A DNA stretch of 64,000 nucleotides, taken from positions 4,094 through 68,093 of the forward strand of contig CAVFVD010000009.1 in NCBI GenBank assembly GCA_963625935.1, in the 5' to 3' direction. This document shows positions 1 through 64,000 of this stretch, in pieces (positions within the stretch are counted from its first letter, which is position 1; each line of letters starts with the position of its first letter). The notes beneath the pieces are model-generated. The model was not told the DNA's origin and made no database searches. It was given only the letters and a program-made list of their open reading frames with translations. The translations under genes were made by a program, and so were the position numbers. The stretch is from an uncultured Oscillospiraceae bacterium. Its GTDB lineage: Bacteria > Bacteroidota > Bacteroidia > Bacteroidales > Bacteroidaceae.

Positions 1-1042
1 TCAAAACCGAAGCGCATCTCTCCCGCCATGTGGTCGGGACGCTCAATGAAATACCCGTTGTAGTCCATTGGGAGACGCTTTGTCTTGCTCTCGCCTTTCT
101 CGCGATACTCCGCCGTGCGCTCCACGCCTACTGCGCTTGCGTCTATTGCCTGCGCGGACTTTTGCCCGTTCACGCGCTTGCGTATGACGATAATGTCGGA
201 CGTTACGGGCGTGCCGCCGAACGTCTTGTTGTTCAGTCTGAACGCGCCGATGAAGTCCGCGCCGCCCGCGCCCGTCACCCACTCGCGCAGGGCTTTGCCG
301 CTGTCAAGCGTGGCGTTGGACGTGATGAATATGCCTATGCCGCCCTCGCGCAGCTTGCGCACGTTCTTTGCGATGCAGAAGTCCTGTATCTTGCGGAATT
401 TCTTGGAAAGGTCGCCGTCGCCCGTGGTGTCGTTGACGCGCAAGTCCGCCACGAAAGGCACGTTGGTTATCGCCAAGTCCACGCTTCCGTTGGGGATGCG
501 CGTCTCCTCAAAGCCTTGTATCTCCACTTGCGCGTCGGGGTAGAGCAGGGAGAGGATGCCGCCCGACGTGCTGTCTATCTCTATGGCGCGGATGTCGCTC
601 CGCCCGCTCATCTCCGTGGGCATCTGCCCCAAGATGTTGCCTATGCCAGCCGAACCCTCCAAGACGCTGCCGCCCTTGAAGCCGAGCTTCGCCGCGATGT
701 CCCAAAGCGTGTCCACAACGCTCGCGGGGGTGTAGTACGCGCTCTTTGAGCTAAGCACGGCTTGCCCGTAGGCTTCCTCCCCGAGAAGCTCGCGTATCCT
801 TTTGTTGCGCTCGCGCTGCTTCCAGTCGCGGCTCGCTTCGTTGAACGCCGCGCCCAAGCCGCCCCAGCCGCTGAAGCGGCGAAGCACGCCCATCTGCTCG
901 GGCGTGGCGGTCTCGCCGCTCCCGAGCAACTCCTGCGCCAGCTCAATTGCCTTGATGTTGGCGTCAATGCGCGCGTCAACCGATTTCGGGGCGTGGTCTT
1001 CGCCGCGCTCCGAATGGTTGTTGCGTTTGTTCTTCCTTTCGC
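1..1042 (-). other. N6-adenine DNA methyltransferase module of the giant ORF (partial)
   Basis: Translation ...NIKAIELAQELLGSGETATPEQMGVLRRFSGWGGLG...VLEGSAGIGNILG (motif I, about 636-663) and DLAITNVPFVADL (motif IV, about 451-471). The frame is continuous with the giant ORF, and there is no ATG near its start. Confidence 0.75.
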
Positions 1043-4000
1043 TTAGTCCAGAAAGTCCGACTTGCAGAGACCCATTTTCCCGAGTGCCAAGTCCTCGTCC
1101 TCCAGCGTCAGCTCTTCCACTTTCTTGCCCAGTTCCTTGGCTACGGCTTCTTTCGCCGCCGCGTAGTCCTTGTTGTTGTCCACTTCCGTCGGTTGGCAGT
1201 CCTTCGGGGCGTACTCCCGCATGATGTCGTTCCAGTCCATTGTCTTGCTCTTTATTTGTTTCTGATGTGTCGGTCAAGCCTGCGAACAAGTCGCCCGCAG
1301 CCTGCCCCTCTTTTTCTTTTTTGCCGCCGTTCGCTTTCTTGTCAGAGGATTTTGGCGTTACTTTGCCACGCGGTTTGTCAGTGTGCCGCGCAGCTTGCAC
1401 TTCATTCGTCGGAGCTATAGCGCTTACGCCTCCGTCAGCTGACATCTCGTCGTACGCCGTCAAGACCCAGTTCTTGGCGGCTATTTTCTTGCCGCCCTCT
1501 CTGACGTTCTTGCGGATGGTGACGACCTTGCCGTCTTTCTTGAACACGACTTTGTCGCCGTTCTCAAACGAGACTTCGCCCGTCTTGATGATTTCGTCAA
1601 TGGCGCGCGCGGCTTCGCTCGCCGTGGGGAAGCTTTTCCCCTCCCCGACGTGCTTGCCCAGAATGTGGGCGAAACCGCCGCGCTCGTCTCCCCATACGAC
1701 ATCAATCTCGCCCACTCCGTCACGCGAGAACACCCCGAGCAAGTCTCCGCCTTTGCGTGAGGTCAAGAATGCAGCCGCTTCCTGCGGCTTTCCCTTGAAT
1801 TGGTCGTACACGTCGCCGAACGTTCCTTTGCCTACGGGTTTAATGCCCTCCGGGGCGGGAACGGCCTCCGGCTTCGTGGAATATTTGTATCCTGCAAACG
1901 CATCACTTCCTATATACGGGAAGAATACATTTTCCGCCCACTTGTTGGCTCTTTCAGCATCGCCGCCAAATGTATTGCGGATGATGTCACCCAGTGCGTG
2001 ATACCATTTATACGCTTCTTCCGTATCGCCCTTGTCAATGGCTTCTTTGTAGAACTTAGCCCAATTGTGTCCGTTCCCTTTCAAAACTTCCCCAATCAGC
2101 TCATCGTCCGTTCTCCTCTTTCCTTTTGCCGCGTTTGCTTCACGCTCTGCCTTGGCTTCCTCGTTATGCTTCGTCGCGGCTTCATCGGCAAAAGTAGCGT
2201 CTGCGCCCGTTTGGGCAAAGCCCGTGTCCGTCTGCTTCTGCTTCTCCTGCTCCTTGCGCCGCTCGTTGCGCTTGTCCTTGATAGCCTTTCCAGCCTTTTC
2301 CGCTTCGGCTTCCGCCTTGCTCTCCGCAGCGACCATCTCCGCTTGGGCGAAAACGTCCTTGCTCGGCTTGTCAAAGTTGGCGGTGTCAAAGGCTCGCACC
2401 TCGTCGTAAGGGGTAAGCCCCTCCGCATACTCTGCCATCTCGGGCAGGTCACGCGCCCCGTTGTAGAAAGCTTTGAGGTACGGGCGTACCGCTTCGCCCA
2501 AGTCGGCAATCATATCCTTTGCAAACTCGGCAAACTTACGCGCCCCCTTTTCTATGTGGTACACCGCCATCTCCGTGCCGATAGCGAGTATCTCGGGGTC
2601 AACGCCCATATTGAGCTGCCCGCGCAGCTTGGCTCTCATCCGCTTCTTCAGCTCCTCGTAACGCTCGTCCGTCACAAGCTTGTTGCCGCTCGGGTTTTCC
2701 TTGAGCTGCTCCGCCTTGGGCTGCTCCGCCTTGGTTTCGGACGTGTTCCCCTCTGCGGAATGCTCCGTTTTGGGCGCGTCCTTGGGCGCGGGGCCGTTCT
2801 TTGAAAGGTACTCCGCGTAGTCGTACGCCGTCTTTCCGAGGAAATACCCGTTTACCACATAGTCCACCTTGCGCGGGTGCGTCTCCTCCCAACGCCGCTG
2901 CTCCGCCCCGGACATGGCGTTCCACCTGCGCGGGTGCGGCTGGTCATAGGGTTTCTTCTCAAAGACGAGGTCGCCCGCCGCGTGGTGCTTCTCTATGTAC
3001 TCGGCGATGGTCATCGCGCCCTCTTCGCCAAATTTTACGGATTTCCCCAGTGCTTTGTCCGCAGACGACGCCTGCAGCGCGGTCTTCCCTTTGAGGAAAC
3101 CGTTGTGCTTCCGCTCAAGTTCCTTTTTCCTCTGCGCCTTGGCTTCCTCCGCCTCCTTGCGCTGCTGGTTGTCCTTGGCAGCCAAGAGGGTGAACCGCAA
3201 GTCGCTCAACTCCTCTGCGGCTTGGTTGACGCGCTTAATGTAGTCCGAGTATTCCGTCCGCAGTTCTTCGCCTGCCTGCTGTTCGCTCATCTCGCCCGCA
3301 GCCACCTTTTTGAGGAGCGCGTCGCGCTTCGCCCTGAACGCCGCGGCTTCGGGGAAGAGTTCCGCTTCCTCCGCCGTGTTGTAGTGCAAGGCATTGTCAA
3401 GGAGTTTCTCGCGCTTCTCCATCTCGCTGATGTCCGAATCCGCCGTCCATTCTTTGCGCTCGTACGCGGGCTTCTTCCCGCCGTCCTCCTCCTCGTGCGT
3501 CTCCGTCTTCACCGCGTCGCGCATGTCCTTGGCAGAGAGCGGCTGGTTGTCCGCCACGGCTTCCGGGTTCGCCGCTATCTCGGCGGCTTTCCGCGCGTCC
3601 TCTTCCGTGCGGAACATCCACCCGCCGCTCTTGCGGTCTTTCCATCCGCGTGCGGGGGCGAAACGCCCCTTGCCAGTCCGCTCCTTGGCAAACTCGCTGA
3701 CGGCGCGTGCCTGCTCCTCCGTCAGCTCCTTTTCAAAGGTGAGCAAATGCACATCGCTCGTCTTGCCTTTCTTGTTGGTGTAGGTCGCGGGAGCGATGGT
3801 GTAGCCCTTGCCCTCGGTTTGCTTGACCCCATCTTTTGCAGGAGATTTCTCGGAAATTTCTTGCACTTTTGGGGAATTATGGTCACTTTTGCCATCGGAT
3901 ATATCAGACGAATTGATACCGTGCAAGGCAAGCTGATTGTCGTCAGAGGTAGGCTTGTTCGAATCGTCAAGAGGTAATGACTCCTCGCTCTGCGCAACGG

Positions 4001-7000
4001 ATGCAGACTGATTTTCCACAGAAGTACTTCTATCTAAGACATTCGCGAGAATGTCACGATAAAGGGCAATACCTCCGTGAGGCTGAAACGCTGCGGTTTG
4101 AAGGGTATTGCCCTTCTTTATTTTGTCGGCCACAAATACCTCATGCACATACAAACGATTTTTGTTTGTATCTTGCATAGCTCTACAAAATACATAACAA
4201 CGTTCCCCTTTATAATTTATCGGGTATGCGAAATAATGGTTGTTTACTCCTTCTTGACGAACAAAGTCAGGTAATGTTCCGAGATATACAGCATTCTCAA
4301 AACCATCAACCAAAGACGTAATCGCATCAAGTTTTGCTTGCCCATAACGATGAGCAAGTGAGTCTTCCATTGATGTGTTGTTTATTTCCACCTCTCCTGC
4401 CTCCGTGTCGTAGAACACTGGTTCCGGGACATTTTCGTTCCACCATTTCTCTGCGGCTTTTCTTGCAGACATTTCGGCAGTAGCTACGATTTGTCCTTCT
4501 GCCACGTCAACGGCATAGGCATCGCGCAGCATTTCTCCACGACGTTCCTTTTCCTCGTCTGACATAGTACGAGGGTCATGCAGCGTTACTGTCTGTCTGG
4601 GTTCGGTATTCTGTGAGGATAGCGAATGTTCGCCAGCTTCCTCTGTTTCTCCACTGCGCCCATCAGCGTCTGCAGCTTCCACAGCTTCTTCTGCGCGTCG
4701 CTTCCGTTCTGCGACTGCATTGCTGACTGCGTCCTGTTGTTCTTTTCCTGTTGCATTTCTGAAATATTCGTTTACACCTTTGAGTATTTCCTCCTTTGAG
4801 CGCAAGCCGCCGCTGAACATATCGGTCTGACCGCTTGCGGGGGCTTCCGCCTCGTTGTTGTAGAGAGCGAAGACCTTGCGCAAGTCGCTCGGCTTGCCGC
4901 TGTTCAGCACATCGGCAAGGAGAAGCACTGTCGCGTCCGTCACGCGGCTGTCGCCGTACTCCTCGTCAAACAGCCCCTGCTCCCGCCCGTAGGGGGACAC
5001 AGCCACGCCGTCGCGGTATATTCCGGGGTGCGCCGTCCTCGCGCGGTACACAAGGTCAACCGCCGCGCCCAGCTCTGCGCCCAAGTCATACCCGCTCGCG
5101 GCAAATGCGCGGTTGTGCGCAATCTCCCCAAGGGCAAGCGTCACGCTCTGGCGCAGAACGGGCGTGCTTATAATCTGCCGCACCGCGTCGGGCGAGGACT
5201 GAAACACCTTGCCTATAAGCGTGTTCTCTATCAGCTCGCGCCCCGCCGCGCTTAGCGAGTTGCCCGTGCGCAGCGCGGGAAGCTCCATCTCGTTGATTAC
5301 CCCCGCTTCGAGCAATAGCTGCAAGGCGGAGTTAGCCGCCGCCCCGTCCGCGTAATAGTCCGAAAGGCGGTCATAACGGCTGATGTCGCCCACAATGCGG
5401 GCGAACACGTTGTCCGGGACGACCTTTCCGAGCTTCACGGCGTGTTCGGGCTTGCTCTGCGCTTTCTTGTCCTGCGCGTTGAAACGTGCAAAAGTCGCCG
5501 CGTCGTAAGGCAACGCCTCGTCCGGGACAAACACCACGCGCGGATGCTCCATCCCGTCCACCTGCTCGGGCGTGAAGCCGTACATCGCGCCGTACTCCTT
5601 AAGGTGCGCCACATACGCGCCGTCCGTGCCTTGGCGTGCCGCGAGGTCGCCCGACATTGTGCGGTTGTTTCCAGAAAGCACAATGCCGTCTCCGCTCACC
5701 ACGACGGGGGACTGCAACGCACGCCCGTCATACGCGTCCGCCATCTCGCGCACCCTGCGCTGCGCGTCCGCATCGCGCTTGTAGTCGCGGTCGTTCACGC
5801 TGCCGCCGTTCTCGTCCACGGGGAAGCCCTCCGTCTGCTCAAAGCCGTTTTCCACGTCGTGGCTCGCAGTAGCCGCGCCAGCTTCCGTGAGGACATAATG
5901 CCCGCGCAATACCGTTCCGTCCTCAAGCGTGACTGCATGCGCGTTGCCCACAGCCTTGCGCGACTTGTCCCATTTCTCCTTAATTTTCGGGTTTACCGCG
6001 TGCGTGCCGACCTCGGCTTGCTCGGCGGCTTGCTCGGCGGCAATGCGCTTGTCCTCCGCAAGCTGCTCTTTCGCCGCTTCCACGCGCTCATCGAACTTCT
6101 TTCTCTGCTCCTCGCGCTCCGCCACGACGACCTTGTCCTGCTGGCGTTTCACTTCTTCCCAGTAGGCAAGCTCTGCTTCCGCTTCCTTTTTCGCCGCTTC
6201 GTACCGCGCTTTCTCCGCCTTGTACTTCTCAATGTCTGTCCCCATTTTGGGCTTGCGCAGACCCTTGCCTTTCGCCTTTGCTTCCGCCTCCTTGCGCTTG
6301 GCTTCCACAAAAGCGTCGGCCTCCTCCCTGTCAAGCCCGCTGTCCTTGTACACATAGCGGTGCGTCCGCTCGGGCGTTGCGGCGGAAAAATCCGGCGTCA
6401 TACGCCCGTCCTTTTCCTGCTTCATCGGCATAGCGTCCTCTTCGGGCTGCGGAGTTTCCTCCGTGTCCGCTGCTGGCGCGGCGGCTTCGCCGTTCTCCTC
6501 GCCTTGGGCAATTGGTGCTTCCTCCGGCACGCTTTCGCCGTTTTCCGCAACGGCGGGCGTGTTTCCCTCCGCCTGCACGCCGTTCCCGTCTGCCGCGCTC
6601 TCGTCCGCGCGTTCCCAGTAAAGGTTGCCGTCCTCGTCCGTCACGCGCTGCAAAGCCGCGTCAAAGTCCGCTTTCTCCATACGCGCGGACATGCGCCCGT
6701 CTGCCATCGGCTCTTCGGTGTTCACCACCACGCCACCGTCCTCGTCTATGTCCACAATCTCTCCGCTCGTGCCGTCGGCGAGGACAAACGTCTGACCTTT
6801 CTTGTAGCGCGGCTGCCCGTGCACGGCGGCGGCTTCTTGGCTCTCCGCCGCTTTCTTCTCCTCGTCGCGCTGGCGCGTGGCTTCCTTGCGGGACTTGTCC
6901 GCCGCCTGCTCTATCTCGTCACGGCTTACGCGCTCTATGGTGTTCCCGCCATCGGCGGACACGTTCACGGTGCCGTCGGCGTTCTCCGTGTTGCCGTCTT

Positions 7001-9959
7001 TGTCGGCGGTCACCGTCACTTGCCGCGTGTTGCCGTCCTTGTCCGTCAGAGTGTAGGTCGCGCCCGCCGACAAGTCCGCCGTTCCGTCTATCATCCCCGC
7101 CGTGCGCTCGGCGTACTCCTTGCGCGTCTCGTCCGCCACACGGGCTTTTTCCTGCGCCGCGTCAATCGGCGTGTCCACCTTTGCAAGCGCGTCGGGCGAA
7201 ACCATCATCTTCTCGCCCGTGGCGCGGTCAACTACAATAAGCGACTGCGAACTCTTGTCCTTGTCAATCGTCCCGTCCGCGTTAAGCGCGACACTGCCGC
7301 CGATTACATACACGCCGCGTTCCGTCCCGTCCGGGTTGCGCTCGCGGAGCGTGCCGCCTATAATCGTGCCTGTGTCCTTGTTGGTCACCGCGTCCGTCTC
7401 CGCAGTGCGGGCGGCAACCTCGCGCTTCATTCCGTCTTTCGCGCGGGAAACCATCCCGTCAAAGCGTTTCTTGGCAAGCCCGTACTCCATCGCCGCGTTG
7501 AGCGCGGCTTCCTCCGCGCTGTCAATGTGGCTCGTCACCCATTTCTCCGCGTCGCCGATAAAGCCGTCCACGTCCTCCGCGTTGATGCCGAAAGCCTGCG
7601 CCACCTTGGCGCGTGCGTCGTCAAGGCGGTTCTTCGCGTCGTTCATCCCCTCTGCGCCCTCCGTGAGATAGCCCGCGTCTCCCGCGTCCTGCATATCGCA
7701 AAGCCACTCTGTGGCGCGGGTCGTCATGTCTTTCGCGCTCTCGCGCTGCTGCTCGCGCTCGGCTGCTTCCTTGCGCTCGGCTGCCACCGTGCCTCTGTAC
7801 ACTTGGGCGCGGATGCCGTATTTCGCGGCGGTGTTGCGCACCGCAAACGGAATGCTCTCGTCCGCCATAAAACTGTTGAGGGCGGCTGTCGCTTCCTCGT
7901 CCGTCCCACGCAGGAGTTTCTCGCGCACGTCCGTCCAGCGCGTTGCAAGAGCCGGGAACGCGCCTTTATATATAGCGTCGTCCATTCGTGAGAGGTCGCG
8001 CAACGCTTCCCGTCTGCGACCCCGGTAACCCGCCACGCTTAACGCGGAGCAGAAACCGCTCATCAAGCCCACGCCAAGGAACGTGTCTATGTTTATGTCC
8101 TTGTTGAAAACACCCGTGTTCTCCGCGCTGTCAAGCGTCATGTCGCCGACGGTCAGCGCGTTCTCTATGTTGCCGACAACCTCCTCGGCATACTCGCCTA
8201 TCGTGCCGTTGAACTTCGCACGTTTGAGGATTTCGTCCACGTTCTGTTTCCAATTGGAGCTGTTCACGTCACGGATAAAGTCCGCCACGGAGGAAAGGCG
8301 CATCTTGTCAGACAGCTTGCTGAGGGGCTTCACCTTGCCCAACACGCGTCCCGCCGTCTTGCCCGCCGCGCCAATCAGCGGGGCGAAATACTCGCCCACC
8401 ATCTCGCTGTGGTTCTCTATCGTCTGCGCCCCGAAAGCCTTTGCGTAGGCTGCGAAAGCGTTGTCCTCCGCGCCCTCCGTCCCTTTGAACACGATGTCGC
8501 CCTCAGGGGATATGTCGGGCTGTATCTCGCCCGTCATTCTGCCCATCGTGTCGCCCGCGACGCGCATCTGCCCCGTTGTCGCGGTCATCGTTGCTGCACT
8601 TGCCAAGTCGCCCGCCACTCTCGCGCCGAGCTTCTTCGCCATATACTTCTTTGTGGCTTTCTTCACGGCGGCTTTGCCGTACTTCCTCACAAGGTTGCGC
8701 ACCACCTTGCGCTGCAGCCCGTGTCCCAAGCCGCTCGCGGGGTTCAGTATCATTTCCACCATAAACGGCAGACTCTCCGCCGTCACGCCGCCCGCCTTGT
8801 AGCCGCGCCCTATCTTGCTCCCGTACGTGCCTTGCACATAGGCGTTGTAAGCCGCCGCGTCAAGCAGCTTGCGCTCATCGTCCGTGTATTCGTCCGTGCC
8901 TGCGTGTCGCACTGCGGAAAGAGTGGCACTCGCGCTCCTCGCGTCGCTCTCGCCCGCGTCATAGAATGACTTTTTCTTCAACGTGTCTACAATGCCGCGT
9001 CCCGCGCCCTTGAAAAAGCCGCGCGTCTCTCCGGCTTGCTTCGCCCCCCATTGCGCGGCGCGTCCCAACAAGCCGTCGCCAAACGTTTGCTTTGCCCCGC
9101 TCACGGCTCTTGCGGTGAACTTGTCGTCCTCTGCCGCCGCTTTCACTTCCCGGATGGTGTTGAGCGCGTCCTCCAATTCGGAAATGCGGGCTTCCACTTG
9201 CTGCATGTCGCTGCGTGCGCTCTTCTCAATCTCATCTCGCATTAATCCGGCGCGTACCGAGCTGCCGCCCCTCACCCGCTGCCACCACGGGCGGCTGTCT
9301 TGCTCCTTGTCTATCTCGTCGCTGATGCGTTCGCGGTCCTTGTAGGCGCGTGCAAGGCGTGCGCGCACGTCCTCCTCCGTGCCAAGGCGTGCGATGGCCC
9401 TTTCGGCGGCTTCACGCCTGTCAATGTCGCCCTGCGCCCAGTCCGCCGCAGCCGCGCTATCGTAGGTGTAGCCGTCCGTGTCCGCGTATCTTCGGGAAAT
9501 CTGCGGCTTGCCGTCGTTCCACGTCACGCCGTAGCCGTCCTCTTCCACGCGCTTGTTGGCGGGCTTGGAGCTGCTTGGGAAGCCGAGCGTGGTCTTCGCC
9601 ACGCCAAGCGGGTTGCGCTTGACGGCGGACAGCTTCTTGTCTGCCCGCTTGAAAACATCTCGCCCCTGGTCTATCGTGGCTTGTATGCTGCCGACGCTGA
9701 ACGGCACGGTCTCCTTTCTCGGCGTGCGCAGACGCTGCATGAACTCCGCGTAGGTGCTGCCTACGTCCGCGCCGCCCTCTTTGAACGTGTCGTAAACTCT
9801 CTTACGGTTGGCGTAATTGGCGTTCCCCAAAAAACCTTTTGTGAACTCCTCATAGGTTTGTTCGTATCCCCCGTCAGCCATTGCGTCATACAAACGCTTG
9901 AGCTGGCTTATTTGAATTCCCCCTCTCTTGTTCGGCGTTCCGCCGTTCTCGCTTCCCAT
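1..9959 (-). CDS. Giant polyvalent protein, at least 3,319 codons in window, 3' end off the left edge (ParB-like, barnase/EndoU-like and N6-adenine methyltransferase modules plus large unknown regions)
   Basis: ATG at 9959-9957. The reverse frame with codon low coordinate divisible by 3 stays open to position 1 in my manual translation. The track lists no ORF in that frame, as expected when there is no in-window stop. Motifs seen: VVVSGDGIVLSGNNRTMSGDLAARQG, GVFSRDGVGEIDVVWGDERGGFAHILGKH, EGSAGIGN, ITNVPF. Confidence 0.8.
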   Translation of the reverse strand, partial: MGSENGGTPNKRGGIQISQLKRLYDAMADGGYEQTYEEFTKGFLGNANYANRKRVYDTFKEGGADVGSTYAEFMQRLRTPRKETVPFSVGSIQATIDQGRDVFKRADKKLSAVKRNPLGVAKTTLGFPSSSKPANKRVEEDGYGVTWNDGKPQISRRYADTDGYTYDSAAAADWAQGDIDRREAAERAIARLGTEEDVRARLARAYKDRERISDEIDKEQDSRPWWQRVRGGSSVRAGLMRDEIEKSARSDMQQVEARISELEDALNTIREVKAAAEDDKFTARAVSGAKQTFGDGLLGRAAQWGAKQAGETRGFFKGAGRGIVDTLKKKSFYDAGESDARSASATLSAVRHAGTDEYTDDERKLLDAAAYNAYVQGTYGSKIGRGYKAGGVTAESLPFMVEMILNPASGLGHGLQRKVVRNLVRKYGKAAVKKATKKYMAKKLGARVAGDLASAATMTATTGQMRVAGDTMGRMTGEIQPDISPEGDIVFKGTEGAEDNAFAAYAKAFGAQTIENHSEMVGEYFAPLIGAAGKTAGRVLGKVKPLSKLSDKMRLSSVADFIRDVNSSNWKQNVDEILKRAKFNGTIGEYAEEVVGNIENALTVGDMTLDSAENTGVFNKDINIDTFLGVGLMSGFCSALSVAGYRGRRREALRDLSRMDDAIYKGAFPALATRWTDVREKLLRGTDEEATAALNSFMADESIPFAVRNTAAKYGIRAQVYRGTVAAERKEAAEREQQRESAKDMTTRATEWLCDMQDAGDAGYLTEGAEGMNDAKNRLDDARAKVAQAFGINAEDVDGFIGDAEKWVTSHIDSAEEAALNAAMEYGLAKKRFDGMVSRAKDGMKREVAARTAETDAVTNKDTGTIIGGTLRERNPDGTERGVYVIGGSVALNADGTIDKDKSSQSLIVVDRATGEKMMVSPDALAKVDTPIDAAQEKARVADETRKEYAERTAGMIDGTADLSAGATYTLTDKDGNTRQVTVTADKDGNTENADGTVNVSADGGNTIERVSRDEIEQAADKSRKEATRQRDEEKKAAESQEAAAVHGQPRYKKGQTFVLADGTSGEIVDIDEDGGVVVNTEEPMADGRMSARMEKADFDAALQRVTDEDGNLYWERADESAADGNGVQAEGNTPAVAENGESVPEEAPIAQGEENGEAAAPAADTEETPQPEEDAMPMKQEKDGRMTPDFSAATPERTHRYVYKDSGLDREEADAFVEAKRKEAEAKAKGKGLRKPKMGTDIEKYKAEKARYEAAKKEAEAELAYWEEVKRQQDKVVVAEREEQRKKFDERVEAAKEQLAEDKRIAAEQAAEQAEVGTHAVNPKIKEKWDKSRKAVGNAHAVTLEDGTVLRGHYVLTEAGAATASHDVENGFEQTEGFPVDENGGSVNDRDYKRDADAQRRVREMADAYDGRALQSPVVVSGDGIVLSGNNRTMSGDLAARQGTDGAYVAHLKEYGAMYGFTPEQVDGMEHPRVVFVPDEALPYDAATFARFNAQDKKAQSKPEHAVKLGKVVPDNVFARIVGDISRYDRLSDYYADGAAANSALQLLLEAGVINEMELPALRTGNSLSAAGRELIENTLIGKVFQSSPDAVRQIISTPVLRQSVTLALGEIAHNRAFAASGYDLGAELGAAVDLVYRARTAHPGIYRDGVAVSPYGREQGLFDEEYGDSRVTDATVLLLADVLNSGKPSDLRKVFALYNNEAEAPASGQTDMFSGGLRSKEEILKGVNEYFRNATGKEQQDAVSNAVAERKRRAEEAVEAADADGRSGETEEAGEHSLSSQNTEPRQTVTLHDPRTMSDEEKERRGEMLRDAYAVDVAEGQIVATAEMSARKAAEKWWNENVPEPVFYDTEAGEVEINNTSMEDSLAHRYGQAKLDAITSLVDGFENAVYLGTLPDFVRQEGVNNHYFAYPINYKGERCYVFCRAMQDTNKNRLYVHEVFVADKIKKGNTLQTAAFQPHGGIALYRDILANVLDRSTSVENQSASVAQSEESLPLDDSNKPTSDDNQLALHGINSSDISDGKSDHNSPKVQEISEKSPAKDGVKQTEGKGYTIAPATYTNKKGKTSDVHLLTFEKELTEEQARAVSEFAKERTGKGRFAPARGWKDRKSGGWMFRTEEDARKAAEIAANPEAVADNQPLSAKDMRDAVKTETHEEEDGGKKPAYERKEWTADSDISEMEKREKLLDNALHYNTAEEAELFPEAAAFRAKRDALLKKVAAGEMSEQQAGEELRTEYSDYIKRVNQAAEELSDLRFTLLAAKDNQQRKEAEEAKAQRKKELERKHNGFLKGKTALQASSADKALGKSVKFGEEGAMTIAEYIEKHHAAGDLVFEKKPYDQPHPRRWNAMSGAEQRRWEETHPRKVDYVVNGYFLGKTAYDYAEYLSKNGPAPKDAPKTEHSAEGNTSETKAEQPKAEQLKENPSGNKLVTDERYEELKKRMRAKLRGQLNMGVDPEILAIGTEMAVYHIEKGARKFAEFAKDMIADLGEAVRPYLKAFYNGARDLPEMAEYAEGLTPYDEVRAFDTANFDKPSKDVFAQAEMVAAESKAEAEAEKAGKAIKDKRNERRKEQEKQKQTDTGFAQTGADATFADEAATKHNEEAKAEREANAAKGKRRTDDELIGEVLKGNGHNWAKFYKEAIDKGDTEEAYKWYHALGDIIRNTFGGDAERANKWAENVFFPYIGSDAFAGYKYSTKPEAVPAPEGIKPVGKGTFGDVYDQFKGKPQEAAAFLTSRKGGDLLGVFSRDGVGEIDVVWGDERGGFAHILGKHVGEGKSFPTASEAARAIDEIIKTGEVSFENGDKVVFKKDGKVVTIRKNVREGGKKIAAKNWVLTAYDEMSADGGVSAIAPTNEVQAARHTDKPRGKVTPKSSDKKANGGKKEKEGQAAGDLFAGLTDTSETNKEQDNGLERHHAGVRPEGLPTDGSGQQQGLRGGERSRSQGTGQESGRADAGGRGLGTRENGSLQVGLSGLSERKNKRNNHSERGEDHAPKSVDARIDANIKAIELAQELLGSGETATPEQMGVLRRFSGWGGLGAAFNEASRDWKQRERNKRIRELLGEEAYGQAVLSSKSAYYTPASVVDTLWDIAAKLGFKGGSVLEGSAGIGNILGQMPTEMSGRSDIRAIEIDSTSGGILSLLYPDAQVEIQGFEETRIPNGSVDLAITNVPFVADLRVNDTTGDGDLSKKFRKIQDFCIAKNVRKLREGGIGIFITSNATLDSGKALREWVTGAGGADFIGAFRLNNKTFGGTPVTSDIIVIRKRVNGQKSAQAIDASAVGVERTAEYREKGESKTKRLPMDYNGYFIERPDHMAGEMRFGF
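1043..1240 (-). CDS. 65-aa ORF in the +1 frame inside the giant ORF (possible overprinted or recoded gene)
   Basis: ATG at 1240 with an A-rich leader and TAA at 1043. Its third codon positions are strongly G/C, like the other genes here, whereas the giant-ORF frame over the same bases is A/T-rich at third positions and Gly/Arg/Ser/Gln-rich. Confidence 0.45.
   Translation of the reverse strand: MDWNDIMREYAPKDCQPTEVDNNKDYAAAKEAVAKELGKKVEELTLEDEDLALGKMGLCKSDFLD
1450..1830 (-). other. Barnase/EndoU-like (PBECR/DUF3519-looking) module of the giant ORF
   Basis: FGDVYDQFKGKPQEAAAFLTSRKGGDLLGVFSRDGVGEIDVVWGDERGGFAHILGKHVGEGKSF...VVFKKDGKVVTIRKN. The family assignment is from memory of polyvalent-protein domains and has not been searched. 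Confidence 0.45.
3825..4805 (-). other. AT-richer in-frame domain cassette inside the giant ORF
   Basis: Composition drops visibly compared with the flanks. The segment encodes ...WWNENVPEPVFYDTEAGEVEINNTSMEDSLAHRYGQAKLDAITSLVDGFENAVYLG...GERCYVFCRAMQDTNKNRLYVHEVFVADKI... Confidence 0.6.
5520..5960 (-). other. DdrB/ParB-like nuclease-fold domain of the giant ORF
   Basis: ASHDVENGF...VNDRDYKRDADAQRRVREMADAYDGRALQSPVVVSGDGIVLSGNNRTMSGDLAARQG. Confidence 0.6.
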
Positions 9960-9983
9960 ATTGCTCTTTGTCCGTTTCTTTTG

Positions 9984-11462
9984 TTACAAGTGAAAACCTC
10001 TGAAATCCGGCTTTCCGTTTCCCTTTCCCGCGCCCTTTCCCGCGCCCTTTCCGCTATTGCGCTGCTGCTTGCGCTTCCTCTCCTGCTCGCCGAGCTTGGC
10101 GGGCGTGGAGCGGCTCTGCGTGCGCGTCACCACCTTTTGGTGGGTGTTCGCGTCATAGCCCGAGGACGTGCTTACGGGGTCGGGGGTGAGGTCGTAGCCC
10201 AACTCTGACGCGCGTTTGTTGCGCTCGCTCTCGTTGTTGAACGTTTCGTATTCCCCCGTCTGGTCGTTGTACACGGTGTACGTCTTCTTGCCGCCGCGTC
10301 CTCCGCCGCTTGCCGTGCCGCCGTTGTTGATGCTGTTCGCGCTGGCTCTGTCCTTTGCCGCCTTGGCATTGGCTGCCGCCGCTTTCGCCGCGTTCAGAGC
10401 CGCTTCTGAGCTTGCTCCCATCAGACGGGCGTTCGCGTACGCGTCATAGTACGCCGCTTTAGACGTTTCACCCGCCGCGCGTGCTTTGAGCAATTCCGTC
10501 TGCGCCGCTGCGATGTCGTCCTTTCTCCTCTGCTCGTTCGCTTCCTTTTCCGCCTTTTGCTTGTCAAGGGCTGCTTGCCGCTCCTCCGCTTTGTCCGCCG
10601 CTTCTTTCGCGTCGTCGTACTGCTGCGCCCTGAAAAGCCCGTCATAGTATTCTTTGCGCTTGCTCTCGCGCTCTTTCGCAATCTTGTCCCAACGGTCTCT
10701 CGCCTGTTGCGTGGATGTGTTCTTCCCCGTGTAGGAGTTGAGCGCGCCCTTGCCCGTGAAATAAAGGTTTGCCAAGGCGGAGATGGCGTCGCCCACTGAC
10801 GTGATGATAAGCTCGCGCTTCTTTTTCTTCCGCTCCTCTTCTGTCAGTTCTTCGTCACCGCTGTCTTTCATCATTTCCCGGTACATTTCCGCCCAAGACT
10901 TCTTCACGGGCTTCGTGTCCGCGCCGTACATTGGCGCGGCGGTTTGCGGCGCGTTGTTGTCTGCGGGCGGCGTTTGCGCGGCGGGTATCTGCTCTTCGCC
11001 CGCGCCCTCGTATCCTCTTGCCGCGCGTCCCGTCAATACGGGCGCGGGCGTGTTGTCTGCGGGCTGCGTTTGCGCGGCGGGTATCTGCTCTTCGCCCGCG
11101 CCCTCGTATCCTCTTGCCGCGCGTCCCGTCAATACGGGCGCGGGCGTGTTGTCTGCGGGCTGCGTTTGCGCGGCGGGTATCTGCTCTTCGCCCGCGCCCT
11201 CGTATCCTCTTGCCGCGCGTCCCGTCAATACGGGCGCGGGCGTGTTGTCTGCGGGCTGCGTTTGCGCGGCGGGTATCTGCTCTTCGCCCGCGCCCTCGTA
11301 TCCTCTTGCCGCGCGTCCCGTCAATGCGGGCTGCGGCGCGTTGTTGTCTGCGGGCTGCGTTTGCGCGGCTTCTGCGGGAAGCTGCGGCGTTGCAGCCGCG
11401 CTCCCGCCGTTGTTGTCGTCCTCGTTCGTGCCGAGTATGAGGTCTTTCGTGCTTGTTCCCAT
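9984..11462 (-). CDS. Repeat-bearing Lys/Glu/Ala-rich protein (492 aa), function unknown, possibly virion or ejected
   Basis: Track ORF. The N-terminus has four 32-aa repeats, followed by a coiled-coil-like charged region. It sits immediately upstream of, and co-oriented with, the giant ORF. Confidence 0.8.
   Translation of the reverse strand: MGTSTKDLILGTNEDDNNGGSAAATPQLPAEAAQTQPADNNAPQPALTGRAARGYEGAGEEQIPAAQTQPADNTPAPVLTGRAARGYEGAGEEQIPAAQTQPADNTPAPVLTGRAARGYEGAGEEQIPAAQTQPADNTPAPVLTGRAARGYEGAGEEQIPAAQTPPADNNAPQTAAPMYGADTKPVKKSWAEMYREMMKDSGDEELTEEERKKKKRELIITSVGDAISALANLYFTGKGALNSYTGKNTSTQQARDRWDKIAKERESKRKEYYDGLFRAQQYDDAKEAADKAEERQAALDKQKAEKEANEQRRKDDIAAAQTELLKARAAGETSKAAYYDAYANARLMGASSEAALNAAKAAAANAKAAKDRASANSINNGGTASGGGRGGKKTYTVYNDQTGEYETFNNESERNKRASELGYDLTPDPVSTSSGYDANTHQKVVTRTQSRSTPAKLGEQERKRKQQRNSGKGAGKGAGKGNGKPDFRGFHL
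10944..11366 (-). repeat. 96-bp tandem repeat, 4 copies plus a partial copy (three identical), coding for AAQTQPADNTPAPVLTGRAARGYEGAGEEQIP
   Basis: Direct reading of the DNA and the translated protein. Confidence 0.9.
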
Positions 11463-11476
11463 AGTTCCGTCCCCCG

Positions 11477-11956
11477 TTAAAATGGCATGCTGCTTGCCGC
11501 TTGCGACACTCCCTGCGTCGCGCCTTGTATCTGCTGCTGACGCTGCTGCTCGTTTTGCAGCAACTGCTGGTCATACGCTTGGTCTTGGGCGCGGTAAGTG
11601 TTTTCTATCTGGTCTTTGCGGCTGTCGGCCTGCTGGTTAATCTGCGCCATCGTGTCGCTTATCACCTTGTTGTTGTTGGCTTTCGCCGCAGCCACGCTCT
11701 CCTCCGAGCCGCCGCCCACAGCCGCCGCGCCCGCCGCGCTCTTGTTCTGCTGGCTTATAAGCTCGCGCGTCTGCGTGAGCAAGGCTTGCGCGTCAGCCCG
11801 CTGCGTTGCGTCCTCGTTGTACCTCGCATCGTACCAGTCTTGGTTCTTCTGCTTGGCCTCTTCTATCATTTTCTTCTGCTTCTTCGCGGACTTCGCGCCC
11901 ATTATGCCGCCCGCGATGCTGCCGACTGCGGCGACAGCGCTGCCTATCATTCCCAT
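11477..11956 (-). CDS. 159-aa protein with N-terminal glycine-zipper hydrophobic segment and Gln-rich tail
   Basis: MGMIGSAVAAVGSIAGGIMGAKSAKK...QQLLQNEQQRQQQIQG. Track ORF, co-oriented with the next two genes. Confidence 0.7.
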   Translation of the reverse strand: MGMIGSAVAAVGSIAGGIMGAKSAKKQKKMIEEAKQKNQDWYDARYNEDATQRADAQALLTQTRELISQQNKSAAGAAAVGGGSEESVAAAKANNNKVISDTMAQINQQADSRKDQIENTYRAQDQAYDQQLLQNEQQRQQQIQGATQGVSQAASSMPF

Positions 11957-11971
11957 GTCTGTTCCGTTTAT

Positions 11972-12025
11972 ACTTATAACTTGTCTGCGAATGTAGCCCG
12001 CTATCTTCGCGCTTGAGTTATAAGT
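11972..12025. promoter_or_regulatory. 10-bp perfect inverted repeat (ACTTATAACT ... AGTTATAAGT) in a divergent intergenic region
   Basis: Arms at 11972-11981 and 12016-12025, between the 11956 (-) and 12045 (+) gene starts. Confidence 0.5.
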
Positions 12026-12044
12026 TTAGACGCACGGACACGCT

Positions 12045-12395
12045 ATGGCAATAGGAAAGAAGACGGGCGGGCGCAAGAAAGGCACGCCCAACAAGCTTAC
12101 CTCCGTGGCACGCGGGATGATTAAGACTTGGCTCAACGCGCACAACAGCCCTGCGGGCGAGGACGGGGAAACCCTGCTTATGAGGGACTTCAACGAGCTT
12201 GACGCTCGCGAGAGGGTGCGCGTCTCCGCCGAGTTCGTCCGCATCGTGATGCCGCACAACCTCAACATTGACAAGGAGGACTGCGACATGACCACGGAGC
12301 GCAGGCTCGCAATGCTCGCGGGGGAGACTGAGGAAAACGAAAAAGAGGACAACTATGGAGATGACACTGACTGCGACGAGGACGAATGTCTTTGA
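12045..12395 (+). CDS. Small basic/acidic protein with GGRKKGTPNK N-terminus (DUF5681-like or small-terminase-like guess)
   Basis: MAIGKKTGGRKKGTPNKLTS... with an acidic C-terminal tail. Confidence 0.6.
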   Translation: MAIGKKTGGRKKGTPNKLTSVARGMIKTWLNAHNSPAGEDGETLLMRDFNELDARERVRVSAEFVRIVMPHNLNIDKEDCDMTTERRLAMLAGETEENEKEDNYGDDTDCDEDECL

Positions 12396-12804
12396 GGAGG
12401 TCGCGAAGACAACAGCGTACACGGGGAGCAAAGCCGTGGGGGACGAGACCGCCTACGAGCGCATGCTCGCAAAGGACGCTGACCGCGAGATGCTCGCCCG
12501 TTTCTGGGAGGAGACCTGCGCGGACGCGTGCGACACGCTGCGGCGGCTTGTCGTGACGGACGAGGACGACGGCGAGACGTTCTCACTCACGCTCGCCCTT
12601 TCCGCTTCGTTTGACACGGCGTTGGAGAAGAGCATACAAAAGGACTTCTTCTCCTATTTCGTGCTTAGCGTCACGGGAAAGTGGTTCGCGATAGCAAACA
12701 AGGAGGAAGCGGGCGGGTACGGAAAGGCGGCGGCTGACACGCTTCTCGGGCTGCACCGCAAGGCACTCCTCAAACGCCGCCCGCAAAGGCCTGAATACAA
12801 CTGA
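12355..12804 (+). CDS. Acidic protein, paralogue A of a triplet, unknown function
   Basis: C-terminal pattern FSLTLAL...WFAIANKEEA...RRPQRP is shared with the next two ORFs. Confidence 0.65.
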   Translation: MEMTLTATRTNVFEEVAKTTAYTGSKAVGDETAYERMLAKDADREMLARFWEETCADACDTLRRLVVTDEDDGETFSLTLALSASFDTALEKSIQKDFFSYFVLSVTGKWFAIANKEEAGGYGKAAADTLLGLHRKALLKRRPQRPEYN

Positions 12805-12824
12805 CAACTTAAAAGGAAAAAGAA

Positions 12825-13340
12825 ATGGCAGAACAGAAGAAGACGTTGACTTGCACGCTCGAGGTTAAGGAGCTGATGTATGACGTGATGAACAAGGCGT
12901 ACCTTACGGGACAGGCGCGCGAAGCGGAGGGGACGGGCTATGAGGCCGCGTCCAATATGCAGGCAAGCGAGGACAACGAGAACAGCTACCAGCTGCGCCG
13001 CTCGCTCGCCAACGCGTTCTCCGCGCTCAAGTCGCTCCTCGGGGAGTACCTTGACGAGGACAGCACAACGACAACCAACAAAATCCAGTCGTCCATTGAC
13101 AACAACAAGCAGCTGACCCTCGCTTTCAAGCTCCCGTCAAACTACAACAACGCGTCCGCCGACAGCCTTGGCAACGGCATACACGCCTACCTTGTGGACA
13201 CCACGCTTTCAGAGTGGTTCTCCATCACCAACAAGGCTGACGCGGAACAGTACGCTTCCCATTCGGCGGCAAGCCTTGAAATCGTGAAACGCGCCCTCTA
13301 CAAGCGCAGCCGCCCAACCCGCCCAATCTATGAGGTGTGA
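12825..13340 (+). CDS. Acidic protein, paralogue B of a triplet, unknown function
   Basis: LTLAFKLP...WFSITNKADAEQY...RSRPTRP. Confidence 0.7.
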   Translation: MAEQKKTLTCTLEVKELMYDVMNKAYLTGQAREAEGTGYEAASNMQASEDNENSYQLRRSLANAFSALKSLLGEYLDEDSTTTTNKIQSSIDNNKQLTLAFKLPSNYNNASADSLGNGIHAYLVDTTLSEWFSITNKADAEQYASHSAASLEIVKRALYKRSRPTRPIYEV

Positions 13341-13872
13341 TATGGAATGCGGATGCGCCACGGGCGTGGAAACGCGCAAGAGCGCGACAATAACGCTCCT
13401 GCGCTCCGAGCTGCTCTACGACATCGGCAACAGCGCGTATGTCACGGGCGAGCTGGTTGGCGAGGAGAACGAACACGCGCACCACCTCGTCACGGACGTG
13501 ACGCAGGACGGCAACATTGACCGCGTCACGCGGATGCTTGACCTCGCGTTCGCCGACTTGGAGGAGAAGCTCTACCCCTACACCAAGGGGGACGTTGAGG
13601 ACGGGGCGGAAGCGGACGACAAGATGGGGGAGACGGATAAATACGTCTTGTCGCTTTCGCTCCCCGAAACGTTCTCCGCCACCACGCTGCGCCTTGTCGC
13701 GAAGCTCGCCCACGAGTTCCTCGTCTGCCGCGTGCTGAACGACTGGCTCGGGGTGACAAGCCCCGAAAACGCCGCAGTATGGGCGGAGAGGGCGGAAAGC
13801 ATGGGGGAAAGGCTGCGCACCGCGCTCACCTCGCGCTCCAAGGCTTTCAGACGCAAGATGAAGCCTTTCTAA
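13330..13872 (+). CDS. Acidic protein, paralogue C of a triplet, unknown function
   Basis: YVLSLSLP...WLGVTSPENAAVW...; start codon uncertain (13330 or 13342). Confidence 0.65.
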   Translation: MRCDMECGCATGVETRKSATITLLRSELLYDIGNSAYVTGELVGEENEHAHHLVTDVTQDGNIDRVTRMLDLAFADLEEKLYPYTKGDVEDGAEADDKMGETDKYVLSLSLPETFSATTLRLVAKLAHEFLVCRVLNDWLGVTSPENAAVWAERAESMGERLRTALTSRSKAFRRKMKPF

Positions 13873-13875
13873 GAC

Positions 13876-13917
13876 AACGGCGGCTCTGGTTTTCGTGCCA
13901 GAGCCGCCGTTCTTTTT
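13876..13917 (+). terminator. Rho-independent terminator between convergent genes
   Basis: AACGGCGGCTCTGG-TTTTCGTG-CCAGAGCCGCCGTT followed by CTTTTTG. Confidence 0.8.
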
Positions 13918-13933
13918 GCACCTATACAAGCGG

Positions 13934-16717
13934 TCACCTCATCTTGCCGCCGAACCTCGGCAGCACCTCCGCCGAAAAGCCCGACAAGGTCTCGTCTATG
14001 CAGAGCCAAGTGGTGTACAGCAAGCGGAAATACTTGTACGGCGTGCCGCTGAAGCCGCGCATATAATGCCCCTCCGCCGCCCAAACCGGGTGCCAGTCCC
14101 TGCCGCGCAGGTCGTTCGTCCCGTAAAGCACTTGCTTCTGCTCTCTGCCGTTCGCCTCGTTCCACCCGATGGCGCGGAAATCGCCGCGCTGCGCCAACTC
14201 CGATATGGTCTTGCGCGTGTCGGGCGCGCCGAACTTGAACGGGCGCGTCAAGAGGAACATCCTGCTCTGCGCGTTTATGGGGACATCCCTGTCTTGGTCA
14301 ACGCTCAGGTTAAGCACCACGCCGTCCCTTTTCTGCGCGATACATTCCGGGTAGGAGTTGATGTCAAACAAATACGGGTTGTCGCACATTCCCCAAGAGC
14401 GCGTCCGCAGCGAATACACATAGGCGTACTGGTGTTTTGTGTTGTACACCGTCACGCGCTGGTGCGCGTAGTCGTACATAAGGTTGCAGTCCGTGAGGTA
14501 GTCGGCGAACGCCGCTATTTGGAAGCTGTCCTTGCCGAGGAGCTTGCACGCTCCGGGCATTTCGCCCAAGTCAAGCGTCCCGAAGTTGTCAAGCATTTCG
14601 CTCACGCATTCCACGCTTGACCCGCTGACGTGCATAATGCCGCGCTCCGTGGCGAAAAGCACGCTCCCGTCAAGCTGCGCCACCGCGTCTTGCCCAAGGC
14701 ACACGTCACGCGCGAACGGCTGCTTTGACGAGAAGCCGCCAGTTGACGAGGTCTCCAACGCCCACACGCCGTCCGAACACAAGGCGTATAGCGGGAACTG
14801 TCCGAACTGCCCTTGCGACAACGCCTTTGCAGCCGATGTCACGCTGATGATTTCTCCCGCGCCGATGGTGTTGATGTTCGTCACGGGGAACATAAACGGG
14901 TTGTTCACCTCGGACGTGTACAGCTTGTTCGGGACGCTCATCTCCACGCTTGCGGAAATCACCTCCGGCTCTTGGGTCGTCCCCGGTATCGGCCTGTCCC
15001 CTACGTTCTGCGCTTCGTCCGCCCATCCGTCCATGCGCCCGTGCAGCCCGTCAAAGAAATACGAGCCGTTGAGGAATTTGTGGCGCGTCAGTTTCGCACA
15101 ACGGGAGCGCGTGTGTTGCACGTTGCCGTCCTTGTCCATCATCTCCTCAACCACCATCACTTTCTTCGCGTACGGGCTGTGGTGGTAGAACCACACAAGC
15201 GGAGTGTACCACCCCGCATTCGTCCAAGTGCCGCACTGCACAAGTTGCTCCGCCCCGCCGTCCGGCTCTATCCACACATACACGCTCACGCGGCACGGGT
15301 CGTTGTAATTGTCCGGGGCGTGCAGCGGTGTTTCCGCGCCGCCGTTGTAATGCACGCACCCGTCCGTGTGCGGGAAAAGGCATCGCGCGGACGCGCCCTT
15401 GTATATGCTCTTCTCTATGTTGTAAAGGTTCATCCGCGAGTTGTACGCCACCGCCCCTCTCGGGCGCAGCTCATCGTGGCTGTCGTAGTCGTCCGTCATG
15501 ACCTCGCGGTTCAGCAAAGACTGCAAATAGTCGTCCGCCACATCCACTTCCACCCTCTCGCCCTGCTTCAAGTCGTCAAGGGATATGCTGCTCAAAAGGA
15601 AGAAATTGGATGCTTCCGTAAAGCCCTTTTTCACCTCATCGTCACCCTTCTGCGGAAGCGAGCAATATGTGCCTGTCGGCGCATAAGGTATGTGCCGCGC
15701 GTAAACGACCTCTTGCTTGGTACTCGTGTTGCCGCTCGCGCTTGTCGTCTGCACGAGTGCGGAAGCCCTGTACACGCCGTAGTGCATGCGTTGCGAGTCC
15801 CACCCGTTGGTCAAAGGCTCAACGCGGTTCGTGAACTCGCCGCCTTGGTCATAGTACCTGATGCCCTCGGTGACGAAAATGTCCACGCTCTGCACGATGT
15901 CCGCCCATTCTTTCAGCTTGGCAAGACCGTCTGTAACCTGCATATCCAGTTTCGCCACCACGGCACTTGTGGTGAATGTCAGGAACTGGTAGCCATCGTC
16001 TTTTTTCCTCCACTCCCCCTTGACCATCGGCACGAAGCCCGCGTTCGGTATCATAAGCACGGGCGCGGAGTGCATTGTCAGCGTGCCGTCAAAAAGCCGG
16101 AATGCATAGCGCACAAAGAAAGGGAACATGAATTTCCCTTTCTTCGTAGCGTAATTGGCAATAAACTTGTTCGCAGCCGATTGCGCGGCGAGCTTTCCCT
16201 CGTCTATAACTACCGAAGCAAAGTAAGTGCCTTTGTCATAATATTTATACGGATTTTCCTCTATCTGCTGCTCCACCGTTCCGCGCAGCCCGAACGATAT
16301 GCCCAGCTCCGGCAGATGGCTGCCAAGAGCTTTGTACGCATCGCTCTTCCAAAGGTAGTAGTACGGCTTGTGCGTGGTGTCCTCAATAAAGAGGAGCGTG
16401 TTACCAAGCACCGTGATGCGCCCCGGACCGCCGACTTGCCCTATCACGTTAAGCACCGCCCTGCTCCCGTCCTCCGTTTCCGTCCAGCAAAGCTCAAAAT
16501 TCCCGTTGACGACAATGTAGTGCTTGAATTTCGCGGTCTCGTGCACCGCCAATATTTTGCAGTCGCTGTCTAACCTCATGACGCACTCCCCCTTCAGCAC
16601 GGGGCGCAGCCCGCCAACGTCCGGGACGGCGTTCATGCACACCGACAGCTCGCCGTCCGTGCAGAGCCTGTCGGGCGTGGCGGACGTGACCCCGCCGTAA
16701 CCCACCTCTTGTCTCAT
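13934..16717 (-). CDS. Large hypothetical protein (927 aa), possibly virion-associated
   Basis: Long clean track ORF. I recognise no catalytic motifs. Confidence 0.85.
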   Translation of the reverse strand: MRQEVGYGGVTSATPDRLCTDGELSVCMNAVPDVGGLRPVLKGECVMRLDSDCKILAVHETAKFKHYIVVNGNFELCWTETEDGSRAVLNVIGQVGGPGRITVLGNTLLFIEDTTHKPYYYLWKSDAYKALGSHLPELGISFGLRGTVEQQIEENPYKYYDKGTYFASVVIDEGKLAAQSAANKFIANYATKKGKFMFPFFVRYAFRLFDGTLTMHSAPVLMIPNAGFVPMVKGEWRKKDDGYQFLTFTTSAVVAKLDMQVTDGLAKLKEWADIVQSVDIFVTEGIRYYDQGGEFTNRVEPLTNGWDSQRMHYGVYRASALVQTTSASGNTSTKQEVVYARHIPYAPTGTYCSLPQKGDDEVKKGFTEASNFFLLSSISLDDLKQGERVEVDVADDYLQSLLNREVMTDDYDSHDELRPRGAVAYNSRMNLYNIEKSIYKGASARCLFPHTDGCVHYNGGAETPLHAPDNYNDPCRVSVYVWIEPDGGAEQLVQCGTWTNAGWYTPLVWFYHHSPYAKKVMVVEEMMDKDGNVQHTRSRCAKLTRHKFLNGSYFFDGLHGRMDGWADEAQNVGDRPIPGTTQEPEVISASVEMSVPNKLYTSEVNNPFMFPVTNINTIGAGEIISVTSAAKALSQGQFGQFPLYALCSDGVWALETSSTGGFSSKQPFARDVCLGQDAVAQLDGSVLFATERGIMHVSGSSVECVSEMLDNFGTLDLGEMPGACKLLGKDSFQIAAFADYLTDCNLMYDYAHQRVTVYNTKHQYAYVYSLRTRSWGMCDNPYLFDINSYPECIAQKRDGVVLNLSVDQDRDVPINAQSRMFLLTRPFKFGAPDTRKTISELAQRGDFRAIGWNEANGREQKQVLYGTNDLRGRDWHPVWAAEGHYMRGFSGTPYKYFRLLYTTWLCIDETLSGFSAEVLPRFGGKMR

Positions 16718-16740
16718 TCCCTTTCCATTTGGTTAGCGTT

Positions 16741-16956
16741 TCAGTATTCTTTCCGCGAGCGGAACGACACCGTTTCAACGTGCAAAAATGACATTGTCCC
16801 CGCTATCTCGTCCTTATGTTGCTCCGCCTCCTCCTTGGTGCGGAAGATGGTGGCGCAGATTTCCGTCCGCGCCGTGCCTTTGGTCGCTATGATGTTGGCG
16901 TAGTACTTGCGCCCGAGGATGAAAGCGACTATCTCCTCAAATACCGTTGTGTTCAT
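16741..16956 (-). CDS. Hypothetical 71-aa protein
   Basis: ATG at 16956 (MNTTVFEEIVAFILGRKYY...). The track version starts at an upstream GTG. Confidence 0.5.
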   Translation of the reverse strand: MNTTVFEEIVAFILGRKYYANIIATKGTARTEICATIFRTKEEAEQHKDEIAGTMSFLHVETVSFRSRKEY

Positions 16957-16982
16957 TGTTCTCTTGTTTGTTGGTTGTTTGC

Positions 16983-17147
16983 CTACGTCCACACATGCAC
17001 GATGTGCGGCACCGTGTTGCTAAGCCCGTCCGCGCCCTTGAAGCCGCCCATGAACGATGTGACCGCATTGGCTATATCCTTGCGCGGGCGGGCTGAAACT
17101 CCGCCAGTGCCGTCCCGCACCCATCCTATGTAGTGCTTCCTATTCAT
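16983..17147 (-). CDS. Micro-ORF 6 (54 aa)
   Basis: MNRKHYIGWVRDGTGGVSARPRKDIANAVTSFMGGFKGADGLSNTVPHIVHVWT. Its ATG overlaps the preceding stop (TATGAATAG). Below the track length cutoff. Confidence 0.4.
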   Translation of the reverse strand: MNRKHYIGWVRDGTGGVSARPRKDIANAVTSFMGGFKGADGLSNTVPHIVHVWT

Positions 17148-17289
17148 AAGCCACCAGCACTATTGTGTGCTGCCCGTGGTTGTCACGCAGCCCACCCCAA
17201 GCGTCATAGCGCGAGGAGAGTGCCGTGGTGTACAGCTCCCGCGCGTGGAGCTGCATGTACCTTTTCACGAAAGGTGTCTGTCTCTTCAT
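17140..17289 (-). CDS. Micro-ORF 5 (49 aa)
   Basis: MKRQTPFVKRYMQLHARELYTTALSSRYDAWGGLRDNHGQHTIVLVAYE. ATGA overlap with micro-ORF 4. Confidence 0.4.
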   Translation of the reverse strand: MKRQTPFVKRYMQLHARELYTTALSSRYDAWGGLRDNHGQHTIVLVAYE

Positions 17290-17453
17290 AACTCTACTGC
17301 GACATAATAATGGTTTCTTGAACTCACTCCCGCGAGTATCGTGTATATAACGCCCGTCCCGCTCCTGCGGTTGTATGTGTCCACCCACACCGCGTGCGCG
17401 GGGCGGAAGCCGTCAGCGTACATTCGTTCCAGCCTTGCGTTCTTCCTTAGCAT
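17286..17453 (-). CDS. Micro-ORF 4 (55 aa)
   Basis: MLRKNARLERMYADGFRPAHAVWVDTYNRRSGTGVIYTILAGVSSRNHYYVAVEL. Starts two codons after the stop of micro-ORF 3. Confidence 0.4.
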   Translation of the reverse strand: MLRKNARLERMYADGFRPAHAVWVDTYNRRSGTGVIYTILAGVSSRNHYYVAVEL

Positions 17454-17459
17454 ATTCAG

Positions 17460-17582
17460 TCAGTATGTACCCCCCCCGTTGCGCGTTGTGACAGTTTGCG
17501 ACACGCCGCCAACGCCCATCACGTTGCCGTCAAAACCCGCACGCCACACGGGGTAAAAGATGTTGCCAATCTTCTCCGTCAT
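17460..17582 (-). CDS. Micro-ORF 3 (40 aa), ends just after a G8 tract
   Basis: MTEKIGNIFYPVWRAGFDGNVMGVGGVSQTVTTRNGGGTY. ATGA overlap with the G7-frame stop of micro-ORF 2. Confidence 0.4.
   Translation of the reverse strand: MTEKIGNIFYPVWRAGFDGNVMGVGGVSQTVTTRNGGGTY
17470..17477 (-). repeat. G8 homopolymer (C8 on plus strand), tract 3
   Basis: Read directly: AACGGGGGGGGTACATAC on the coding strand. Confidence 0.95.
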
Positions 17583-17729
17583 GCGAACTCCACAATTACG
17601 CAGGTCGCGCTGAAGCCGTCCGCCTTGGTGAAGAGGAAATTCCGCGTCCCCATCTTGAAATACCCCGCCCTGACGGTCTTGCTCGCCCCCCCCTATGGCG
17701 GGGTTTATCACGCTCTTCTTAGTACTCAT
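17579..17729 (-). pseudogene. Micro-ORF 2, out of frame at a G8 tract (in frame with G7 or G10): frameshifted, phase-variable, or a homopolymer assembly error
   Basis: ATG at 17729 gives MSTKKSVINPAIGGG. After the tract, the G/C-third-position frame reads ASKTVRAGYFKMGTRNFLFTKADGFSATCVIVEFA-stop, but it is closed by a TAG just upstream of the tract. Confidence 0.35.
17686..17693 (-). repeat. G8 homopolymer, tract 2
   Basis: Read directly: CCATAGGGGGGGGCGAGC on the coding strand. Confidence 0.95.
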
Positions 17730-17907
17730 ACAAAACAACAGTCATAGGGTAATGCGCCAATGTGAGAATGTTGGTCGCGCCGCAAAACTCGTACCGCGTG
17801 GTGATTGTAGCGGCGCACATTCCGTTCGTCACATTCACCGCCCTCCGCGTACCCCCCCCATTGTCAAGCGGTTGCGGCGGTGCTACGCGTGTCAGTCGGA
17901 AGTACAT
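17719..17907 (-). CDS. Micro-ORF 1 (62 aa), contains a G8 tract and overlaps the methyltransferase stop
   Basis: MYFRLTRVAPPQPLDNGGGTRRAVNVTNGMCAATITTRYEFCGATNILTLAHYPMTVVLYEY. Confidence 0.4.
   Translation of the reverse strand: MYFRLTRVAPPQPLDNGGGTRRAVNVTNGMCAATITTRYEFCGATNILTLAHYPMTVVLYEY
17852..17859 (-). repeat. G8 homopolymer, tract 1
   Basis: Read directly: GACAATGGGGGGGGTACGCGG on the coding strand. Confidence 0.95.
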
Positions 17908-19217
17908 TCCTTGCGGTTTAGGTTGTCGTAGTACTCATAGTGGAAGCCCTCGCCGACTTTCAGCGCGCCGCCCTCCTTGAACCGCGCGTAAGCCAAGCGG
18001 AACTCGCCGTCCATAAGAAGAGACAAAGCCGCCTGCGCTTCCGCCGCAGTCTTGTCCCAAAGCCCGTACCCGCTCATTGCCCTTTGCAGCCACGTTTTGA
18101 GGAACATCGCGTCCTCGTGGCGCGGCGGTATGTCGTATTCCACAAACAGCGCATCGTCCTTGTCGTTCGCTTTGAGGAACTTTTCCACCGCCTTGTCTTT
18201 GAGGAAAAACCGCTCTTCCACGTTGTCCTCCAACACGTCCGCAAGACGTTTGTCAAGCGCAAAAGGCTCGGGGAACTTGTAGTCAAACGCCACATCCTTG
18301 CGCATTGACACGCAGAATACACGGTCCCTGTTCTGCGGCACGCCGTAGTCCTTTGCGTTGAGCTTCGCCCATCTGTTGACGTAGCCGAGACTTTCAAGGC
18401 GTTTCAGCCACAATTGGAAGTCGGGCATGAACTTTGCGCTGACCAGCGCGGCAACGTTCTCTTGCAAAAGGAACTTTGGCTTCAAGGCTTCCACCGCGTC
18501 CGCCACGTTCCAAAGCAAGGCGGAGCGCGTGCCTGCGCCCTCTGCCATTCCCATTTGCTTGCCCGCTTGGCTGATGTCTTGGCACGGCGAGGAATAGGTG
18601 AACAAGTCCACCTCGCGCCCGCCAAGGCTTTCCTTGACCGCGTTCCAGTCTATCTGCGTGATGTCGCCGAGAGCCTTGTCCGCGAACTGCGGGAAAACAA
18701 GGTCGTGCATTTGGCACGCGTACTTGTCTATCTCGCTCCACCCCGCGCACGTCCATTTGAAATCGGGGTGTTTCTCTCGCAGCGCGTCCGCCGCCATCAG
18801 TTGCGAGTCGTAGCCGCTGAACGTGGTGAGGAACACCTTTTCGCCCTTGTTGCCGTCAACGGGCATTGGCGGAAGCGCGTCTTCCGGGTAGAGCGCGTCA
18901 AGCAAGGACATTTGCCCTTGCGGCGCGTTCTCTTTCGGATACCACAGCTGTTCGTAGATAGCCGCAAGCACGTCCACTACGATAGAGTTTCCCGCCATCT
19001 TGTACTGCTGCGAGACGGAAACCGCCAAGTCCCCCTCCTTGCCTTTGCCAACGGGCTTGCAGTCCGCCAGCCTTTCGCGTGCTTGGCGCACGCTGCTCTG
19101 CATAGTGGCTATGACATCGTCCCGCACGCCCATAAGCCGGAAGCACTCTTTTGGCGTGAGCTTGCGCACGGCGTAGCTCTTAATCGTGCGGTCTTTGAAG
19201 TTGATTTTCGTCACCAT
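17892..19217 (-). CDS. DNA (cytosine-5) methyltransferase with permuted motif order (IX-X before I-VIII)
   Basis: RKLTPKECFRLMGV and MAGNSIVVDV lie near the N-terminus. FSGYDSQ, SSPCQDISQAGK, LLQENV and PQNRDRVF follow. Confidence 0.9.
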   Translation of the reverse strand: MVTKINFKDRTIKSYAVRKLTPKECFRLMGVRDDVIATMQSSVRQARERLADCKPVGKGKEGDLAVSVSQQYKMAGNSIVVDVLAAIYEQLWYPKENAPQGQMSLLDALYPEDALPPMPVDGNKGEKVFLTTFSGYDSQLMAADALREKHPDFKWTCAGWSEIDKYACQMHDLVFPQFADKALGDITQIDWNAVKESLGGREVDLFTYSSPCQDISQAGKQMGMAEGAGTRSALLWNVADAVEALKPKFLLQENVAALVSAKFMPDFQLWLKRLESLGYVNRWAKLNAKDYGVPQNRDRVFCVSMRKDVAFDYKFPEPFALDKRLADVLEDNVEERFFLKDKAVEKFLKANDKDDALFVEYDIPPRHEDAMFLKTWLQRAMSGYGLWDKTAAEAQAALSLLMDGEFRLAYARFKEGGALKVGEGFHYEYYDNLNRKECTSD

Positions 19218-19232
19218 AGTTATCCGCCCTTT

Positions 19233-19616
19233 TCATCTCTCGTCCCCCTCTCCGATTATCTTCCCGCGTTCCTTTCGGTCAGCGAGTTTCTCTATGTTGC
19301 GTGCCATCACGTCAGAGAGCTGCACGCCCATCCAGTCCGCGAGATTCGCGCAGAACCACAGCACGTCCCCCAGCTCTTTCACCGCCGCGTCAGAGAACTC
19401 CTTTGGCGTATTGCTGCTCGGCGTAAAGTCCGCGTCAAGCGTGCCGTTGCGCACCGCCTTGGCGAACTTGCCGCAAAGCTCGCCCGTCTCCTCCGCGATG
19501 CCCGCAATGAGGTACGCGGGGTTCTTCGCGTTCTCCGTTATGAATGTGAACGCGTCCTCTTGGTACTTGTCCGCGTCCGCGTAACGCTCTTTTCCTGTCT
19601 GTGTTAAGTTGTTCAT
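19233..19616 (-). CDS. MazG-like nucleoside triphosphate pyrophosphohydrolase
   Basis: EETGELCGKFAKAVRNG...ELGDVLWFCANLADWMGVQLSDVMARNIEKLADR. Confidence 0.8.
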   Translation of the reverse strand: MNNLTQTGKERYADADKYQEDAFTFITENAKNPAYLIAGIAEETGELCGKFAKAVRNGTLDADFTPSSNTPKEFSDAAVKELGDVLWFCANLADWMGVQLSDVMARNIEKLADRKERGKIIGEGDER

Positions 19617-19655
19617 TGTCCCTATTGATTTGCAAATAATTCAACTTATTGTGCG

Positions 19656-20075
19656 TCACACCAACTCAAAGCAAACCGCGAACGACTCCACTTTGCTGTC
19701 GGGGTGCGCAATTTTCATCCTGTCCAGCTTGTTGCAGTTAAAGCCCTCCCTCTTGTTCCAGCACCCCACGGTGTAGCAAGTGCGCCCTCTCTGCGTGCCG
19801 CCCCGCGTCCCGAAACGTATTCGCAGGAGCAAGGGCTTGTTTACCGCCCATTCGCCCGCCGCGCGTGCCTCGTGCCAAAGGCTCTCAATCCGCGTGTAGC
19901 GCGTCCTGCGCTCATCGTTCTCGTCCCTGCGCGGGTAAGGCGTTACCGAGGTGTAGACCTCGCGCCCCGTGTGCAGCTCCGACACGTCATCGTTCGGGAT
20001 ATAGACGCAGTCGCCCGGCCATTCGCACCCGCGCACTCCGTCCGGAAGCTCATCCTTGCTCTTGTACATAATCAC
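19656..20075 (-). CDS. Hypothetical protein (139 aa)
   Basis: Track ORF, co-oriented in the early operon. Confidence 0.55.
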   Translation of the reverse strand: MIMYKSKDELPDGVRGCEWPGDCVYIPNDDVSELHTGREVYTSVTPYPRRDENDERRTRYTRIESLWHEARAAGEWAVNKPLLLRIRFGTRGGTQRGRTCYTVGCWNKREGFNCNKLDRMKIAHPDSKVESFAVCFELV

Positions 20076-20421
20076 TCTTTGTTTGCTTGTTCAACATTCT
20101 CCAAACCACTCTGTAAACCGCCGCAAGGGCGAAGTACGCCGCCGCTTTCGCTTTGCCCGTGTTCGTCTCAAAGTCCACGTCCGCCGTGCGCTCCCGCTGT
20201 ATGTGCAGCCCGTGCAGCAAGTTGTGCGCCATCCACTCGCGGCGGAGCGACTGCAAGGAGCGCGTCCGCAGGGTGCTGCCCTCGGGCGACTCATTTCTGA
20301 AACGGCGTAAGCATTGGTCTATCGTTCTCGGACTGCGCACGCGCCACGAGCCTTGCACTTGCGTGTCGCCGTCCGCAAACCGCACCTTGATGCGGCACGC
20401 CTCAATAACCACACGCACCAT
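20050..20421 (-). CDS. Hypothetical protein (123 aa)
   Basis: Track ORF with small overlaps to both neighbours. Confidence 0.5.
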   Translation of the reverse strand: MVRVVIEACRIKVRFADGDTQVQGSWRVRSPRTIDQCLRRFRNESPEGSTLRTRSLQSLRREWMAHNLLHGLHIQRERTADVDFETNTGKAKAAAYFALAAVYRVVWRMLNKQTKSDYVQEQG

Positions 20422-20767
20422 CCTCGTCCTCCTCCTCGTTAAACTCGTCCCCGTCCGGGGTGAATTTGATTTCCTTGTGCTTGTGCGCGTATTCCAGCTG
20501 CATCTCCCCGTTCTCGTCCGCCAAATAGCGGTATTTGATGTTCGGGTGTCCTCCTTGCAGCGACCTGCGGGTAAGGAGTATCGTCTTCACCACTCCGTGC
20601 CGTATGTCGTCTCGGAAGTTCATCGCGTCTTTCAGCCATCCGCCGAAATTGGCTATCGGCACGAAGTGTCTCGGCGAGCCGTCCAAGTGCCATCCTCTTG
20701 CCAGCACCATATAGCCGCGCGAGGTGCTTTCCACGATTGCTTGCGTGTTTTGTCTCTCTTCACTCAT
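20402..20767 (-). CDS. Hypothetical protein (121 aa)
   Basis: Track ORF with an acidic C-terminus. Confidence 0.55.
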   Translation of the reverse strand: MSEERQNTQAIVESTSRGYMVLARGWHLDGSPRHFVPIANFGGWLKDAMNFRDDIRHGVVKTILLTRRSLQGGHPNIKYRYLADENGEMQLEYAHKHKEIKFTPDGDEFNEEEDEDGACGY

Positions 20768-20782
20768 CTATTTCCCTCTACT

Positions 20783-21262
20783 TTAGATAAAATCCTCTTG
20801 TCTTGCAGTGTCTCGGAACATATTTATCGCCCTTTCCATCTCGGGCGTTATACCTGTTCTTCTCCAATATTCCACGTTGCGTATATTCCAGCCGTTGTAA
20901 TCCACCGCGCGTCCTTTGTCCACGATATGCCCGAAACTTACGCGCCCCGCTCTCGTAAGCACAATGACCTCAACGTCCGTGTCGGGCAAAAGTTCTTCCA
21001 CGGAGACCCAGTCGGGGGCGTTCTGCACGGTCTGCAATTGCGCTTTAAGAACTTCCCTATCTCTTCGAGCATTCGCAAGCTCCGCTTTCAGCCGTTCGCA
21101 GAGGTAGTCCTTGCACGTTATCTTGTACCCGTTTTCTATCTCTTCCACGGTGCATTTGCAGCCAAGCCCCGTCATTGCGTGAACGACAGGAAGCAAGTCC
21201 TCGCGTTCTATCTCCACCGACCTTTCGGGGTTGATGTGATTATCCAAATTGAATTCTTCCAT
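20783..21262 (-). CDS. Hypothetical protein (159 aa), C-terminus DUF551-like (guess)
   Basis: WVSVEELLPDTDVEVIVLTRAGRVSFGHIV... Confidence 0.55.
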   Translation of the reverse strand: MEEFNLDNHINPERSVEIEREDLLPVVHAMTGLGCKCTVEEIENGYKITCKDYLCERLKAELANARRDREVLKAQLQTVQNAPDWVSVEELLPDTDVEVIVLTRAGRVSFGHIVDKGRAVDYNGWNIRNVEYWRRTGITPEMERAINMFRDTARQEDFI

Positions 21263-21502
21263 TGCTTCGTTTTTTGTTGCCGCCGCGCATTAAGCACTCT
21301 GCAGCGTGCTTGTTCTGCGTTGCGGTTTTCTTGTTGTGGGGCGCGGGGAATTGAACCCCGTCTGCGCCTTATCGCCGCCCCTTAGCCGCGTCCCCGTGCG
21401 GACTTTTTGTGAACGTCAGTGACAAGAAATTTACATTTGTGTTGCTATGTGCGCCGCACGGGGCGGGACGCGCCGCTGCGCGTGCCGTTGCGGTTGTCGG
21501 TG

Positions 21503-21673
21503 TCACGCTCTGCGCGTGCTGTTCTCTCTGACGTACGTCTTGCATACCACCTTGAACCAGTGGCAGAACTCGTCCTTGTCAAGGTCGCTCATGACGTACA
21601 CCGTGTGAATTGCCCTAAACTCCTCATTGCGCGGTCTGATGCCCGTGCGCTCCTCAAACTCTTGTGCTGTCAT
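21503..21673 (-). CDS. Hypothetical 56-aa protein (below track cutoff)
   Basis: ATG at 21673, TGA at 21503. MTAQEFEERTGIRPRNEEFRAIHTVYVMSDLDKDEFCHWFKVVCKTYVRENSTRRA, with G/C-rich third positions. Confidence 0.4.
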   Translation of the reverse strand: MTAQEFEERTGIRPRNEEFRAIHTVYVMSDLDKDEFCHWFKVVCKTYVRENSTRRA

Positions 21674-21692
21674 TGCTTTTGTCGGTTAAGGG

Positions 21693-22205
21693 TTAGAACG
21701 GGAGGTCGCTCTCGGTCGGCTGCGGGCTTCCGAACAGCTGTTGCTGCTGCACGGGCTGTGCCGCTTGTGGCTGCTGTTGCGGTTGCGCCGCTTGCTGCAC
21801 GGGCGCGGCGGGCTGCTGCGGGGCAAAGCTCGTTTGCGCCTGCGGTTGCGCGGGTGCTTGCCCTTGTGTTTGCGCTTGCCCTTGCTCCGCGTTGTCCCGC
21901 CCTCCGCAGAACTCCAAGTCCCAAACTCGCAGTTCAAGGTTGGCGTGTGGTTGCCCTTGTCGGTCTATCCACGCGCGGCACGATACGCGTCCCGTCACCG
22001 CTACTTTCTTGCCCTTGGTGAGGTACGGGACAACTCCCGCCGTGTTGCCGCCCATCACGCAGTCAACGTAGGTTGTCTCTTCCGCTCCGTTTCTTGCTTT
22101 GCGGTTCACCGCCACGGAGAATGTGACGTAAGTTGCCGCTCCGTCCGCTGTGGCTCTCTGCACGGCGTTCGCCGTGAGGTTGCCGATAAATGTTGCTTGG
22201 TTCAT
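21693..22205 (-). CDS. ssb: Single-stranded DNA-binding protein
   Basis: MNQATFIGNLTANAV...YVDCVMGGNTAGVV...VAVTGRVSCRAWIDRQG, a Gln/Pro-rich linker and a DLPF C-terminal tip. Start taken at the internal ATG. Confidence 0.9.
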   Translation of the reverse strand: MNQATFIGNLTANAVQRATADGAATYVTFSVAVNRKARNGAEETTYVDCVMGGNTAGVVPYLTKGKKVAVTGRVSCRAWIDRQGQPHANLELRVWDLEFCGGRDNAEQGQAQTQGQAPAQPQAQTSFAPQQPAAPVQQAAQPQQQPQAAQPVQQQQLFGSPQPTESDLPF

Positions 22206-22325
22206 ATTGTCGTCTTGTTTATGTTTTCTCGCATTTAACGCGTTCTTTTTGCTTCGTTCGGTAAAGTGTACGCCTTTCGCTTTTGCGTGCGGCATTCGCG
22301 CGGAAAACCGCCAAATTCGCCGCGT

Positions 22326-23135
22326 TTACTTGCGCACCACGATTTGTCGTTTCTCTTCGTACTCCATCAGCGCGGGGATTTGGTCTTTCGCGATGTCCAC
22401 GGTCGCCCACCCGTTCACCCCGTAGCCTTTCGGGTTAAGCGCGGCGCGGAGTTCCTCCGTGTCCTTGATGATGCGGATGTCAAACTGCACGCGCTCCATC
22501 TTGTTGTACGCCTCGCGGGTGCAGCACCCCGTCCTGTCCTCTTCGGCTGCTCTCGCCGCCCTCGCCTTTTCCTCGGCTCGGCTTATAAGGTCATTTCGGT
22601 ATTTGAGGAACTTTTTCATCGCCTCGCCTATCATCATCAAGTCCACCGTCCCGTAAAACTTCCCGTACGCCCCGCCTTTGAGTTTCGCGAAGAAGAGCAA
22701 CAGCTCTCCGAGCTTCAAATGGTAGCACTGCGAGTAAAGCGTCCTTGCGCACTCGTCCATCTCGTATGTCGTTGCTTTTGCCGCCGCTCCGCCATACTCG
22801 TTGATGTCGCGCAGCTCTATCGCGAGCCACAATTCCGCCGCGTCCTGCCCGTACATGTTCCGCACGTCCACGAGGGTGGGGCAGTCTTTAAGCACGCAAT
22901 ATTCGGGAAACTTGGCGCAGACGGCTTGCTTGTCGGGCGCGAACGCCGCGAGGAGACTGTCCTTTGCCCCGTACTTAGAAAGGAAACTCCTCAACCTTGC
23001 CTGGGTCGCTGCTGGCAAGCTTTGCCGCCGCGTAGGCCTCAAACTCCCTTGTCCGCTGCTCGTAGGCATCTGCGTCCCTGCCGTAAATGTCTTTTCGTCC
23101 GCCTTGGTAGTTTTGCCGTTGTGGGTAAGTTCCAT
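22326..23135 (-). CDS. Hypothetical phage protein (start uncertain; listed start overlaps the upstream gene by about 160 nt)
   Basis: Track ORF. No ATG between 22975 and the NMYGQD region. Confidence 0.55.
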   Translation of the reverse strand: MELTHNGKTTKADEKTFTAGTQMPTSSGQGSLRPTRRQSLPAATQARLRSFLSKYGAKDSLLAAFAPDKQAVCAKFPEYCVLKDCPTLVDVRNMYGQDAAELWLAIELRDINEYGGAAAKATTYEMDECARTLYSQCYHLKLGELLLFFAKLKGGAYGKFYGTVDLMMIGEAMKKFLKYRNDLISRAEEKARAARAAEEDRTGCCTREAYNKMERVQFDIRIIKDTEELRAALNPKGYGVNGWATVDIAKDQIPALMEYEEKRQIVVRK

Positions 23136-23982
23136 TTTGCGTGTTGTTGGTTGTTGTGGTTGTTGTTGGGCGGTTGTCGTAGTTGCCCTCCATCACTTTC
23201 AGAAAGTTTGTCGGGCGCATCACCCAGTCAAATGACGCGAGGAAGCCGCGCCCGTTGCCCCCGTTGAGGAAGCTGCTCGCCGCCGCCTTTTGTATCACGT
23301 CCAGCACCGCCGCCTCTCCGTGCTGCGCCGCCCGCGCCGCGACCGCCCTCTTGCGGATGTCTGTCATTTTCGCTATCATCGGGATTTTCGCTTTTGACAC
23401 AGCGAGGTTCCACGAGACTTTCACCTTTGCGAAGAACTCCGCAGTCTCCGCCGCCGTCTCCCTCTTCGCCTTAAACGCGTTTTTCTCCTCCTCAGAATTT
23501 TCTTCCTCGCGTGCGCGTGACAACCTCTGAGGGTCAATTGAACTTGTTTCAATTGACGAAGAAAAAGGTTTATCCTTTTTCTCTTCTATCTCTTCCTTGT
23601 TCTTCGTTCCTTGTTCCTTGTTCCTTGTTTCTATTCCTTGTTCCTTGTTATTGTATCCGCTCGTATTACGCTCGTATTCGCTCGTATTATCCGTATCGTC
23701 TAATTCTACGTTCGTATTCTTCTGCTTAGCCCATCTTGATTTTATCGCGTTCCTGCGCTGCTCAATGAACGCGTCCTGCTTCCTCTCGTTCGCGTCAATG
23801 GTCTGCCGAATGTTCATCATTATGCTTTCAAGGTAGTAGGCCATCTCCGTCAAGACGTGGTTGAACGCGTAGTCGCAAATGCTTTCGTACACGAGGAGCT
23901 TCTCCTCGTTCGGCAGCAGCCTCATCTGCTCGTACCACCTGCGGTAGAACAGGAAGTTAAGTCTTTCCTTATCCTCGTCCAT
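22975..23982 (-). CDS. Replication-organiser-like protein (DUF6291/Lin1244-like N-terminus, guess)
   Basis: MDEDKERLNFLFYRRWYEQMRLLPNEEKLLVYESICDYAF..., a low-complexity NKEQG linker and a conserved-looking C-terminal domain. Confidence 0.6.
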   Translation of the reverse strand: MDEDKERLNFLFYRRWYEQMRLLPNEEKLLVYESICDYAFNHVLTEMAYYLESIMMNIRQTIDANERKQDAFIEQRRNAIKSRWAKQKNTNVELDDTDNTSEYERNTSGYNNKEQGIETRNKEQGTKNKEEIEEKKDKPFSSSIETSSIDPQRLSRAREEENSEEEKNAFKAKRETAAETAEFFAKVKVSWNLAVSKAKIPMIAKMTDIRKRAVAARAAQHGEAAVLDVIQKAAASSFLNGGNGRGFLASFDWVMRPTNFLKVMEGNYDNRPTTTTTTNNTQNGTYPQRQNYQGGRKDIYGRDADAYEQRTREFEAYAAAKLASSDPGKVEEFPF

Positions 23983-24093
23983 ATCTCAAAATCTCTTTGC
24001 ACCCCGCCCCGCGCCCGCCGCGAGACAACAACAATCACTTTTCCAATAAAACCTAACCTTTGGGCGCGGGGCGCGTCTGTGTGCGTATGTGTG

Positions 24094-25038
24094 TTATTTC
24101 ACGAGGAACGTCCTGTTCCCCTTTGATACCTTGATGTAGTCCATATAGTCCTCGGGATGCTCGCTCTTGAAACGCTTGGTGTCAAACGTCTCGCGGTCCT
24201 TGCCCGTCTTCCAAGTGAACAGCGTCTGCCCGTTGTAGGTCGCTTTCTGCGCCGCGCCCATCGCGAGCTTCACTTGCTCCTTCATCCCGTTCGCCTCGGC
24301 TTCCAGCCGCTTTATCTCCTCCATCTTGCAGGCAAGCTCGGAGTGCAAGTGGTACAAGTCCTCGTCCACCTCTATGCTCGTGCCGTCATCGGCGCGGTAC
24401 TTGGCCACCACGTCCGCTTCGCTCCGCATCTCGGGTTCTTTCCCGCCTATCACGTTCTCTTGCCAAAAGCGCGTCACCTCGCCTATCATGTAGCGGAAGA
24501 ACTCGGGGTTGAACTCCACCTCGGCGTAGCCGAACTCCCTGCCGCTCATCAGCCAAGCTATGTTGCAGTGGTCTTTCTGCCCGATGCCCATTTGGTATTG
24601 CACTTGGCAAAACCAATATTCGGGAAGCGTCTCCGCGTCAACTTTCAGCTGCGTGCTTTTGCATTCCAGTATCCCGCCGCCCTCAAACTCTCTGTCGGGG
24701 CTTGCCCGTAAAAAGTCGTATTCGGGGTGGACGTACATATACTCCGCTTCGCTCCACGGTTCCACGCGCTTGCCCGTCTCCTCTTGCCAAAGGTCGGCGA
24801 TTACGGGCTCCAGCTTGTGTCCCATCTTCATCAGGAAGTTCTCGCTCTCCTTTTGCGCCTCGCCCCTCTTTGAGAGCCAAAGCTGGTAGGGGGACGACCA
24901 CTTGTTGCAGCCGAGTATCGTTGCCACGTCCGAGCTTCCTATGCCGCTTCTGCGGTTTTGCAGCCATTCCGCGTGGTTGCTCCCTGCGTTGAGGAGTATC
25001 GGCTTCTTGTCCGTGAGGAAAATTCCGTTGCTTGCCAT
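24094..25038 (-). CDS. YqaJ-like (lambda Exo-type) recombination exonuclease
   Basis: GIGSSDVATILGCNKWSSPYQLWLSKRGE...LECKST..., directly downstream of recT. Confidence 0.85.
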   Translation of the reverse strand: MASNGIFLTDKKPILLNAGSNHAEWLQNRRSGIGSSDVATILGCNKWSSPYQLWLSKRGEAQKESENFLMKMGHKLEPVIADLWQEETGKRVEPWSEAEYMYVHPEYDFLRASPDREFEGGGILECKSTQLKVDAETLPEYWFCQVQYQMGIGQKDHCNIAWLMSGREFGYAEVEFNPEFFRYMIGEVTRFWQENVIGGKEPEMRSEADVVAKYRADDGTSIEVDEDLYHLHSELACKMEEIKRLEAEANGMKEQVKLAMGAAQKATYNGQTLFTWKTGKDRETFDTKRFKSEHPEDYMDYIKVSKGNRTFLVK

Positions 25039-25074
25039 CTGATGTGTCTTGTTTGTTGGTTTGTTGTTATGTCG

Positions 25075-25977
25075 TTATTCTGAAAGTATCTCGCCCGTGG
25101 TCTCGTCTACGTTCATCACGCCGTCTGCGCTGTTCCCGCTCTCTGTCGCGGGTGCTGCCGCCATTTCCTCGGCTTCCCTCACTGGCTCGTAGACCGCGTC
25201 CTCTATCTTGTACGCGCCGTCCTTTGAGAAATTGTCGGGCGTTATCACCGCTTCGTCACTCTGTATCGCGCTCATCGTGTCTATGTTCAGCGGGAGGTAC
25301 TTGGAAAGCTGCTTCAAGGCTTTCGCTTTCGCCATCGCTTCGTAGTCGGTCAGCCACGCGCCCTTTACGCCCTTTGCCTGCATTTGGTTTCTCAGCCGCA
25401 GCCGCTCCACCTCTTGGCGGGAAAGCACCACGAAGTTGCAGCCGCCGTCCGCGAAGTGGCACACGGCGTAGACGTGCGTCATAGGCTTTGAGGGGTCAAG
25501 CTTGGGCTTGTGGGTCAGCTTGGGTTCAAGCCCGTACTCGCACTCGAAGTCGTCCCCCTCGCGCACCACCTCGGCGTATATCATCTTCACGCGCCCGCTG
25601 CGGCGTGCAAGCTCTATCATTCCCCGGTAGCCAATTTGGAACTGAACTTGGTTGCCGTAGGGGACGAAGTAGCAATAGCCCAGCGCGTCCACGGGCGGGA
25701 AGCCCAGCACGCTCGCTTGCATCACCGAGCCGAGCAAGCTCGCGGGGGTGCATTTCGCGATGTTCGGGTTGCGTGCTATTGTGGTCGCCGCCATCTGTAT
25801 GATGCGCTCCGCCGTGAGGTGCTTGGGAAGCACCGCCGCAAGGCGGCTCTTCATCGGCGCGAGGTAGCTCGCAATGTCGCCCTGCGTCATTCCCGAAAGG
25901 CTGTTCTGCTCTTTCGCGCGGGTTGACACGCTCTTGCGCATCGCTTCTTTCACTTGCAGGTTGGTGTTGGTCTCCAT
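25075..25977 (-). CDS. recT: RecT-family single-strand annealing protein
   Basis: Typical RecT sequence (SLLGSVMQASVLGFPPVDALGYCYFVPYGNQVQFQIGYRGMIELARRSG). Confidence 0.9.
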   Translation of the reverse strand: METNTNLQVKEAMRKSVSTRAKEQNSLSGMTQGDIASYLAPMKSRLAAVLPKHLTAERIIQMAATTIARNPNIAKCTPASLLGSVMQASVLGFPPVDALGYCYFVPYGNQVQFQIGYRGMIELARRSGRVKMIYAEVVREGDDFECEYGLEPKLTHKPKLDPSKPMTHVYAVCHFADGGCNFVVLSRQEVERLRLRNQMQAKGVKGAWLTDYEAMAKAKALKQLSKYLPLNIDTMSAIQSDEAVITPDNFSKDGAYKIEDAVYEPVREAEEMAAAPATESGNSADGVMNVDETTGEILSE

Positions 25978-26031
25978 ACTCTCTTTTTCTTTGATTGTTT
26001 GAATTTGTTGCTTGTCGTTCTCTGCCCGCCG

Positions 26032-26232
26032 TCAGAACATTGATATGCGCCAACAGTCGTGTATTGCCTTGCCCGTGTAGTAGGGGCGCAAGTTTGACAT
26101 TCTGCGGTTCTCCTTGATTAGCCCGTTTTGCGCGTATCGGCGCAGGGTGTTCCTGCATATTCCAAGTATCGCGCAAGTCTGCTTCACGCTAAATCGCGCA
26201 GTGGGCGGCACGTTGGGTTCTTTCGCTTTCAT
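26032..26232 (-). CDS. Excisionase/MerR-type helix-turn-helix protein
   Basis: FSVKQTCAILGICRNTLRRYAQNGLI. Confidence 0.65.
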   Translation of the reverse strand: MKAKEPNVPPTARFSVKQTCAILGICRNTLRRYAQNGLIKENRRMSNLRPYYTGKAIHDCWRISMF

Positions 26233-26465
26233 ACTCGTTCGGTTTGGGTGGAGGTTTGCGGTTGTTTCTTTTCTACAAGCCCAGCCTTTATCACTACGTC
26301 CCGCACTGTCGGAACGCTCACGCCTACGCTCCTTGCGACAACATTGTATATCCGGTAATTAGGGGCGGTGGTGTATTCTTCCCGCAATTCCTTGAATTCC
26401 TCTCTTATCCGTGCGTGGCGTTCTTTCAGCCTCTTCTCATATTTCGTCTGTAGTTCGTTCTCCAT
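26229..26465 (-). CDS. Small HTH-like protein, paralogue 2
   Basis: MENELQTKYEKRLKERHARIREEFKELREE...NYRIYNVVARSVGVSVPTVRDVVIKAGLV. Confidence 0.55.
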   Translation of the reverse strand: MENELQTKYEKRLKERHARIREEFKELREEYTTAPNYRIYNVVARSVGVSVPTVRDVVIKAGLVEKKQPQTSTQTERV

Positions 26466-26709
26466 TGTCTTTCCTCCTGTTTTTAGTTTGTGCCTTGCGT
26501 TTTCTTTCCACCACAAGCCCTGCGTCAATTACCGCCTTGCGAACTGTTGCGCAACTTATTCCCGCGTGCGCCGCGATAAGGGCGTACAGCCCATAATTGG
26601 AACGCGTTTTGTGGGTCTTGCGCAGCTCTGCGAATTGGGCGACTATCCGCTCGTTTCTCCCCTTGACGTACGCTTTCAGCTCTGCGAGCCATTTCTCGTT
26701 TGCTGCCAT
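26437..26709 (-). CDS. Small HTH-like protein, paralogue 1
   Basis: MAANEKWLAELKAYVKGRNERIVAQFAELRKT...NYGLYALIAAHAGISCATVRKAVIDAGLV. The ATG follows the upstream stop (TAAGGAGATG). Confidence 0.55.
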   Translation of the reverse strand: MAANEKWLAELKAYVKGRNERIVAQFAELRKTHKTRSNYGLYALIAAHAGISCATVRKAVIDAGLVVERKRKAQTKNRRKDNGERTTDEI

Positions 26710-26713
26710 CTCC

Positions 26714-26965
26714 TTACTCCATTTTGTAGTCCATAACTGTGTCGCGCATTTTGTGCAGAATGGATATGCAGTCCTGTTGCAGTATGTCCGCCCGCACCAT
26801 CGGCACGCCGTCAACGGCTATGTAGGTCGTGGCGTTCCACTCCTTGAGCTGTATGCGCTCCGCAAGCTCGCTCCGCAGCTGCTTGCGCCGCCGCTCCGTC
26901 TTGCGCCATCTGCGCTCCGTCTTGATGTTTTTAAGCCATTGGCTTATGTCGCTTATCGTTTTCAT
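26714..26965 (-). CDS. Hypothetical protein (83 aa)
   Basis: Internal ATG of a track ORF (MKTISDISQWLKNIK...). Confidence 0.5.
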   Translation of the reverse strand: MKTISDISQWLKNIKTERRWRKTERRRKQLRSELAERIQLKEWNATTYIAVDGVPMVRADILQQDCISILHKMRDTVMDYKME

Positions 26966-26979
26966 ACTCTCTGTTTTTG

Positions 26980-27405
26980 TCAGTCTATAAAGTCCGTGAA
27001 TTCCTCCACCTCTTCCCCGCCGAGGAGAAACGGCTTCTTGTGGCACACATAGCCTTTCCAGCCGCCGTCCGTCTCTACCTTGAACATGTGGTATCCCGCG
27101 CCGCGCAGGGCTTTGAATGCTGCCGCCATCTCGCAGCCGCGTATCCGCACAAAGTCTTCGCCCGTCCGCTTGTACCCGCAGAACAAGGGGCTTACAGTGC
27201 TGATGTGGGTGTGCGCCTCGTAGAACTTTGGCTCGTTGCTGAACCAGTTGTGCGGGTGGTAAACCTTGCAGTAGTTGTTGTCGGTCAAGAATGCGTATAT
27301 AAGTGCCTGTACCACCTCCACCCGCGCTTCCGTGGGCTGCACATAGTCGTTTTCCGGGACGTAGAGCGTCATTCCGCTTTCCGCCTTGTTCGTGTTGTCT
27401 TCCAT
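26980..27405 (-). CDS. Hypothetical protein (141 aa)
   Basis: Internal ATG at 27405 (MEDNTNKAESGMTLYVPENDY...). The upstream part of the track ORF looks off-frame. Confidence 0.55.
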   Translation of the reverse strand: MEDNTNKAESGMTLYVPENDYVQPTEARVEVVQALIYAFLTDNNYCKVYHPHNWFSNEPKFYEAHTHISTVSPLFCGYKRTGEDFVRIRGCEMAAAFKALRGAGYHMFKVETDGGWKGYVCHKKPFLLGGEEVEEFTDFID

Positions 27406-27430
27406 CGTGATTGTTTTATGTGGTTTGTGG

Positions 27431-27739
27431 TTATTCGCTTTCAAGTTCAAGCCATCTCTGCGTGTAGTACACCTTGCACAACAGCGCGTCCCCGTATATC
27501 GGCATATCTGCGAACAGCGAAGCGGTCTTGTTGAACTCGTCCTTGCTCGCGTCTTTGTCGTAGCAAACCACGATGTCGCTGTTTTCGGGGAGCGCAACCG
27601 CGTAGTCCTTGGTGTTCAATAGCCCGTTGATTTCCTCGTCCGTGAACGCCTTTCCGTTGGCGGGCGTTTCTCTGCGTATCTTGCCGCCGCGCTTGGCGAA
27701 TGCCGCGCTTACGGCTTCCTTTCTTGCAGTCTGTTCCAT
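27431..27739 (-). CDS. Hypothetical protein (102 aa)
   Basis: Track ORF. Confidence 0.55.
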   Translation of the reverse strand: MEQTARKEAVSAAFAKRGGKIRRETPANGKAFTDEEINGLLNTKDYAVALPENSDIVVCYDKDASKDEFNKTASLFADMPIYGDALLCKVYYTQRWLELESE

Positions 27740-27779
27740 CGTGGTTGTCGCTTGTTTTAGTTGTTACTTGTTGTTTGTT

Positions 27780-27992
27780 TTATTCTGTCTCTTCGCCAAA
27801 GGCGGCGTTGTAGAAATCGTTTGCCCGCTTGGGGAGGATGCCCAGCTCGCCCGCCGTGATGAAAAGCACGCTCGCTGTGGTGGTCAGTGCAAGCCCCGCG
27901 AGCATTGCGCCAGCTTCGCCGCCGCTTGTCAGTATGCGCCCCGCGCCCGTTGCAAGCACGGCGAGTATTGAGATGAAATTGAGTGTCTTCAT
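27780..27992 (-). CDS. Small membrane protein (70 aa)
   Basis: MKTLNFISILAVLATGAGRILTSGGEAGAMLAGLALTTTASVLFITAG... Confidence 0.5.
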   Translation of the reverse strand: MKTLNFISILAVLATGAGRILTSGGEAGAMLAGLALTTTASVLFITAGELGILPKRANDFYNAAFGEETE

Positions 27993-28045
27993 TGTTTCTT
28001 TGTATTGTGGGCGGGCGGCGGTTCTGCCGCCCTGCCCGTGTTGTT

Positions 28046-28438
28046 TTATGCTATCTCTAAGTAGTTTTGCCCGAATTGCGTGCAGCACTCAACGTGCTTG
28101 CCGAAGCGGTCTTTGTTGTAGCTTATGCCTTTCAGCCATTGCCCAACTTGGTACGCGCCGCATTTCAAGACCTCTGCAACCGCCCAAGTCGTTTCGCGGA
28201 AGCGGGTGCAGCCGCCTTTCTGTGCTTTTCCGCCGAAGTAAACCAGCAATGCCTTTACCGCCGTCCCTGCAATCGTGGCGCAGTCCGCGTTCAAGAGGAG
28301 CAACTGGAAGTTGTTATAGTTCGGGTCGGTCTCCACATTGATTTCCTTGGCAATGAGCTTCAATGCGAACTCCTCTTCCTCGTTGAGGTTGAATTTCTTT
28401 ACCATTGCCTTGATGTCTGCTGCCTTGATTGCTTTCAT
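28046..28438 (-). CDS. First gene of the leftward early operon (130 aa), unknown function
   Basis: Track ORF immediately downstream of the leftward promoter. Confidence 0.6.
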   Translation of the reverse strand: MKAIKAADIKAMVKKFNLNEEEEFALKLIAKEINVETDPNYNNFQLLLLNADCATIAGTAVKALLVYFGGKAQKGGCTRFRETTWAVAEVLKCGAYQVGQWLKGISYNKDRFGKHVECCTQFGQNYLEIA

Positions 28439-28446
28439 TTGAGTGT

Positions 28447-28477
28447 TTTGTTTGTTTTCTTTATAATGTTATCTTTG
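28447..28477 (+). promoter_or_regulatory. Rightward Bacteroidetes-type promoter (TTTG, 19-nt spacer, TATCTTTG) reading toward the repressor gene
   Basis: TTTG at 28447-28450; TATCTTTG at 28470-28477. Confidence 0.6.
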
Positions 28478-28479
28478 CG

Positions 28480-28545
28480 CTAAGGTTTTCTCTAAGGCTT
28501 AGGCTAAGGCTTGGGCTAAGGCTTAGCCTTTGTCTTTCCCTAAGT
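28480..28545. promoter_or_regulatory. 12-bp-periodic CTAAGGCTT(A/G)GG array (putative operators)
   Basis: CTAAGG at 28480, 28492, 28504 and 28516, and CTAAGT at 28540. Units 2-4 contain the near-palindrome CTAAGGCTTAG. Confidence 0.55.
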
Positions 28546-28551
28546 GCAGTG

Positions 28552-28583
28552 CAAAGATATTACTAAAAGGGAATATTACCAAA
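28552..28583 (-). promoter_or_regulatory. Leftward Bacteroidetes-type promoter (TTTG, 20-nt spacer, TATCTTTG) reading toward the early operon
   Basis: Plus-strand CAAAGATA at 28552-28559 and CAAA at 28580-28583. Confidence 0.6.
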
Positions 28584-28645
28584 TAGAAATGTGGGAATTT
28601 TTTACCATTGGGTGATATTTTCCTCTAATCTATTGATTTTCAGAT

Positions 28646-29398
28646 ATGCAAGTTTACAAGTCTTTAAACGAGTTTCTAAAGAGCAATAATGTAGGACAGC
28701 AAGAGGTCGCCCAGCTTTTGGGCATCGGGCAGTCGTATGTAAGTCAAATGCTGAACGGGAAGAAACCTATCGGGAAAAGCAAGGCGGATATCCTCTCAAA
28801 AAAATATGGGCTTTCCAAATTGTGGCTTCTAACCGGCGAGGGCGAAATGTTAGCCAACCCCACGGAACAGGACAAAGTCCTTATCGCGAGCAACAACACC
28901 TACGGGGATAATGCGAGCGGCAACAACAATGTGACAATAAATAATAATGCCCCTCGCGCGGAGAAGAGAGAGACGGGCGCGGGCGTGCAGCTCCGCCCAG
29001 TGGTTACAAAGGAGCTGGCTTCGCGCCCCGACACAGACGTGTATATGGTGGTCAAGGACGGCGCGGCGGGAAATCTTAACACGATGGTTTCAATCCCGCC
29101 TTACAACAACTTTGATTTTTACTACCAAGTAAGGCAGGACGCAATGGAACCGTTGTACCGACAAGGCGAGGTCGTGGCACTCGCGCACCTTGACCCCGAC
29201 GCGGACATTATACAAGGCGCGGCAATGGTGGTTGACACCAAGGACTTCGGCTTCGTCCTCCGCAACGTGTACGACCGTGGGGACTACTACGAGTGCCGCT
29301 GCGTCAATAAGGATAGCAAGTTTGAGTCGCAGAATATCAGCAAGGAAAAGGTTATCCGCCTTTACCGAATTGTGTACACCGTCAGATTGGGGGACTGA
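28646..29398 (+). CDS. Phage repressor: XRE-type HTH plus S24/LexA-like C-terminal domain (catalytic residues apparently substituted)
   Basis: QQEVAQLLGIGQSYVSQMLNGKK at the N-terminus. The C-terminus has VRQDAMEPLYRQGEVVAL in place of the usual GDSMEP motif. Confidence 0.8.
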   Translation: MQVYKSLNEFLKSNNVGQQEVAQLLGIGQSYVSQMLNGKKPIGKSKADILSKKYGLSKLWLLTGEGEMLANPTEQDKVLIASNNTYGDNASGNNNVTINNNAPRAEKRETGAGVQLRPVVTKELASRPDTDVYMVVKDGAAGNLNTMVSIPPYNNFDFYYQVRQDAMEPLYRQGEVVALAHLDPDADIIQGAAMVVDTKDFGFVLRNVYDRGDYYECRCVNKDSKFESQNISKEKVIRLYRIVYTVRLGD

Positions 29399-29599
29399 AT
29401 TATGACAAAGCAACTGCAAGAGCTTCTCGCGCGTGCGTACGCGCAAAGCATTAAAAAGGTGGTCGTGGTGCAGGGCGGCGGAGAGCCGACTTGTTGACGG
29501 AAACAAAATGTTTCCCTCGCGCGTGCGCGCCCACGCGTATATATAAACAAGGCGTGCAGACCTCAACCCGCACGCCTTTCCCGTTTCCCGCCCTGCGAA

Positions 29600-29944
29600 T
29601 TAGAATGACTGCATATAGAGCCAAATCTTACCGCACAGCGCATCCTCGTCCTCAAAGAAAAACGCCGTCGCCGTCTCTACGATGTCGGCTTCTGACAGCA
29701 CTTTGTTCAAGTCCGCATAAGCGGCATTGTATGCCACCCACTTGTCGTAGGGCGTTACGCACTCTTTGAATTGCACGCCCGCCGTAAGGCTCTCAACCTC
29801 TTCAAGCGACCAGTGCGCTCCCTTATGCTCCATGCCCGCCTTGTCGGTGTAGTATATCCGCGCAACGGCGCGTTCCGCGTCCTCTTTGCTGAAATGCCTG
29901 CACGCGCCCGCGTCCGCATTTCCGATAATGTAAATCGTCCTCAT
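29600..29944 (-). CDS. Hypothetical protein (114 aa)
   Basis: Track ORF. Confidence 0.55.
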   Translation of the reverse strand: MRTIYIIGNADAGACRHFSKEDAERAVARIYYTDKAGMEHKGAHWSLEEVESLTAGVQFKECVTPYDKWVAYNAAYADLNKVLSEADIVETATAFFFEDEDALCGKIWLYMQSF

Positions 29945-29950
29945 AGCGCG

Positions 29951-30427
29951 TCATTTCTTGAACTCGTTAATGAAATCCCGCAGCTGCTGCCCGATGCTGC
30001 GCACCTCGCTCTCTATCCCCTCAATGCGCCTGTCTTGCGCCTTGCGCTCCGCAAGCGCGGGGTTCAGCTCTTCCAGCAACGCTGCCGCGCGTCCCGCGAC
30101 TTCCTTGTGCCGCTCCGTCTGCGCAAGTGCTTCCTCGGCGGCGGTCTTTATCGCTTCAAGCTCGCGCGTCACTCCGTCCTTGTCGGTTGAAAGCACCAGC
30201 TGCCCCGCGTAAGTCACCGCGCCCGTTTCGGGTATTGCGTAGGTGCGGGTCGCGCCCTCCGCCTGTATCGTAACGTCCACCACCATCTGCGAGCTGGCAA
30301 AGCCCGCCCCGCCCGCCATCTCTATGCGCGGCGGCGAAACACTCACAACCTTTCCCGTGTAGTGCCGCACTCTCTCCTTGTCAAGAAAATGCACAATGTA
30401 ATTCGGTTTCGTGTCTTTGAACAGCAT
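29951..30427 (-). CDS. Hypothetical protein with coiled-coil C-terminus
   Basis: Internal ATG (MLFKDTKPNYIVHFLDKERV...). Confidence 0.5.
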   Translation of the reverse strand: MLFKDTKPNYIVHFLDKERVRHYTGKVVSVSPPRIEMAGGAGFASSQMVVDVTIQAEGATRTYAIPETGAVTYAGQLVLSTDKDGVTRELEAIKTAAEEALAQTERHKEVAGRAAALLEELNPALAERKAQDRRIEGIESEVRSIGQQLRDFINEFKK

Positions 30428-30510
30428 ATTCCGTGTGTTTAGGTAAAACAAAAAAGCGGCATCCCTCAATCGTGGGATGCCGCTTTAATCTTTTGTCTGT
30501 GCGCGGGCGT

Positions 30511-30933
30511 TCAATCGTAAAAGAAACGCCGTTTGATGTTCTTTGAGAACAGCCTTGACCCGCGCACGCTGTCAAGTATTTCTTGCAGATGCTCGTCTTT
30601 CAAATTGTCAACAAGCTCAGTCTCGTTGCGCTCAAATTCGCCAGCAAAGTCACTTATACTCTTTGTGTGTATGTCAGACGCGCACACAAACGAGTCGTGG
30701 TGCAGGAACGAATAATCCCGCTTCCTCAAAAGGTATTGCATTGCAAATTGTTCGGGCTTGCGTTCAAGCACTGGATTTATGCGTGAGTTTATAAAGAAGA
30801 AGCCTGCAACCTCGTCCCCGTCCACGCCCATCACAACAAAGAACTTTCCGTGGTCTATTTCGCTAAATGCGTATGAGTGAAGCACCGCGCCGCGTCTGAC
30901 GCCAAGTCGAACTAATATTTCATTCGGTTTCAT
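30511..30933 (-). CDS. Candidate toxin partner of the Panacea antitoxin (140 aa, family not recognised)
   Basis: The ATG at 30933 overlaps the upstream stop in ATGA. MKPNEILVRLGVRRGAVLHSYAFSEIDHGKFFVVMGVDGDEV... Confidence 0.5.
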   Translation of the reverse strand: MKPNEILVRLGVRRGAVLHSYAFSEIDHGKFFVVMGVDGDEVAGFFFINSRINPVLERKPEQFAMQYLLRKRDYSFLHHDSFVCASDIHTKSISDFAGEFERNETELVDNLKDEHLQEILDSVRGSRLFSKNIKRRFFYD

Positions 30934-31514
30934 CCGTGCGCCATCTGCTTTTTGAGTCTCACCCCGTCCGCCACATATTGCGCGTATTCCTCGGTGTCCC
31001 CGCACTCCATTACCATATCCTCAACGGTCATGCAAGAGTTAAGCCCCGTGTTTTCCCACGCAAAGCCATGCGACCTGTCTGTCAGTTGCGCAAAATTCAA
31101 TCCTGCATACTTGTCGAATACCTCATCAAGGCACTCCGTGTCAGTCTCCGAGAGATAGTCCTCGTCGCAAGCCGCTTTCGCTTTTATAAGGCTCTTGTTT
31201 ATATAAAGGAACAAACTCCCCGCCTCTGCAAGGCTTTCTTTCGGAAAGAAGAAAGACGCGCCATTAAGTGCCTTAAACATATCGTACACGTTGGACGGGA
31301 CTGGCCCGTACCGCATCGCAATATAATCGTCCCCCGTAATGGAACGCCCATACCTTGACAATGAAAGTTGGTCTGCAAAATAGAGCAACTTGCAAAGTTT
31401 GTGAATGTCGCAGGTGTTATCCTTGAACTTTCCCAAAAGGTAAAGCAAAGCGTTGTACGCTTCGTTCTTCTTGAAAATCGTTGCCATATTCCTTGCGTTA
31501 AATAATTCCGCCAC
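30930..31514 (-). CDS. Panacea (DUF4065, SocA/GepA-like) domain antitoxin
   Basis: LYLLGKFKDNTCDIHKLCKLLYFADQLSLSRYGRSITGDDYIAMRYGPVPSNVYD. The start may instead be the second ATG at 31487. Confidence 0.7.
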   Translation of the reverse strand: MAELFNARNMATIFKKNEAYNALLYLLGKFKDNTCDIHKLCKLLYFADQLSLSRYGRSITGDDYIAMRYGPVPSNVYDMFKALNGASFFFPKESLAEAGSLFLYINKSLIKAKAACDEDYLSETDTECLDEVFDKYAGLNFAQLTDRSHGFAWENTGLNSCMTVEDMVMECGDTEEYAQYVADGVRLKKQMAHG

Positions 31515-31818
31515 AAAGGTATTGTTTATTTTGCAGTTTTCCCCAAATAGCCTTTTAAGGTAATTTTTAATCGGCAGCCCGCGATGTCAAATTTACGCCT
31601 TGACATTCCCGCCGCTTGCGTTTCGTTGCAAATATGGTAGCTATTCACCGCGCCGCGAAGCGCGTTTCTTGTTTCTTCTTTGTTGGTTCTTTGTAGCCTG
31701 TTTTATCCCCTTTCAAAGGGTGGAAATTCGCCCTAAATCGTGCAAGTTTCGTGCAGTAAAAATCAGCACTATTGTATCCGCTTTTGTGTCAGAGCTTTAC
31801 AAATACGTCAGAATACCC

Positions 31819-31904
31819 CAAAGATAATACATTTCCGCCCGTTTTCCAAATGGGCATTAACCAATTTTGCAAGTTCGGGCATAAGAAATGAACCCACTTT
31901 TCGG
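31819..31904 (-). promoter_or_regulatory. 86-bp promoter cassette, copy 1 of 3 (TTTG, 20-nt spacer, TATCTTTG plus an upstream conserved box), firing leftward into the phage end
   Basis: CAAAGATA at 31819-31826 and CAAA at 31847-31850. Collinear with 45749-45834 and with the reverse complement of 56044-56129. Confidence 0.6.
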
Positions 31905-32144
31905 AACTTTACGCGCCTTGGAGGCAATACGGGCGAGAGCGTACGCTCTTAAAAATTGCGAGGACTAAGCCCGAGGGGCAGAACGCGCAGCAAGTGTCCC
32001 GCTCTCCCGTTCGGCATAATGGCTGCGTTGTTGTAATTTTGCAGAGCTTTAACGCCCTTTTCGGGCGCTAAGGCAAACACAAAACGCCCCCGCAGGGCGG
32101 CGGCAAACAGACTTAACCAACAACACCTCTACATCGCTTTTCCC

Positions 32145-33314
32145 ATGGATGGCAAGCTATCCCTGAAAGGCTGGCTCGCACTCGCCGGCCTGGCCTGCTC
32201 GGCTTTCGTCTTCAACACCTCGGAGTTTATACCCATCGGACTGCTCACCGACATCGCGGCCGACTTTCACGTCACCGAAGCCCGCGCCGGTCTGCTCATC
32301 TCCGTATACGCGTGGATGGTGGCGCTGCTTTCCCTGCCGCTCATGCTCGCCTGCTCGAAGATGAACCTCCGCACGCTGCTGCTTTGGGTGGTTTTTCTCT
32401 TCGCCTTTTTCCAAGTGTGCTCCGCCCTCGCGCCGGGCTACTACGCCCTAATGTTTGCCCGCATCGGCGTGGCCTGCACCCACTCCATCTTTTGGTCAAT
32501 CGTCTCCCCTCTTGGCGTGCGCATCGTGCCGCCGCGCAACAAAGCGCTCGCCCTGAGCGTCATTGTCACGGGCTCCGCCATAGCGATGATATTCGGGATG
32601 CCGCTCGGACGCGTGATAGGTCTGCACATCGGCTGGCGTGCCACGTTTATGAGCATCGGCGGCGTGTCGCTGCTCACCTTCCTCTACCTGCGCCACGCGC
32701 TTCCCTCCGTCCCCAGCCGCGGCGGCTTCGCGCTGAAAAAGCTGCCCTCTATGGTTTTCGACCCGCTCTTGCTGCGCATCTACCTTTTCACGCTGCTCAT
32801 AGCCACGGCGTACTTCACGGGGTACAGCTACATAGAGCCATTTCTCAAACAGACCGCCGGATTTGCCGACAGCCTCGTCACCGCCACGCTTATGGTGTTT
32901 GGCGCGGCGGGCCTGGTGGGCAGCGCGCTCTTTTCCAAGCTCTACACGAAAGCCCCGGGGCTTTTCGTCACGCTCTGCACGCTCGCGCTGTGCCTGTGCC
33001 TGCTGGCTCTGCTTCCGCTTTCGGGAAGTATGCCCGCCGAGGTGGCGGCCTGCGCGGTATGGGGCGCGGCAGCGACAGCGTTCAACGTGGCTCTGCAGTC
33101 GCAAATTATAGCCTGCACGCCGCCCGAAGGCACGGCGGTGTCTATGTCCGTATACTCCGGCATCTTCAACCTCGGCATAGGCAGCGGCACGCTCTTCGGC
33201 GGCATTGTCTGCACCTGCGCCTCCATCTCCTACATAGGCGTGGCCGGCGCGGTGATAGGTCTGCCCGCCGTGCTTTACTGGCATCTGCGCACGTCGCGTA
33301 TGCTTGTGCGCTGA
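32145..33314 (+). CDS. MFS transporter, sugar-efflux (SotB/SetB-like)
   Basis: About 12 predicted TM segments; N-terminal FNTSEFIPIGLLTDIAADFHVTEARAGLLISVYAW. Confidence 0.8.
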   Translation: MDGKLSLKGWLALAGLACSAFVFNTSEFIPIGLLTDIAADFHVTEARAGLLISVYAWMVALLSLPLMLACSKMNLRTLLLWVVFLFAFFQVCSALAPGYYALMFARIGVACTHSIFWSIVSPLGVRIVPPRNKALALSVIVTGSAIAMIFGMPLGRVIGLHIGWRATFMSIGGVSLLTFLYLRHALPSVPSRGGFALKKLPSMVFDPLLLRIYLFTLLIATAYFTGYSYIEPFLKQTAGFADSLVTATLMVFGAAGLVGSALFSKLYTKAPGLFVTLCTLALCLCLLALLPLSGSMPAEVAACAVWGAAATAFNVALQSQIIACTPPEGTAVSMSVYSGIFNLGIGSGTLFGGIVCTCASISYIGVAGAVIGLPAVLYWHLRTSRMLVR

Positions 33315-33370
33315 CAAAAACGGAAGGCGGCGGCACGCAATGGGACGGACTTTCCGCTGTTTAAGGAAGG

Positions 33371-33725
33371 CTTGCACTATCTCTACATAAGACAGGCGGC
33401 GGCTCGGCGCTTGAAAGTCAGAAGTCTGCGACTTTTGCCTTTCAAGTGCACTCGCCTTGCACTATCTCTACATAAGATAGGCGGCGGCTCGGCGCTTGAA
33501 AGTCAGAAGTCTGCGACTTTTGCCTTTCAAGTGCACTCGCCTTGCACTATCTCTACATAAGATAGGCGGCGGCTCGGCGCTTGAAAGTCAGAAGTCTGCG
33601 ACTTTTGCCTTTCAAGTGCACTCGCCTTGCACTATCTCTACATAAGATAGGCGGCGGCTCGGCGCTTGAAAGTCAGAAGTCTGCGACTTTTGCCTTTCAA
33701 GTGCACTCGCCTTGCACTATCTTTG
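33371..33725. repeat. 85-bp tandem repeat, 4 full copies plus about 15 bp; each unit contains a strong hairpin
   Basis: Units start at 33371, 33456, 33541, 33626 and 33711. Only one substitution (gacagg vs gatagg). Hairpin: CTTGAAAG..AAGTC-TGC-GACTT..CTTTCAAG. Confidence 0.95.
33718..33725 (+). promoter_or_regulatory. -7 box TATCTTTG 13 nt upstream of the tamB ATG (in the last, partial repeat unit)
   Basis: Full repeat units carry TATCTCTA at the same place. The -33 position reads TTTC. Confidence 0.4.
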
Positions 33726-33737
33726 CATACCTAAGCT

Positions 33738-36700
33738 ATGAAAAAGGAAACCGTAAAGGCGACAAAGTGGATCGCGGGCGTGATATGCGCCCCCTTCGCG
33801 CTCTTTCTGCTGCTCGCCATACTGCTTTATATACCCCCCGTACAAAATTTCGCCGTGCAACGGGTAGCCTCCGCGCTCTCCTCCTCAACTGGGACGGACT
33901 TCAGCGTGGAGCGCGTGCGCCTGGCCTTCCCCCTCGACCTTGCCATACACGGCGCGAGGGCGACAGAGAAAGGCGACACGCTGCTCGACGCGAAAAGCCT
34001 TAGGCTGAGCGTGCGGCTGCTGCCGCTCTTCGAGGGACGCGCCGACGTGGACGGCTTCGAGCTGCGCGGAGTGAAGATAGACAGCAAGAGCTACGTTAGC
34101 GACACGCACATTAAGGGACACGCCGACTGTCTCAGCGCCACCGCGCACGCCATAGAATGGGCGAAAGAGAGCGTGCGGCTTGACAAGGTGCAGCTGAGCG
34201 GGGCGGACTTTGACATCGCGCTCAGCGACACGGCGAAGAAAGACACGACGGAAAGCACGGCGAAGTGGGTCATAGCCTTGGGCACGGCAGATTTGAGCAA
34301 CTCCGCAGTGAGGCTGTCTATGCCCGGAGACTCTATGCGCATAGCGGCGCAGATAGGCCAAGCGAAACTGCGCGGCGGCTTGTTTGACACGGGCAAAAAC
34401 GCCTATTCGCTCAAAAGCCTCGCCCTGCGCGACTGCGCCGTGAGCTACGACCTGCCCTACGAGAAACCGGAAACGGGCTTAGACGCTAACCACATCTCCC
34501 TCACAGACCTTTCGCTCGTAGCCGACACCCTCTCATACAGTGGCGAGGGCGGCATGCGCGTCGCGGCGGGCATAAGGAAAGCCGCGCTGAAAGAGAAATG
34601 CGGACTGCACGTGACGGACTTCGGCGGCGGGGTTGCGCTCCGCGACTCGCTGCTCTGCCTTTCCAAGCTGCGGCTATACACCCCCCACTCAAAGATAACC
34701 GCTGACGCGTCCGTGCCGTTTGACGCGTTTACCCCGAAAGGCAAAGGCGTGTGCAAGGCGGACATCGGCGCGGAGATAGGAATGGAGGACGTGCGCACGC
34801 TTGGGAAAGGATTTCTTCCCAAGCAGTATCTGAAAGCGCTTCCCCCAACGCCCGCCACGCTGCAGGCCAAGGCGCACGGCAATTTGCGCCGCGCCGCAAT
34901 CGAGCAGCTTAGCCTCGCGCTGCCCGGTGTAGTAAAACTCACGGCAGAGGGTTACGCCGCGTCACCATTAGAAGACTGGCGGCGCGGCGAAGCCACGTTT
35001 GCGCTCACCACGGGACGGCTTGCGCCGCTGCGCCGCCTGATGCCGTCCGCCCTGCGCCGCTCTTTTGACATCCCCGACGGGACGGCGGCAAAAGGCAAAA
35101 TAAGCTTCAACGGCTCATACTACGCCACCGACCTGCGCCTTACGGCACGCGGCGGCTCGCTCGCGGCGAAAGCGCACGCCGACACACGCAAGGAGACATA
35201 CAGCGCCAACATCGCGGCAAAAGCGTTCCCCGTAGCCGCCTTTGTGCGCGGCTTGGACGCGACGGCGTTCAGCGGGCGCGCCACGGCGGAGGGCATTGGC
35301 TTCGACCCGCTATCAAGCCGCTGCCGCCTGACGGCGGACGCGCAAGTCACGCGCTTTGCCTACGCCAAATACGACCTTTCCGGACTGTCGCTGCAAGCGC
35401 GGCTGCGCGACGGACAAGCGAAGTGTGTTTTCCACTCCCCCAACGAGACTCTCCGCGCGGACGGCACGCTGCTGGCCACAATAGGCAAACGGCGGATAGA
35501 CGTAGGGCTGCAAGCCGACATCCCCGGCATTGACCTGAGGGAAATAGGCGCGACGAAAGATTCGCTCGTCTTCGGCACCAGCATAGACCTGCAAGGACAC
35601 ACCGACCGCGCCTTCACGGCATACGGCGTAAGCGGCAGCCTGCGGGCAAACCACTTCACCACGCCGAAGCGCAGCATGATGGCGAAAGACCTTGACTTCG
35701 CTTTCGAGACTTCGCGCGACACTACCACAGCGCGTATTGCGGCCGGCGACCTCACCCTGCGCCTCGGCGCGGAAGGCGGACTTACGCGCATCACGGAGGC
35801 TTGCGGCCGCATCGCCACCGAACTCACGGCTCAGGCCGAACGGCGCTCAATCGACCAAGAGCGGCTCAAAGAGCTGCTGCCCGCCGCCTCGCTCTACCTC
35901 GAAGCGGGACAGGACAACCCGCTCTACAACGTTGCACGCTTCAAAGGCTACTCGTTCTCCTCGGCTTACCTCAACCTGAACACCGACCCGCACACCGGCA
36001 TGACGGGAGCGGCACGCGTGGGCAGCATAGACCTCGGCAACCTGATGCTTGACACCATCGACGCCCACATCGTGCAGGACACGACGGGCGTGCAGCTTTA
36101 CGGCGTGGTGAAGAACTACAAAAAGACCAACCCCACGCCTTTGGAGGTGCGGCTCAAATCGTACATCCTCTCCTCGGGCGCGGGCGTGGACCTCACATAC
36201 CTTGACGAAGAGGGAGAAACGGGCGTGAACCTCGGGCTGCAAGCAAACGTGGTGGAAGACGGACTGAGCCTGCATCTCTATCCCGAACACCCCGTGCTGG
36301 CTTACCGCAACTTCCGCGTGAACACCGACAACTACATTTTCCTCGGAAAGGACAAAAGCATAAAGGCAAACATCGATCTGCTGGCAGATGACGGCACCGG
36401 GCTGCAGATATACGACACTCCCAACGACAGCCTTAACGACATCACCGTGAGCGTAAGGCAAGTGAACCTCGCCGAGCTTTCCACCGTGATGCCCTACCTG
36501 CCGCACCTCGGCGGAAAGCTGGACGGCGACATTCACGTCACGGCAAATCCGCGCACGGAGCAAATCTCGGCAATGGCGTCGCTTGACGCAGAGGGCTTCA
36601 AGTATGAGGGCACGGATCTGGGCAACGTGGGCGTGGAGGCGATATACCTCCCGAAAGGCGGGGGAGAGCATCACGCCTCGGCTTTCATAAGCTCCAACGG

Positions 36701-38330
36701 CGAGGAAGTGCTCGCCTGCAACGGCACATACCACGACACGCCGGGAGACGGGGACGGCACGTTTGAGGGTAACGCGCAGCTGCACGACTTCCCCCTGCAA
36801 ATGCTCAACGGGATGCTCAACGGCACGGACGTTGCGCTCAACGGCATCGCGAAAGGCGACCTCAGCGTGAACGGGACGCTCGCAAAGCCTGTCCTGAACG
36901 GCAGTCTCGACCTCGACGAGGCGCACATTTACTCGGACGTGTACGGCTTCGACTTCCGCACCGACGAGCGGGCGGTAGAGATAAAGGACAGCCGCTTGCT
37001 TTTCAAGGAATACAACCTCTACTCCACGGGCAAGCAGCCGCTTGTGCTGGACGGAGAGCTGGACATGGCGGACTTCAGCCGCATTGGGCTGGACTTCACG
37101 ATGAGGGCGCATAACTTTGAGCTTATCAACACGAAGAAGAAAGCCAAGTCGATGGTCTTCGGCAAAGTGTACGCCAACTACAACGGCACGATGAAAGGCA
37201 CGGCGGACAACATCTATATGCGCGGCAAACTGGAAGTGCTCGACCGCACGGATGTGACTTATATCCTCAAAGATTCGCCCCTCTCCGTCGACGACCGCTT
37301 GCACGACCTTGTGCAATTCGTAGACTTCGCCGACACTACCGCCATGGAAGAGGCGAAGACTGCGGCTGAAGGCGGCTTTGACATGACGCTCGGTATCTCG
37401 GTAAGCGACGCCGCGCAGTTCCACTGCAACCTCAGCGAGGACGGGCAGAGCTACGTCAACATTGAAGGCGGCGGCGACCTCACCATGCGTATGACGCAGC
37501 AGGGAGACACGCGCCTCACGGGCCGCTTCACCGTCAACAGCGGCGAAATGAAGTACGCCCTGCCGGTCATTCCCTTAAAGACTTTCCAGCTGGTGCAGGG
37601 AAGCTACGTGGAGTTTACGGGCGACATGATGAATCCTACGCTTAACATCACGGCGAAAGAGCGCACGAAAGCCGTTGTCACCGAAAACGACCAGCAGCGC
37701 TCGGTAAACTTCGACGTGGGCGTACAACTGACGCAACCGCTTGACAAGATGGGGCTGGAGTTCACCATCGACGCGCCCGAGGACCTAAACGTGCAGAACC
37801 AGCTCGCGGCAATGTCGAAAGAGCAACGCGGAAAGGCTGCCGTGGCAATGATGGCCACGGGCATGTATATGACGGACGAAAGCACAATGTCGGGCTCGGG
37901 CTTCAAGGCAAGCAACGCACTGAACGCTTTCCTGCAAAGCGAGATACAGAACATAGCGGGCACCGCGCTGAAGACTATTGACATTAGCCTCGGCGTAGAG
38001 AACGGCACGTCGGAGACCGGCACAAGCACGACGGACTACTCTTTCCAATTTGCCAAGCGCTTTTGGGGCAACCGCATCAGCGTGATACTCGGCGGAAAGG
38101 TCAGCACCGGAGCCGACGCGCAGAACACTGCGGGCAGTTTCATAAACAACGTCTCCGTAGAGTACCGCCTCGACCAAGGAGCGTCGCGCTACGTCAAGGT
38201 GTTCTACGACCGCGACACGCAGGACCCGTTGGAAGGTCAGCTGACAAAGGGCGGCGCGGGACTTGTGCTGCGGCGCAAGACCGACCGTCTGGGTGAGTTG
38301 TTCCTCTTCAAAAGGAAAAGCGGGAAATGA
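33738..38330 (+). CDS. tamB: Translocation and assembly module protein TamB (DUF490 family)
   Basis: 1,530 aa with an N-terminal TM anchor and a C-terminal YRLDQGASRYVKVFYDRDTQDPLEG segment, followed by an Omp85 gene. Confidence 0.8.
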   Translation: MKKETVKATKWIAGVICAPFALFLLLAILLYIPPVQNFAVQRVASALSSSTGTDFSVERVRLAFPLDLAIHGARATEKGDTLLDAKSLRLSVRLLPLFEGRADVDGFELRGVKIDSKSYVSDTHIKGHADCLSATAHAIEWAKESVRLDKVQLSGADFDIALSDTAKKDTTESTAKWVIALGTADLSNSAVRLSMPGDSMRIAAQIGQAKLRGGLFDTGKNAYSLKSLALRDCAVSYDLPYEKPETGLDANHISLTDLSLVADTLSYSGEGGMRVAAGIRKAALKEKCGLHVTDFGGGVALRDSLLCLSKLRLYTPHSKITADASVPFDAFTPKGKGVCKADIGAEIGMEDVRTLGKGFLPKQYLKALPPTPATLQAKAHGNLRRAAIEQLSLALPGVVKLTAEGYAASPLEDWRRGEATFALTTGRLAPLRRLMPSALRRSFDIPDGTAAKGKISFNGSYYATDLRLTARGGSLAAKAHADTRKETYSANIAAKAFPVAAFVRGLDATAFSGRATAEGIGFDPLSSRCRLTADAQVTRFAYAKYDLSGLSLQARLRDGQAKCVFHSPNETLRADGTLLATIGKRRIDVGLQADIPGIDLREIGATKDSLVFGTSIDLQGHTDRAFTAYGVSGSLRANHFTTPKRSMMAKDLDFAFETSRDTTTARIAAGDLTLRLGAEGGLTRITEACGRIATELTAQAERRSIDQERLKELLPAASLYLEAGQDNPLYNVARFKGYSFSSAYLNLNTDPHTGMTGAARVGSIDLGNLMLDTIDAHIVQDTTGVQLYGVVKNYKKTNPTPLEVRLKSYILSSGAGVDLTYLDEEGETGVNLGLQANVVEDGLSLHLYPEHPVLAYRNFRVNTDNYIFLGKDKSIKANIDLLADDGTGLQIYDTPNDSLNDITVSVRQVNLAELSTVMPYLPHLGGKLDGDIHVTANPRTEQISAMASLDAEGFKYEGTDLGNVGVEAIYLPKGGGEHHASAFISSNGEEVLACNGTYHDTPGDGDGTFEGNAQLHDFPLQMLNGMLNGTDVALNGIAKGDLSVNGTLAKPVLNGSLDLDEAHIYSDVYGFDFRTDERAVEIKDSRLLFKEYNLYSTGKQPLVLDGELDMADFSRIGLDFTMRAHNFELINTKKKAKSMVFGKVYANYNGTMKGTADNIYMRGKLEVLDRTDVTYILKDSPLSVDDRLHDLVQFVDFADTTAMEEAKTAAEGGFDMTLGISVSDAAQFHCNLSEDGQSYVNIEGGGDLTMRMTQQGDTRLTGRFTVNSGEMKYALPVIPLKTFQLVQGSYVEFTGDMMNPTLNITAKERTKAVVTENDQQRSVNFDVGVQLTQPLDKMGLEFTIDAPEDLNVQNQLAAMSKEQRGKAAVAMMATGMYMTDESTMSGSGFKASNALNAFLQSEIQNIAGTALKTIDISLGVENGTSETGTSTTDYSFQFAKRFWGNRISVILGGKVSTGADAQNTAGSFINNVSVEYRLDQGASRYVKVFYDRDTQDPLEGQLTKGGAGLVLRRKTDRLGELFLFKRKSGK

Positions 38331-38368
38331 CATAAGTCTCGCATCCGTTTAATCCGAATTTCTCCGCA

Positions 38369-40882
38369 ATGAGCCTCATATTCTCACACAAGAAACCGTT
38401 TTCCGCCGCCCCCTCTGCGGCTTTGGCAATATTGTGCGGCGTTTTGTGCGCCGGCTGTTCCACCACCTCCGCGCTGCCTGAGGGCGAGCAGCTTTATACC
38501 GGCATATCAGACATCACATACACCGACACGCCCGCCCTGCGCAAGAAACTGCTGAAGCGCGACTCGGTGGGAGTCATCACCGCCGTAGGCAACGCAATCG
38601 AGGCGGTAAGCGATGCGTTGAGCGGAAAGGGCACGGGGAAGATTGGCGACGTTTTGACTAAAAGCAAACAGCAGACTGCCGCCGAGAAGAAAGCGGAGAA
38701 GGAGACGCAAAAGCGCGAAGAGGCGGACTTTGCCACAGCCCGCGAGGAGGTGGAAGCGGTACTCGCCTACCCGCCCAACAACGCGCTCTTCGGCTCGTCC
38801 AAGTACCGCAGCCCGTTGCAGATTGGACTGTGGATACACAACGGGCTGGCGGACAGCAAAGGCAAGATAGGGAAATGGGTGTACCGCACCTTCGGCACGG
38901 AGCCCGTCCTCATAAGCACGGTAAGCCCGGAGATGCGCACGAAAGTCGCCACCAACACGCTGCACAACTACGGATATTTTCAAGGGAAAGTAGGCTACGA
39001 GCTGCTGACACAGACCAACCCGAAAAAGGCAAAGGTGCGCTACGACGTGCGTGCGGGCAAGCTCTACCGACTTGACAGCGTGGAGTACAAGGGCTTCCCT
39101 TCCTACATGCGCGAAGTGTTGCAAGCAAACGCGGGTGGCGGAAAGCTGCACTCGGGTGACGCTTTCAGCGTAGTGAACCTGTCCGCCGAGCAGTCAAGAA
39201 TAGAGGAGCTGATGCGCGGAAACGGCTTCTATTACTACAACTCGGCTTACACCACCTTCCGCGCGGACACAGTGGCTCGCCCCGGCTATGTGCAGCTGCA
39301 AGTAGTACCCGCCGCACAGCTGCCCGCAAAGGCCGAGCATCCGTGGTACATAGGGCGCACGTACGTGAATATGCGCCGGACGGAAGACGAAGTATTGGAC
39401 AAGAGCCTCAAACGCCGCTCGTACACATACAACTACTCGGGCGAGAAAATGCCCCTGAAGCCGGGGATGTGGCGACACGCCATCGTGCACCGCAAAGGGG
39501 AAGTGTACCGTCTGAAAGACCAGGAGACGACACTGGAAAAGCTGAGCGCGATGGGAGTCTTAGGACAGATGGACGTGAGCTATGTGCCGCGCGACACGTC
39601 CGCCACCTGCGACACGCTGGACGTAGTGGTGTCCGCACTGATGGATAAGCTCTACGACTCAACCTTTGAGATGAACGCCACGATGAAGAGCAACCAGCAG
39701 ATTGGGCCGGGCGTGTCGTACGAGCTCGCCAAGCGCAACGCTTTCCGGGGCGGGGAAAAGGTGTCGTTCAAGATTTTCGGCTCGTACGAATGGCAGACAG
39801 GGGCGGGGGCAAAAGGCCACAACTCGCTGCTCAACTCTTACGAGCTGGGCACAAAGCTTTCGCTCAGTTTCCCGCGCTTTGTCTTCCCCGGCGTAAGCAA
39901 GCGCAGGCTGCGTTTCCCCGGCTCTACGCAGTTTTCCTTGGACGCTGACTGGCGCAACCGCTCGAATTTCTACAATATGATAAGCACTGGGCTGAGCGTG
40001 ACGTACGACTGGCACAGACGCACCAACGCCGAGCACTCGCTGACGCTTTTCAGTCTTGACTTCGACAAGCTGCTGCACACGACTTCGGCTTTCGACTCCA
40101 TCATGAACGCAAACCCTGCGCTCTACCTCTCTATGCGCGACCAGTTTGTCCCTTCGCTGAGCTACACGTTTACTTACCAGACAAGCTCTACCGCCCGCAA
40201 CCCGCTCTGGGTGCAGCTCTTCGCAAAGGAAGCGGGCAACGTGACCTCCGCAATATACGCCGCAGCGGGACAGAAATTCGGGAAGCGTGACAAAAACCTA
40301 TTCGGGAACCCCTTTGCGCAGTTCGTAAAGGTGACGGCAGAGCTTCACAAGACGTTCAAGCTATCGAGCGACCTGAAACTCGCCACGCGCTTTTTCGGCG
40401 GCATTATTTACACTTACGGCAACAGCCAGTCCGCGCCCTACGCCGACCAATTCTACGCCGGCGGAGCTAACAGCATACGCGCCTTCACCGTACGCTCGCT
40501 CGGTCCGGGAGCATACCACGCGGGAAAGTCCAAGTACTCATACATGGACCAAACCGGCGACATCAAACTCGAAGCCAACGCAGAGCTTCGTGCCCACCTC
40601 TTCGGCAGTCTGTACGGCGCGGTGTTCCTCGACGCGGGCAACGTGTGGCTGATGCGTGACGACCCCAAACGCCCCGGCGGGCAGCTCACTGCCTCTACAA
40701 TAAAGAACATCGCGCTCGGAACGGGTCTTGGCATCCGCTACGACCTTGACTTCCTCGTCCTGCGCCTTGACTGCGGCATCGGGCTGCACGCCCCTTACGC
40801 CACAAGCCGCTCAGGCTTCTACAACATCGAACGCTTCAAGGACGGCTTAGGCATCCACTTCGCCATAGGTTACCCGTTCTAA
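38369..40882 (+). CDS. Omp85-family outer-membrane protein (TamA/BamA-like)
   Basis: 837 aa with a lipoprotein-like signal and a C-terminal beta-barrel ending GIHFAIGYPF. Confidence 0.8.
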   Translation: MSLIFSHKKPFSAAPSAALAILCGVLCAGCSTTSALPEGEQLYTGISDITYTDTPALRKKLLKRDSVGVITAVGNAIEAVSDALSGKGTGKIGDVLTKSKQQTAAEKKAEKETQKREEADFATAREEVEAVLAYPPNNALFGSSKYRSPLQIGLWIHNGLADSKGKIGKWVYRTFGTEPVLISTVSPEMRTKVATNTLHNYGYFQGKVGYELLTQTNPKKAKVRYDVRAGKLYRLDSVEYKGFPSYMREVLQANAGGGKLHSGDAFSVVNLSAEQSRIEELMRGNGFYYYNSAYTTFRADTVARPGYVQLQVVPAAQLPAKAEHPWYIGRTYVNMRRTEDEVLDKSLKRRSYTYNYSGEKMPLKPGMWRHAIVHRKGEVYRLKDQETTLEKLSAMGVLGQMDVSYVPRDTSATCDTLDVVVSALMDKLYDSTFEMNATMKSNQQIGPGVSYELAKRNAFRGGEKVSFKIFGSYEWQTGAGAKGHNSLLNSYELGTKLSLSFPRFVFPGVSKRRLRFPGSTQFSLDADWRNRSNFYNMISTGLSVTYDWHRRTNAEHSLTLFSLDFDKLLHTTSAFDSIMNANPALYLSMRDQFVPSLSYTFTYQTSSTARNPLWVQLFAKEAGNVTSAIYAAAGQKFGKRDKNLFGNPFAQFVKVTAELHKTFKLSSDLKLATRFFGGIIYTYGNSQSAPYADQFYAGGANSIRAFTVRSLGPGAYHAGKSKYSYMDQTGDIKLEANAELRAHLFGSLYGAVFLDAGNVWLMRDDPKRPGGQLTASTIKNIALGTGLGIRYDLDFLVLRLDCGIGLHAPYATSRSGFYNIERFKDGLGIHFAIGYPF

Positions 40883-40944
40883 GATTACGCACAGACTCCC
40901 TCGGCACGCTCACCGACTTCGTAAGCAGTATCCCTACAAAGCAG

Positions 40945-41125
40945 CAAGCTCACACCACAAACGCGCAAGCGCTCTCCGCGAAACTGCGAGCACACACCGC
41001 GAACCCGCAAGCACACCTTGCGAACCCGCAAGCACTCTCCGCGAAGCTGCGAGCACACACCGCGAAACCGCAAGCACACCTCGCGAAACCGCAAGCACTC
41101 TCCGCGAAGCCGCGAGCACACGCCC
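40945..41125. repeat. Imperfect 21-bp repeats with 63-bp higher-order period (CGCGAAnnnGCnAGCACnCnC)
   Basis: Read directly. The repetitive ORFs listed on both strands here are artefacts of the repeat. Confidence 0.85.
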
Positions 41126-41309
41126 CAAAGTTGGAAAGCACGCCCGCGCCACAGCTTACGCGCGAGCCCAAGACAAGGCATACAAAAAGCCCCCGCACGG
41201 ACAACTCCGCTCGGAGGCTTATACTTTTTCCCTATTCGTCTCTCCCCAAAAAGTTTCTCCCAAAGAAGAGGAGCGAACCTACAAGGAAGAAATAGCGGGA
41301 AGCTTCAAA

Positions 41310-41615
41310 CTAGACCTTGATCTCAACCTCTACGCCGCAGGGCAGCTCGAGCTTCATCAGAGCGTCCACAGTCTTGGCCGTAGAGCTGTAGATGTCGATA
41401 AGGCGCTTGTAGGAAGAAATCTGGAACTGCTCGCGGCTCTTCTTATTTACGAAGGTAGAGCGGTTAACAGTGATGATGCGCTTGTGCGTGGGAAGGGGGA
41501 TGGGACCGCTTACGATGGCACCAGTCGCCTTTACGTTCTTCACGATCTTCTCTGCGGATTTCTCCACGAGCGTGTGGTCGTAGCTTTTCAGCTTGATACG
41601 GATTTTCTGACTCAT
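41310..41615 (-). CDS. rpsJ: 30S ribosomal protein S10
   Basis: [25 protein letters not shown]... Confidence 0.97.
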
Positions 41616-41707
41616 TGTGTTTTGTTGTTGTGATTATTCCCCCGTCCCCTTTCGCCATAAGAGTCATTCGTTATGCGCGGGGTTGGCGGAGGGATGTTGT
41701 AGTTTCT

Positions 41708-41776
41708 TGGAAAAATTCCGTAGGAGAACACGGCTTCGCCCTATCCCAGCCGGGACAAGCCGCGGCTGTGTTCTCC
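41708..41776 (-). terminator. Large hairpin with U-run between fusA and rpsJ (terminator or attenuator)
   Basis: GGAGAACAC ... GTGTTCTCC stem, followed on the minus strand by UACGGAAUUUUU. Confidence 0.4.
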
Positions 41777-41792
41777 GTAAGAAGTTTTGTCT

Positions 41793-43913
41793 TTATTTGA
41801 CAAGGTCTACGCGGCCCTTGATCTCCTCAAGCACGCTGCGAGCAATGCTGGAAGAAACGGGAGCGTGGTGATCGTACTGCATGGAGCTCGTTGCACGGCC
41901 GGAAGTAATGGTACGAAGTGCCGTCACATAACCGAACATCTCAGCCAGAGGCACCATTGCCTTGACAATGCGCGCACCGCTGCGGCTGCTCTCCATACCC
42001 TCAACCTGACCACGACGCTTGTTGAGGTCGCCGATCACGTCACCCATGTTCTCCTCGGGGGTTACTACCTCGAGCTTCATTATGGGCTCCATAAGCACAG
42101 GACCTGCCTGAGCGCACGCGTTCTTGTATGCCTGGAGCGCGGCTATTTCGAAGGACAACTGGTCGGAGTCCACGGGGTGGAACGAACCGTCGAGCAGCTC
42201 TACCTTCAGGCTGTCCAAGGGGAAGCCGCCGAGCACGCCGCTCTTCATTGCGTTCTCAAAGCCCTTCTGTACGGAGGGGATGAACTCCTTGGGGATGTTA
42301 CCGCCAGTCACCTTATTGATGAACTGCAGACCACCCTCCTTGAAGTCCTCGTCAACGGGACCTACGTTCACGATAATATCTGCAAACTTACCGCGACCAC
42401 CGGACTGCTTCTTGTAAACCTCGCGGAGGTTGACCGTCTTAGTCACGGCCTCCTTGTAGTTAACCTGAGGCTTGCCCTGGTTGCACTCTACCTTAAATTC
42501 GCGCTTGAGTCGATCGATGATGATATCGAGGTGCAGCTCGCCCATACCGCTGATGACGGTCTGTCCGCTCTGCTCGTCGGTCTTAACCGTGAAGGTCGGG
42601 TCCTCCTCAGCCAGTTTGGCGAGACCCTGAGAAAGCTTGTCGAGGTCCTTCTGCGTCTTGGGCTCAACGGCGATACCGATAACGGGATCGGGGAAGTCCA
42701 TAGACTCGAGCACGATGGGTGCGTCCTCGTCGCAGAGGGTGTCGCCCGTGTGGATGTCCTTGAAACCTACGCCTGCGCCTATGTCGCCTGCGCCGATCAC
42801 CTCAACAGGGTTTTGGTGGTTGGAGTGCATCTGGAAGAGACGGCTCACACGCTCCTTCTTGCGGGAACGGCTGTTGTACACATACGAGCCTGCCTCAACC
42901 TTGCCCGAGTATACGCGGAAGAAGGTCAGACGACCTACATACGGGTCGGTAGCGATCTTGAACGCGAGCGCGGACGTGTGCTCGTCCTCGCTGGGCTTGC
43001 GGTCTTCCTCCTCGCCCGTGTCGGGGTTTGTGCCGACGATGTTGGGCGTGTCAAGGGGAGAGGGCAGGAACATGCATACATAGTCGAGCAGCGTCTGCAC
43101 GCCCTTGTTCTTGAACGAAGAACCCTGCGTCATCGGAACAATGTCCATGGCGAGCGTGCCCTTGCGGATAGCGGCGATAAGCTCCTCCTCCGTGATGGTA
43201 GAGGGGTCATCGAAGAATTTGTCCATCAGCGACTCGTCGCACTCGGCTGCCGTCTCCAGCAGCTTATCGTGCCACTCCTGAGCCTCGGCTTGGAGGTCGG
43301 CGGGGATATCGTCCACCTCGTACTCCGCGCCCATCGTCTCGTCGTGCCAGTAGATGGCCTTCATCTTGATGAGGTCCACGATGCCCTTGAACTTTTCCTC
43401 TGCGCCGATAGGTATGGAGAGGACGCAAGGGGTTGCGCCGAGGATGTCCTTCATCTGGCGCACGACCTCGAAGAAGTCAGCGCCGGAGCGGTCCATCTTG
43501 TTCACGTAGCCGATACGGGGTACGTTGTACTTGTCGGCCTGACGCCACACGGTCTCCGACTGGGGCTCTACGCCGCCCACTGCACAGTAGGTTGCCACAG
43601 CGCCGTCGAGTACGCGGAGCGAACGCTCAACCTCGGCGGTGAAGTCCACGTGCCCCGGGGTGTCAATAAGGTTTATCTTGAACTGGTTGTTGTTCCAGTG
43701 CCAGAAACAGGTCGTGGCAGCGGAGGTGATGGTGATACCGCGCTCCTGCTCCTGGGCCATCCAGTCCATGGTTGCGCCGCCATCGTGCACCTCGCCTATC
43801 TTGTGGGTCTTACCCGTATAGAAGAGGATACGCTCCGAGGTCGTTGTCTTGCCGGCATCGATATGCGCCATGATACCGATGTTTCGGGTCAAATGTAAAT
43901 CGTTCTTAGCCAT
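41793..43913 (-). CDS. fusA: Elongation factor G
   Basis: [24 protein letters not shown]...; 706 aa. Confidence 0.98.
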
Positions 43914-43935
43914 CTTTTGTTACCTGCTCAGGGGG

Positions 43936-44412
43936 TTAGAATCTGAAGTGTGCGAAAGCGCGGTTAGCCTCGGCCATGCGGTGCATGTCCTCCTTGCGCT
44001 TGTACGCGCCGCCCTGCTCGTTGTAAGCGTCCATAATCTCGGCTGCGAGCTTGTCGGCCATGGTCTTGCCGCCGCGCTTGCGTGCGTAGCCAATCATGTT
44101 CTTCATCGAAACGGACTCCTTGCGGTCGGGGCGTATCTCCGTAGGCACCTGGAAGGTTGCGCCACCGATGCGGCGGCTCTTAACCTCCACCAGCGGGGTG
44201 ATCTTCTCGAGTGCGGTCTTCCATATTTCGAGCGCGCTCTTTTCCTGATCCTTCATCTTCTCTCCTACAATCTCGAGGGCCTTGTAGAAGATGGAGTACG
44301 ATATGGACTTCTTGCCGTCGTACATAAGGTGGTTAACGAACTTGGAAACCTTCTGGTCTCCGAAGACGGGATCGGGGAGGATCACACGCTTCTTAGGCTT
44401 TGCTTTTCTCAT
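43936..44412 (-). CDS. rpsG: 30S ribosomal protein S7
   Basis: [30 protein letters not shown]... Confidence 0.97.
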
Positions 44413-44620
44413 TTGTTTGTTGGTTTGGTTGTTTGGGGCTGCGCTCAGTCTTCAACCTCCCGCTCTCGCAGGCGTTTACTCAACCGCGGCAACCAAAGTT
44501 TCTTTTCCTGTGTCGCCCGCCCGTGGCGGACTTTCCGGCGCGAGGGCTTTACACGGAGTTTGGGAATCGCCCTGCGGCCGCACAGCCATTCCCAAACTCC
44601 TTAACCCTCATTCCGCCTTT

Positions 44621-45004
44621 TTACTTCTTGCCAGCCTTGGGGCGCTTTGCTCCGTACTTGGAGCGGCGCTGCGTGCGGTTAGCCACGCCGGCGGTATCAA
44701 GCGTACCGCGCACGATGTGGTAGCGCACACCCGGAAGATCCTTCACACGACCGCCGCGCACCAGCACAATGCTGTGCTCCTGCAAGTTGTGACCTTCTCC
44801 GGGGATGTAGGAGTTAACCTCCTTGGAGTTGGTCAGGCGCACACGCGCCACCTTACGCATAGCGGAGTTAGGCTTCTTAGGCGTGGTGGTATACACACGC
44901 ACGCACACCCCGCGTCGCTGGGGGCAGGAATCCAAGGCCGGCGACTTGCTCTTGTCAGCCGCAACCTGTCTGCCCTTTCTTACCAATTGCTGAATAGTAG
45001 GCAT
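44621..45004 (-). CDS. rpsL: 30S ribosomal protein S12
   Basis: [12 protein letters not shown]...[13 protein letters not shown]... Confidence 0.97.
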
Positions 45005-45460
45005 TTAGTTTTGATTTTGATTTATGTTGTATGTATTTTTATTTCTGCTTTTAGCGGTGCGAAAAGTATACACTACACCTTTCGGGCGGCAAAGTTAGTC
45101 TTTTTTATCCTAACCCGCAAGCATCCCCGCGCTTATTACGGAAAGAAAAGAGCAAGCTGCGGACGTATGCGAAACGCCGGACAAAATCGGCGAACGGGGT
45201 GCAAGCGCACGACGAAGTTAGGAATCGCCCCGAGCCCGCTTACATTACATTCTAAACGTATACGCATTATATATATTGCGTCGTTCGTTATTGGGAGGAA
45301 AACGTCTCCACAACCCCAAACCCACACGAAACGGAAACACTAAGCGCACCCCGGCCTACCATCCGCCAAACCGAGCGCAAGAAAAGTGTATTTATGCGGT
45401 ACGAATCCCGTTCTCCGCACCCCCAAGCCACACCCCGCGCCGTCAGGATACCGAGCGGCG

Positions 45461-45834
45461 GAAAGAGGAAAAATAGAACACTTTTGCGAGCCGCTCCCGA
45501 GGTGCATTTTTATGTAAGTTTAACTAAGCGGGATAGACGGAACGGGCAGTGGAAGGCACTTGCGAGGGGCAAACAGGCATCTTTTCGCGACGGGAATAGG
45601 CTCTGTAGCGACGGGAATACTTGGAGTTTTTCCGGGATGTACATACCGGCGGCGCTACATGTACATATAAAAGCCGCGTAAGTCGTTGATAGTCAACAAC
45701 GCAAAAGACGGGGTACGCACGCGGTGCATATCCCATCTTTTCTCTACACAAAGATAACACATTTTCCACCGTTTTCCAAATCTCCATTAACACTATTTAC
45801 CAAACCGAAAAGGGAAAAATAGAACACTTTTCGG
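45461..45834 (-). repeat. 374-bp repeat element, copy A (contains promoter cassette 45749-45834 firing leftward)
   Basis: Collinear with the reverse complement of 56044-56417. Internal direct repeat GGAAAAATAGAACACTT at both ends. Confidence 0.85.
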
Positions 45835-46089
45835 CGTTTCGGCTGTTGGAGAAACGCGCCGACAAGGCCTGCCGCACGGCAAGTGCCAGCACGTCCGGGC
45901 GCACACGCGGGAGCGTAGGACGCACTATATATAATAAGGCGTAGTGTGCGGGACGAACGCCACGCGGCGGGCGAGTGAAAGGTTTTTCGTACTTTTGCCG
46001 CCATACAAGAAAACTGACAAAAAACGGGGGCGGAAACGGCGGGAAACGCATTTCACGCGCTCTGCCCCGACACGAAAAAAACGAAAAAT

Positions 46090-46644
46090 ATGAGAAAAGC
46101 ACTGATACTCGCTGCCGCCGCGCTGACTGTGGCAACGGGCTGCGCCAAGCGCCCCGCTGCAGAGCCTGCAACCGCCGAAGCCGCCGCCGTGTCAACGACC
46201 GACTCCGCCGCATACACCGTGAAATCTATCCCCGAAAGCGTGCACGGCGCGGACATTCTGCCCGCCATTGCACAAAACTACAAAGGGAAAGTTGCGCTCA
46301 TAGACTTTTGGGCGACGTGGTGCGGCCCGTGCCGCATGGCTATGAAGCAAGTGGACGAAATAAAGCCGGAGCTTGCCAAGAAGGGCTGCGTCTTCGTCTA
46401 CGTGACGGGCGAGACATCGCCGCTGGCCGACTGGCAGCGCATGCTCCCGGGCATCTCGGGCGACCACTACCGCCTCACCGACAAACAGTGGGGCGAACTG
46501 TGCCGCGACCTCGGCATCTCGGGCATCCCCTCCTACCTGCTCCTTGGAAAGGACGGCAAGAAAGCGTATGACAACTTCGCCGAGGGCGGCTACCCCGGCA
46601 GTGAGAAGCTGCAAAACAATATTGAGGTTGCGCTGACAAAGTAA
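46090..46644 (+). CDS. TlpA-like thioredoxin-fold lipoprotein
   Basis: Lipobox LTVATGC; WATWCGPC active site. Confidence 0.85.
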   Translation: MRKALILAAAALTVATGCAKRPAAEPATAEAAAVSTTDSAAYTVKSIPESVHGADILPAIAQNYKGKVALIDFWATWCGPCRMAMKQVDEIKPELAKKGCVFVYVTGETSPLADWQRMLPGISGDHYRLTDKQWGELCRDLGISGIPSYLLLGKDGKKAYDNFAEGGYPGSEKLQNNIEVALTK

Positions 46645-46801
46645 GCGACGCCGCTGTTTGTGGCAAAATTCTCCTTCACAGAAAGCCGTTTTCCCGTTTT
46701 TGCAAACCACTTTGGCCGCTTTCACAGCGTGACTGACAGCCGTCCGCCGCACGACACGCGGCGGAAAGAGTGACGCTGCGCACGGGAAAACTATTACGCG
46801 T

Positions 46802-47731
46802 ATGGCAAGAAAGAAGCAAAATCTGACTCCAGCCGCCTTGCTGATGCTGGCTGCGTTTCTCGTCATCGGGTGGGCGGTTTCGTCCCCCGGCTGCAACGCG
46901 CGTCAGGGCCAAAACACCGCAAGCACCGACGCAGCGGACACCCCCTACGACACCGCCGCACTGCTTGCGGGAGACGGAAGCTATGCGGACACCGCAACGC
47001 GTCCGACACAGGCGGCAGCGGAAGAGAATGTGACGGAAGCGGCGGCAACTCCGCAAGGCATCGAAATACCGCGCTACGAAAGCAGCCGCGGCGGACAGAC
47101 GATACGCCATACGGGCTTCACGCTTTCCTACGACGCCGACTACAAAACGCCGCAATGGGTGGCGTGGACGCTTACGAGAGCCATGACGCTCGGCACGGAA
47201 AAGCGCAGCAACAAGTTTTGCCCCGACCCCGCCGTGCGCGGAGCGAAAGCCTACTCCACAGACTACACCCGCTCGGGATACGACCGAGGGCACATGGCTC
47301 CGGCGGGCGACATGAAATGGAGCAAGCAAGCCATGGAGGAGTCGTTTTACCTCAGCAATGTATGCCCGCAAAACCGCAACCTTAACCGGGGCGACTGGAA
47401 AGACCTTGAAGAGCTTACGCGCGAGTGGGCATCCACTTACGGCAGCGTGAGCGTTGCGGCGGGCCCCATATACGCCACGAAACACCCCGCCCGCATCGGC
47501 GCCAACAAGGTGGCTGTGCCGGACGCCTTCTTCAAGGTGGTGCTGGTGGGATACCCCAAGAGCCCGAAAGCGTACGGCTTTGTCTTCCGCAACGAAGCGG
47601 GCAGCCATCCCCTCTCCTACTACCAGCTGACAGTGGACGAGGTGGAAAGCCGCACGGGGATGGACTTTTTCTCCGCGCTCCCCGACAAGGTGGAAAAACG
47701 CATTGAGGCGCAGAAGCCCGCGCTGCATTGA
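46802..47731 (+). CDS. DNA/RNA non-specific endonuclease (Serratia nuclease family)
   Basis: SGYDRGHMAPAGD...SNVCPQNRNLNRGDW. Confidence 0.85.
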   Translation: MARKKQNLTPAALLMLAAFLVIGWAVSSPGCNARQGQNTASTDAADTPYDTAALLAGDGSYADTATRPTQAAAEENVTEAAATPQGIEIPRYESSRGGQTIRHTGFTLSYDADYKTPQWVAWTLTRAMTLGTEKRSNKFCPDPAVRGAKAYSTDYTRSGYDRGHMAPAGDMKWSKQAMEESFYLSNVCPQNRNLNRGDWKDLEELTREWASTYGSVSVAAGPIYATKHPARIGANKVAVPDAFFKVVLVGYPKSPKAYGFVFRNEAGSHPLSYYQLTVDEVESRTGMDFFSALPDKVEKRIEAQKPALH

Positions 47732-47778
47732 ACGACCACGCGCGACCGGAACAATACAGAACATACCATATATATAAT

Positions 47779-49218
47779 ATGAGCATAAAGCATTTCGTCC
47801 TTCTCCTCCTGCTTCCCCTTTGCGCCGTCAGCGCAGGGGCGCAGACCGAAGACACCGACACCGCCAGCGAAAGCGGAAGCGGGTACAAGAAAGTAGAACG
47901 CCTTTACCGCTTCCGCCTCAGTCTGACGGACAAGAAAGCAAACGGATTTTCCACCTCCCGCCCTCAGGAGTTTCTCTCTGAGAAGTCTGTCGCGAGGCGC
48001 AAGCGTTACGGACTGAAAGTTGACGAACGCGACCTGCCGCTCACGCAGTCTTATATAAAAGGCTTGGAGGGAAAGGGCTTCAAGATATGCGCAAAGAGCA
48101 AATGGAACAATACCGTCGTAGTGGAAACGGCGGACAGCGCGCTAGCAGCCCGTTCCACACAGCTGCCCTACGTACGCGAGAGCCGCTGCGTATGGGTGGG
48201 TCCCGACAGTGTGCCTGTCTATGCGTTTGACAACAAAGACCGCGCGAGCTACATGGCAAAGGACAGCGTGCCCGGAGATACGCTGAAAGACTACTACGGC
48301 GTGGCCGCGTCGCAGGTGCGCCAGCTCAATTTGCAGAAACTGCACGACAAGGGCTTGTGGGGCGAGGGCGTCACCATCGCGGTGCTTGACGGCGGCTTCC
48401 TCAATACGGACCTTGTGAAAGGGCTCGGCGCTGCCCGCATCCTCGGCACACGCAATTTCGTCCGCCCCGCCACCAGCGTCTACGCGGAGCTTAGCCACGG
48501 CACAATGGTGCTTTCCACCATCGCCGCCAATACGCCCCACTCTTTCGTGGGCACCGCGCCGAAGGCAAGCTTTTACTTGCTTGTGAGCGAGGACGGCGAG
48601 AGCGAGCAAGAAGTTGAGGAAGACTACTGGACAGCCGCCCTCGAGTACGCCGACAGCCTTGGCGCGGACATCGCCACAAGCTCACTCGGCTACACCACAT
48701 ACGACCACGAGTGGATGAACCGCAAGTACGCCGCCCTTGACGGGCACACGGCGTTCGTCAGCCGCACGGCTGCCCTCGCCGCAAGCCGCGGAATGCTGGT
48801 GGTGAACAGTGCCGGCAACAGCGGAATGGACAGTTGGAAAAAAATCGGCGTACCCGGCGACGCGGAAAACATATTGACCGTGGGCGCGGTAGACTGCGAC
48901 GGGCTGAACACGCCGTTCTCCTCCATCGGCAACACGGCGGACGGCCGCATAAAGCCGGACGTGATGGCGCAAGGCCTTGAATCGGCCGTCTACTACCCCG
49001 ACGGCGAAATAGGGGAAGCCAACGGAACATCGTTCTCCTGCCCCATTATGTGCGGCGCGGCCGCTTGCCTCGTGCAGGCGTTCCCCTCCGCGCGCCCCGA
49101 GAAAATAATAGACGCCCTGAGAAAAAGCGCGGACAACGCGCAGACTCCCGACAACATCTTCGGGTACGGCATCCCCGACCTTGAGAAAGCCTACAAGGTT
49201 CTCGAAGGAAAGAAATAA
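47779..49218 (+). CDS. S8 (subtilisin-family) serine peptidase, secreted
   Basis: Signal peptide MSIKHFVLLLLLPLCAVSAGA; VAVLDGG, SHGTMV and NGTSFSCP motifs. Confidence 0.85.
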   Translation: MSIKHFVLLLLLPLCAVSAGAQTEDTDTASESGSGYKKVERLYRFRLSLTDKKANGFSTSRPQEFLSEKSVARRKRYGLKVDERDLPLTQSYIKGLEGKGFKICAKSKWNNTVVVETADSALAARSTQLPYVRESRCVWVGPDSVPVYAFDNKDRASYMAKDSVPGDTLKDYYGVAASQVRQLNLQKLHDKGLWGEGVTIAVLDGGFLNTDLVKGLGAARILGTRNFVRPATSVYAELSHGTMVLSTIAANTPHSFVGTAPKASFYLLVSEDGESEQEVEEDYWTAALEYADSLGADIATSSLGYTTYDHEWMNRKYAALDGHTAFVSRTAALAASRGMLVVNSAGNSGMDSWKKIGVPGDAENILTVGAVDCDGLNTPFSSIGNTADGRIKPDVMAQGLESAVYYPDGEIGEANGTSFSCPIMCGAAACLVQAFPSARPEKIIDALRKSADNAQTPDNIFGYGIPDLEKAYKVLEGKK

Positions 49219-49298
49219 GAGACGCTGATCTCTGTTAGATTTTTCACAAAAAACGGCGGCAACGGAAGCCGCCGCAACCCATCAAACCGAAAAACGCA

Positions 49299-52166
49299 AT
49301 GAAGTGCCTCCTTTCGCTGCCGCCGCACGTCGTAGCAGCGTTTCACGACATAACGGGACTATCCCGAGACAAATTTTTCTGCACCTCCGACCCGCAAGAC
49401 AAGAAGCTCGGCTCCGGAGGCGGCACGGCGTGGCTGCTCGCCGCCGCGCACGAGGCCGAGGGCGCGGGCAAGACTTTCGCCGAATGGCTTTCCGCCGAAA
49501 AGCGCGTATTGCTGCACGCAGGCGGACAGAGCCGCCGTCTCCCGGCATACGCCCCGAGCGGAAAGATACTGACGCCCATCCCCGTTTTCCGCTGGGCTCG
49601 CGGACAGCGCATAGACCAAAGTCTGCTCGACCTCCAGCTTCCGCTCTACGAAGATATTATGAGCAAGGCTCCGTCCTCGCTCCACACGCTCATAGCAAGC
49701 GGCGACGTGCTGCTGCGAGCCACCGAGCCGCTGCAGGAAATACCCGAGGCGGACGTGGTTTGCTACGGGCTCTGGGCAGCCCCCCAGCAGGCGTCCCACC
49801 ACGGCATGTTCGCCATGAGCCGCCAAAGCCCGGGCAAACTGGACTTCATGCTGCAGAAGCCGTCCACCGAGCAGCAGGCGCAACTCGCCGCCACGCACTA
49901 CCTTCTTATGGACATCGGCGTTTGGCTTCTGTCGGACCGCGCCGTGGAAGTGCTTGCCAAGAAATGCGGGATGGACTTCAGCGCGGCGAAAGGCAAGGCT
50001 GAGATTCCTTCCTACTACGACCTTTACTCCGACTTCGGCTGCGCCCTCGGCTGCAACCCCTCCCGTCCCGACAAGGCGGCGGAGGGACTCACCGTGGCCA
50101 TACTCCCGCTGCCCGGAGGAGAGTTCTACCACTACGGCACAGGCTCGGACATGATTTCCTCAACGACCGCCGTGCAAAACCTCGTAAAGGACCAGCGCTT
50201 CATCATACAGCGAGGGATAAAACCCCAAAGCTCCGTCTTCACGCAAAACTGCACCATAGCCAACCGCCCCGGCCCCGACACGCACGAAGTATGGATAGAG
50301 AACTCGCGCCTTGGCGAGCATTTCCACTACACCAGTCACAATGTCGTCACCGGCGTTCCGCAGAACGACTGGCACGTTACCCTTGCCGACGGCGTCTGTC
50401 TTGACGTTGTGCCGGTCGGGGAGAAAGGCTACGCGCTGCGTCCCTACGGCTTCGACGACGCTTTCCGCGGCGACATCTCCGCCGAAAGCACGCTCTACCT
50501 CGGCAAGCCCGTGAGCCAATGGCTTGGCCTGCGCGGCATAAGTCCGGACGAGCTGGGGCGCACCGACGACCTGCAAGCCGCCGCGCTATTCCCCGTCACG
50601 GAAAGCATAGACGAGCTGGGGCAGCTGCTTACATGGTTTGTCTCCGACTCCCCCGACAAGCGCGTCACAGAGCTTTGGCGCAAGCTTCCGCGCTATTCGG
50701 CAGACGGACTCTCTGCGGTCGCCAACCTCGTGCGACTATTTGCGCAGCGCAAGGAAATAGAGGGCGAGACAATCCCCGCCTTGGCGAAAAACTGGCAAAG
50801 GAGCGTTTTCTACCAGACTAACCTCCAGCGCACGGCGCAAAAGTACTCGGAGGGCGAATGGACGCTCCCCGCGCCGCTGACAGAGGACGCGCCACTGATG
50901 TCCCGCATACACGATGCCATGTTCCGCGCGGAAGTGGCTCGCGCCACCGACAGCGAAGCGGCGGCAAAGCACGAAGCCGAGACTTTCGCCCTCCTGCGCG
51001 ACGGACTGACGCAGGGCGCGGCACGCCGCCCGTGCCACCCGCACGCCACGACCTACGCCGACCAGATTGTCTGGGGACGCAGCTCCGTGCGCATAGACCT
51101 CGCGGGCGGATGGACCGACACCCCGCCCTACTGCCTTACCGCCGGCGGCAACGTGGTCAATCTCGCCATCGAGCTAAACGGACAGCAGCCGCTGCAGGTG
51201 TACGTGAAGCCCTGCAAGGAGCCGGTCGTGATATGCCGCTCGATAGACCTCGGCGCGACAGAGCGCATAGAGACTTTTGACGAGCTGCGGCAGTACAACA
51301 AAGTGGGCTCGCCTTTCTCCATCCCCAAAGCGGCCCTCACGCTCGCAGGCTTCCTTCCGGAGTTCTGCACAGAGCGTTACGCCTCGCTGAAAGAGCAGCT
51401 CGAGGCTTTCGGGAGCGGCATCGAAATCACGCTCCTTGCCGCCATCCCGGCAGGGTCCGGCCTGGGCACGAGCAGCATACTCGCCGCCACGGTGCTTGGC
51501 GCAGTCAGCGACTTCTGCGGGCTGGGCTGGGACAAGAGCGAGGTTTGCAACCGCACGCTTGTGCTTGAACAGCTGCTCACCACCGGCGGGGGCTGGCAAG
51601 ACCAATACGGCGGCGTGCTGCACGGACTGAAACTCCTGCAAAGCGGCACGGGCTTCGACCAGAGCGCGTCGGCTCGCTGGCTGCCCGACACGCTTTTCAC
51701 CGCCCCCGACACCGCGCCCTGCCACCTGCTCTACTATACCGGCGTGACACGCACAGCAAAGAACATACTCGCGGAGATAGTGCGCGGCATGTTTCTCAAC
51801 AACTCGCGCCACCTGCGCCTGCTTGACGGGATGAAACAACACGCGCTCTCGCTCTTCGACACCATACAGACGGGCGACCTCGCCGCTTTCGGCCGCAAGG
51901 TGCGCGAGACTTGGGAGCAGAACAAAGCGCTTGACAGCGGCACCAACCCTCCCGTAATCGACGCGCTCTGCCAGCGCATCGACGACCTCTGTCTCGGCTA
52001 CAAGCTGCCCGGCGCGGGCGGCGGCGGCTTTATGTACATGGTGGCGAAAGACCCCGAAGCCGCAGCACGCATACGCAAGACACTGACGGAGAACCCGCTC
52101 ACGCCCAACTCGCGCTTCGTGGAAATGAGCGTTTCCCGCACGGGACTGCAAATCAGCCGCAGCTGA
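49299..52166 (+). CDS. fkp: Bifunctional L-fucokinase / fucose-1-phosphate guanylyltransferase
   Basis: 955 aa; C-terminal GHMP kinase motif PAGSGLGTSSILAATVLGAV; size and layout match Bacteroides Fkp. Confidence 0.85.
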   Translation: MKCLLSLPPHVVAAFHDITGLSRDKFFCTSDPQDKKLGSGGGTAWLLAAAHEAEGAGKTFAEWLSAEKRVLLHAGGQSRRLPAYAPSGKILTPIPVFRWARGQRIDQSLLDLQLPLYEDIMSKAPSSLHTLIASGDVLLRATEPLQEIPEADVVCYGLWAAPQQASHHGMFAMSRQSPGKLDFMLQKPSTEQQAQLAATHYLLMDIGVWLLSDRAVEVLAKKCGMDFSAAKGKAEIPSYYDLYSDFGCALGCNPSRPDKAAEGLTVAILPLPGGEFYHYGTGSDMISSTTAVQNLVKDQRFIIQRGIKPQSSVFTQNCTIANRPGPDTHEVWIENSRLGEHFHYTSHNVVTGVPQNDWHVTLADGVCLDVVPVGEKGYALRPYGFDDAFRGDISAESTLYLGKPVSQWLGLRGISPDELGRTDDLQAAALFPVTESIDELGQLLTWFVSDSPDKRVTELWRKLPRYSADGLSAVANLVRLFAQRKEIEGETIPALAKNWQRSVFYQTNLQRTAQKYSEGEWTLPAPLTEDAPLMSRIHDAMFRAEVARATDSEAAAKHEAETFALLRDGLTQGAARRPCHPHATTYADQIVWGRSSVRIDLAGGWTDTPPYCLTAGGNVVNLAIELNGQQPLQVYVKPCKEPVVICRSIDLGATERIETFDELRQYNKVGSPFSIPKAALTLAGFLPEFCTERYASLKEQLEAFGSGIEITLLAAIPAGSGLGTSSILAATVLGAVSDFCGLGWDKSEVCNRTLVLEQLLTTGGGWQDQYGGVLHGLKLLQSGTGFDQSASARWLPDTLFTAPDTAPCHLLYYTGVTRTAKNILAEIVRGMFLNNSRHLRLLDGMKQHALSLFDTIQTGDLAAFGRKVRETWEQNKALDSGTNPPVIDALCQRIDDLCLGYKLPGAGGGGFMYMVAKDPEAAARIRKTLTENPLTPNSRFVEMSVSRTGLQISRS

Positions 52167-52217
52167 GACGAGCCGGAGCGCGTTTCCGGCAGAAGAAAGA
52201 CTTTTCCAAAAACGGCA

Positions 52218-53831
52218 ATGAACAAGACTCTAAGACACCTCGCCGCGCCCGCACTTGCGGCGCTCGCTTTGTGCGCCGCTCCGCTTACGGTGTCGGCGCA
52301 GACCGAGGTGGCGATTTTCTCCATAAACGATTTCCACGGCTCCTTTGTGCGCAATGACGAGAAAGGGATAGTAGGCGCGCCCGCCATTTGGCAGACCCTC
52401 GACTCGCTGAAAGCCGTCTATCCGCACAACATCACCGTCTCCGCCGGCGACAACTTCGGCGGCAGCTACTTCTACAACGCCACGCACGGCACGCTTCTCC
52501 CTGTCTTCTTCAATGACCTCGGCATACGCCTCTCCGCCGTAGGCAACCACGAGTTTGACGACGGGCAGGACGCGCTCGCGAAAAAGTGGAACGGCACGCC
52601 CGGACGCCCTGCCGACTGGGACATCACCTATGTGTGCGCCAACACGCGCTATGCGAAAAGCGGCGAAGTGCCTCCCTATTTCGAGCCGTACGTAACTGTG
52701 CCGGTCGAACTTCCGAACGGCAAGGCCCTCACCGTAGGCTTCGCCGGACTGCTCACCTCCGCCACCCCGCTGCAAGCCAGCGCGCGCCGCCTCGTAGGGC
52801 TTTCGTTTGACGGAAGATACAACGCCGTGCTCGACTCCGTGCTGAGTTTGCCCCAAGCCGCCCCTTTGCGTGACGCCGATGTCAAGTTATTGCTCACGCA
52901 CATAGGCACGAAGACCGGCGCAGACGGCAAGCCATTGTGGTTTGACCGCGACAGCGCCGAGCTTGAAAAGATTGACACCGCTACGTGGAAAGGCTTTATA
53001 TCCTCACACACCCACGAAAGAGTGTGCGGGCTTATCAACGGCGGCACGCTCCCCGTGGTGCAGGGACGCTGGCACGGAGACTTCATAAGCTACCTTGTTT
53101 GCACCGTGGACACCGCCACTATGCGCGTCACGTCCGTAACTCCCCACTCGCAGCGCGTCACGCCCAAGGCGCACCTCGCCGCAGGCCCGGCAAAGCTGCA
53201 AGAGCAGATAGACTCGCTTCTGCGCAACACACGCACGGCGGGCGGCACACCCATCGGCGAGCAGCTTGCCGTCGCCACGCACACCCTGCGACATGACCGC
53301 AGCGAGAAGTTTTGCCAGACGGAACTCGGCGCGCTTGTGTGCAAAGCATACGCCGAGGCTTTCCGCGCCGCCGCGAAGAAGAGCGACAAGGAAGCCATCG
53401 TGGGATGCAGCCACTTCGGCAGCATACGCGCGGGACTTATAAAAGGAAAAGTCAGCGTGCTTGACGTGGGCGAAGCTCTGCCTTTCTCCAACCGTCTCAA
53501 CGTTTACCGCGTCACGGCAAAGCATTTGAAAGGCTTGGTAGACTTCGGTCTGCACAACACTCAGTACGGCTGGATTCAGACGGGAAACCTTGAAATCTCC
53601 AGCGACAAAGACGGCAACGTGACGCAGCTTGTCTACGTCAGTCCGCAAGGTAAGAAACGCACGCTCAAAGACACAGACACGTGCTACATCGTCGCGGACG
53701 AATTTATGACCAACGGCGGCGACGGCTACGACAAGGCGTACTTCCCGCAGGAAAACGCGGTGCAGGCGGACGGGGTGCCTGCCACGACGGACGCGTTTAT
53801 TGATTATCTGAAAAAGCTGAAGCAAATTTGA
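52218..53831 (+). CDS. Secreted 5'-nucleotidase / metallophosphoesterase (UshA-like)
   Basis: INDFHGS...SAGDNFGGS...GNHEFD motifs with a signal peptide. Confidence 0.8.
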   Translation: MNKTLRHLAAPALAALALCAAPLTVSAQTEVAIFSINDFHGSFVRNDEKGIVGAPAIWQTLDSLKAVYPHNITVSAGDNFGGSYFYNATHGTLLPVFFNDLGIRLSAVGNHEFDDGQDALAKKWNGTPGRPADWDITYVCANTRYAKSGEVPPYFEPYVTVPVELPNGKALTVGFAGLLTSATPLQASARRLVGLSFDGRYNAVLDSVLSLPQAAPLRDADVKLLLTHIGTKTGADGKPLWFDRDSAELEKIDTATWKGFISSHTHERVCGLINGGTLPVVQGRWHGDFISYLVCTVDTATMRVTSVTPHSQRVTPKAHLAAGPAKLQEQIDSLLRNTRTAGGTPIGEQLAVATHTLRHDRSEKFCQTELGALVCKAYAEAFRAAAKKSDKEAIVGCSHFGSIRAGLIKGKVSVLDVGEALPFSNRLNVYRVTAKHLKGLVDFGLHNTQYGWIQTGNLEISSDKDGNVTQLVYVSPQGKKRTLKDTDTCYIVADEFMTNGGDGYDKAYFPQENAVQADGVPATTDAFIDYLKKLKQI

Positions 53832-53877
53832 GACGCGCCCTGACACCCGCATCTGAAATACCAATTCACACACTGCC

Positions 53878-55014
53878 ATGTCCCTTTTCAGCCTGCCTCC
53901 CGCCTCTCCGCAAGCCGACCTCAACCTTTCTCTTTTTCTCGGCGGCAACGGCGGCGGCTCTTCCCATACGCTTGCCCGCACGCTCGCGGCGGAGTGGTTT
54001 CCGCAAAGCGGGGTGCAAATAGCCTGGCCGCACGCCAGCACCGACTGGGCGTACATGCTCGGCGAAATCACAGAGTGCTACCTGCGCCTGACCTACGAGA
54101 TAGCCACGCGCGAGCCGCTGCTTGTCGTCACGCCGCAGGCCGACGCGCTGCGCAAACTGTTTGAGGAAAAACTCCCCGCCCGCGCCACGGACCACATCAC
54201 GATACACGAATGCCCAACCAACGACACGTGGACGCGCGACTACGGACTGCTCTCCGTCACAGGCAGCGAGGGGACAAAACTCCTTGACTTCCGCTTCAAC
54301 GGATGGGGCGGAAAGTTTGAGGCCGGGCTCGACAACGCCGTAAGCCGCCGTCTCACGCAAGGCGAAACGCCCGTGCTGCGCGGAAAATACGTCGACTGCA
54401 ACGACTTTGAGCTTGAGGGCGGAAGCATAGAGACCGACGGGCAAGGCACATTGCTCACCACGGCGCAGTGCTTGCTCAACCCCAACCGCAACCCGCAGCT
54501 CGACCGCGCCGCCAAAGAGGCTCTTCTCTGCGAACGCCTCGGTGTGAAGCGCGTGCTGTGGCTCGAGCACGGCGCGCTGGCAGGCGACGACACCGACTCG
54601 CACATCGACACCCTCGCGCGCCTTTGCCCGCAAGACTCCATCGCATACACGCGCTGCGAAGACAAGCTGGACGAACACTATGACGGACTTCTCGCTATGG
54701 AGCAGCAACTGCGCTCATTCCGCACGGCGAAAGGCGAACCCTACCGCCTGCTTGCCCTGCCGCTTCCCGCCGCCATACACGACGAAAACGGCGAGCGGCT
54801 TCCCGCCACTTACGCCAACTATCTCGTGCTTAACGGCGCAGTGCTTTACCCCACCTACGCGCAGCCCGAAAACGACGCGACCGCCGCACGCGTCTTGCGC
54901 CAAGCCTTCCCCGACCGCGACATCGTGGGCGTGGACTGCCGCGCCCTCATACGCCAGCACGGCTCCCTGCACTGCGCAACCATGCAATACCCGCGCGGCG
55001 TGCTTTCTTTGTAA
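53878..55014 (+). CDS. aguA: Agmatine deiminase
   Basis: WTRDYG, DSHIDTLARL and GSLHCATMQ motifs, followed by the amidase gene. Confidence 0.8.
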   Translation: MSLFSLPPASPQADLNLSLFLGGNGGGSSHTLARTLAAEWFPQSGVQIAWPHASTDWAYMLGEITECYLRLTYEIATREPLLVVTPQADALRKLFEEKLPARATDHITIHECPTNDTWTRDYGLLSVTGSEGTKLLDFRFNGWGGKFEAGLDNAVSRRLTQGETPVLRGKYVDCNDFELEGGSIETDGQGTLLTTAQCLLNPNRNPQLDRAAKEALLCERLGVKRVLWLEHGALAGDDTDSHIDTLARLCPQDSIAYTRCEDKLDEHYDGLLAMEQQLRSFRTAKGEPYRLLALPLPAAIHDENGERLPATYANYLVLNGAVLYPTYAQPENDATAARVLRQAFPDRDIVGVDCRALIRQHGSLHCATMQYPRGVLSL

Positions 55015-55070
55015 AACAACTGCAAGGGATTTTTTCGCAAGAAAGAGACACACTTAGCCGAAGACACAAC

Positions 55071-55967
55071 ATGACCGAAAATAAAAGCACCCTGCGCGTG
55101 GCGCTCATACAACAGACCTGCTGCGCGGACACGGAGGAAAACAAGCGCAAGCTTGCCCACAACATCGCCGAAGCGGCGAAAGGCGGCGCAAAGCTTGTCG
55201 TCTTGCAGGAACTGCACAACTCGCTCTATTTCTGCCAGACGGAGGACACACGCAACTTTGACCTCGCCGAACCCATCCCCGGCCCTTCCACAGACTTCTT
55301 CGGCACGCTTGCCAAGACCTTCGGCATTGTGCTCGTCACGTCCCTCTTCGAGCGGCGAGCGGCGGGCCTCTACCACAACACGGCCGTAGTGTTTGAGTCT
55401 GACGGCAGCATTGCGGGCAAATACCGCAAAATGCACATCCCCGATGACCCTGCCTATTACGAGAAATTCTATTTCACCCCGGGCGACCTCGGCTTCCACC
55501 CCATCGACACCTCTGTGGGGCGGCTCGGCGTGCAGGTGTGCTGGGACCAGTGGTATCCCGAAGGAGCGCGACTGATGGCTCTGCAAGGCGCGGAAATGCT
55601 CATCTACCCCACGGCGATAGGCTACGAAAGCAGCGACACGCCCGAAGAGCAGGAGCGGCAGCGTGAGGCTTGGACGACGGTGCAGCGCGGCCACGCCGTG
55701 GCAAACGGCCTGCCGGTAATAGCCGCAAACCGCACGGGACACGAAGACGACCCGTCGGGACAGACAAACGGCATAGACTTCTGGGGCTCGAGCTTCGTGT
55801 GCGGCCCGCAGGGCGAAATGCTCGCACGCGCCGCGAAGGACAAGGAGGAAATACTCTTCGCCGACATCGACCTGCGCCGCTGCGAAAACGTCCGCCGCTG
55901 GTGGCCCTTCCTGCGCGACCGGCGCATCGAGGAGTTCGGCCCGCTCACGCGGCGCTTTATTGACTGA
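55071..55967 (+). CDS. aguB: N-carbamoylputrescine amidase (CN-hydrolase family)
   Basis: VVLQELH, YRKMHIPD and VCWDQWYPE motifs. Confidence 0.85.
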   Translation: MTENKSTLRVALIQQTCCADTEENKRKLAHNIAEAAKGGAKLVVLQELHNSLYFCQTEDTRNFDLAEPIPGPSTDFFGTLAKTFGIVLVTSLFERRAAGLYHNTAVVFESDGSIAGKYRKMHIPDDPAYYEKFYFTPGDLGFHPIDTSVGRLGVQVCWDQWYPEGARLMALQGAEMLIYPTAIGYESSDTPEEQERQREAWTTVQRGHAVANGLPVIAANRTGHEDDPSGQTNGIDFWGSSFVCGPQGEMLARAAKDKEEILFADIDLRRCENVRRWWPFLRDRRIEEFGPLTRRFID

Positions 55968-56043
55968 CCGCACGTCTTGTAAGAACACAAGAAAACACAC
56001 AGACCCCACACCTCCAAAGCAGCAATTACGCCGCCGCAGAAGC

Positions 56044-56417
56044 CCGAAAAGTGTTCTATTTTTCCCTTTTCGCTTTGGTAATTAGTGTTAATGGCGATTT
56101 GGAAAACGGGGAAAAATGTATTATCTTTGTGTATCGGAAAGCGGGGATGCGCATACAGTGCGTAGCCCCGCTTTCCTATTATTGACTATCAGCAAGTTAC
56201 GCAGTTCCTATATGTACATGTAGCGCCGCCGGGATGTACATGTAGGAGAAATTCCAAGTATTCCCGTCGCTACAGGGCCTATTTCCGTCGCAAGAAGATG
56301 CCTTTCAGTGCCTCATCGCCCCCTTTCACAGCCCACGTGCCCTATGTCTGTTAGTTAAACTTACATAAAAATGCACTCGGGGAACGGCTCACAGAAGTGT
56401 TCTATTTTTCCTCTTTC
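56044..56417 (+). repeat. 374-bp repeat element, copy B, inverted relative to copy A (promoter 56098-56129 firing rightward)
   Basis: The reverse complement aligns end to end with 45461-45834. Confidence 0.85.
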
Positions 56418-56574
56418 ACGACTCAATATTGCAGCGGTGAGAAACTCATTTTCCGCCGTATAAAAAGTGCTGCTTTTGCGGCGGGGAAACATTGCAGAAA
56501 TGCGTCAAAAGACGATTGAGCGGACGGAAGACCAATGCTGTTCTTCCCTGCGCCGACCTTCGTCCGGCGGCGCG

Positions 56575-57567
56575 TCACCGCCTTTTCAGCAAGATATAGA
56601 AAACCACCGGCACGCCTAAGAGCGGGGTTACGGCGGAAAGGGGCAGCAGTCCGCGCGTGCCGGGCAAGTGGGTCAAGACGAGGGAAAGCAGTGCCACGTC
56701 CGCGCCCCACACGCAAGTGGCGGGAAGCAGGCGGCGGTGCACCGCCGTGCGCGAGAAAAGGCGTGCGATGTGCGGCACTGCAAGTCCGACAAACGAGATA
56801 GGCCCGCAAAGCGCCGTCACCGAAGCCGTAAGCAGGCCCGTGAGCAAAAGCAAGAGCGTGCGCTCGCGCCGCACACGCACGCCAAGGTTTGCGGCATAGT
56901 CGTCGCCAAGTAGCAGGGCGTCGAGCAAATGCGGGCGAGACAGGACGGCGAGCGTGGGAAGAAGCGCCAGCGCGGCGTAGAGCGGGAGAAGCCTCATCCC
57001 CACGCCAGAGAAATCGCCCATACCCCACAAGAGATAGGAATGCAGTCCGTCCTCAGTGGCAAGGAAGCTCATCAGCGAAATGACCGCCGAGAGCGCGAAA
57101 CCTATCATCACTCCGGCTATAAGAAGGGCGAGATTTCCACGCAACAAGGCGCTACAAGCCAGCAGCAAAGCTATCACGCCCAACGCACCCGCAAAGGCCG
57201 CCACTACAGTCAGTAGCACGCCGCCCCAGCTCGCCAAGCCCACCGCCGCCGCGCCCGCGCCGCCGCACAGCAAAGCCACGGCGGCTCCGAAAGACGCGCC
57301 GCTGCTCACGCCAAGCAGGGAGGGGTCGGCCAGAGGGTTAGCAAAAAGGCTCTGCATCACAAGTCCCGACACGGCCAAAGCCATGCCCGACAGCACAGCC
57401 GTAAGTGCCTGCGGCAGACGAGCCTCCCACACGATGAAACGCGCCGTCTCGCCAGCCCTTTCGGGCGCAAACAGCGCGTCGCACACCTCCGCCGGCTCTA
57501 TCCACACGCTGCCCACAAGCAGAGCTGTGGGGAAAAGCAGGAGAAAGAGCAGGACGGAGGTCTTCAT
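56575..57567 (-). CDS. FecCD/BtuC-family ABC importer permease
   Basis: Typical FecCD sequence (LSGMALAVSGLVMQSLFANPLADPSLLGVSSGASFG). Confidence 0.85.
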   Translation of the reverse strand: MKTSVLLFLLLFPTALLVGSVWIEPAEVCDALFAPERAGETARFIVWEARLPQALTAVLSGMALAVSGLVMQSLFANPLADPSLLGVSSGASFGAAVALLCGGAGAAAVGLASWGGVLLTVVAAFAGALGVIALLLACSALLRGNLALLIAGVMIGFALSAVISLMSFLATEDGLHSYLLWGMGDFSGVGMRLLPLYAALALLPTLAVLSRPHLLDALLLGDDYAANLGVRVRRERTLLLLLTGLLTASVTALCGPISFVGLAVPHIARLFSRTAVHRRLLPATCVWGADVALLSLVLTHLPGTRGLLPLSAVTPLLGVPVVFYILLKRR

Positions 57568-57614
57568 AAGCAGGATTCTGGGGACGGGGACGGATTTTCC
57601 ACAAAGCGGAAAAC

Positions 57615-58730
57615 TTAGCCAAGCAGTTTGCGACTAAGCTCCAACGCCGCAAGCACCGTGTCGTCCATATCGGCATAGGTGTAGCAGGCAAGGCGTCCGC
57701 CAAACGACACGCGCTCTTCTTTGTCGGCCAAAGACTTATATTGTGCGTAAATGCGCGAATTTCGCTCGTCGTTTACCGGATAGTACGGCTCTTTTCCGGG
57801 AGCGAAGCTGTCGGGATGCTCGTACGTGACGACCGTGCAGGGAATGTCGGCGGGCGGCGTGTCAAGGTCGAAGTGCTTGTGCTCTATGACCCTCGTGTAA
57901 GGCACTTCGCGCTCCGTGTAGTTGATTACCGCGTTGCCTTGGAAATCGGCCAAGGGAAGCTCTTCCGTCTCAAAGCGCAGGCTGCGGTAGTCCAGTCTCC
58001 CCTCGCAGTAGCCGTAATACTCGTCAATGCAACCCGTGAAGACCACATGCTCGGCAAGAGACTCGAGCTCGGCGCGGCGGTCGAAGAAATTCACGCCCGT
58101 ACGCACCTCAATCCCGTCAAGGAGCGCGTCCGTCAGCTTGTTATATCCGCCCACAGGCACACCTTGGAAGCGGTCGTTGAAATAGTTGTTGTCGAAAGTG
58201 AGCCGCAGGGGTACTCGCTTTATGATGAACGGCGGGAGCTCGGTGGCGGCACAGCCCCACTGTTTCTCGGTATAGCCTTTTATGAGGGTCTCATAGATGT
58301 CGCGCCCGCATAGTTTGAGCGCCTGCTCTTCAAGGTTTGTGGGCGTGATACACGCATACTCGCCGCGCTGCTCTTCGAGCTTTTTCAGGGCCTCAGCGGG
58401 AGTGCGCACGCCCCAAAGCTCGTAGAAGGTCGTGAGATTGAAGGGCAAGTGGTAGAGCCGCCCCCGGTAGGAAGCAAGCGGGGAGTTGGTGAAACGGTTG
58501 AACTCTGCGAGGGCGTTGACATAGTCCCACACCTCGCGGTTTGACGTGTGGAAGATGTGCGCGCCGTACTGGTGGACGGCTATCCCCTTGACATCCTCGC
58601 AATGGATATTCCCTCCCGTGTGGGGGCGTTTCTCTATGACGAGGCAGCACTTTCCCGACTTCTTTGCCTCGTGGGCGAAGACCGCGCCAAACAGCCCCGC
58701 GCCTACTATAAGATAATCGTATTGTGCCAT
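57615..58730 (-). CDS. glf: UDP-galactopyranose mutase
   Basis: YDYLIVGAGLFGAVFAHEA...HQYGAHIFHT. Confidence 0.92.
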   Translation of the reverse strand: MAQYDYLIVGAGLFGAVFAHEAKKSGKCCLVIEKRPHTGGNIHCEDVKGIAVHQYGAHIFHTSNREVWDYVNALAEFNRFTNSPLASYRGRLYHLPFNLTTFYELWGVRTPAEALKKLEEQRGEYACITPTNLEEQALKLCGRDIYETLIKGYTEKQWGCAATELPPFIIKRVPLRLTFDNNYFNDRFQGVPVGGYNKLTDALLDGIEVRTGVNFFDRRAELESLAEHVVFTGCIDEYYGYCEGRLDYRSLRFETEELPLADFQGNAVINYTEREVPYTRVIEHKHFDLDTPPADIPCTVVTYEHPDSFAPGKEPYYPVNDERNSRIYAQYKSLADKEERVSFGGRLACYTYADMDDTVLAALELSRKLLG

Positions 58731-58858
58731 AATCGTTGATTGTTTTACCTATTACCGAAGTGCTTGCCCTGTCCTGCTTTTCTCAAGCCGTGGGATATGT
58801 ATGGAGCTCCGTGGGAAGGGCATGAAGCTCCACGTACAACGCCGTGCGCGGCGAGTGT

Positions 58859-59809
58859 CTAACTGATGTGCCCAAGACGCTCGCTCACTCCGTCAAGATA
58901 CGCCCGCCAAAGTTTCGCCACATCGCCCAACTGCCACGCCTTAGAGAAAGGGAAGGTGACGAGAGCCGGGACTATGTAGCCCAAGACGCAGAGCAAGCCG
59001 CGCCCGTAGCGCACAAAGACGTTACGCCCGTAATGGTGGTTGAGATACGTAGAGTTGCGCACCTGGTAAAAACGCTTCCACTTCTTCTTGCGGTTGCGCT
59101 CCGCCCATGTGTCGTCGCTGAAAAATTTTTCTTTGTCCATCAGCGCCGCCGGCACTGACAACAGACGGTAGCCTGCCTGCCCGAGCCGTATGCAGTAGTC
59201 GGTATCGTCGCAGAAGATGAAAAGGTCGCGGTTGGGGAGTCCCGCTTTCCTCACCGCCTCCGCGCGGATGAGCGGGCCTTCAAACGCCGTGCCGGCGATG
59301 GGGGTCGGCTCTGACGGCAGCGCCGCAAGTTTGGCGAGCTTGCCCGTATAGAGCGAGCGGAAAGGGTGAGTGAAGTCGTAGCCCGTGAAATCGTTGGTGA
59401 AGACCTGCCCCGCCATCAAGCGGCGCGGGGCAATAAGACCGACGCGCTCGTCCGACGTGTAGGGCAGCATCTGTTGCAGACAGTCGGCGCGGGGAAAGAC
59501 ATCGTCGTCCATGCACCAAACCCAGTCCGCACCGGCCTTGACCGCCTCGCCAATGCCCCTATGAAAGCCGCCCGAGCCGCCGACATTCTCCTGACGGACT
59601 ACACACAGCCGCTCGTCGCGCTCGCTTTCGAGCCATTCTGCCGTGCCGTCCGTGCTGCCGTTGTCCACGGCAATGATGCGGCTAACCGGCGCGTTGGCAC
59701 GCAGGCAAGCAATGTTGCGCCGCAAGAGCGGGAGGCGGTTGTAGGTGACAACCACTGCAATGACAATAAGTCCGTTTTCCATATCCACTGTGTCAGAATT
59801 CGCCCTCAA
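58859..59809 (-). CDS. Family-2 glycosyltransferase (likely galactofuranosyl or rhamnosyl type)
   Basis: VVVTYNR...DNGSTDGT...DDDVFP. Confidence 0.75.
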   Translation of the reverse strand: MRANSDTVDMENGLIVIAVVVTYNRLPLLRRNIACLRANAPVSRIIAVDNGSTDGTAEWLESERDERLCVVRQENVGGSGGFHRGIGEAVKAGADWVWCMDDDVFPRADCLQQMLPYTSDERVGLIAPRRLMAGQVFTNDFTGYDFTHPFRSLYTGKLAKLAALPSEPTPIAGTAFEGPLIRAEAVRKAGLPNRDLFIFCDDTDYCIRLGQAGYRLLSVPAALMDKEKFFSDDTWAERNRKKKWKRFYQVRNSTYLNHHYGRNVFVRYGRGLLCVLGYIVPALVTFPFSKAWQLGDVAKLWRAYLDGVSERLGHIS

Positions 59810-60536
59810 CCTGTCCGGGCTGCACGCTGCGGAAATGGCGCATCAGGCTATAGCATTGCTCTGCGTCGAAACCGCGAGCGGCGGCGTACGCCTCGGAAAG
59901 CACGCGGTGCATGTGCGCCGTAGCGGGGAGGCGCTCAAAATTCTTGCAGCCCGCCCGCATGTCAAGCTTTCCGACGGCCATCCTATTGAGGTCGACGATG
60001 TCAAGGCGCACCTGCCCGTCCGGGTCTATCGCGAAGAGGATGTTGGCGCGACCGTAGTCCTTGTGGGCTAAGCCGTGCTCGTGCAAAACCGCCGTCACGC
60101 GTCCCACTTCGCGCAGAACCTTGTCGGCTTGGCCGCTTTCAAAGGAAAACAAATCCTCATACCGGTAGGGACAGTCCGAGCGCAGCGTGACGAGGTAGCT
60201 TTCCCCGAAAGCCAAGCCGCGGCGCACGTTCATATACCCTACGGGCTCGGGCGTGCCGACTCCTATTTTCACATAAAGCAGGCCGTTGCGGTACGCCCTC
60301 AAAGCCTTTGACGGGCGAAGCAAGCCATAGACCCAGCGGTTGACAACGTGGGGGCGGCCGAAGCGCTTAACCACATAGTCCGTCCCCTCATAGCTGATGC
60401 GGCGCAGCTGGTTGCGCCCGTTGTGAATCACCTCGCCCTCTCCCGCCTCAAAACGGGACGGCAGGGAAAGCATAAAGTCACGCAGCCCGGCGAAACGGGG
60501 ATTGAGCACCAAGGTTCTATGATTCCAAAGAGACAT
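59793..60536 (-). CDS. Lipopolysaccharide (Kdo/WaaP-family) kinase-like protein
   Basis: HNGRNQLRRISYEGTDYVVKRF...GLAHKDYGRANILF...DLNRM. Confidence 0.65.
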   Translation of the reverse strand: MSLWNHRTLVLNPRFAGLRDFMLSLPSRFEAGEGEVIHNGRNQLRRISYEGTDYVVKRFGRPHVVNRWVYGLLRPSKALRAYRNGLLYVKIGVGTPEPVGYMNVRRGLAFGESYLVTLRSDCPYRYEDLFSFESGQADKVLREVGRVTAVLHEHGLAHKDYGRANILFAIDPDGQVRLDIVDLNRMAVGKLDMRAGCKNFERLPATAHMHRVLSEAYAAARGFDAEQCYSLMRHFRSVQPGQVEGEF

Positions 60537-60611
60537 TTCGTATTTCTGTATATATACATAAGCACGGAGCGGCCACTATGCGTTTCCACCTATGCTTTCG
60601 CCGCCTTTCCG

Positions 60612-61751
60612 TCACTCCGCCAAAGGGTGGTAGTAGCGGGTGGAAGCGGCTTTCCCGCTGAATATCCCGTGCCACTCGCGCAAGAGCCTTTCGGGGTGGA
60701 ACGGGGTTTCCTCGTAGAAGGGAACATCAAGGGTGTTGCACGCCCAGACACGGCGCGTCTGCCACGGGCGGAAGAGCTTGTACTGCGGACAATCACGCGC
60801 CATCGTCTTGTAAGTAAGCGTGACGGGCGAGGCGTATTTCACCAGCCAAATGTCCGCGTTTCGCGCTTTGGCGAAGACGGTCTCCAAATCCAAGGCAAGG
60901 CTTCCGCTTTCGCTTGTGCCCGACCAAGGATGGGCTGCCCCCGCGTCTGAGAGCATCTGCCCTATTGTGCTTTTCCCCGCCGGCTGATACCATACGGCGG
61001 AGGTCTTTAAGTCGCAAAGCACAACGGGGCGCGAAGCCTTGCTGCGTTGCTCTGAGGCTTTCTTGCGCAAGTCTTCGTACGCGCCCGCAACGGCTTTGAA
61101 AAGAGAGTCGCTTTTCTCGGCGCAACCGAAAAGGCGGCCGTAGAAGCGCATCCACTCGGCGCGCCCAAGGGGAGAGGTCTCGAGGTAGTCGGCGCACTGC
61201 ACCAAAGGCACGCCAAGCGTTGCCAATGCACCCGCGCCGGAGTTTTCCATCGGCGAAACCAACATCGCATCCGGTTTGGCCGCTCGCAGTAGCTCCAAAT
61301 CCGGACGGAACGCGCTGCCCAAGGCGGGCAGCAGGCCCGAGTGCACCTTTTCGCGGAGCGTGGGAGAAACTATGTACTCAAAGTCAGTGACACCCGCGAC
61401 ACGGGAAAGCACGCCCAGCTCCTCCAAAAGGGCCGCGTGCACCGCAGTCGTAACCACCGCCCTGCTGAGCGGCGTGCGCAGCACCATGCCCTCCGGCCTG
61501 ATATTGGGCACGGGGCGGCCCTGCGGCACGAGGATGTAAGCGGCGAGCTTCTCCTCCGCGCCCTTGCTCCACGGGTTGCGCACTACGGCGTATGTGAAAC
61601 TGTCCGCCTCCGCCATACTAAGGAGCGAGGCGTAGCGCACAGGGATTTCTTTGAGACTGGCCGCGTTTCCGCTTCGTCTTCCGCCGCAGCCGCACAAAAG
61701 GGAAAGCGACACACTGAGAAACAAAAGCGACAGAAAGGGCTGGAAAGACAT
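60612..61751 (-). CDS. ABC importer periplasmic binding lipoprotein (BtuF/FhuD-like)
   Basis: Lipobox SLLCGC, with the start taken at the internal ATG. Class III binding-protein pattern. Confidence 0.7.
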   Translation of the reverse strand: MSFQPFLSLLFLSVSLSLLCGCGGRRSGNAASLKEIPVRYASLLSMAEADSFTYAVVRNPWSKGAEEKLAAYILVPQGRPVPNIRPEGMVLRTPLSRAVVTTAVHAALLEELGVLSRVAGVTDFEYIVSPTLREKVHSGLLPALGSAFRPDLELLRAAKPDAMLVSPMENSGAGALATLGVPLVQCADYLETSPLGRAEWMRFYGRLFGCAEKSDSLFKAVAGAYEDLRKKASEQRSKASRPVVLCDLKTSAVWYQPAGKSTIGQMLSDAGAAHPWSGTSESGSLALDLETVFAKARNADIWLVKYASPVTLTYKTMARDCPQYKLFRPWQTRRVWACNTLDVPFYEETPFHPERLLREWHGIFSGKAASTRYYHPLAE

Positions 61752-61931
61752 TCGCCCTTCCGTCAAAATACCTTTCCGCGCTTTCAAGCCGCGTGTGCAG
61801 ACGTTGCAATCCATAATGTGTCAGCCAGCGGACGGCGTTACCGCCAAATTCCCTTACTCTGTTTTTCCTTTAAACCGCCGTCTTTCCCCCGAAAACGTAT
61901 TCCGGGACATTTTTCTTGCCTGATATTTCCG

Positions 61932-62972
61932 CTAAACAGTAATCTCGCCGCAAATGCTGGTATTGGTCATGCGGATAAGCTCCTCGCCCTTGTAGCCGTG
62001 CCCAAGGAGAAACATCAGCTTAGTAAGCATGCACTCGACGGTGCTATCATATCCGTTTACCACGCCCGCTTGCAGGAGCTGCAGGCCCGTTTCGTAGCGG
62101 TGCATCTCCACGGTTCCCTTGTAGCACTGAGTAATGTTCACAACCAGGACTCCGCGGTCGACGAGCTGGCGGATGCTTTCCACGAGCCACTGCTTCTGGG
62201 GCGCGTTGCCCGCTCCGTATGTTTTCAGTATGACGGCCTTTAAGCCGGGCACGGACAAGCAAGTGTCCACCACCTCGCGCCGTATCCCGGGGAACAGTGT
62301 GAGTATCATCACGTTGGTGTCAAGCAGGAAGTGGGGCGTGAACCTAACCCCAGGGGCAGGGCGCCGTATGAGGTGGGTCTCGTACTTAATGTGGATGCCC
62401 GCGTGAGCAAGCGAGGGCAGATTGAAACTACGGAAGGCGCTAAAGCCTTCGGCGTTGGTCTTCGTGGTGCGGTTTCCGCGCATCAGACGGCTCTCGAAAA
62501 AGATGCAGACCTCGGGCACAACCGGCCGTCCGTACGCGTCACGCGCGGCGGCAATCTCGATGCTGGTCAGGAGGTTCTCTTTTCCGTCCGTGCGGAGCTG
62601 TCCGATGGGAAGTTGCGAGCCGGTAATCACCACGGGCTTGCCTACATTTTCCAGCAGAAAGCTCAGAGCCGACGCGGTATACGCCATCGTGTCCGTGCCA
62701 TGCAGAAGCACGAAGCCGTCGTAGCGTTCGTAGTGGTCGGCGATGATGCGCGTCATCTTCACCCAATAGCGCGGCTCCATGTCGCTCGAATCTATGGGCG
62801 GGTCGAAAGCGAGCGCGTCTATATGGTAATTGAACCTCTTCAGCTCGGGCACGTAGTGGCGGAACTGCTCAAAGTCAAAGTTCTCCAGCGCGCCGGTCTC
62901 GGGGTTCTCAATCATGCCGATGGTGCCGCCCGTGTATATGATGAGTATGTTGGGGATATGCGGTTGCTCCAT
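61932..62972 (-). CDS. ansA: L-asparaginase, type I
   Basis: ILIIYTGGTIGM...LLHGTDTMAYTASAL. Confidence 0.9.
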   Translation of the reverse strand: MEQPHIPNILIIYTGGTIGMIENPETGALENFDFEQFRHYVPELKRFNYHIDALAFDPPIDSSDMEPRYWVKMTRIIADHYERYDGFVLLHGTDTMAYTASALSFLLENVGKPVVITGSQLPIGQLRTDGKENLLTSIEIAAARDAYGRPVVPEVCIFFESRLMRGNRTTKTNAEGFSAFRSFNLPSLAHAGIHIKYETHLIRRPAPGVRFTPHFLLDTNVMILTLFPGIRREVVDTCLSVPGLKAVILKTYGAGNAPQKQWLVESIRQLVDRGVLVVNITQCYKGTVEMHRYETGLQLLQAGVVNGYDSTVECMLTKLMFLLGHGYKGEELIRMTNTSICGEITV

Positions 62973-63088
62973 TAGCGTTGTTTCTCGTAAGATTGTGCAA
63001 GGTTGCCTGAGTGGCGGAGGGATACGTGCTGCCGCCGGATTGCGGCAAACTACGCCGCGCGGGGGATTCTCGCGGAAGCGGAAACGGC

Positions 63089-64000
63089 TTACCGCCCGAA
63101 GAGCTTGCGCAGTTTTCCGACTAAGCCGCCTTTGCGCCCGTCCTCCTTAAAGGTCCCGCTGCCGTAGCCGTACCCGTACCCATACCCGCAGCCTCCGCCG
63201 TAGCGCGAAAGCTTTACGTCGGCGTCGTTCACCACGGTGCAGATGTGCGTCAAACGCTTCTCCTGGTACATGCGTTCGAGTTTGGGCAGGAAATCCCTGC
63301 GCTCGCGTCCGGCGCGAACGACGAAGAGCGTAAGGTCGGCAAACTTGTCGAGCACGCTCGCGTCGGCGATGGAGAAGTAAGGGGTGCCGTCTACAAGCAC
63401 ATAGTCGTAGGTTTTCCTCAGCTGGGCGAAAACCTCCGCCAGGCGCGGCGACATAAGCAGCTCGGTGGGGTTGGGCGGCTGCGGGCCGGCGGGAAGCAGG
63501 TCCACGCCCTTTGCCAGTCCTTCTTTCCGTATGAAGGCGGACACGTCGTCCGCGTCTCCCGCGATGTAGGACGTAAGTCCGTGCCCTGAGGCAAAGCGCT
63601 TGCTGAGCGTGCGCTTGCGGATGTCTCCGTCCACCATTACGACTTTGTGCCCCGCCATTGCGAGTATCACCGCCATGTTGCGGACCACGAAGCTCTTTCC
63701 CTGCCCCGGCGTGGAGCTTGTGGTAAGCAGCACACGCGGGTCGCCGGGGATGAAGCCGAGCGAGAAGCGGAGTATGCGGAACGCCTCCACGAGCGGCGCG
63801 TCAGAGTGCATGCCGGTGATTATTTTGCCCGGCACGTTGTCGCTCATACGCGGTATCTCGCCGAGGATGGGCATTGTCGTGGCTTTCTCCAAGTCATGCC
63901 GCCCGTGCACAGTCACGTCTGAGGCTATCACAAGCCATACCACGGCGGAGGGGATTGCAATTCCGAGCAAAAGCGCAACAAGCATGATGACGCCACCTCG
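63089..64000 (-). CDS. Polysaccharide-export tyrosine autokinase (Wzc/EpsB-like), C-terminal part; N-terminus beyond window
   Basis: Walker A motif TSSTPGQGKSFV; C-terminal Tyr cluster YGGGCGYGYGYGYGSG. The frame is open to position 64000. Confidence 0.85.
   Translation of the reverse strand, partial: RGGVIMLVALLLGIAIPSAVVWLVIASDVTVHGRHDLEKATTMPILGEIPRMSDNVPGKIITGMHSDAPLVEAFRILRFSLGFIPGDPRVLLTTSSTPGQGKSFVVRNMAVILAMAGHKVVMVDGDIRKRTLSKRFASGHGLTSYIAGDADDVSAFIRKEGLAKGVDLLPAGPQPPNPTELLMSPRLAEVFAQLRKTYDYVLVDGTPYFSIADASVLDKFADLTLFVVRAGRERRDFLPKLERMYQEKRLTHICTVVNDADVKLSRYGGGCGYGYGYGYGSGTFKEDGRKGGLVGKLRKLFGR

Follow-up and report, generated by a model that had tools for sequence, protein, structure and literature searches.

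A giant polyvalent DarB-like gene in a Bacteroidales prophage and its probable virion-delivered antirestriction role

The left edge of the window, the whole 64,000-nucleotide stretch of DNA analysed here, is occupied on the minus strand by the N-terminal part of a giant gene. Its product is a large member of an already described class, the polyvalent proteins of phages and conjugative elements (Iyer, Burroughs, Anand, de Souza, Aravind 2017; PMC5512222), and does not represent a novel type of system. We hold the identity of the gene with high confidence. The most likely account of its function is that the prophage packs the giant protein in its capsid and injects it with its DNA to blunt host defences. 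Virion delivery and an antirestriction mechanism are by themselves moderately probable, and the blended reading, a giant polyvalent gene of a Bacteroidales prophage with a virion-delivered antirestriction role, is likely overall. Delivery with the DNA had already been suggested by the first-pass annotation of this sequence; we infer it here on better support.

Reverse-complement translation of window positions 1–9959 gives a frame that opens at the ATG at 9959–9957 and runs to base 3, a length of 3,319 codons with zero stops; bases 2–1 form a partial codon. The remaining five frames of this region carry 23, 63, 92, 97 and 115 stops. With a stop frequency of 3.5%, taken from base composition, the probability of such an open frame arising by chance is ~1e-51. 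The start context, ...CAAT ATG GGA AGC GAG..., begins a protein reading MGSENGG, and the 492-aa gene upstream lies in the same reading frame, separated from the giant gene by its own TAA and 8 codons. Over most of the gene GC3 is 0.72–0.88 and GC2 0.39–0.48, the codon-position pattern of a real gene, and the frame is a real, conserved coding sequence. It is missing from the ORF list because ORFs running off the sequence end were omitted; plus-strand shadow ORFs, for example 5442–7991 (849 aa), overlie it instead. The first-pass annotation had described both this absence and a reverse frame open for at least 3,319 codons from the same ATG to the window edge, and translation confirms both; an in-frame stop, the flaw it had warned of, was not found on re-inspection.

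Table 1. Positions in the window of the modules of the giant gene and of the two genes preceding it.
Feature	Position	Strand	Basis or remark
Giant polyvalent DarB-like gene, N-terminal 3,319 codons (about 54%)	3..9959	-	Open frame, Pfam and PHROG matches
Conserved N-terminal module, aa 300-1050	6810..9062	-	Mostly helical; includes LPD14
LPD14, aa 513-650	8010..8423	-	Pfam PF18827, 72.8-78.1 bits (cut-off 27)
ddrB-like ParB domain, aa 1363-1473, motif SGNNRT	5541..5873	-	Pfam PF18763, 26.9 bits (cut-off 27.6)
Low-GC in-frame cassette, aa ~1720-2040	3840..4802	-	GC 45.8%
LPD3, aa 1832-1937	4149-4466	-	Pfam PF18798, 38.9 bits (cut-off 27)
Unnamed conserved module A, aa ~2040-2165	3465..3842	-	Beta-beta-alpha-beta-beta-alpha fold
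Insert specific to the window protein, aa ~2159-2420	2700..3485	-	Long helix and small alpha/beta domain
Unnamed conserved helical module B, aa ~2421-2580	2220..2699	-	In about 55 of 67 relatives
PBECR1, predicted barnase/EndoU-type RNase, aa 2744-2839	1443..1730	-	Pfam PF18809, 51.9-55.2 bits (cut-off 27.6)
Low-complexity linker (Gly, Arg, Ser, Gln-rich), aa ~2850-2990	990..1412	-	GC3 0.38-0.47
DarB-type N6-adenine DNA methyltransferase, aa ~2995-3319, cut by window edge	3..977	-	PHROG, P1 DarB alignment
492-aa protein, cassette gene 2	9984..11462	-	N-terminal 32-aa tandem repeats, charged helical C-terminal part
159-aa T7-gp14-like internal virion (ejection) protein, cassette gene 1	11477..11956	-	N-terminal glycine-zipper helix

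The window part runs from the N-terminal module with LPD14 through ddrB-ParB, LPD3, module A, module B and PBECR1 to the methyltransferase (Table 1). Pfam E-values are 3.5e-20 for LPD14, 1e-13 for PBECR1 and 1e-9 for LPD3, and PHROGs matches the protein to 'DarB-like antirestriction' at 5e-171. Polyvalent proteins fuse at least two domains of a set in one large polypeptide, often >2,000 aa, and are encoded with phage packaging or virion genes or with conjugation genes (PMC5512222). Here LPD14 (72.8 bits), LPD3 (38.9 bits) and PBECR1 (51.9 bits) share 3,319 uninterrupted codons in a prophage setting, with a gp14-like gene upstream and, in relatives, a P22-like portal gene downstream. These matches, all three above the Pfam cut-offs, bear out the first-pass assignment to the polyvalent class. 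Its two PBECR- or LPD-looking modules resolve into one PBECR in the window, the other recognisable modules being LPD14 and LPD3, and its statement that the first ~1,300 residues match nothing is superseded, since the N terminus holds LPD14 and a widely conserved module. Self-blastp found no internal repeats, the window protein lacks the PLxRFG motif that gives Klebsiella phage homologues their name, and NCBIfam gave no match for the window proteins.

The N-terminal module is matched by 705 clusters (50% identity), always at residues ~200–1100 of proteins that range from 3,000 to 6,700 aa (median 4,572 aa). An AF2 model of residues 1–1150 (pLDDT 65.5) has no significant fold match in the PDB by Foldseek (best E 0.24), and its BFVD matches are homologous giant proteins of uncultured podoviruses only. 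Residues 865–1116 form small beta domains. By hydropathy, the sole strongly hydrophobic segment of the window protein, residues 622–645, lies inside LPD14.

The ParB block scores just below the Pfam cut-off. Its homologue in P0126, a full-length relative of 5,894 aa that is 93–97% identical outside swapped blocks, scores 34.7 bits against the same PF18763 model; the motif GNNRT/GNGRT is kept in 38 relatives, and the window copy aligns to P1 DdrB (E 7e-5). The match lies at the motif quoted in the first-pass annotation, and the DdrB/ParB-like domain named there is probable on this evidence.

Sequence comparison makes a clear case for in-frame cassette swapping within the giant gene. The LPD3 cassette has GC3 of 0.33–0.42 against 0.75–0.88 in its flanks, and its slot holds unrelated sequence in P0126; a search for a donor in 67 related loci, phage records and plasmid records gave no match. 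The 262-aa insert at residues ~2159–2420 is missing from P0126 and the viral contig L012, which have about 36 aa there, and from all 67 loci. Module A, present in about 50 of the 67 relatives, is found shuffled in other proteins, where its neighbours are InPase, kinase and PBECR domains, and module B is 41% identical to residues 1342–1480 of Bcep22 gp75. An AF2 model of residues 1990–2720 is confident in both modules (pLDDT >90 for A, >95 for B); neither has a fold match in the PDB, though the models were searched whole and weak single-domain similarity may be missed. In PBECR1, the motif H-I-L/I-x-K-H is kept in relatives.

The window ends inside the DarB-type adenine methyltransferase, whose motif I is EGSAGIGN (nt 636–659) and whose motif IV is ITNVPF (nt 453–470). 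It thereby has the AdoMet motif and the catalytic N-x-P-F motif of an EcoKI/TaqI-type N6-adenine methyltransferase. The domain is 30% identical to P1 DarB over 214 aa (DarB residues 72–275; E 8e-19) and matches a PHROG DNA methyltransferase at 5.8e-55; EGSAGIGN and TNVPF are invariant in 58–61 relatives. Homology and motifs thus agree with the first-pass call of an N6-adenine methyltransferase; its placement at the C terminus does not hold, as the domain would sit mid-protein in a product of ~6,190 aa.

An exact-DNA scan of viral contigs gave no match for the native continuation of the window. A look-up by the 492-aa product for an extending contig returned no record, and one by the 927-aa product returned a 6.9 kb Logan contig only. 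The continuation therefore rests on P0126 and L012, the latter 96.8% identical in nucleotide sequence over a 2,696-nt overlap. These relatives carry about 2,870 further residues with an SNF2/ResIII helicase (matches to ResIII, SNF2-rel_dom and Helicase_C), MuF_C and LPD38, and in L012 the stop codon falls just before a P22-like portal gene. The L012 helicase is 26% identical to that of P1 DarB (E 2e-17), which agrees with the SNF2/helicase module that the first-pass annotation had predicted to the left of the window. We infer the helicase half of the window gene from relatives 94–97% identical over the overlap, and the full protein is estimated at about 6,190 aa and about 684 kDa. A PDB sequence search found no match for the window protein or the L012 continuation.

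With a chain >2,000 aa bearing LPD14, ddrB-ParB, LPD3, PBECR1 and an N6A methylase, a continuation bearing SNF2, MuF_C and LPD38, shuffled modules and adjoining virion genes, the giant protein resembles the rest of the polyvalent class. It differs in its length of about 6,190 aa, large even there, in that no Pfam model covers module A, module B or, LPD14 apart, most of the first ~1,000 aa, and in two domains that were not detected. The zincin-like MPTase is the main hub of the class, though not universal, and LPD36 usually precedes the methylase (PMC5512222). Pfam gave no MPTase match in either the window protein or its continuation in L012; the window part contains no HExxH motif. Tiles covering residues 2553–3319 gave no LPD36 match at E up to 1; the region just before the methylase is a low-complexity linker.

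The giant gene is preceded by two co-oriented genes, which are as the first-pass annotation described them, one for a 159-aa Gly-zipper protein and one for a 492-aa repeat protein. Nearly the whole 159-aa protein matches Pfam T7_gp14, over profile positions 5–152 of 187, at 25.3 bits (cut-off 27); 12 of the 14 members of its family match the same model (best E 3.8e-7), and a profile of the family has no match in the PDB. The 492-aa protein has no family match in PHROGs, Pfam or NCBIfam. In 35 loci the giant gene has a gp14-like gene upstream, in 24 a homologue of the 492-aa gene lies between the two, and in 31 (L012 and 30 others) a portal gene follows the giant gene. Judged from these loci, the giant gene is the third in a conserved cassette of 159-aa gp14-like, 492-aa, giant and portal genes. 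The surroundings include a C5 methylase, SSB, RecT, YqaJ and a CI-like repressor, with host genes from 32145 on; EF-G is 93–94% identical to Bacteroidales, Alloprevotella and Prevotellamassilia sequences. By this gene content the element is a temperate phage whose portal is of the P22 type and which has inserted into the chromosome of a Bacteroidales host; we saw no conjugation genes, and the conjugative-element type mentioned in the first-pass annotation does not apply. Neither an integrase nor an attachment site, including tRNA genes that might serve as one, was found in the window.

P1 DarB is a 2,255-aa antirestriction protein located inside the phage head. It shares with the giant protein a homologous methyltransferase followed, in the near-identical relative, by an SF2/SNF2 helicase in the same order. 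The ParB block is related to P1 DdrB and is here fused into the same chain, and darB of P1 also adjoins a portal gene. However, the giant protein is almost three times longer, with the methylase–helicase dyad mid-protein, and portal type, morphotype and host, here Bacteroidota, all differ.

Closer in scale are Bcep22 gp75 (4,602 aa) and JC1 gp69 (4,515 aa), 'DarB-like antirestriction' proteins of Lessievirus podophages. From module B via methyltransferase and helicase into the C-terminal part, the L012 protein is collinear with gp75 (29% identity over 1,664 aa, E 7e-154) and with gp69 (E 6e-40), whereas blastp shows no relation over the N-terminal 2,400 aa. In JC1, a Bcep22-like phage, mass spectrometry of virions purified on CsCl detected the 4,515-aa homologue by 51 unique peptides (PMC9144972). 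This gives indirect support to transfer of the giant protein into the recipient cell together with the DNA, a feature of polyvalent proteins. The JC1 gene follows genes for virion proteins of 196 aa and 510 aa, comparable with the 159-aa and 492-aa proteins here, although blastp finds the latter similar to none of the virion proteins that Bcep22 encodes beside gp75. In both settings the giant gene takes a very large share of a temperate phage genome of ~60–65 kb, about 29–31% in relatives of the window protein against 22% in JC1. Lessieviruses carry it at the end of the tail module; here it lies beside the portal gene.

Among isolated phages the closest is Bacteroides phage BKO1-TP3, with a gp55 of 5,553 aa that bears the annotation DarB-like (PQ571269; PMC12694917); the paper does not discuss the giant gene. 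The order of a 159-aa protein, a mid-size protein, the giant gene and the portal gene is the same, and both elements have a block in which a ~900-aa ORF is accompanied by small ORFs on the opposite strand. Identity to gp55 is 59.5% over the matched stretches that contain the methyltransferase, and part of the N-terminal module is 33% identical. Unlike the window protein, gp55 is about 640 aa shorter and differs in module content outside the common blocks, and BKO1-TP3 has a GC content of 43% against 58–59% here.

The order of the cassette also recalls gp14–gp15–gp16 of T7: its first gene encodes a small member of the gp14 family whose N-terminal helix is rich in glycine, and the next two proteins are progressively larger. 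It is possible, though we think it unlikely, that the giant protein is chiefly a structural ejection device, a counterpart of T7 gp16 or a tape-measure-like trans-envelope conduit formed with the gp14-like and 492-aa proteins, its enzymes being secondary passengers. Its place as third and largest gene after a gp14-like gene would fit, as would the fixed position of a mostly helical ~750-aa N-terminal module in 705 clusters and the one hydrophobic helix within LPD14. There are also differences from T7: the gp14 match falls just below the Pfam cut-off, the 492-aa protein matches no family, and neither the window protein nor the L012 continuation shows a lytic transglycosylase (SLT), lysozyme or peptidase domain. 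The N-terminal model resembles neither gp15, gp16 nor any other solved structure by Foldseek and in BFVD matches homologous giant proteins only; a T7 gp15/gp16-like fold for residues 1–1150 is therefore not supported. Moreover, the region most conserved across the family is the methyltransferase–helicase and not the N terminus. An ejection role is nevertheless compatible with the virion-delivered antirestriction protein that we favour.

Two further readings deny the protein its place in the virion or its function. A methylase–helicase pair is also the core of restriction-modification and of DISARM/BREX-like systems, homologous BFVD entries carry the label 'Type I restriction enzyme', and the helicase part of L012 weakly matches DISARM DrmD, so that a defence or exclusion enzyme active within the lysogen or infected cell, and not carried by the virion, might be considered. 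We reject this reading as very improbable: the DrmD match, the only one from NCBIfam, lies far below threshold (19.8 bits against a cut-off of 610) and in the L012 continuation only, and ddrB-ParB, PBECR1, MuF_C and LPD38 are domains of polyvalent proteins, not restriction-modification parts. In all relatives the gene lies in the late or structural block that runs from the internal-virion gene to the portal gene, and it is directly homologous to P1 DarB and Bcep22 gp75, with JC1 gp69 virion-associated. That the frame is not an expressed gene, but an artefact of GC-rich sequence or what is left of a decaying gene in a defective prophage, we regard as barely credible, even with no integrase or attachment site in the window and an in-frame TAG or frameshift in the giant gene of some relatives; the TAG occurs in two of them, L020 and L051. 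Against it stand the uninterrupted 3,319 codons, the coding GC3 pattern, catalytic motifs invariant in about 60 relatives and 93–97% identity to independent metagenomic copies, with cassettes exchanged in frame.

Under the favoured reading of a virion-delivered antirestriction protein, the giant protein would be made late and enter the capsid along with the 159-aa and 492-aa proteins, to leave through the tail either before the DNA or together with it. Once in the new host, the methyltransferase–helicase pair would move along the entering DNA and, like P1 DarB, methylate or shield it in cis against restriction, while the ParB-like nuclease/NTPase and the RNase-type PBECR1 and MuF_C modules may target nucleic acids or defence factors of the host. 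The ~1,000 conserved residues at the N terminus could serve for packaging and ejection and carry effector cassettes that are exchanged in frame. More tentatively, and with some doubt on our part, these residues may form a capsid-targeting and ejection 'chassis' that acts with the gp14-like and mid-size proteins to feed an unprocessed chain of >600 kDa through the podovirus tail, with the swapped cassettes behind it. If so, the chassis would be a phage counterpart of the polymorphic-toxin layout, a trafficking domain followed by a variable toxin, without the MPTase usual in the class.

The window copy and its near-identical relatives form a natural series of in-frame replacements, with a divergent ParB allele, a low-GC LPD3 cassette and a 262-aa insert, which could help to map which modules counter which host defences. 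As BKO1-TP3 is in culture, packaging, processing and methylation target are open to experiment. In gut Bacteroidales phages of this type a single gene takes up nearly one-third of a ~64 kb genome, and this outlay implies strong selection for delivering many anti-defence activities together.

The reverse-strand frame that opens at the ATG at 9959-9957 reads to base 3 of the window without a single stop, confirming the giant frame proposed in the first-pass annotation; over these 9,959 bases each of the remaining five frames has between 23 and 115 stops. With a stop-codon frequency of 3.5%, taken from base composition, the probability of a 3,319-codon open frame arising by chance is ~1e-51. GC3 of the frame is 0.72-0.88 over most of its length and GC2 0.39-0.48, and neighbouring genes are alike. 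The frame is missing from the ORF listing because ORFs running off the source are left out; antisense shadow ORFs, for example 5442-7991, are given instead. The two co-oriented upstream genes, for proteins of 159 and 492 residues, are as previously described. The 492-residue gene and the giant gene share a reading frame, with a TAA and eight codons between them (9960-9986); readthrough of the TAA would join their products. In the viral contig L020 a single in-frame TAG (9839-9841) cuts the giant ORF into 2,801 and 3,796 codons, and an independent viral contig, L051, has one at the same position. No start codon directly follows it in either, and the TAG may reflect a nonsense mutation, a genuine split or readthrough. 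A third viral contig, L059, carries a frame shift at ~10437-10630.

Features of the giant gene, its product and the surrounding prophage (P0126, a full-length relative of 5,894 residues)
Feature	Window position	Residues	Strand	Evidence or comparison
Giant gene, window part	3-9959		minus	open frame, 3,319 codons
492-aa gene, upstream	9984-11462		minus	co-oriented
159-aa gene, upstream	11477-11956		minus	co-oriented
LPD14		513-650	minus	Pfam, 72.8 bits
ddrB-ParB		1363-1473	minus	Pfam, 26.9 bits (cut-off 27.6)
LPD3		1832-1937	minus	Pfam, 38.9 bits
DarB-like antirestriction		2209-3317	minus	PHROGs, E 5e-171
PBECR1		2744-2839	minus	Pfam, 51.9 bits
DNA methyltransferase family		2995-3266	minus	PHROGs
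N-terminal block		27-1275		about 93% identical to P0126
ParB block	4791-6133	1276-1723		about 50% identical to P0126
Unrelated block		1724-2052		unrelated to P0126
Low-GC island with LPD3	3840-4802	~1720-2040	minus	sharply bounded, in-frame
Short conserved block		2053-2158		97% identical to P0126
Insert	2700-3485	2159-2420		missing from P0126
C-terminal block of window part		2431-3319		about 97% identical to P0126
C5 cytosine DNA methylase	17892-19217		minus	Pfam DNA_methylase, 2.3e-52
SSB, DUF6291, YqaJ exonuclease, RecT				prophage genes in window
CI-like repressor	28646-29398			prophage gene in window
MFS transporter, TamB, Omp85, EF-G, S7	from 32145			host genes

The proposal that the product is a polyvalent protein is supported by its LPD14, LPD3 and PBECR1 domains and by its match to the DarB-like antirestriction family. 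Two barnase/EndoU-like modules had been suggested; PBECR1 is indeed present, as the single PBECR domain in the window. The predicted methyltransferase aligns directly with DarB of phage P1 (30% identity over 214 residues, E 8e-19), and its EGSAGIGN and ITNVPF motifs are invariant in 58-61 relatives; described earlier as C-terminal, it lies mid-protein in the full product. The ParB assignment is borderline in the window copy, and is supported by the homologous block of P0126, the nearest full-length relative (34.7 bits), a SGNNRT/SGNGRT motif kept in 38 relatives and an alignment to P1 DdrB at E 7e-5. Searches of the window part detected no zincin-type MPTase or HExxH motif, no LPD36 or PLxRFG motif and no internal repeats.

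The missing half is provided by relatives. The IMG/VR contig L012, 96.8% identical in DNA to window positions 1-2696, continues the frame for 2,872 codons beyond the window's end point, through ResIII/SNF2, Helicase_C, MuF_C and LPD38 domains, to a stop 36 bases ahead of a P22-like portal gene. The same protein was recovered as P0126 by exhaustive HMMER search; except in three swapped blocks, it shares 93-97% identity with the window protein. With the P0126 continuation added, the window part yields an estimated product of about 6,189 residues and about 684 kDa. The L012 protein's helicase can be aligned with that of DarB (E 2e-17), and gp75 of the Lessievirus-type phage Bcep22 is collinear with the L012 protein from a conserved, unnamed module (module B, residues ~2421-2580) onward (29% identity over 1,664 residues, E 7e-154, and 24% over 909). 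Related giant ORFs, 5,200-6,991 residues long, are present in 56 IMG/VR contigs as well as in Prevotellamassilia, Leyella, Bacteroides and Muribaculaceae genomes, and in contigs of 63-66 kb the giant gene takes up 29-31% of the sequence.

Identity between the window protein and P0126 is sharply stepped along the chain. In the ParB block, one module seems to have been replaced by another allele within an otherwise near-identical gene. The unrelated block coincides with the low-GC island (about 960 nt; GC 45.8%, GC3 0.33-0.42 against 0.75-0.88 in the flanks), for which no donor was found among 67 related loci, phage records and plasmid records. Neither L012 nor P0126 (94-97% identical) nor any of the 67 loci has the 262-residue insert, which consists of a long helix and a small alpha/beta domain; since GC3 in the insert is no lower than in its flanks, it is not obviously foreign. 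The best conserved stretches across the 67 loci are residues 800-950, module B, a second unnamed module (module A, residues ~2040-2165) and the methyltransferase. Modules A and B are predicted to fold with pLDDT above 90, and match no Pfam model and no PDB structure. In place of the modules of the window protein, relatives carry InPase, Kinase-PolyVal, PBECR2/3, LPD13 or Zeta-toxin modules.

Within the first ~1,300 residues, in which nothing had been recognised before, lie LPD14 and a conserved module with a wide distribution. A search with residues 300-1050 hits 705 sequence clusters (50% identity level), of which 345 reach an E of 1e-30 or lower; in every one of the best 150 hits the matched stretch falls at residues ~200-1100 of a very long protein (median 4,572 residues, maximum 6,743). 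Because of this fixed position and conservation, the N-terminal part may be a packaging or ejection module. In its AF2 model (mean pLDDT 65.5) helices predominate, accompanied by three small beta domains. A T7 gp15/gp16-like fold is unsupported: the PDB offers no significant match to the model, and the model's only BFVD matches are the first segments of giant homologues from uncultured podoviruses.

The carrier is a prophage, whose right part lies in the window, and not a conjugative element: prophage genes are followed by host genes, among them one for an EF-G that shares 93-94% identity with sequences named Bacteroidales, Alloprevotella and Prevotellamassilia. In the 28000-32144 region the prophage-host junction falls near 31.5-32.1 kb, where GC dips to 0.50-0.51; no attachment site was located, and neither a tRNA nor an integrase was found in the window. 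Counting the separate C5 methylase, the prophage has two or more DNA methyltransferases, and these differ in type. Wherever the fetched DNA of related loci reaches far enough, homologues flank the giant gene for the 159-residue protein in 35 loci, the 492-residue protein in 24 and the portal in 31. The 159-residue protein scores 25.3 bits over nearly its full length against the T7 gp14 internal-virion family (cut-off 27), a family that 12 of 14 homologues taken from related loci also match. Positions 10946-11369 in the 492-residue gene hold a tandem repeat of 96 nt (32 residues; 4.4 copies, 97% identity); this copy seems to have gained units, as most proteins in its 90% cluster have about 394 residues. 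Beyond the cassette, two adjacent small plus-strand ORFs (12355-13340), mutual paralogues (phrog_35482, phrog_19255), face a conserved 927-residue protein on the minus strand (13934-16717; phrog_32516, E 1e-195).

The closest isolated phage, temperate Bacteroides phage BKO1-TP3, has the same order: gp57 (159 residues), gp56 (371), gp55 (5,553, annotated DarB-like) and gp54 (portal). Its gp34 with gp35-38 repeats the layout of the 927-residue gene and opposing small ORFs. Unlike the window, it has an integrase, just upstream of the 159-residue gene. Its published description mentions neither DarB nor antirestriction in the main text, and passes over the giant gene (PMC12694917). At 23818-33318 BKO1-TP3 also carries a reverse transcriptase beside a second very long ORF, gp44 (2,638 residues), which is probably the target of a diversity-generating retroelement; the prophage part inside the window shows no counterpart. 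In phage P1, darB and the portal gene prt are immediate, divergent neighbours (10469-19021), an adjacency echoed by giant gene and portal in the Bacteroidales phages. The strongest outside evidence that the giant protein may be packaged comes from the Bcep22-like phage JC1, in whose purified virions mass spectrometry found the homologous 4,515-residue gp69 (51 unique peptides) and also two proteins, of 196 and 510 residues, encoded by the genes that immediately precede it (PMC9144972).

The best-supported account of mechanism follows the methylase-helicase dyad model of Iyer et al. (PMC5512222) and the work on P1 DarB cited by them. The giant protein would be made late, packed in the head and exit with the DNA; its SNF2-type motor would move the methyltransferase along the incoming DNA, shielding it in cis from restriction, and the ParB-like and BECR-type modules would target host nucleic acids or defence factors. 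A mainly structural protein with a role in ejection is compatible with the data, but has no fold support. The view that the gene encodes a resident restriction or DISARM-like enzyme runs counter to three findings: the gene lies in a virion block, its product is directly homologous to DarB and gp75, and the DrmD score is 19.8 where 610 is the cut-off. The open-frame statistics, the catalytic motifs invariant among relatives and the near-identical independent copies are at odds with a frame that is decaying or an artefact.

The overall interpretation offered earlier thus stands with minor corrections: the giant protein joins the known polyvalent, DarB-like class as a new member of very large size. 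Its points of note are the absence of a processing peptidase, the fixed N-terminal module and the gp14-like cassette beside the portal. The giant gene also documents the exchange of cassettes in frame with unusual clarity.

Follow-up and report, generated by a model that had tools for sequence, protein, structure and literature searches.

A 65-codon open reading frame (ORF) at positions 1043 to 1240 of the reverse strand is very probably a real protein-coding gene, nested in the +1 frame of a giant DarB-like polyvalent gene, in the linker between its domains; this is the reading that sequence comparisons favor for the 64,000-nucleotide stretch of DNA analyzed here (the window). Three observations argue for genuine dual coding: purifying selection acts on the small frame, the linker is held free of stop codons, and the small gene also occurs in free-standing copies. 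An earlier note on this DNA had listed dual coding with a disordered linker among its possible readings, and it is this one that the data support.

The giant gene and its linker

The giant ORF occupies positions 3 to 9983 of the reverse strand, where it stays open for 3327 codons or more and continues past the left edge of the window; its homologues reach 4400 to 5553 codons. It is a DarB-like polyvalent protein of a Prevotella-type prophage, with LPD14, ddrB-ParB, and PBECR1 (1443-1730) domains followed by the linker and then by a methyltransferase. The DarB-like N6-adenine methyltransferase module (positions 3 to 1034, reverse strand) opens with the conserved sequence KNKRNNHSERGEDHAPK (984-1034) and contains the motifs EGSAGIGN and NVPF. 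A tblastn search with this module returned "DarB-like antirestriction" proteins in 121 phage records; that of Bacteroides phage BKO1-TP3 is 70% identical, and P1 DarB matches with an E value of 1e-14. The window stops inside the methyltransferase, and the relatives L075, L077, and L078 have SNF2-rel_dom, Helicase_dom, and Helicase_C domains downstream of it.

The linker that overlaps the small gene (positions 1043 to 1253, reverse strand) consists of 27% Gly, and 79% of its residues are G, S, R, Q, E, T, D, P, or N. It is of a disordered-type composition, is not conserved in sequence, and is free of stop codons. A motif in the giant frame, GDLFAGL (positions 1275 to 1295, reverse strand), marks the start of a block that is common to all relatives and that proceeds from this motif through the nested gene to the methyltransferase. 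In most loci, the sequence (V/I)GDLF(G/A)GLF is found 20 to 45 nt 5' of the nested ATG. The modules 5' of this junction differ between loci, and many loci match the query only from about residue 150 to 194 onward.

Anatomy and coding signature of the nested ORF

The statements that the earlier note made about the sequence itself all hold, including those on the ORF, its peptide, the upstream TGA, the giant frame, the GC pattern, and the leader. The small ORF runs from the ATG at 1240-1238 to the TAA at 1045-1043 on the reverse strand; its first base is the second base of a giant-frame codon, which places it in the +1 frame. The TAA ends 8 nt before the start of the conserved methyltransferase module, and, as had been claimed, the giant frame has no ATG between this stop and the residues EQMGVL within that module. 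Upstream, a TGA at 1274-1276 (reverse strand) closes the small-ORF frame 12 codons 5' of the ATG; any hypothetical +1 shift into the small frame would thus be confined to the 11 open codons in between. Directly 5' of the ATG lies an A-rich leader (positions 1241 to 1262, reverse strand) with an A at -3. The 20 nt preceding the ATG are 65% A, and only 0.1% of all 20-nt segments of the giant ORF are as A-rich.

The small ORF has GC contents of 0.62, 0.29, and 0.82 at codon positions 1, 2, and 3, with T at only 2 of its 65 third positions. Across the bases from 1043 to 1240, the codon-position GC pattern changes over to the small frame, as the earlier note had observed. Between 1253 and 1044, giant-frame position 3 has a GC content of 0.23 to 0.37, compared with 0.73 to 0.87 at giant-frame position 1, which is position 3 of the small frame. 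Elsewhere toward this end of the giant ORF, the GC content at giant-frame position 3 is mostly 0.67 to 0.93, and just upstream of the overlap, at 1463-1254, it goes down to 0.43 to 0.60.

Thirty-two alternative-frame stretches of at least 60 codons are open on the same strand within the giant ORF, and in three of these the GC content at third positions (GC3) exceeds that of the giant frame over the same bases. The inversion is strong for the small ORF (0.76 versus 0.30) and for positions 4586 to 4771 (0.70 versus 0.36) and marginal for positions 6640 to 6422 (0.79 versus 0.74). The length of an ORF alone is uninformative here, and it is because of its conservation across loci that the small ORF stands out beyond chance. 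The second strong stretch, in which a candidate nested ORF (4586-4756) follows a DMFSGGL motif, failed the same test: its peptide is of low complexity, and the giant frame is the better conserved of the two (62% versus 50% with the related locus L009), with many more matches.

Conservation and selection in Bacteroidales loci

A +1-frame ORF of 54 to 87 codons is kept in about 57 related loci drawn from Prevotella, Leyella, and Bacteroides genomes and from IMG/VR contigs, and it always ends 11 to 71 nt (usually 14 to 35 nt) before the methyltransferase module. The distant loci in this set keep the ORF though the peptide has changed past recognition by BLAST, and a nested ORF is also present in the cultured Bacteroides phage BKO1-TP3. 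Among about 60 loci, no case was seen in which the small ORF is disrupted and the giant ORF intact. The nested ATG is invariant among the homologues. In 22 related Bacteroidales loci, the leader has a mean A content of 0.52, compared with 0.29 for the background, and 20 of the 22 have an A at -3. Bacteroidota hosts do not rely on Shine-Dalgarno sites, and the A-rich leader with A at -3 is presumed, from its sequence, to be the translation-initiation context for such a host.

The two frames are under different kinds of selection. Over 26 unique sequences, dN/dS was 0.25 in the frame of the small ORF, 1.40 in the frame of the giant ORF, and 1.48 in the third, noncoding frame; the linker frame thus fares no better than noncoding sequence, which indicates that the amino acid sequence of the linker is unselected. 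In the same set, nucleotide diversity (pi) is 0.196 at small-frame third positions, compared with 0.095 and 0.081 at the other positions. The homologous loci thereby present the opposite of the pattern that the earlier note had named as evidence against dual coding, namely, conservation of the linker frame and not of the small frame.

Although its amino acid sequence varies freely, the giant frame contains no stop codon in any of 16 diverse nested ORFs, where 1.3 to 8.6 per locus would be expected from each locus's own codon usage; the probability of finding the frame open ranges from <0.00025 to 0.25 across these loci. For the linker in the window, 2.3 to 2.8 stops are expected and none is observed. 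Each sequence has 26 to 30 stop-prone contexts, and a T at the third position occurs in none of them. The frame is kept open mainly by avoidance of T at the third positions of small-gene codons that precede codons starting with AA, AG, or GA. Free-standing copies of the small gene provide a natural control, and these carry 1, 2, or 9 stops in the frame equivalent to the giant one, with T at up to 0.40 of third positions, versus 0.04 to 0.07 in nested copies. Selection is therefore purifying on the amino acid sequence encoded by the small frame, and the giant frame is selected only to remain open.

These data bear on the idea that the small ORF is a relic, that is, the unexpressed footprint of a recently fused gene that seems conserved only by the close kinship of the loci. 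Many IMG/VR loci are indeed near-identical, and 18 of them share one same peptide. However, the ATG and the stop are intact even where the methyltransferase is only 52 to 70% identical and the small peptide only 10 to 25% identical, and neither the dN/dS of the small frame, nor the occurrence of the arrangement in four phyla, nor the persistence of free-standing copies after loss of the giant gene is what a relic would leave. We consider this explanation very unlikely.

Free-standing relatives and the small protein

Some relatives of the small gene are truly free-standing, flanked by AT-rich intergenic DNA and preceded by a TAtcTTTG promoter box, and they start at the same methionine as the nested copies. 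In other relatives, the small gene comes first and lies directly 5' of a methyltransferase-helicase gene without the long N-terminal part. This box was considered as a candidate internal Bacteroidetes promoter for the nested gene as well, and it is exact in the free-standing copies and in the loci L005 and L059. Most nested loci have only GATTTGTTTG in its place, overlapping the GDLF codons, and the window reads GACTTGTTCG at this position.

The product of the small gene is acidic (pI 4.4) and is predicted to fold into three helices (AlphaFold2 model, pLDDT of 87). Searches for its function in Pfam, PHROGs, PDB sequences, and, with Foldseek, PDB and BFVD gave nothing significant; a match to kleA_kleC was dismissed as weak and below the cutoff (E = 0.007). 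A tblastn search of phage and plasmid collections with the 65-residue peptide found no match at that sensitivity. In a profile search, all 86 of 86 matches were proteins of 38 to 126 amino acids. The sole large match in an exhaustive search, P0087 (3905 amino acids), is a Ser/Thr-rich repeat protein and was set aside as spurious. Apart from orf33 of phage PBC5, discussed below, the database searches found no large protein with the small domain in frame.

Occurrence at the same position in other phyla

Phages of Burkholderia, Ralstonia, Vibrio, Klebsiella, Erwinia, Pseudomonas, Agrobacterium, Ochrobactrum, and Microcystis, as well as Listeria plasmids, have TnpV-like nested +1 ORFs with Shine-Dalgarno sites at this same place before the methyltransferase module. 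The arrangement thus recurs in four phyla, Bacteroidota, Pseudomonadota, Cyanobacteriota, and Bacillota. Among the inspected cultured phages, those with the nested gene are Bcep22, VvAW1, LASTA, Pavtok, Itty13, Atu_ph08, POI1126, Dimitile, Mwe-JY07, and BKO1-TP3. Shine-Dalgarno sequences precede the nested ATG in Bcep22 (AAGGAGG), VvAW1 (AGGAG), Pavtok and LASTA (GAGG), and Itty13 and Atu_ph08 (GGAG), and the Listeria ORF also has such a site. Outside the Bacteroidales, the nested peptide is conserved across genera. A Streptococcus ICE-like element (L101) has no nested ORF, so the feature is not universal.

The nested ORF of a Listeria plasmid gene matches TnpV (PF14198), a small protein encoded by transposons, plasmids, and conjugative elements, with 29.0 bits against a cutoff of 27 and is named "TnpV protein" at NCBI; of 10 nested ORFs from Proteobacteria, 5 match TnpV weakly, the best with E = 1.8e-4. 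Neither the peptide of the window nor the Bacteroidales family gives a match to this Pfam model, and profile comparison of the Bacteroidales and TnpV-like families detected no similarity (hhalign probability of 0.07%, twice). The two are alike as small helical proteins of similar size at an equivalent position, and by these comparisons they are best described as positional analogues.

In none of the phage records inspected is a separate gene annotated at the nested position, apart from that of Sinorhizobium phage PBC5. As deposited, PBC5 has the N-terminal part of the giant gene in frame with the small domain, with which orf33 ends. Unless this is due to a sequencing error, a fused product exists in at least one deposited sequence.

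The PBC5 record is relevant to programmed frameshifting, by which some of the ribosomes translating the giant ORF would slip by +1 close to the ATG and end translation at the TAA. The product would be a truncated polyvalent protein with the 65-residue domain at its end and without the methyltransferase-helicase part; in a two-step variant, the +1 and then -1 recoding proposed in the earlier note, the ribosomes would return by -1 and continue. The small frame is always +1 of the giant frame, as such a mechanism would have it. Furthermore, the PHROG 938 profile, whose 2185 positions equal the length of PBC5 orf33, has the domain at its C-terminal end, and a 126-residue database ORF (P0076) begins in the giant frame and goes on in the small frame. 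However, stops in the small frame lie about 1 codon (L037), 2 codons (Pavtok and LASTA), or 12 codons (the window) before the ATG, so that a conserved shift site could hardly be accommodated. The invariant ATG is preceded by either an A-rich leader or a Shine-Dalgarno site, the latter in the relatives from other phyla, and is also the starting methionine of the free-standing copies. Neither an X XXY YYZ nor a stop-stimulated +1 motif occurs at 1240-1276 or 1043-1060, the upstream sequences differ between loci and share no slippery or stall motif, and no sequence supports a -1 return at the TAA. Recoding is disfavored by these observations, and we regard it as unlikely.

Two further possibilities, a nucleotide-level RNA or DNA element and an assembly artifact in which two compensating indels displace an in-frame domain, are together exceedingly improbable. 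The GDLF(G/A)GLF junction motif is conserved at synonymous positions too, and the giant frame is interrupted in the draft contig L008 and in L060. The substitutions, however, cluster at small-frame third positions, which is how a protein varies rather than an RNA or DNA site. More than 60 independent assemblies show the arrangement, as do finished genomes of cultured phages, and the dearth of large proteins with the domain in frame likewise argues against displacement by indels.

Discussion

Dual coding at this locus suggests the following course of events. Ribosomes translating the giant ORF would pass the overlap in frame 0 and produce a Gly-rich spacer, the sequence of which would be immaterial and which would connect the N-terminal effector modules with the methyltransferase-helicase module. 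Other ribosomes would initiate at the internal ATG after the A-rich leader and stop at the TAA, giving an acidic three-helix protein of 65 residues. From the start context, we infer that initiation at the nested ATG is independent; initiation within an actively translated ORF may be inefficient. The small protein presumably acts in concert with the methyltransferase-helicase module.

The overlap probably originated when genes were fused in the past, judging from the arrangements in the relatives. In the original state, the small gene would have stood alone, directly 5' of the methyltransferase-helicase gene, and upstream effector modules would later have been joined to the latter in a continuous reading frame that crosses the small gene in its -1 frame. 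This history fits because some relatives have the small gene first and because the modules 5' of the junction vary; it also accommodates the suggestion in the earlier note that formerly separate genes were fused by loss of a stop, as the history behind dual coding. Of the two, the nested gene seems to have come first, with the linker as the overprinted novelty that arose from gene fusion.

Embedded out-of-frame phage genes are known from Rz1 within Rz in lambda and Bcep22-like phages and from B, K, and E of phiX174. As in these systems, the small gene described here is complete, has its own start, and lies in the +1 frame of a longer gene, with both frames maintained. It differs from them in that the host frame encodes a spacer that is free to vary, as its dN/dS indicates, instead of a folded domain, and in that the host gene is polyvalent, with 3300 to 5500 codons, and holds the small gene at one module boundary, a position that is fixed across phyla. 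The embedded Rz/Rz1 class has been noted for the phage group of JC1 (PMC9144972).

Homologues of the window's methyltransferase module are found in P1 DarB and in the giant DarB-like virion proteins Bcep22 gp75, JC1 gp69, and BKO1-TP3 gp55. Iyer et al. (2017; PMC5512222) described the LPD36-methyltransferase-SF2 helicase dyad of polyvalent proteins, and the antirestriction role of P1 DarB is cited in the same work. In BKO1-TP3, the giant gene and the portal gene are neighbors, as are darB and the portal gene in P1. Unlike the gene in the window, P1 darB has neither an N-terminal extension nor a nested ORF, and P1 Ulx was rejected as a positional analogue since its gene, ulx, is located 3' of darB and specifies a protein of 146 amino acids. 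JC1 gp69 was detected in virions with 51 unique peptides, in a mass spectrometry search made only against annotated genes (PMC9144972). Neither PMC5512222 nor PMC9144972 mentions a nested gene or TnpV, and we found no description of the arrangement in the literature on polyvalent proteins, overlapping genes, DarB-like proteins, PLxRFG, or TnpV.

It is conceivable, although rather doubtful, that a small TnpV-type protein was an ancient and obligatory partner encoded immediately 5' of the DarB-like methyltransferase-helicase dyad, in a pairing that predates the divergence of the phage and plasmid lineages of Bacillota, Pseudomonadota, Cyanobacteriota, and Bacteroidota, and that the Bacteroidales family is a diverged TnpV. 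Upstream effector modules that became fused would then have had to read through the small gene in its -1 frame. If this were true, few known dual-coding regions of bacterial mobile elements would be conserved as widely as this overlap, the giant antirestriction protein would depend on the small protein for its activity, its regulation, or its packaging into virions, and TnpV would gain its first functional context.

The overlap also provides a clean case of overprinting by fusion, in which matched free-standing copies serve as natural controls for the origins of overlapping genes and linkers. Gene callers and surveys of polyvalent domains miss nested genes of this kind, and "low-complexity linkers" can hide genes in another frame. 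In many phage genomes, giant DarB-like or polyvalent genes account for 20% or more of the length, and each is annotated as one gene; our analysis indicates that, in the inspected cultured phages and in many gut prophages, a second, unannotated gene lies inside them. Its fixed position gives both the TnpV-like and the Bacteroidales families a testable context, that of antirestriction or of the packaging of an injected protein.

Results

The small ORF lies on the minus strand of the window at 1240-1043, in the +1 frame of the giant ORF, with an ATG at 1240, 65 codons and a TAA at 1045-1043; a TGA at 1276-1274 closes its frame 12 codons upstream of the ATG, and all of these coordinates are exactly as the earlier note described them. 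The giant ORF (9983-3, minus strand; 3,327 open codons) continues past the left window edge and encodes LPD14, ddrB-like ParB and PBECR1 nuclease domains (Pfam). The final ~340 codons of its portion in the window specify an N6-adenine methyltransferase module, which is homologous to "DarB-like antirestriction" proteins in 121 phage records, matches P1 DarB (E = 1e-14) and is 70% identical to gp55 of the cultured Bacteroides phage BKO1-TP3. Genes for RecE, RecT, SSB, a replication initiator and another methyltransferase surround the giant ORF, and the region is therefore a prophage. Nearby on the same strand are a 927-amino-acid protein matching PHROG 32516 (13934-16717) and a second DNA methyltransferase (17892-19217). 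Past ~30 kb the gene character shifts to long plus-strand ORFs of 1,530, 837 and 955 amino acids, and the stretch from about 32000 to 64000 is probably host chromosome adjoining the prophage end.

The codon-position GC pattern passes from the giant frame to the small frame across 1253-1044 and then back, which bears out the shift in third-position G/C noticed earlier; the small ORF has a GC3 of 0.82 and only two T-ending codons. ORF length by itself is uninformative, as the giant ORF contains 32 alternative-frame, same-strand open stretches of at least 60 codons. Three of these exceed the giant frame in third-position GC over the same bases, marginally at 6640-6422 and strongly at the small ORF and at 4586-4771. 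The stretch at 4586-4771 (minus strand, +1 frame, 61 codons, 56 from the ATG), which follows a DMFSGGL motif and shows a GC3 inversion of 0.70 versus 0.36 in the giant frame, was rejected as a nested gene and is an A/T-rich linker, because the alternative peptide is rich in Q, N and K and conservation is higher in the giant frame (62% versus 50% with locus L009).

Genome and viral contig collections were scanned, and 70 related loci were recovered. The small peptide is present in more than 50 of them at 49 to 68% identity (96% in L014, a locus near-identical to the window) and is better conserved across loci than the linker peptide. In nearly all loci, the small ORF starts with M-D-[YW] and finishes with GLCPLDFMD-stop, and the giant frame is open for more than 4,000 codons. 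Loci whose methyltransferase is only 52 to 70% identical gave no BLAST match to the small peptide; at the same position, they have a +1-frame ORF of 54 to 74 codons with a different-looking sequence (M.KLTYNLAP...RMNRWERA..MK..ELT.EEW...). Alignment of the two peptide types revealed a common core, with AP near the N terminus and K..[VLM].[ED]LT..E. In a systematic pass, no locus with an intact junction lacked a +1 ORF, which usually ends 14 to 35 nt short of where the methyltransferase alignment begins, a position also given as 20 nt before the NNHxERG core of a conserved KNxRNNHxERGxDYAPK motif. The small ORF of BKO1-TP3 has 87 codons and is absent from the annotation of its record. In this phage (L087, 4174-22872), the 5,553-amino-acid DarB-like gene directly adjoins the portal gene, the same placement as that of darB beside prt in P1 (L088).

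The earlier note had proposed asking which of the two frames is conserved, and it is the small one. With the Nei-Gojobori method, summed over all pairs of 26 unique 65-codon sequences, dN/dS was 0.25 in the small frame, 1.40 in the linker frame and 1.48 in the third, noncoding frame, and mean pi at small-frame codon positions 1, 2 and 3 was 0.095, 0.081 and 0.196, respectively. The amino acid sequence is thus constrained in the small protein and not in the linker. The linker frame is nevertheless never closed. When synonymous codons were redrawn for each small peptide using the giant-ORF codon usage of the same locus, 1.3 to 8.6 giant-frame stops were expected per locus, with a probability of an open frame of <0.00025 to 0.25; none was observed in 16 of 16 diverse loci, while the third frame of these loci has 2 to 15. 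Among the 26 to 30 codons per sequence that precede a codon starting with AA, AG or GA, not one ends in T; this avoidance of T is the visible means by which the linker frame stays open.

A profile search of 5.8 billion proteins returned 86 relatives of 38 to 126 amino acids each. An exhaustive HMMER search returned 19, all small but one, a Ser/Thr-rich repeat protein that is a spurious match. The relatives occur in four contexts. Some lie on contigs that end just upstream, a truncation that led the gene caller to report the small ORF; metagenomic contigs with the nested gene often end 90 to 260 nt upstream of it (L071-L074, L075), and only on such fragments, because of these breaks, do gene callers report it. 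Such breaks fit a layout in which a conserved cassette, made up of the junction, the small gene and the methyltransferase-helicase, is preceded by mosaic modules that vary. In the second context, the small gene comes first and is followed, after 41 nt, by the called start of a 3,575-amino-acid methyltransferase-helicase gene without the long N-terminal part. In the third, truly independent genes are bordered by AT-rich intergenic DNA, with a canonical Bacteroidetes TAtcTTTG box upstream, and either a protein kinase gene comes next or the gene is part of a defense-type island; the fourth is a truncated remnant beside a Kinase-PolyVal fragment. Individual cases are P0069 (L079-L082), before a Ser/Thr kinase-TPR gene in an integrase/DnaB element; P0055 (L083-L084), in an island with WYL, REase-ARP and YAcAr genes; and P0085 (L085), truncated and adjoining the Kinase-PolyVal fragment. 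Given the free-standing relatives beside kinase and island genes, the small protein is not tied only to the methyltransferase module.

In the giant-equivalent frame, the free-standing copies in L083, L081 and L100 have nine, one and two stops, with T3 values of 0.40, 0.14 and 0.09, respectively, versus no stops and T3 values of 0.04 to 0.07 in nested copies. This shows a small gene that would function on its own, and it shows that the linker frame is open because the giant gene is there. In L077 (7886-8252), where the small gene precedes a polyvalent gene without the long N-terminal part, nothing closes the methyltransferase frame over the 122 codons that precede the called ATG, a stretch that takes in the entire small gene, and a conserved KNTRNNHAERG motif lies upstream of that ATG; candidate starts are TTG 7952, ATG 8123 and ATG 8252.

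The nested ATG, from which the small gene is probably translated, does not vary. Over 22 Bacteroidales loci, A makes up on average 52% of the 20 nt before it, compared with 29% in the background, and 20 of the 22 have A at -3; the leader in the window is 65% A, a value reached by only 0.1% of giant-ORF windows. Bacteroidota reportedly mostly initiate without Shine-Dalgarno pairing, in A-rich, Kozak-like start contexts. Any frameshift into the small frame is unlikely, including the recoding reading of the earlier note, in which ribosomes would shift +1 and then -1 back: in L037 the small frame has a stop one codon ahead of the codon preceding the ATG, in both Pavtok and LASTA the stop is two codons ahead of the ATG, and neither boundary of the small ORF shows a slippery motif. 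One protein, P0076 (126 amino acids, from a 708-nt ENA contig), starts in the giant frame (..LLSGLFGDDE..VHVQARPGTSEREGGHQ) and goes on in the small-gene frame (RNRMSRWERANNMKMSELT..); it is a frame-joining indel variant or a read error.

An internal promoter upstream of the nested gene is a possible candidate. Its upstream GDLF codons are GATTTGTTTG in most loci and GACTTGTTCG in the window, and TAtcTTTG, the exact Bacteroidetes -7 promoter box, is found at about the same place in free-standing copies and in L005 and L059. The junction motif (V/I)GDLF(G/A)GLF, located at 1275-1295 in the window and about 20 to 45 nt upstream of the nested ATG in L004, L058, L071 and others, is conserved at synonymous positions too (GGCGATTTGTTTGCC), and the noncoding DNA upstream of the L081 copy retains LSLFEDAEDVSP as a remnant of the polyvalent junction. 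The motif may be an internal promoter or a cassette recombination boundary.

The region upstream of the methyltransferase module was also inspected in other "DarB-like" genes. In Bcep22 gp75 (Burkholderia phage) and VvAW1 gp01 (Vibrio phage), the codon-usage log-likelihood moves from frame 0 to +1 for ~100 codons and back to 0, and the +1-ORF ATGs follow AAGGAGG and AGGAG, respectively. With these two +1-ORF peptides as tblastn queries, one matched 21 records (Klebsiella, Erwinia, Pseudomonas, Agrobacterium, Sinorhizobium, Ochrobactrum and Microcystis phages) and the other 41 (Burkholderia and Ralstonia phages), in all of which the matched peptide lies under the giant gene. Relative to the giant gene, the small frame is +1 in each of nine inspected genomes, GGAG-type sites precede most ATGs, and mean pairwise identity across genera is 0.55 in the small frame, 0.38 in the linker and 0.41 in the third frame. 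A free-standing Burkholderia dolosa copy has lost the giant-gene flanks and has two linker-frame stops. A Listeria element (39% GC) shows an equivalent layout, its giant gene running from an ArdC-N-like start behind an AAGGAG site across a 114-codon +1 ORF into the methyltransferase. This nested ORF scores above the Pfam TnpV threshold (29.0 versus 27 bits) and is named "TnpV protein" by NCBI on 778 contigs; weak TnpV matches occur in 5 of 10 proteobacterial versions. One Streptococcus element has no nested ORF, and similarity between the Bacteroidales family and the TnpV-like family of other phyla was not detectable. In Sinorhizobium phage PBC5 (L094, AF448724; 1-1809 and 1233-3276), the deposited orf33 (2,185 amino acids) shares its frame with the TnpV-like domain and ends with it, the methyltransferase frame having opened 270 nt before the domain; the deposited layout reflects either a single-base error in the 2001 sequencing or a natural variant that joins the small domain to the upstream protein. 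The domain is likewise C-terminal in PHROG 938 ("endolysin," 2,185 positions).

Discussion

The observed arrangement is real. Dual coding, the reading listed first in the earlier note, is supported by a small frame under constraint and a linker frame that is never closed, and the idea of a formerly separate arrangement fused by loss of a stop fits as the history behind it, with the small gene standing first, in some relatives, before a methyltransferase-helicase gene that lacks the long N-terminal part. Nested out-of-frame phage genes are already known, as in the case of Rz1 in Rz and of phiX174 B, K and E. Unlike in those cases, selection here does no more than keep open the host frame, which is a fusion linker; of the two partners, the nested gene is probably the older, and its position is fixed at one module boundary of giant polyvalent genes in several phyla. 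A survey of polyvalent proteins (PMC5512222) described the LPD36-methyltransferase-SF2 dyad, with the nested gene and TnpV absent, and the paper on Burkholderia phage JC1 (PMC9144972) placed gp69 in virions and did not report the nested gene. No separate gene is annotated at this position in any of the phage records inspected. We found no published description of the arrangement in a literature of incomplete coverage, and an earlier description is possible.

AlphaFold2, with a 41-sequence alignment, gave a confident three-helix model of the small protein (pLDDT, 87; pTM, 0.61). Nothing significant was found with Foldseek against the PDB and BFVD or with sequence profiles against the PDB, Pfam and PHROGs. 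The protein is acidic (pI 4.4), and the overlapping linker, with 27% glycine and 79% G/S/R/Q/E/T/D/P/N, has a disordered-type composition. The constant position before the methyltransferase-helicase, together with the occurrence before kinase-type polyvalent modules, suggests that the small protein may be a partner, regulator or assembly factor of the injected effectors.

Follow-up and report, generated by a model that had tools for sequence, protein, structure and literature searches.

A permuted C5-methyltransferase core lacking a target-recognition domain and the coupled minigenes beside it: a putative split, multispecific phage enzyme

In the window (the whole stretch of DNA that was analysed, 64,000 nucleotides), six micro-ORFs sit between the gene of a permuted C5-methyltransferase and a 927-aa gene. 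What are these micro-ORFs, and what could a series of such small genes contribute to the methyltransferase beside them? In the initial annotation they were described as coupled genes whose peptides each resemble a segment of a target-recognition domain (TRD), and the series was read either as a bank of alternative or trans-acting TRD modules or as the decayed TRD region of a multispecific enzyme. All six are present on the minus strand at the positions first assigned to them (Table 1), and the junction strings quoted for them are correct. They are referred to here as units A, B, D, C, H and K, in their order from the methyltransferase. The ORF that follows the array matches neither the unit families nor any Pfam entry.

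Table 1. Features of the methyltransferase locus, with positions in the window
Feature	Position	Strand	Remarks
C5 cytosine methyltransferase core, 441 aa	17892..19217	minus	circularly permuted; PF00145 E 2e-52
Unit A, 62 aa	17719..17907	minus	in frame (ON); start 16 nt inside the methyltransferase gene
Poly-G tract 1, G8	17852..17859	minus	GGG in unit A; G7 in L001/L002 and G9 in L086-088, both out of frame
Unit B	17579..17729	minus	OFF; ATG at 17729; TRD-like part (17579-17692) in another frame
Poly-G tract 2, G8	17686..17693	minus	unit B; G8 also in L001/L002 (OFF); G10 in L086-088 (ON)
Unit D, 40 aa in its present form	17460..17582	minus	cut off just past the tract; conserved C-terminal strand missing
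Poly-G tract 3, G8	17470..17477	minus	unit D; interrupted 9-nt version GGGAGGGGG in five close relatives
Unit C, 55 aa	17286..17453	minus	intact; no long tract
Unit H, 49 aa	17140..17289	minus	intact; start overlaps the unit C stop as ATGA
Unit K, 54 aa	16983..17147	minus	intact; 8-nt overlap with unit H
83-aa ORF (71 aa from its ATG)	16741..16992	minus	after the array; not TRD-like; context only

The methyltransferase carries the motifs of a C5 enzyme, namely an FxGxG-like motif I, PCQ (IV), ENV (VI), QxRxR (VIII), RxLTPxEC (IX) and GN(S/A)(I/V) (X), which here read TTFSGYDS, SSPCQDIS, LQENV, PQNRDRVF, RKLTPKECFRLMG and AGNSIVVDV. The chain begins about 15 residues ahead of motif IX and runs through motifs IX-X (residues ~10-93) and I-VIII (~133-352) into a proximal variable region and a helical tail. 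Residues 10-47 correspond to positions 269-303 of the PF00145 profile and residues 155-352 to positions 22-217, and the order of the segments aligned by blastp agrees. With motifs IX-X placed N-terminal to I-VIII, the enzyme is circularly permuted in the manner of M.BssHII, as the initial annotation had it. Profile positions ~217-268 are unmatched in the protein. In blastp, residues 133-371 align to CDS1 of the Streptococcus phage Javan179 (E 2e-55) and residues 15-92 to residues 66-120 of its CDS2 (E 2e-12); residues 1-65 of CDS2, the TRD, find no counterpart in the 441 aa, and neither do residues 275-378 of the phi3T enzyme, which hold its TRDs. The polypeptide does not contain a TRD between motifs VIII and IX. 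Judged from these alignments, it is a core without a TRD. Its length and stop are kept, at ~435-441 aa among the best 120 of thousands of homologues. On account of this conserved stop, the reading of the micro-ORFs as the broken C-terminus of the methyltransferase was rejected.

The permuted enzymes M.BssHII, M.Alw26I, M2.Eco31I, M.Esp3I and M2.BsaI likewise carry IX-X before I-VIII, with the permutation point in the variable region (PMC5944983). They share the permutation of the core described here but retain a TRD in the same chain, in most cases N-terminally, ahead of motif IX, whereas the present core has none. A two-CDS arrangement comparable to the two-subunit C5-methyltransferases is found in Javan179, where the TRD is of the type of unit family J (see below).

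Are the micro-ORFs genes at all? They were compared across 83 related phage loci with an orthologous methyltransferase, and unit arrays adjoin the enzyme in every one of them (83/83). Between 3 and 13 units were recognised per locus, ~600 in total, all of them on the methyltransferase strand and none on the opposite strand; counting the six of the window, several modules in tandem are found here as in the multispecific enzymes of the SPR/phi3T/H2 type. Purifying selection is apparent in every unit family, with dN/dS values of 0.10-0.46 (C 0.17, H 0.18, K 0.27) across phages whose methyltransferases are 63-74% identical to that of the window. Stop and start overlap at 360 of the 448 unit junctions (80%), and an intact ORF that has an ATG of its own and a coupled stop/start is present in 474 of the ~600 units. 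In the window, A and B overlap by 11 nt, and B (once repaired) and D do so as ATGA, like C and H. Families A and K comprise 52 and 56 instances in the related loci, and hundreds of unit homologues of 46-63 aa occur in a large protein database; those of unit H are solely small proteins of ~50 aa or half-units. In 36 loci, the methyltransferase stop lies within an overlap with the first unit. Units are also found upstream of the enzyme in 29 loci, and in 16 of these only 10-11 nt separate the stop of the last one from the ATG of the methyltransferase, which is the canonical order of TRD followed by motif IX. The recurrence in 83 loci, the dN/dS values and the junction overlaps together mark the micro-ORFs, on sequence grounds, as conserved coupled genes far beyond what chance would produce. 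The earlier view that these are real coupled genes and not random decay was thus substantiated, and the same array does recur in related phages. In a nucleotide search against GenBank phages, the window region gave a single match of 49 nt, within a methyltransferase gene. Read-through or frameshifting into one long polypeptide was considered as well and rejected, as the frame offsets vary from junction to junction.

The relation of the units to known TRDs is clearest in the related phages. A unit of family J shows 56-60% identity (E 3e-9) to Streptococcus phage C5-methyltransferases, directly before their motif IX. The similarity of a family M unit to multispecific enzymes, those of phi3T, SPbeta and H2, is weaker (E 2e-3 to 9e-3) and falls within their TRD region, where the unit aligns to the TRD RVYSPEGLSPTLTTMGGGHREPKIAE; the shared module end is a hydrophobic strand ending in ..E-Y. 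A combined M+F profile retrieved only C5-methyltransferases from the PDB, at the recognition loops of HhaI (238-257) and MpeI. When an M unit is joined before the N-terminus of the core, the PF00145 match extends to positions 232-302 and gains 5 bits. These comparisons clearly identify J, M and F as families homologous to TRDs. A PDB profile search with family J itself returned a repeat lectin only.

For the six units of the window, the link to TRDs is indirect. It follows from their membership of the array, from the shared architecture and from profile links between families. In hhalign these reach 90% for A-B and 81% for A-G (81-97% for the A-B-G links) and 10% for D-M. The initial annotation had regarded each peptide as TRD-like, which the direct searches did not confirm: beyond the profile links, no similarity to known TRDs was detected for A, B, C, D, H or K. 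None of the window units has a Pfam match at E<=10, tblastn against phages yielded nothing useful for A, K, C and representatives of the B and D families, and the PDB profile search with H gave chance-like matches only. A PDB profile match of A/B/G to one C5-methyltransferase was rejected as spurious, being located at motif VIII of that enzyme. Searches with the profiles of H (HMMER, exhaustive) and of A/B/G (word-indexed) each retrieved small proteins only, and no full-length methyltransferase with the H module, or enzyme with the A/B/G modules, in cis. Modelling of a fusion of unit H and the core with AlphaFold (unpaired alignment) gave a poor structure, with a mean pLDDT of 64 and ~21-25 for unit residues 1-43, which lends no support to docking. 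One of the cited peptides, SKTVRAGYFKMGTRNFLF, is out of frame with its start codon; it can be reached only via a 1-nt change in the G8 tract of unit B.

Taken together, the locus is interpreted, with moderate confidence, as a split multispecific C5-methyltransferase, consisting of a catalytic core and separately translated TRD mini-subunits, some of which would be switched by poly-G slippage. The 441-aa protein would act as the catalytic core, and each micro-ORF would encode one TRD-sized module of ~50 aa, translated separately via stop/start coupling. The module may then dock on the core beside motif IX, probably through its conserved hydrophobic C-terminal strand, [ILV][ILV][ILV]-E-[YF]-[ED]. 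Each docked module would confer one recognition sequence, so that a single core combined with many modules could methylate many motifs. Slippage at the G7-G10 tracts that several modules carry in the Gly-Gly-Gly loop would switch these modules individually; in the window, A would be on, B and D off, and C, H and K fixed on. The resulting variable methylation repertoire may protect the phage from host Type II restriction, while limiting its exposure to methylation-dependent restriction. The anatomy of the genes, their conservation and purifying selection, the missing TRD of the core, the TRD homology of some families and the frame-changing polymorphism of the tracts are observed directly; that the units are translated, bind the core, set methylation specificities and are switched within the population is inferred. 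Of the two options first put forward, the bank of trans-acting TRD modules is the one favoured here, on account of the permuted, TRD-less core, the conserved coupling of the genes and the TRD homology of families in the relatives; the direct resemblance claimed for each of the window's own units was not supported. No earlier description of such a split arrangement with TRD minigenes was found in the literature searched, and we know of no experimental precedent for a 50-aa peptide that supplies most of the small domain in trans.

Several known systems share single features with this arrangement. The multispecific C5-methyltransferases of Bacillus phages (SPR, phi3T, rho11s, SPbeta, H2) contain tandem TRD modules of ~40-50 aa, each responsible for one specificity (PMC8936443). 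They are phage-encoded, orphan enzymes with several tandem modules, as is the case here. However, their TRDs lie in one polypeptide between motifs VIII and IX and are covalently part of the catalytic chain, whereas each module of the present locus is an ORF with its own start and stop. The permuted core, the arrays that reach at least 13 recognised units and the poly-G tracts in some modules are further differences. Split C5-methyltransferases are documented as well, for M.AquI, M.EcoHK31I and by fragment complementation (PMC3404938, PMC5944983), and the split of M.AquI lies in the variable region (PMC3404938). In M.AquI, M.EcoHK31I and the complemented M.BspRI, M.BsuRI, M.HhaI and M.SssI, a C5-methyltransferase is assembled from separate polypeptides, as is proposed here. 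The second polypeptide of the M.AquI type, however, carries conserved motifs (IX or IX-X) and is a single partner. The units described here contain no conserved methyltransferase motif, IX-X being in the core, and would represent TRDs only, with many alternative partners for one core. In Type I systems the separate HsdS polypeptide gives DNA specificity to the methyltransferase, and M and S are translationally coupled (PMC3510504). The parallel is only an analogy: the sequences are unrelated, and HsdS, a protein of ~400 aa that contains two TRDs, acts with an adenine methyltransferase, compared to the ~50-aa units here.

The proposed switching rests on the poly-G tracts, which were absent from the initial annotation. 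The only three 8-base homopolymers of the window all lie in micro-ORFs, and each is G8 on the coding strand at the Gly-Gly-Gly of its unit. In unit B, the start and the first 14 codons share one frame, while the TRD-like remainder, which ends at the overlap with D, is in another; intact versions of 49-50 aa occur in close relatives (P0164, P0168), and P0168 is a 50-aa gene called in L087. Unit D would extend to 17413 with one extra G. In L001 it carries GGGAGGGGG, and the product of 56 aa is called as a gene. Unit C has GGGACGGGC where L003 has G9. Among three strains of this phage, indels occur only at the three tracts (G7/G8/G9, G8/G10 and G8/G3AG5), and two further loci (L052 and L053) differ by four tract indels with 0 substitutions in 9.3 kb. 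The locus thereby shows the features of contingency loci, i.e. a homopolymer inside the coding sequence that decides the frame and is polymorphic in length between near-identical genomes. In phasevarions (Type III mod or Type I hsdS/hsdM, with simple repeats), the frame and thus the methylation repertoire depend on the length of the tract (PMC12707154). The homopolymers in coding sequence and the tract alleles that differ between close relatives are shared with the present locus. Phasevarions, however, involve cellular adenine methyltransferases of which the whole enzyme or one S subunit is switched, whereas in the present case several putative specificity modules of a phage C5 enzyme would be switchable independently of one another.

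It may be that the units do act in trans but without phase variation, the G tracts being a by-product of Gly-Gly-Gly coding and their length differences the result of ordinary mutation or assembly error. This is unlikely, although of the rival readings it is the one that survives best. A/T homopolymers likewise differ between assemblies (22 cases), so part of the G-tract variation could be technical. The tracts of one strain are the same in its assemblies from three samples, which indicates that the consensus lengths are stable and that switching is not fast at this level, and most units, namely the 474 intact ones, are without a long tract. Against this stands the codon choice: of the Gly codons, GGG is used least by these phages (8%), but 34% of the Gly-Gly pairs in units begin with it, versus 7% in long genes, a 5-fold enrichment. 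Runs of at least seven G have a 7-fold higher density in units compared to the remainder of the loci, and neither the confinement of all indels among the three strains to the three tracts nor the four tract indels without a single substitution fits ordinary mutation well. Across the loci, 126 units have tracts of at least 6 bases, with an ON:OFF ratio of 39:87; this is the 1:2 expected under neutral frame drift, so that decay of individual units fits this ratio as well as switching does.

Alternatively, the units could be TRD-derived small proteins with another role, independent of the methyltransferase, such as sequence-specific DNA binders or decoys that block methyl-dependent nucleases or restriction by the host. 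Many small anti-defence genes are encoded in the early regions of phages, the units belong to the conserved small phage proteins without an assigned function, and the missing direct TRD similarity of the six window units would agree with such a role. It is nevertheless distinctly improbable, given the strict linkage and translational coupling to a methyltransferase that lacks exactly this module and the clear TRD homology of families J, M and F. An isolated TRD fragment of 50 aa would, moreover, be unlikely to fold or bind DNA alone.

Very improbable is a silent cassette bank, in which the units would not be used as proteins but serve as recombination donors for a TRD elsewhere, like silent pilin cassettes. 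Unit order and content are indeed shuffled between phages, hybrid and fused units exist (P0162, P0161), and the conserved junction sequences could act as recombination sites. However, an expression site was not observed, the core is without a TRD that could be replaced, and in every unit a separate start codon, a stop coupled to the next gene and constraint at the amino-acid level are maintained, none of which a silent cassette needs. Scarcely credible, finally, is the other option of the initial annotation, a decayed enzyme whose array would be the functionless wreck of a continuous multi-TRD region: the tandem order resembles phi3T/SPR-type enzymes, frameshifts or truncations affect 87 of the ~600 units (in the window, B and D) and the ON:OFF ratio equals the neutral 1:2, but most units are intact and under purifying selection, the methyltransferase stop is kept among the best 120 homologues, and the frame breaks occur almost exclusively at G tracts and not at random.

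If the interpretation as a split enzyme with TRD mini-subunits is correct, an exchangeable mini-subunit would determine which sequences a C5-methyltransferase recognises. To our knowledge, exchangeable specificity subunits have so far been known for Type I systems and not for C5-methyltransferases. The module-by-module gain and loss of specificities in multispecific phage enzymes would be explained as well. The phage may vary which of its DNA sequences are methylated in order to escape host restriction enzymes, and a phage-side contingency system would join the arms race of restriction and anti-restriction. In a more tentative extension, a large group of gut-type phages might combine a TRD-less core with up to a dozen or more separate, poly-G-switched specificity peptides of 50 aa, the combinatorial, phase-variable methylome serving as bet-hedging between Type II and methyl-dependent restriction by the host. 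With the split enzyme, hundreds of minimal TRDs of ~50 aa paired with one core could offer access to a C5 recognition code and to the design of programmable cytosine methylases. As for their annotation, the unit genes are mostly overlooked by gene callers, owing to their short length and frequent frameshifts.

The methyltransferase beside the array, hereafter the core, is circularly permuted: its residues 10-47 correspond to positions 269-303 of the PF00145 profile (motifs IX-X) and residues 155-352 to positions 22-217 (motifs I-VIII). Judged by its alignments, the core carries no target-recognition domain (TRD). In blastp, residues 133-371 align with CDS1 of the split enzyme from Streptococcus phage Javan179 (42% identity, E 2e-55); residues 15-92 align with CDS2, at its residues 66-120 (E 2e-12). 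No counterpart was found in the core for CDS2 residues 1-65, which read '...IGASRGRDPENPNDR..QQRLEINKNGTSNTITSVQKDNYAVEFPD' and lie immediately N-terminal to motif IX, nor for residues 275-378 of the phi3T enzyme, which hold its TRDs. The Javan179 enzyme (L084 573-1851, MK448694.1) has the canonical order, and its annotation shows two CDS separated by 100 nt. The C-terminus of CDS1, '...NAVIGRYDAGIRNQQSVGGAVIELIE*', resembles the end of a TRD unit; in CDS2 a J-type TRD comes first and motifs IX-X follow. The gene may have split naturally between two TRDs, or it may be disrupted.

Features of the methyltransferase locus, with tract lengths in the related phage loci L001/L002 and L086-088
Feature	Position	Strand	Description	L001/L002	L086-088
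MazG-type nucleotide pyrophosphohydrolase gene	19233-19616	minus	PF03819, E 5e-9; directly upstream of core gene		
Core, C5 cytosine methyltransferase	17892-19217	minus	441 aa; PF00145, E 2e-52		
Core C-terminal tail	17895-18107	minus	~70 residues (~371-441)		
Unit A	17719-17907	minus	62 aa, in frame		
Tract 1 (unit A)	17852-59	minus	G8, Gly-Gly-Gly codons; in frame	G7	G9
Unit B	17579-17729	minus	frameshifted; 49 aa if repaired		
Tract 2 (unit B)	17686-93	minus	G8, Gly-Gly-Gly codons; unit frameshifted	G8	G10
Unit D	17460-17582	minus	40 aa, truncated		
Tract 3 (unit D)	17470-77	minus	G8, Gly-Gly-Gly codons; unit truncated	GGGAGGGGG	GGGAGGGGG
Unit C	17286-17453	minus	55 aa, intact		
Unit H	17140-17289	minus	49 aa, intact		
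Unit K	16983-17147	minus	54 aa, intact		
83-aa ORF	16741-16992	minus	71 aa from ATG; follows array, unrelated to units; no Pfam match		
927-aa ORF	13934-16717	minus	after 83-aa ORF; no Pfam match		

The six coupled micro-ORFs (units) that the initial annotation had described downstream of the methyltransferase are indeed there, as are all the stop/start overlaps quoted for their junctions, and no terminator-like site was found on the minus strand between the core gene and the array. The peptide 'SKTVRAGYFKMGTRNFLF' had also been quoted as a product of the array. As the sequence stands, it is out of frame with its start codon, because the start and the TRD-like part of unit B differ in frame across the tract. 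Unit D stops two codons past its tract and lacks the C-terminal strand present in all other units. Close relatives also have both ORFs that follow the array (83 or 71 aa, and 927-928 aa), and RecT, YqaJ and SSB genes lie farther upstream in them.

For comparison, five close relatives, one distant relative and 80 IMG/VR loci (methyltransferases 63-74% identical to the core) were fetched. In 83 loci, made up of the window together with L001-L003 and the 80 from IMG/VR, every ORF of 28-80 aa with an ATG start was collected from either strand; wherever a G/C run reached 6 or more, versions with 1 nt added or removed there were included. This set was searched with 14 seed units. This yielded ~600 unit instances, 3-13 per locus, counts that are underestimates since the families upstream of the methyltransferase were not among the seeds. 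Without exception, the instances share the strand of the methyltransferase gene, with no hit opposite. Of the units in these loci, 474 are intact and free of long tracts, 39 contain a tract and keep the frame, and 87 need 1 nt changed at their tract. Stop/start overlaps occur at 360 of the 448 adjacent unit pairs, 233 of the pairs having a -8 overlap of the TATGAaTAG type, and dN/dS per family is 0.10-0.46. In a word-indexed protein database, Caudoviricetes contigs account for hundreds of A/B/G-family entries of 46-63 aa annotated as 'hypothetical proteins'. The units are therefore genuine small genes, conserved and coupled.

In 36 loci the methyltransferase gene and the first unit downstream of it overlap at the methyltransferase stop. 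In 16 of the 29 loci with upstream units, the last of these stops 10-11 nt before the methyltransferase ATG. Such placement matches the canonical TRD-to-motif IX order, broken only by a stop and a short spacer; the window itself has no upstream units. More TRD-like families are found upstream of the methyltransferase (L003 4400-6000; L017, L019, L023, L053), and these also bear G8-G9 tracts, for example '...RRSRTVGGGKLVNALTAVSSGICVFVEL' and '...GSNGEDGGGSFSPALRATDYKCPHCIMIEYD'.

The very segment missing from the core is, by homology, present as a unit in related arrays (families J and M). A family J unit is 56-60% identical to the methyltransferase of Javan179 and to three more from Streptococcus phages (E 3e-9 to 7e-8), and a family M unit matches the multispecific phi3T, SPbeta and H2 enzymes (E 2e-3 to 9e-3), in phi3T at 'LMVGHVDLKGHDAIKRVYSPEGLSPTLTTMGGGHREPKIAE'. 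When the M unit is placed ahead of the core N-terminus, the PF00145 match extends to positions 232-302 (+5 bits). Among 177,635 PDB sequences, the M+F profile matched only C5-methyltransferases, each with an E of only about 1, at the recognition loops (HhaI 238-257, MpeI 301-329).

The initial annotation had taken each peptide of the window to be TRD-like, a claim with only indirect support. The window's own families gave no Pfam match, no useful tblastn match and no meaningful match in PDB profile searches, and an exhaustive HMMER search with the H profile returned only small proteins or half-units. The links that suggest a relation to TRDs are array membership, interleaved with J, M, F and I units, and the size and coupling shared with the TRD families. 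A C-terminal motif, [ILV][ILV][ILV]-E-[YF]-[ED], is also common to both and corresponds to the end of canonical TRDs ('PKIAE' and 'GVAIGEY' in phi3T, 'NYAVEF' in Javan179). In profile-profile comparison B-G scored 97.5%, A-B 90.5%, A-G 81%, F-M 94.7% and D-M 10%, with H, K and C isolated.

The only three 8-base homopolymers of the 64-kb window are G8 tracts on the coding strand, all within units, and had been missed in the initial annotation. G>=7 density is 1.06 per kb in units versus 0.15 per kb elsewhere in the loci, where most inspected tracts fall in further, unseeded TRD-like families; C runs are rare on this strand. Among the Gly codons of long genes GGG is used least (8%), but in units it opens 34% of Gly-Gly pairs, versus 7% in long genes. 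Three strains of the window phage differ by 18-54 substitutions over 1.27 kb and have indels at the three tracts only. Unit A is in frame (ON) in the window only, unit B in L086-088 only, where gene calling gives a 50-aa product (P0168), and unit D, truncated in the window, is full length in all five relatives. L086, L087 and L088, each from a different sample, do not differ even at the tracts, so the tract lengths are reproducible and not random assembly noise. Elsewhere, L052 and L053 show no substitutions in 9.3 kb and four indels, all in G8, G9, G9 and C8 runs, and L022 and L032 differ by four 1-nt indels, all in G8-9 runs. Two points call for caution: A/T homopolymers vary too between assemblies (22 cases versus 46 for G/C runs), and with 39 units ON and 87 OFF overall, the ratio is the 1:2 of neutrality.

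A bank of trans-acting TRD modules is the best supported reading of the array, and a moderately probable one. In this scheme the core, with its motifs ordered IX-X-I-VIII, would take up a single TRD peptide at a time, each translated separately. The array would offer one core many specificities, and slippage at the G tracts would switch these individually. An AlphaFold model of a unit H-core fusion (30-sequence alignment) gave a mean pLDDT of 64, with the unit at about 21-25. This otherwise poor model lends docking no support. In it the core tail, which varies in sequence among homologues, consists mostly of confident helices (pLDDT above 90); the tail may serve as a docking surface for units or in dimerisation. 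The other proposal, a decayed multispecific TRD region, is not supported, as the core stop is conserved and the units are conserved coupled genes under selection. Homologues of the core number in the thousands; among the best 120 listed, nearly all measure 427-467 aa, and their alignments span 90-100% of the query. The stop is therefore conserved among them, which rules out that the units are a broken C-terminus of the core.

On this reading the locus would combine features of multispecific or split C5-methyltransferases with contingency tracts. Multispecific Bacillus phage enzymes carry tandem TRDs in cis (PMC8936443), whereas the TRD-like modules here are separate minigenes. M.AquI and M.EcoHK31I each consist of two subunits, and complementation between fragments is documented for several C5-methyltransferases (PMC3404938); homopolymer slippage is used by phase-variable methyltransferases (PMC12707154). 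None of these systems unites a TRD-less core, TRD minigene arrays and per-module tracts, and no description of such a combination was found in the literature searched.

In a methyltransferase subfamily of 432-433 aa (L022, L027, L035, L037 and others), a G7 run lies within the methyltransferase gene itself, at a constant place 714 nt before its stop; in contrast to the unit tracts, no length variation was seen. The units evidently fuse and recombine, as two relatives of A and B illustrate: in P0161 (90 aa) the distal part of unit A and the whole unit B form one ORF, the stop between them having been lost, and P0162 (67 aa) is a hybrid, A-type in its first half and B-type in its second. In two close relatives of window 17140-19217, P0131 (84 aa, on a 798-nt ENA contig) and P0134 (179 aa), the methyltransferase N-terminal part (to about residue 86 and 148, respectively) is joined to the distal half of H; they reflect either deletion events in the phage population or assembly chimeras.
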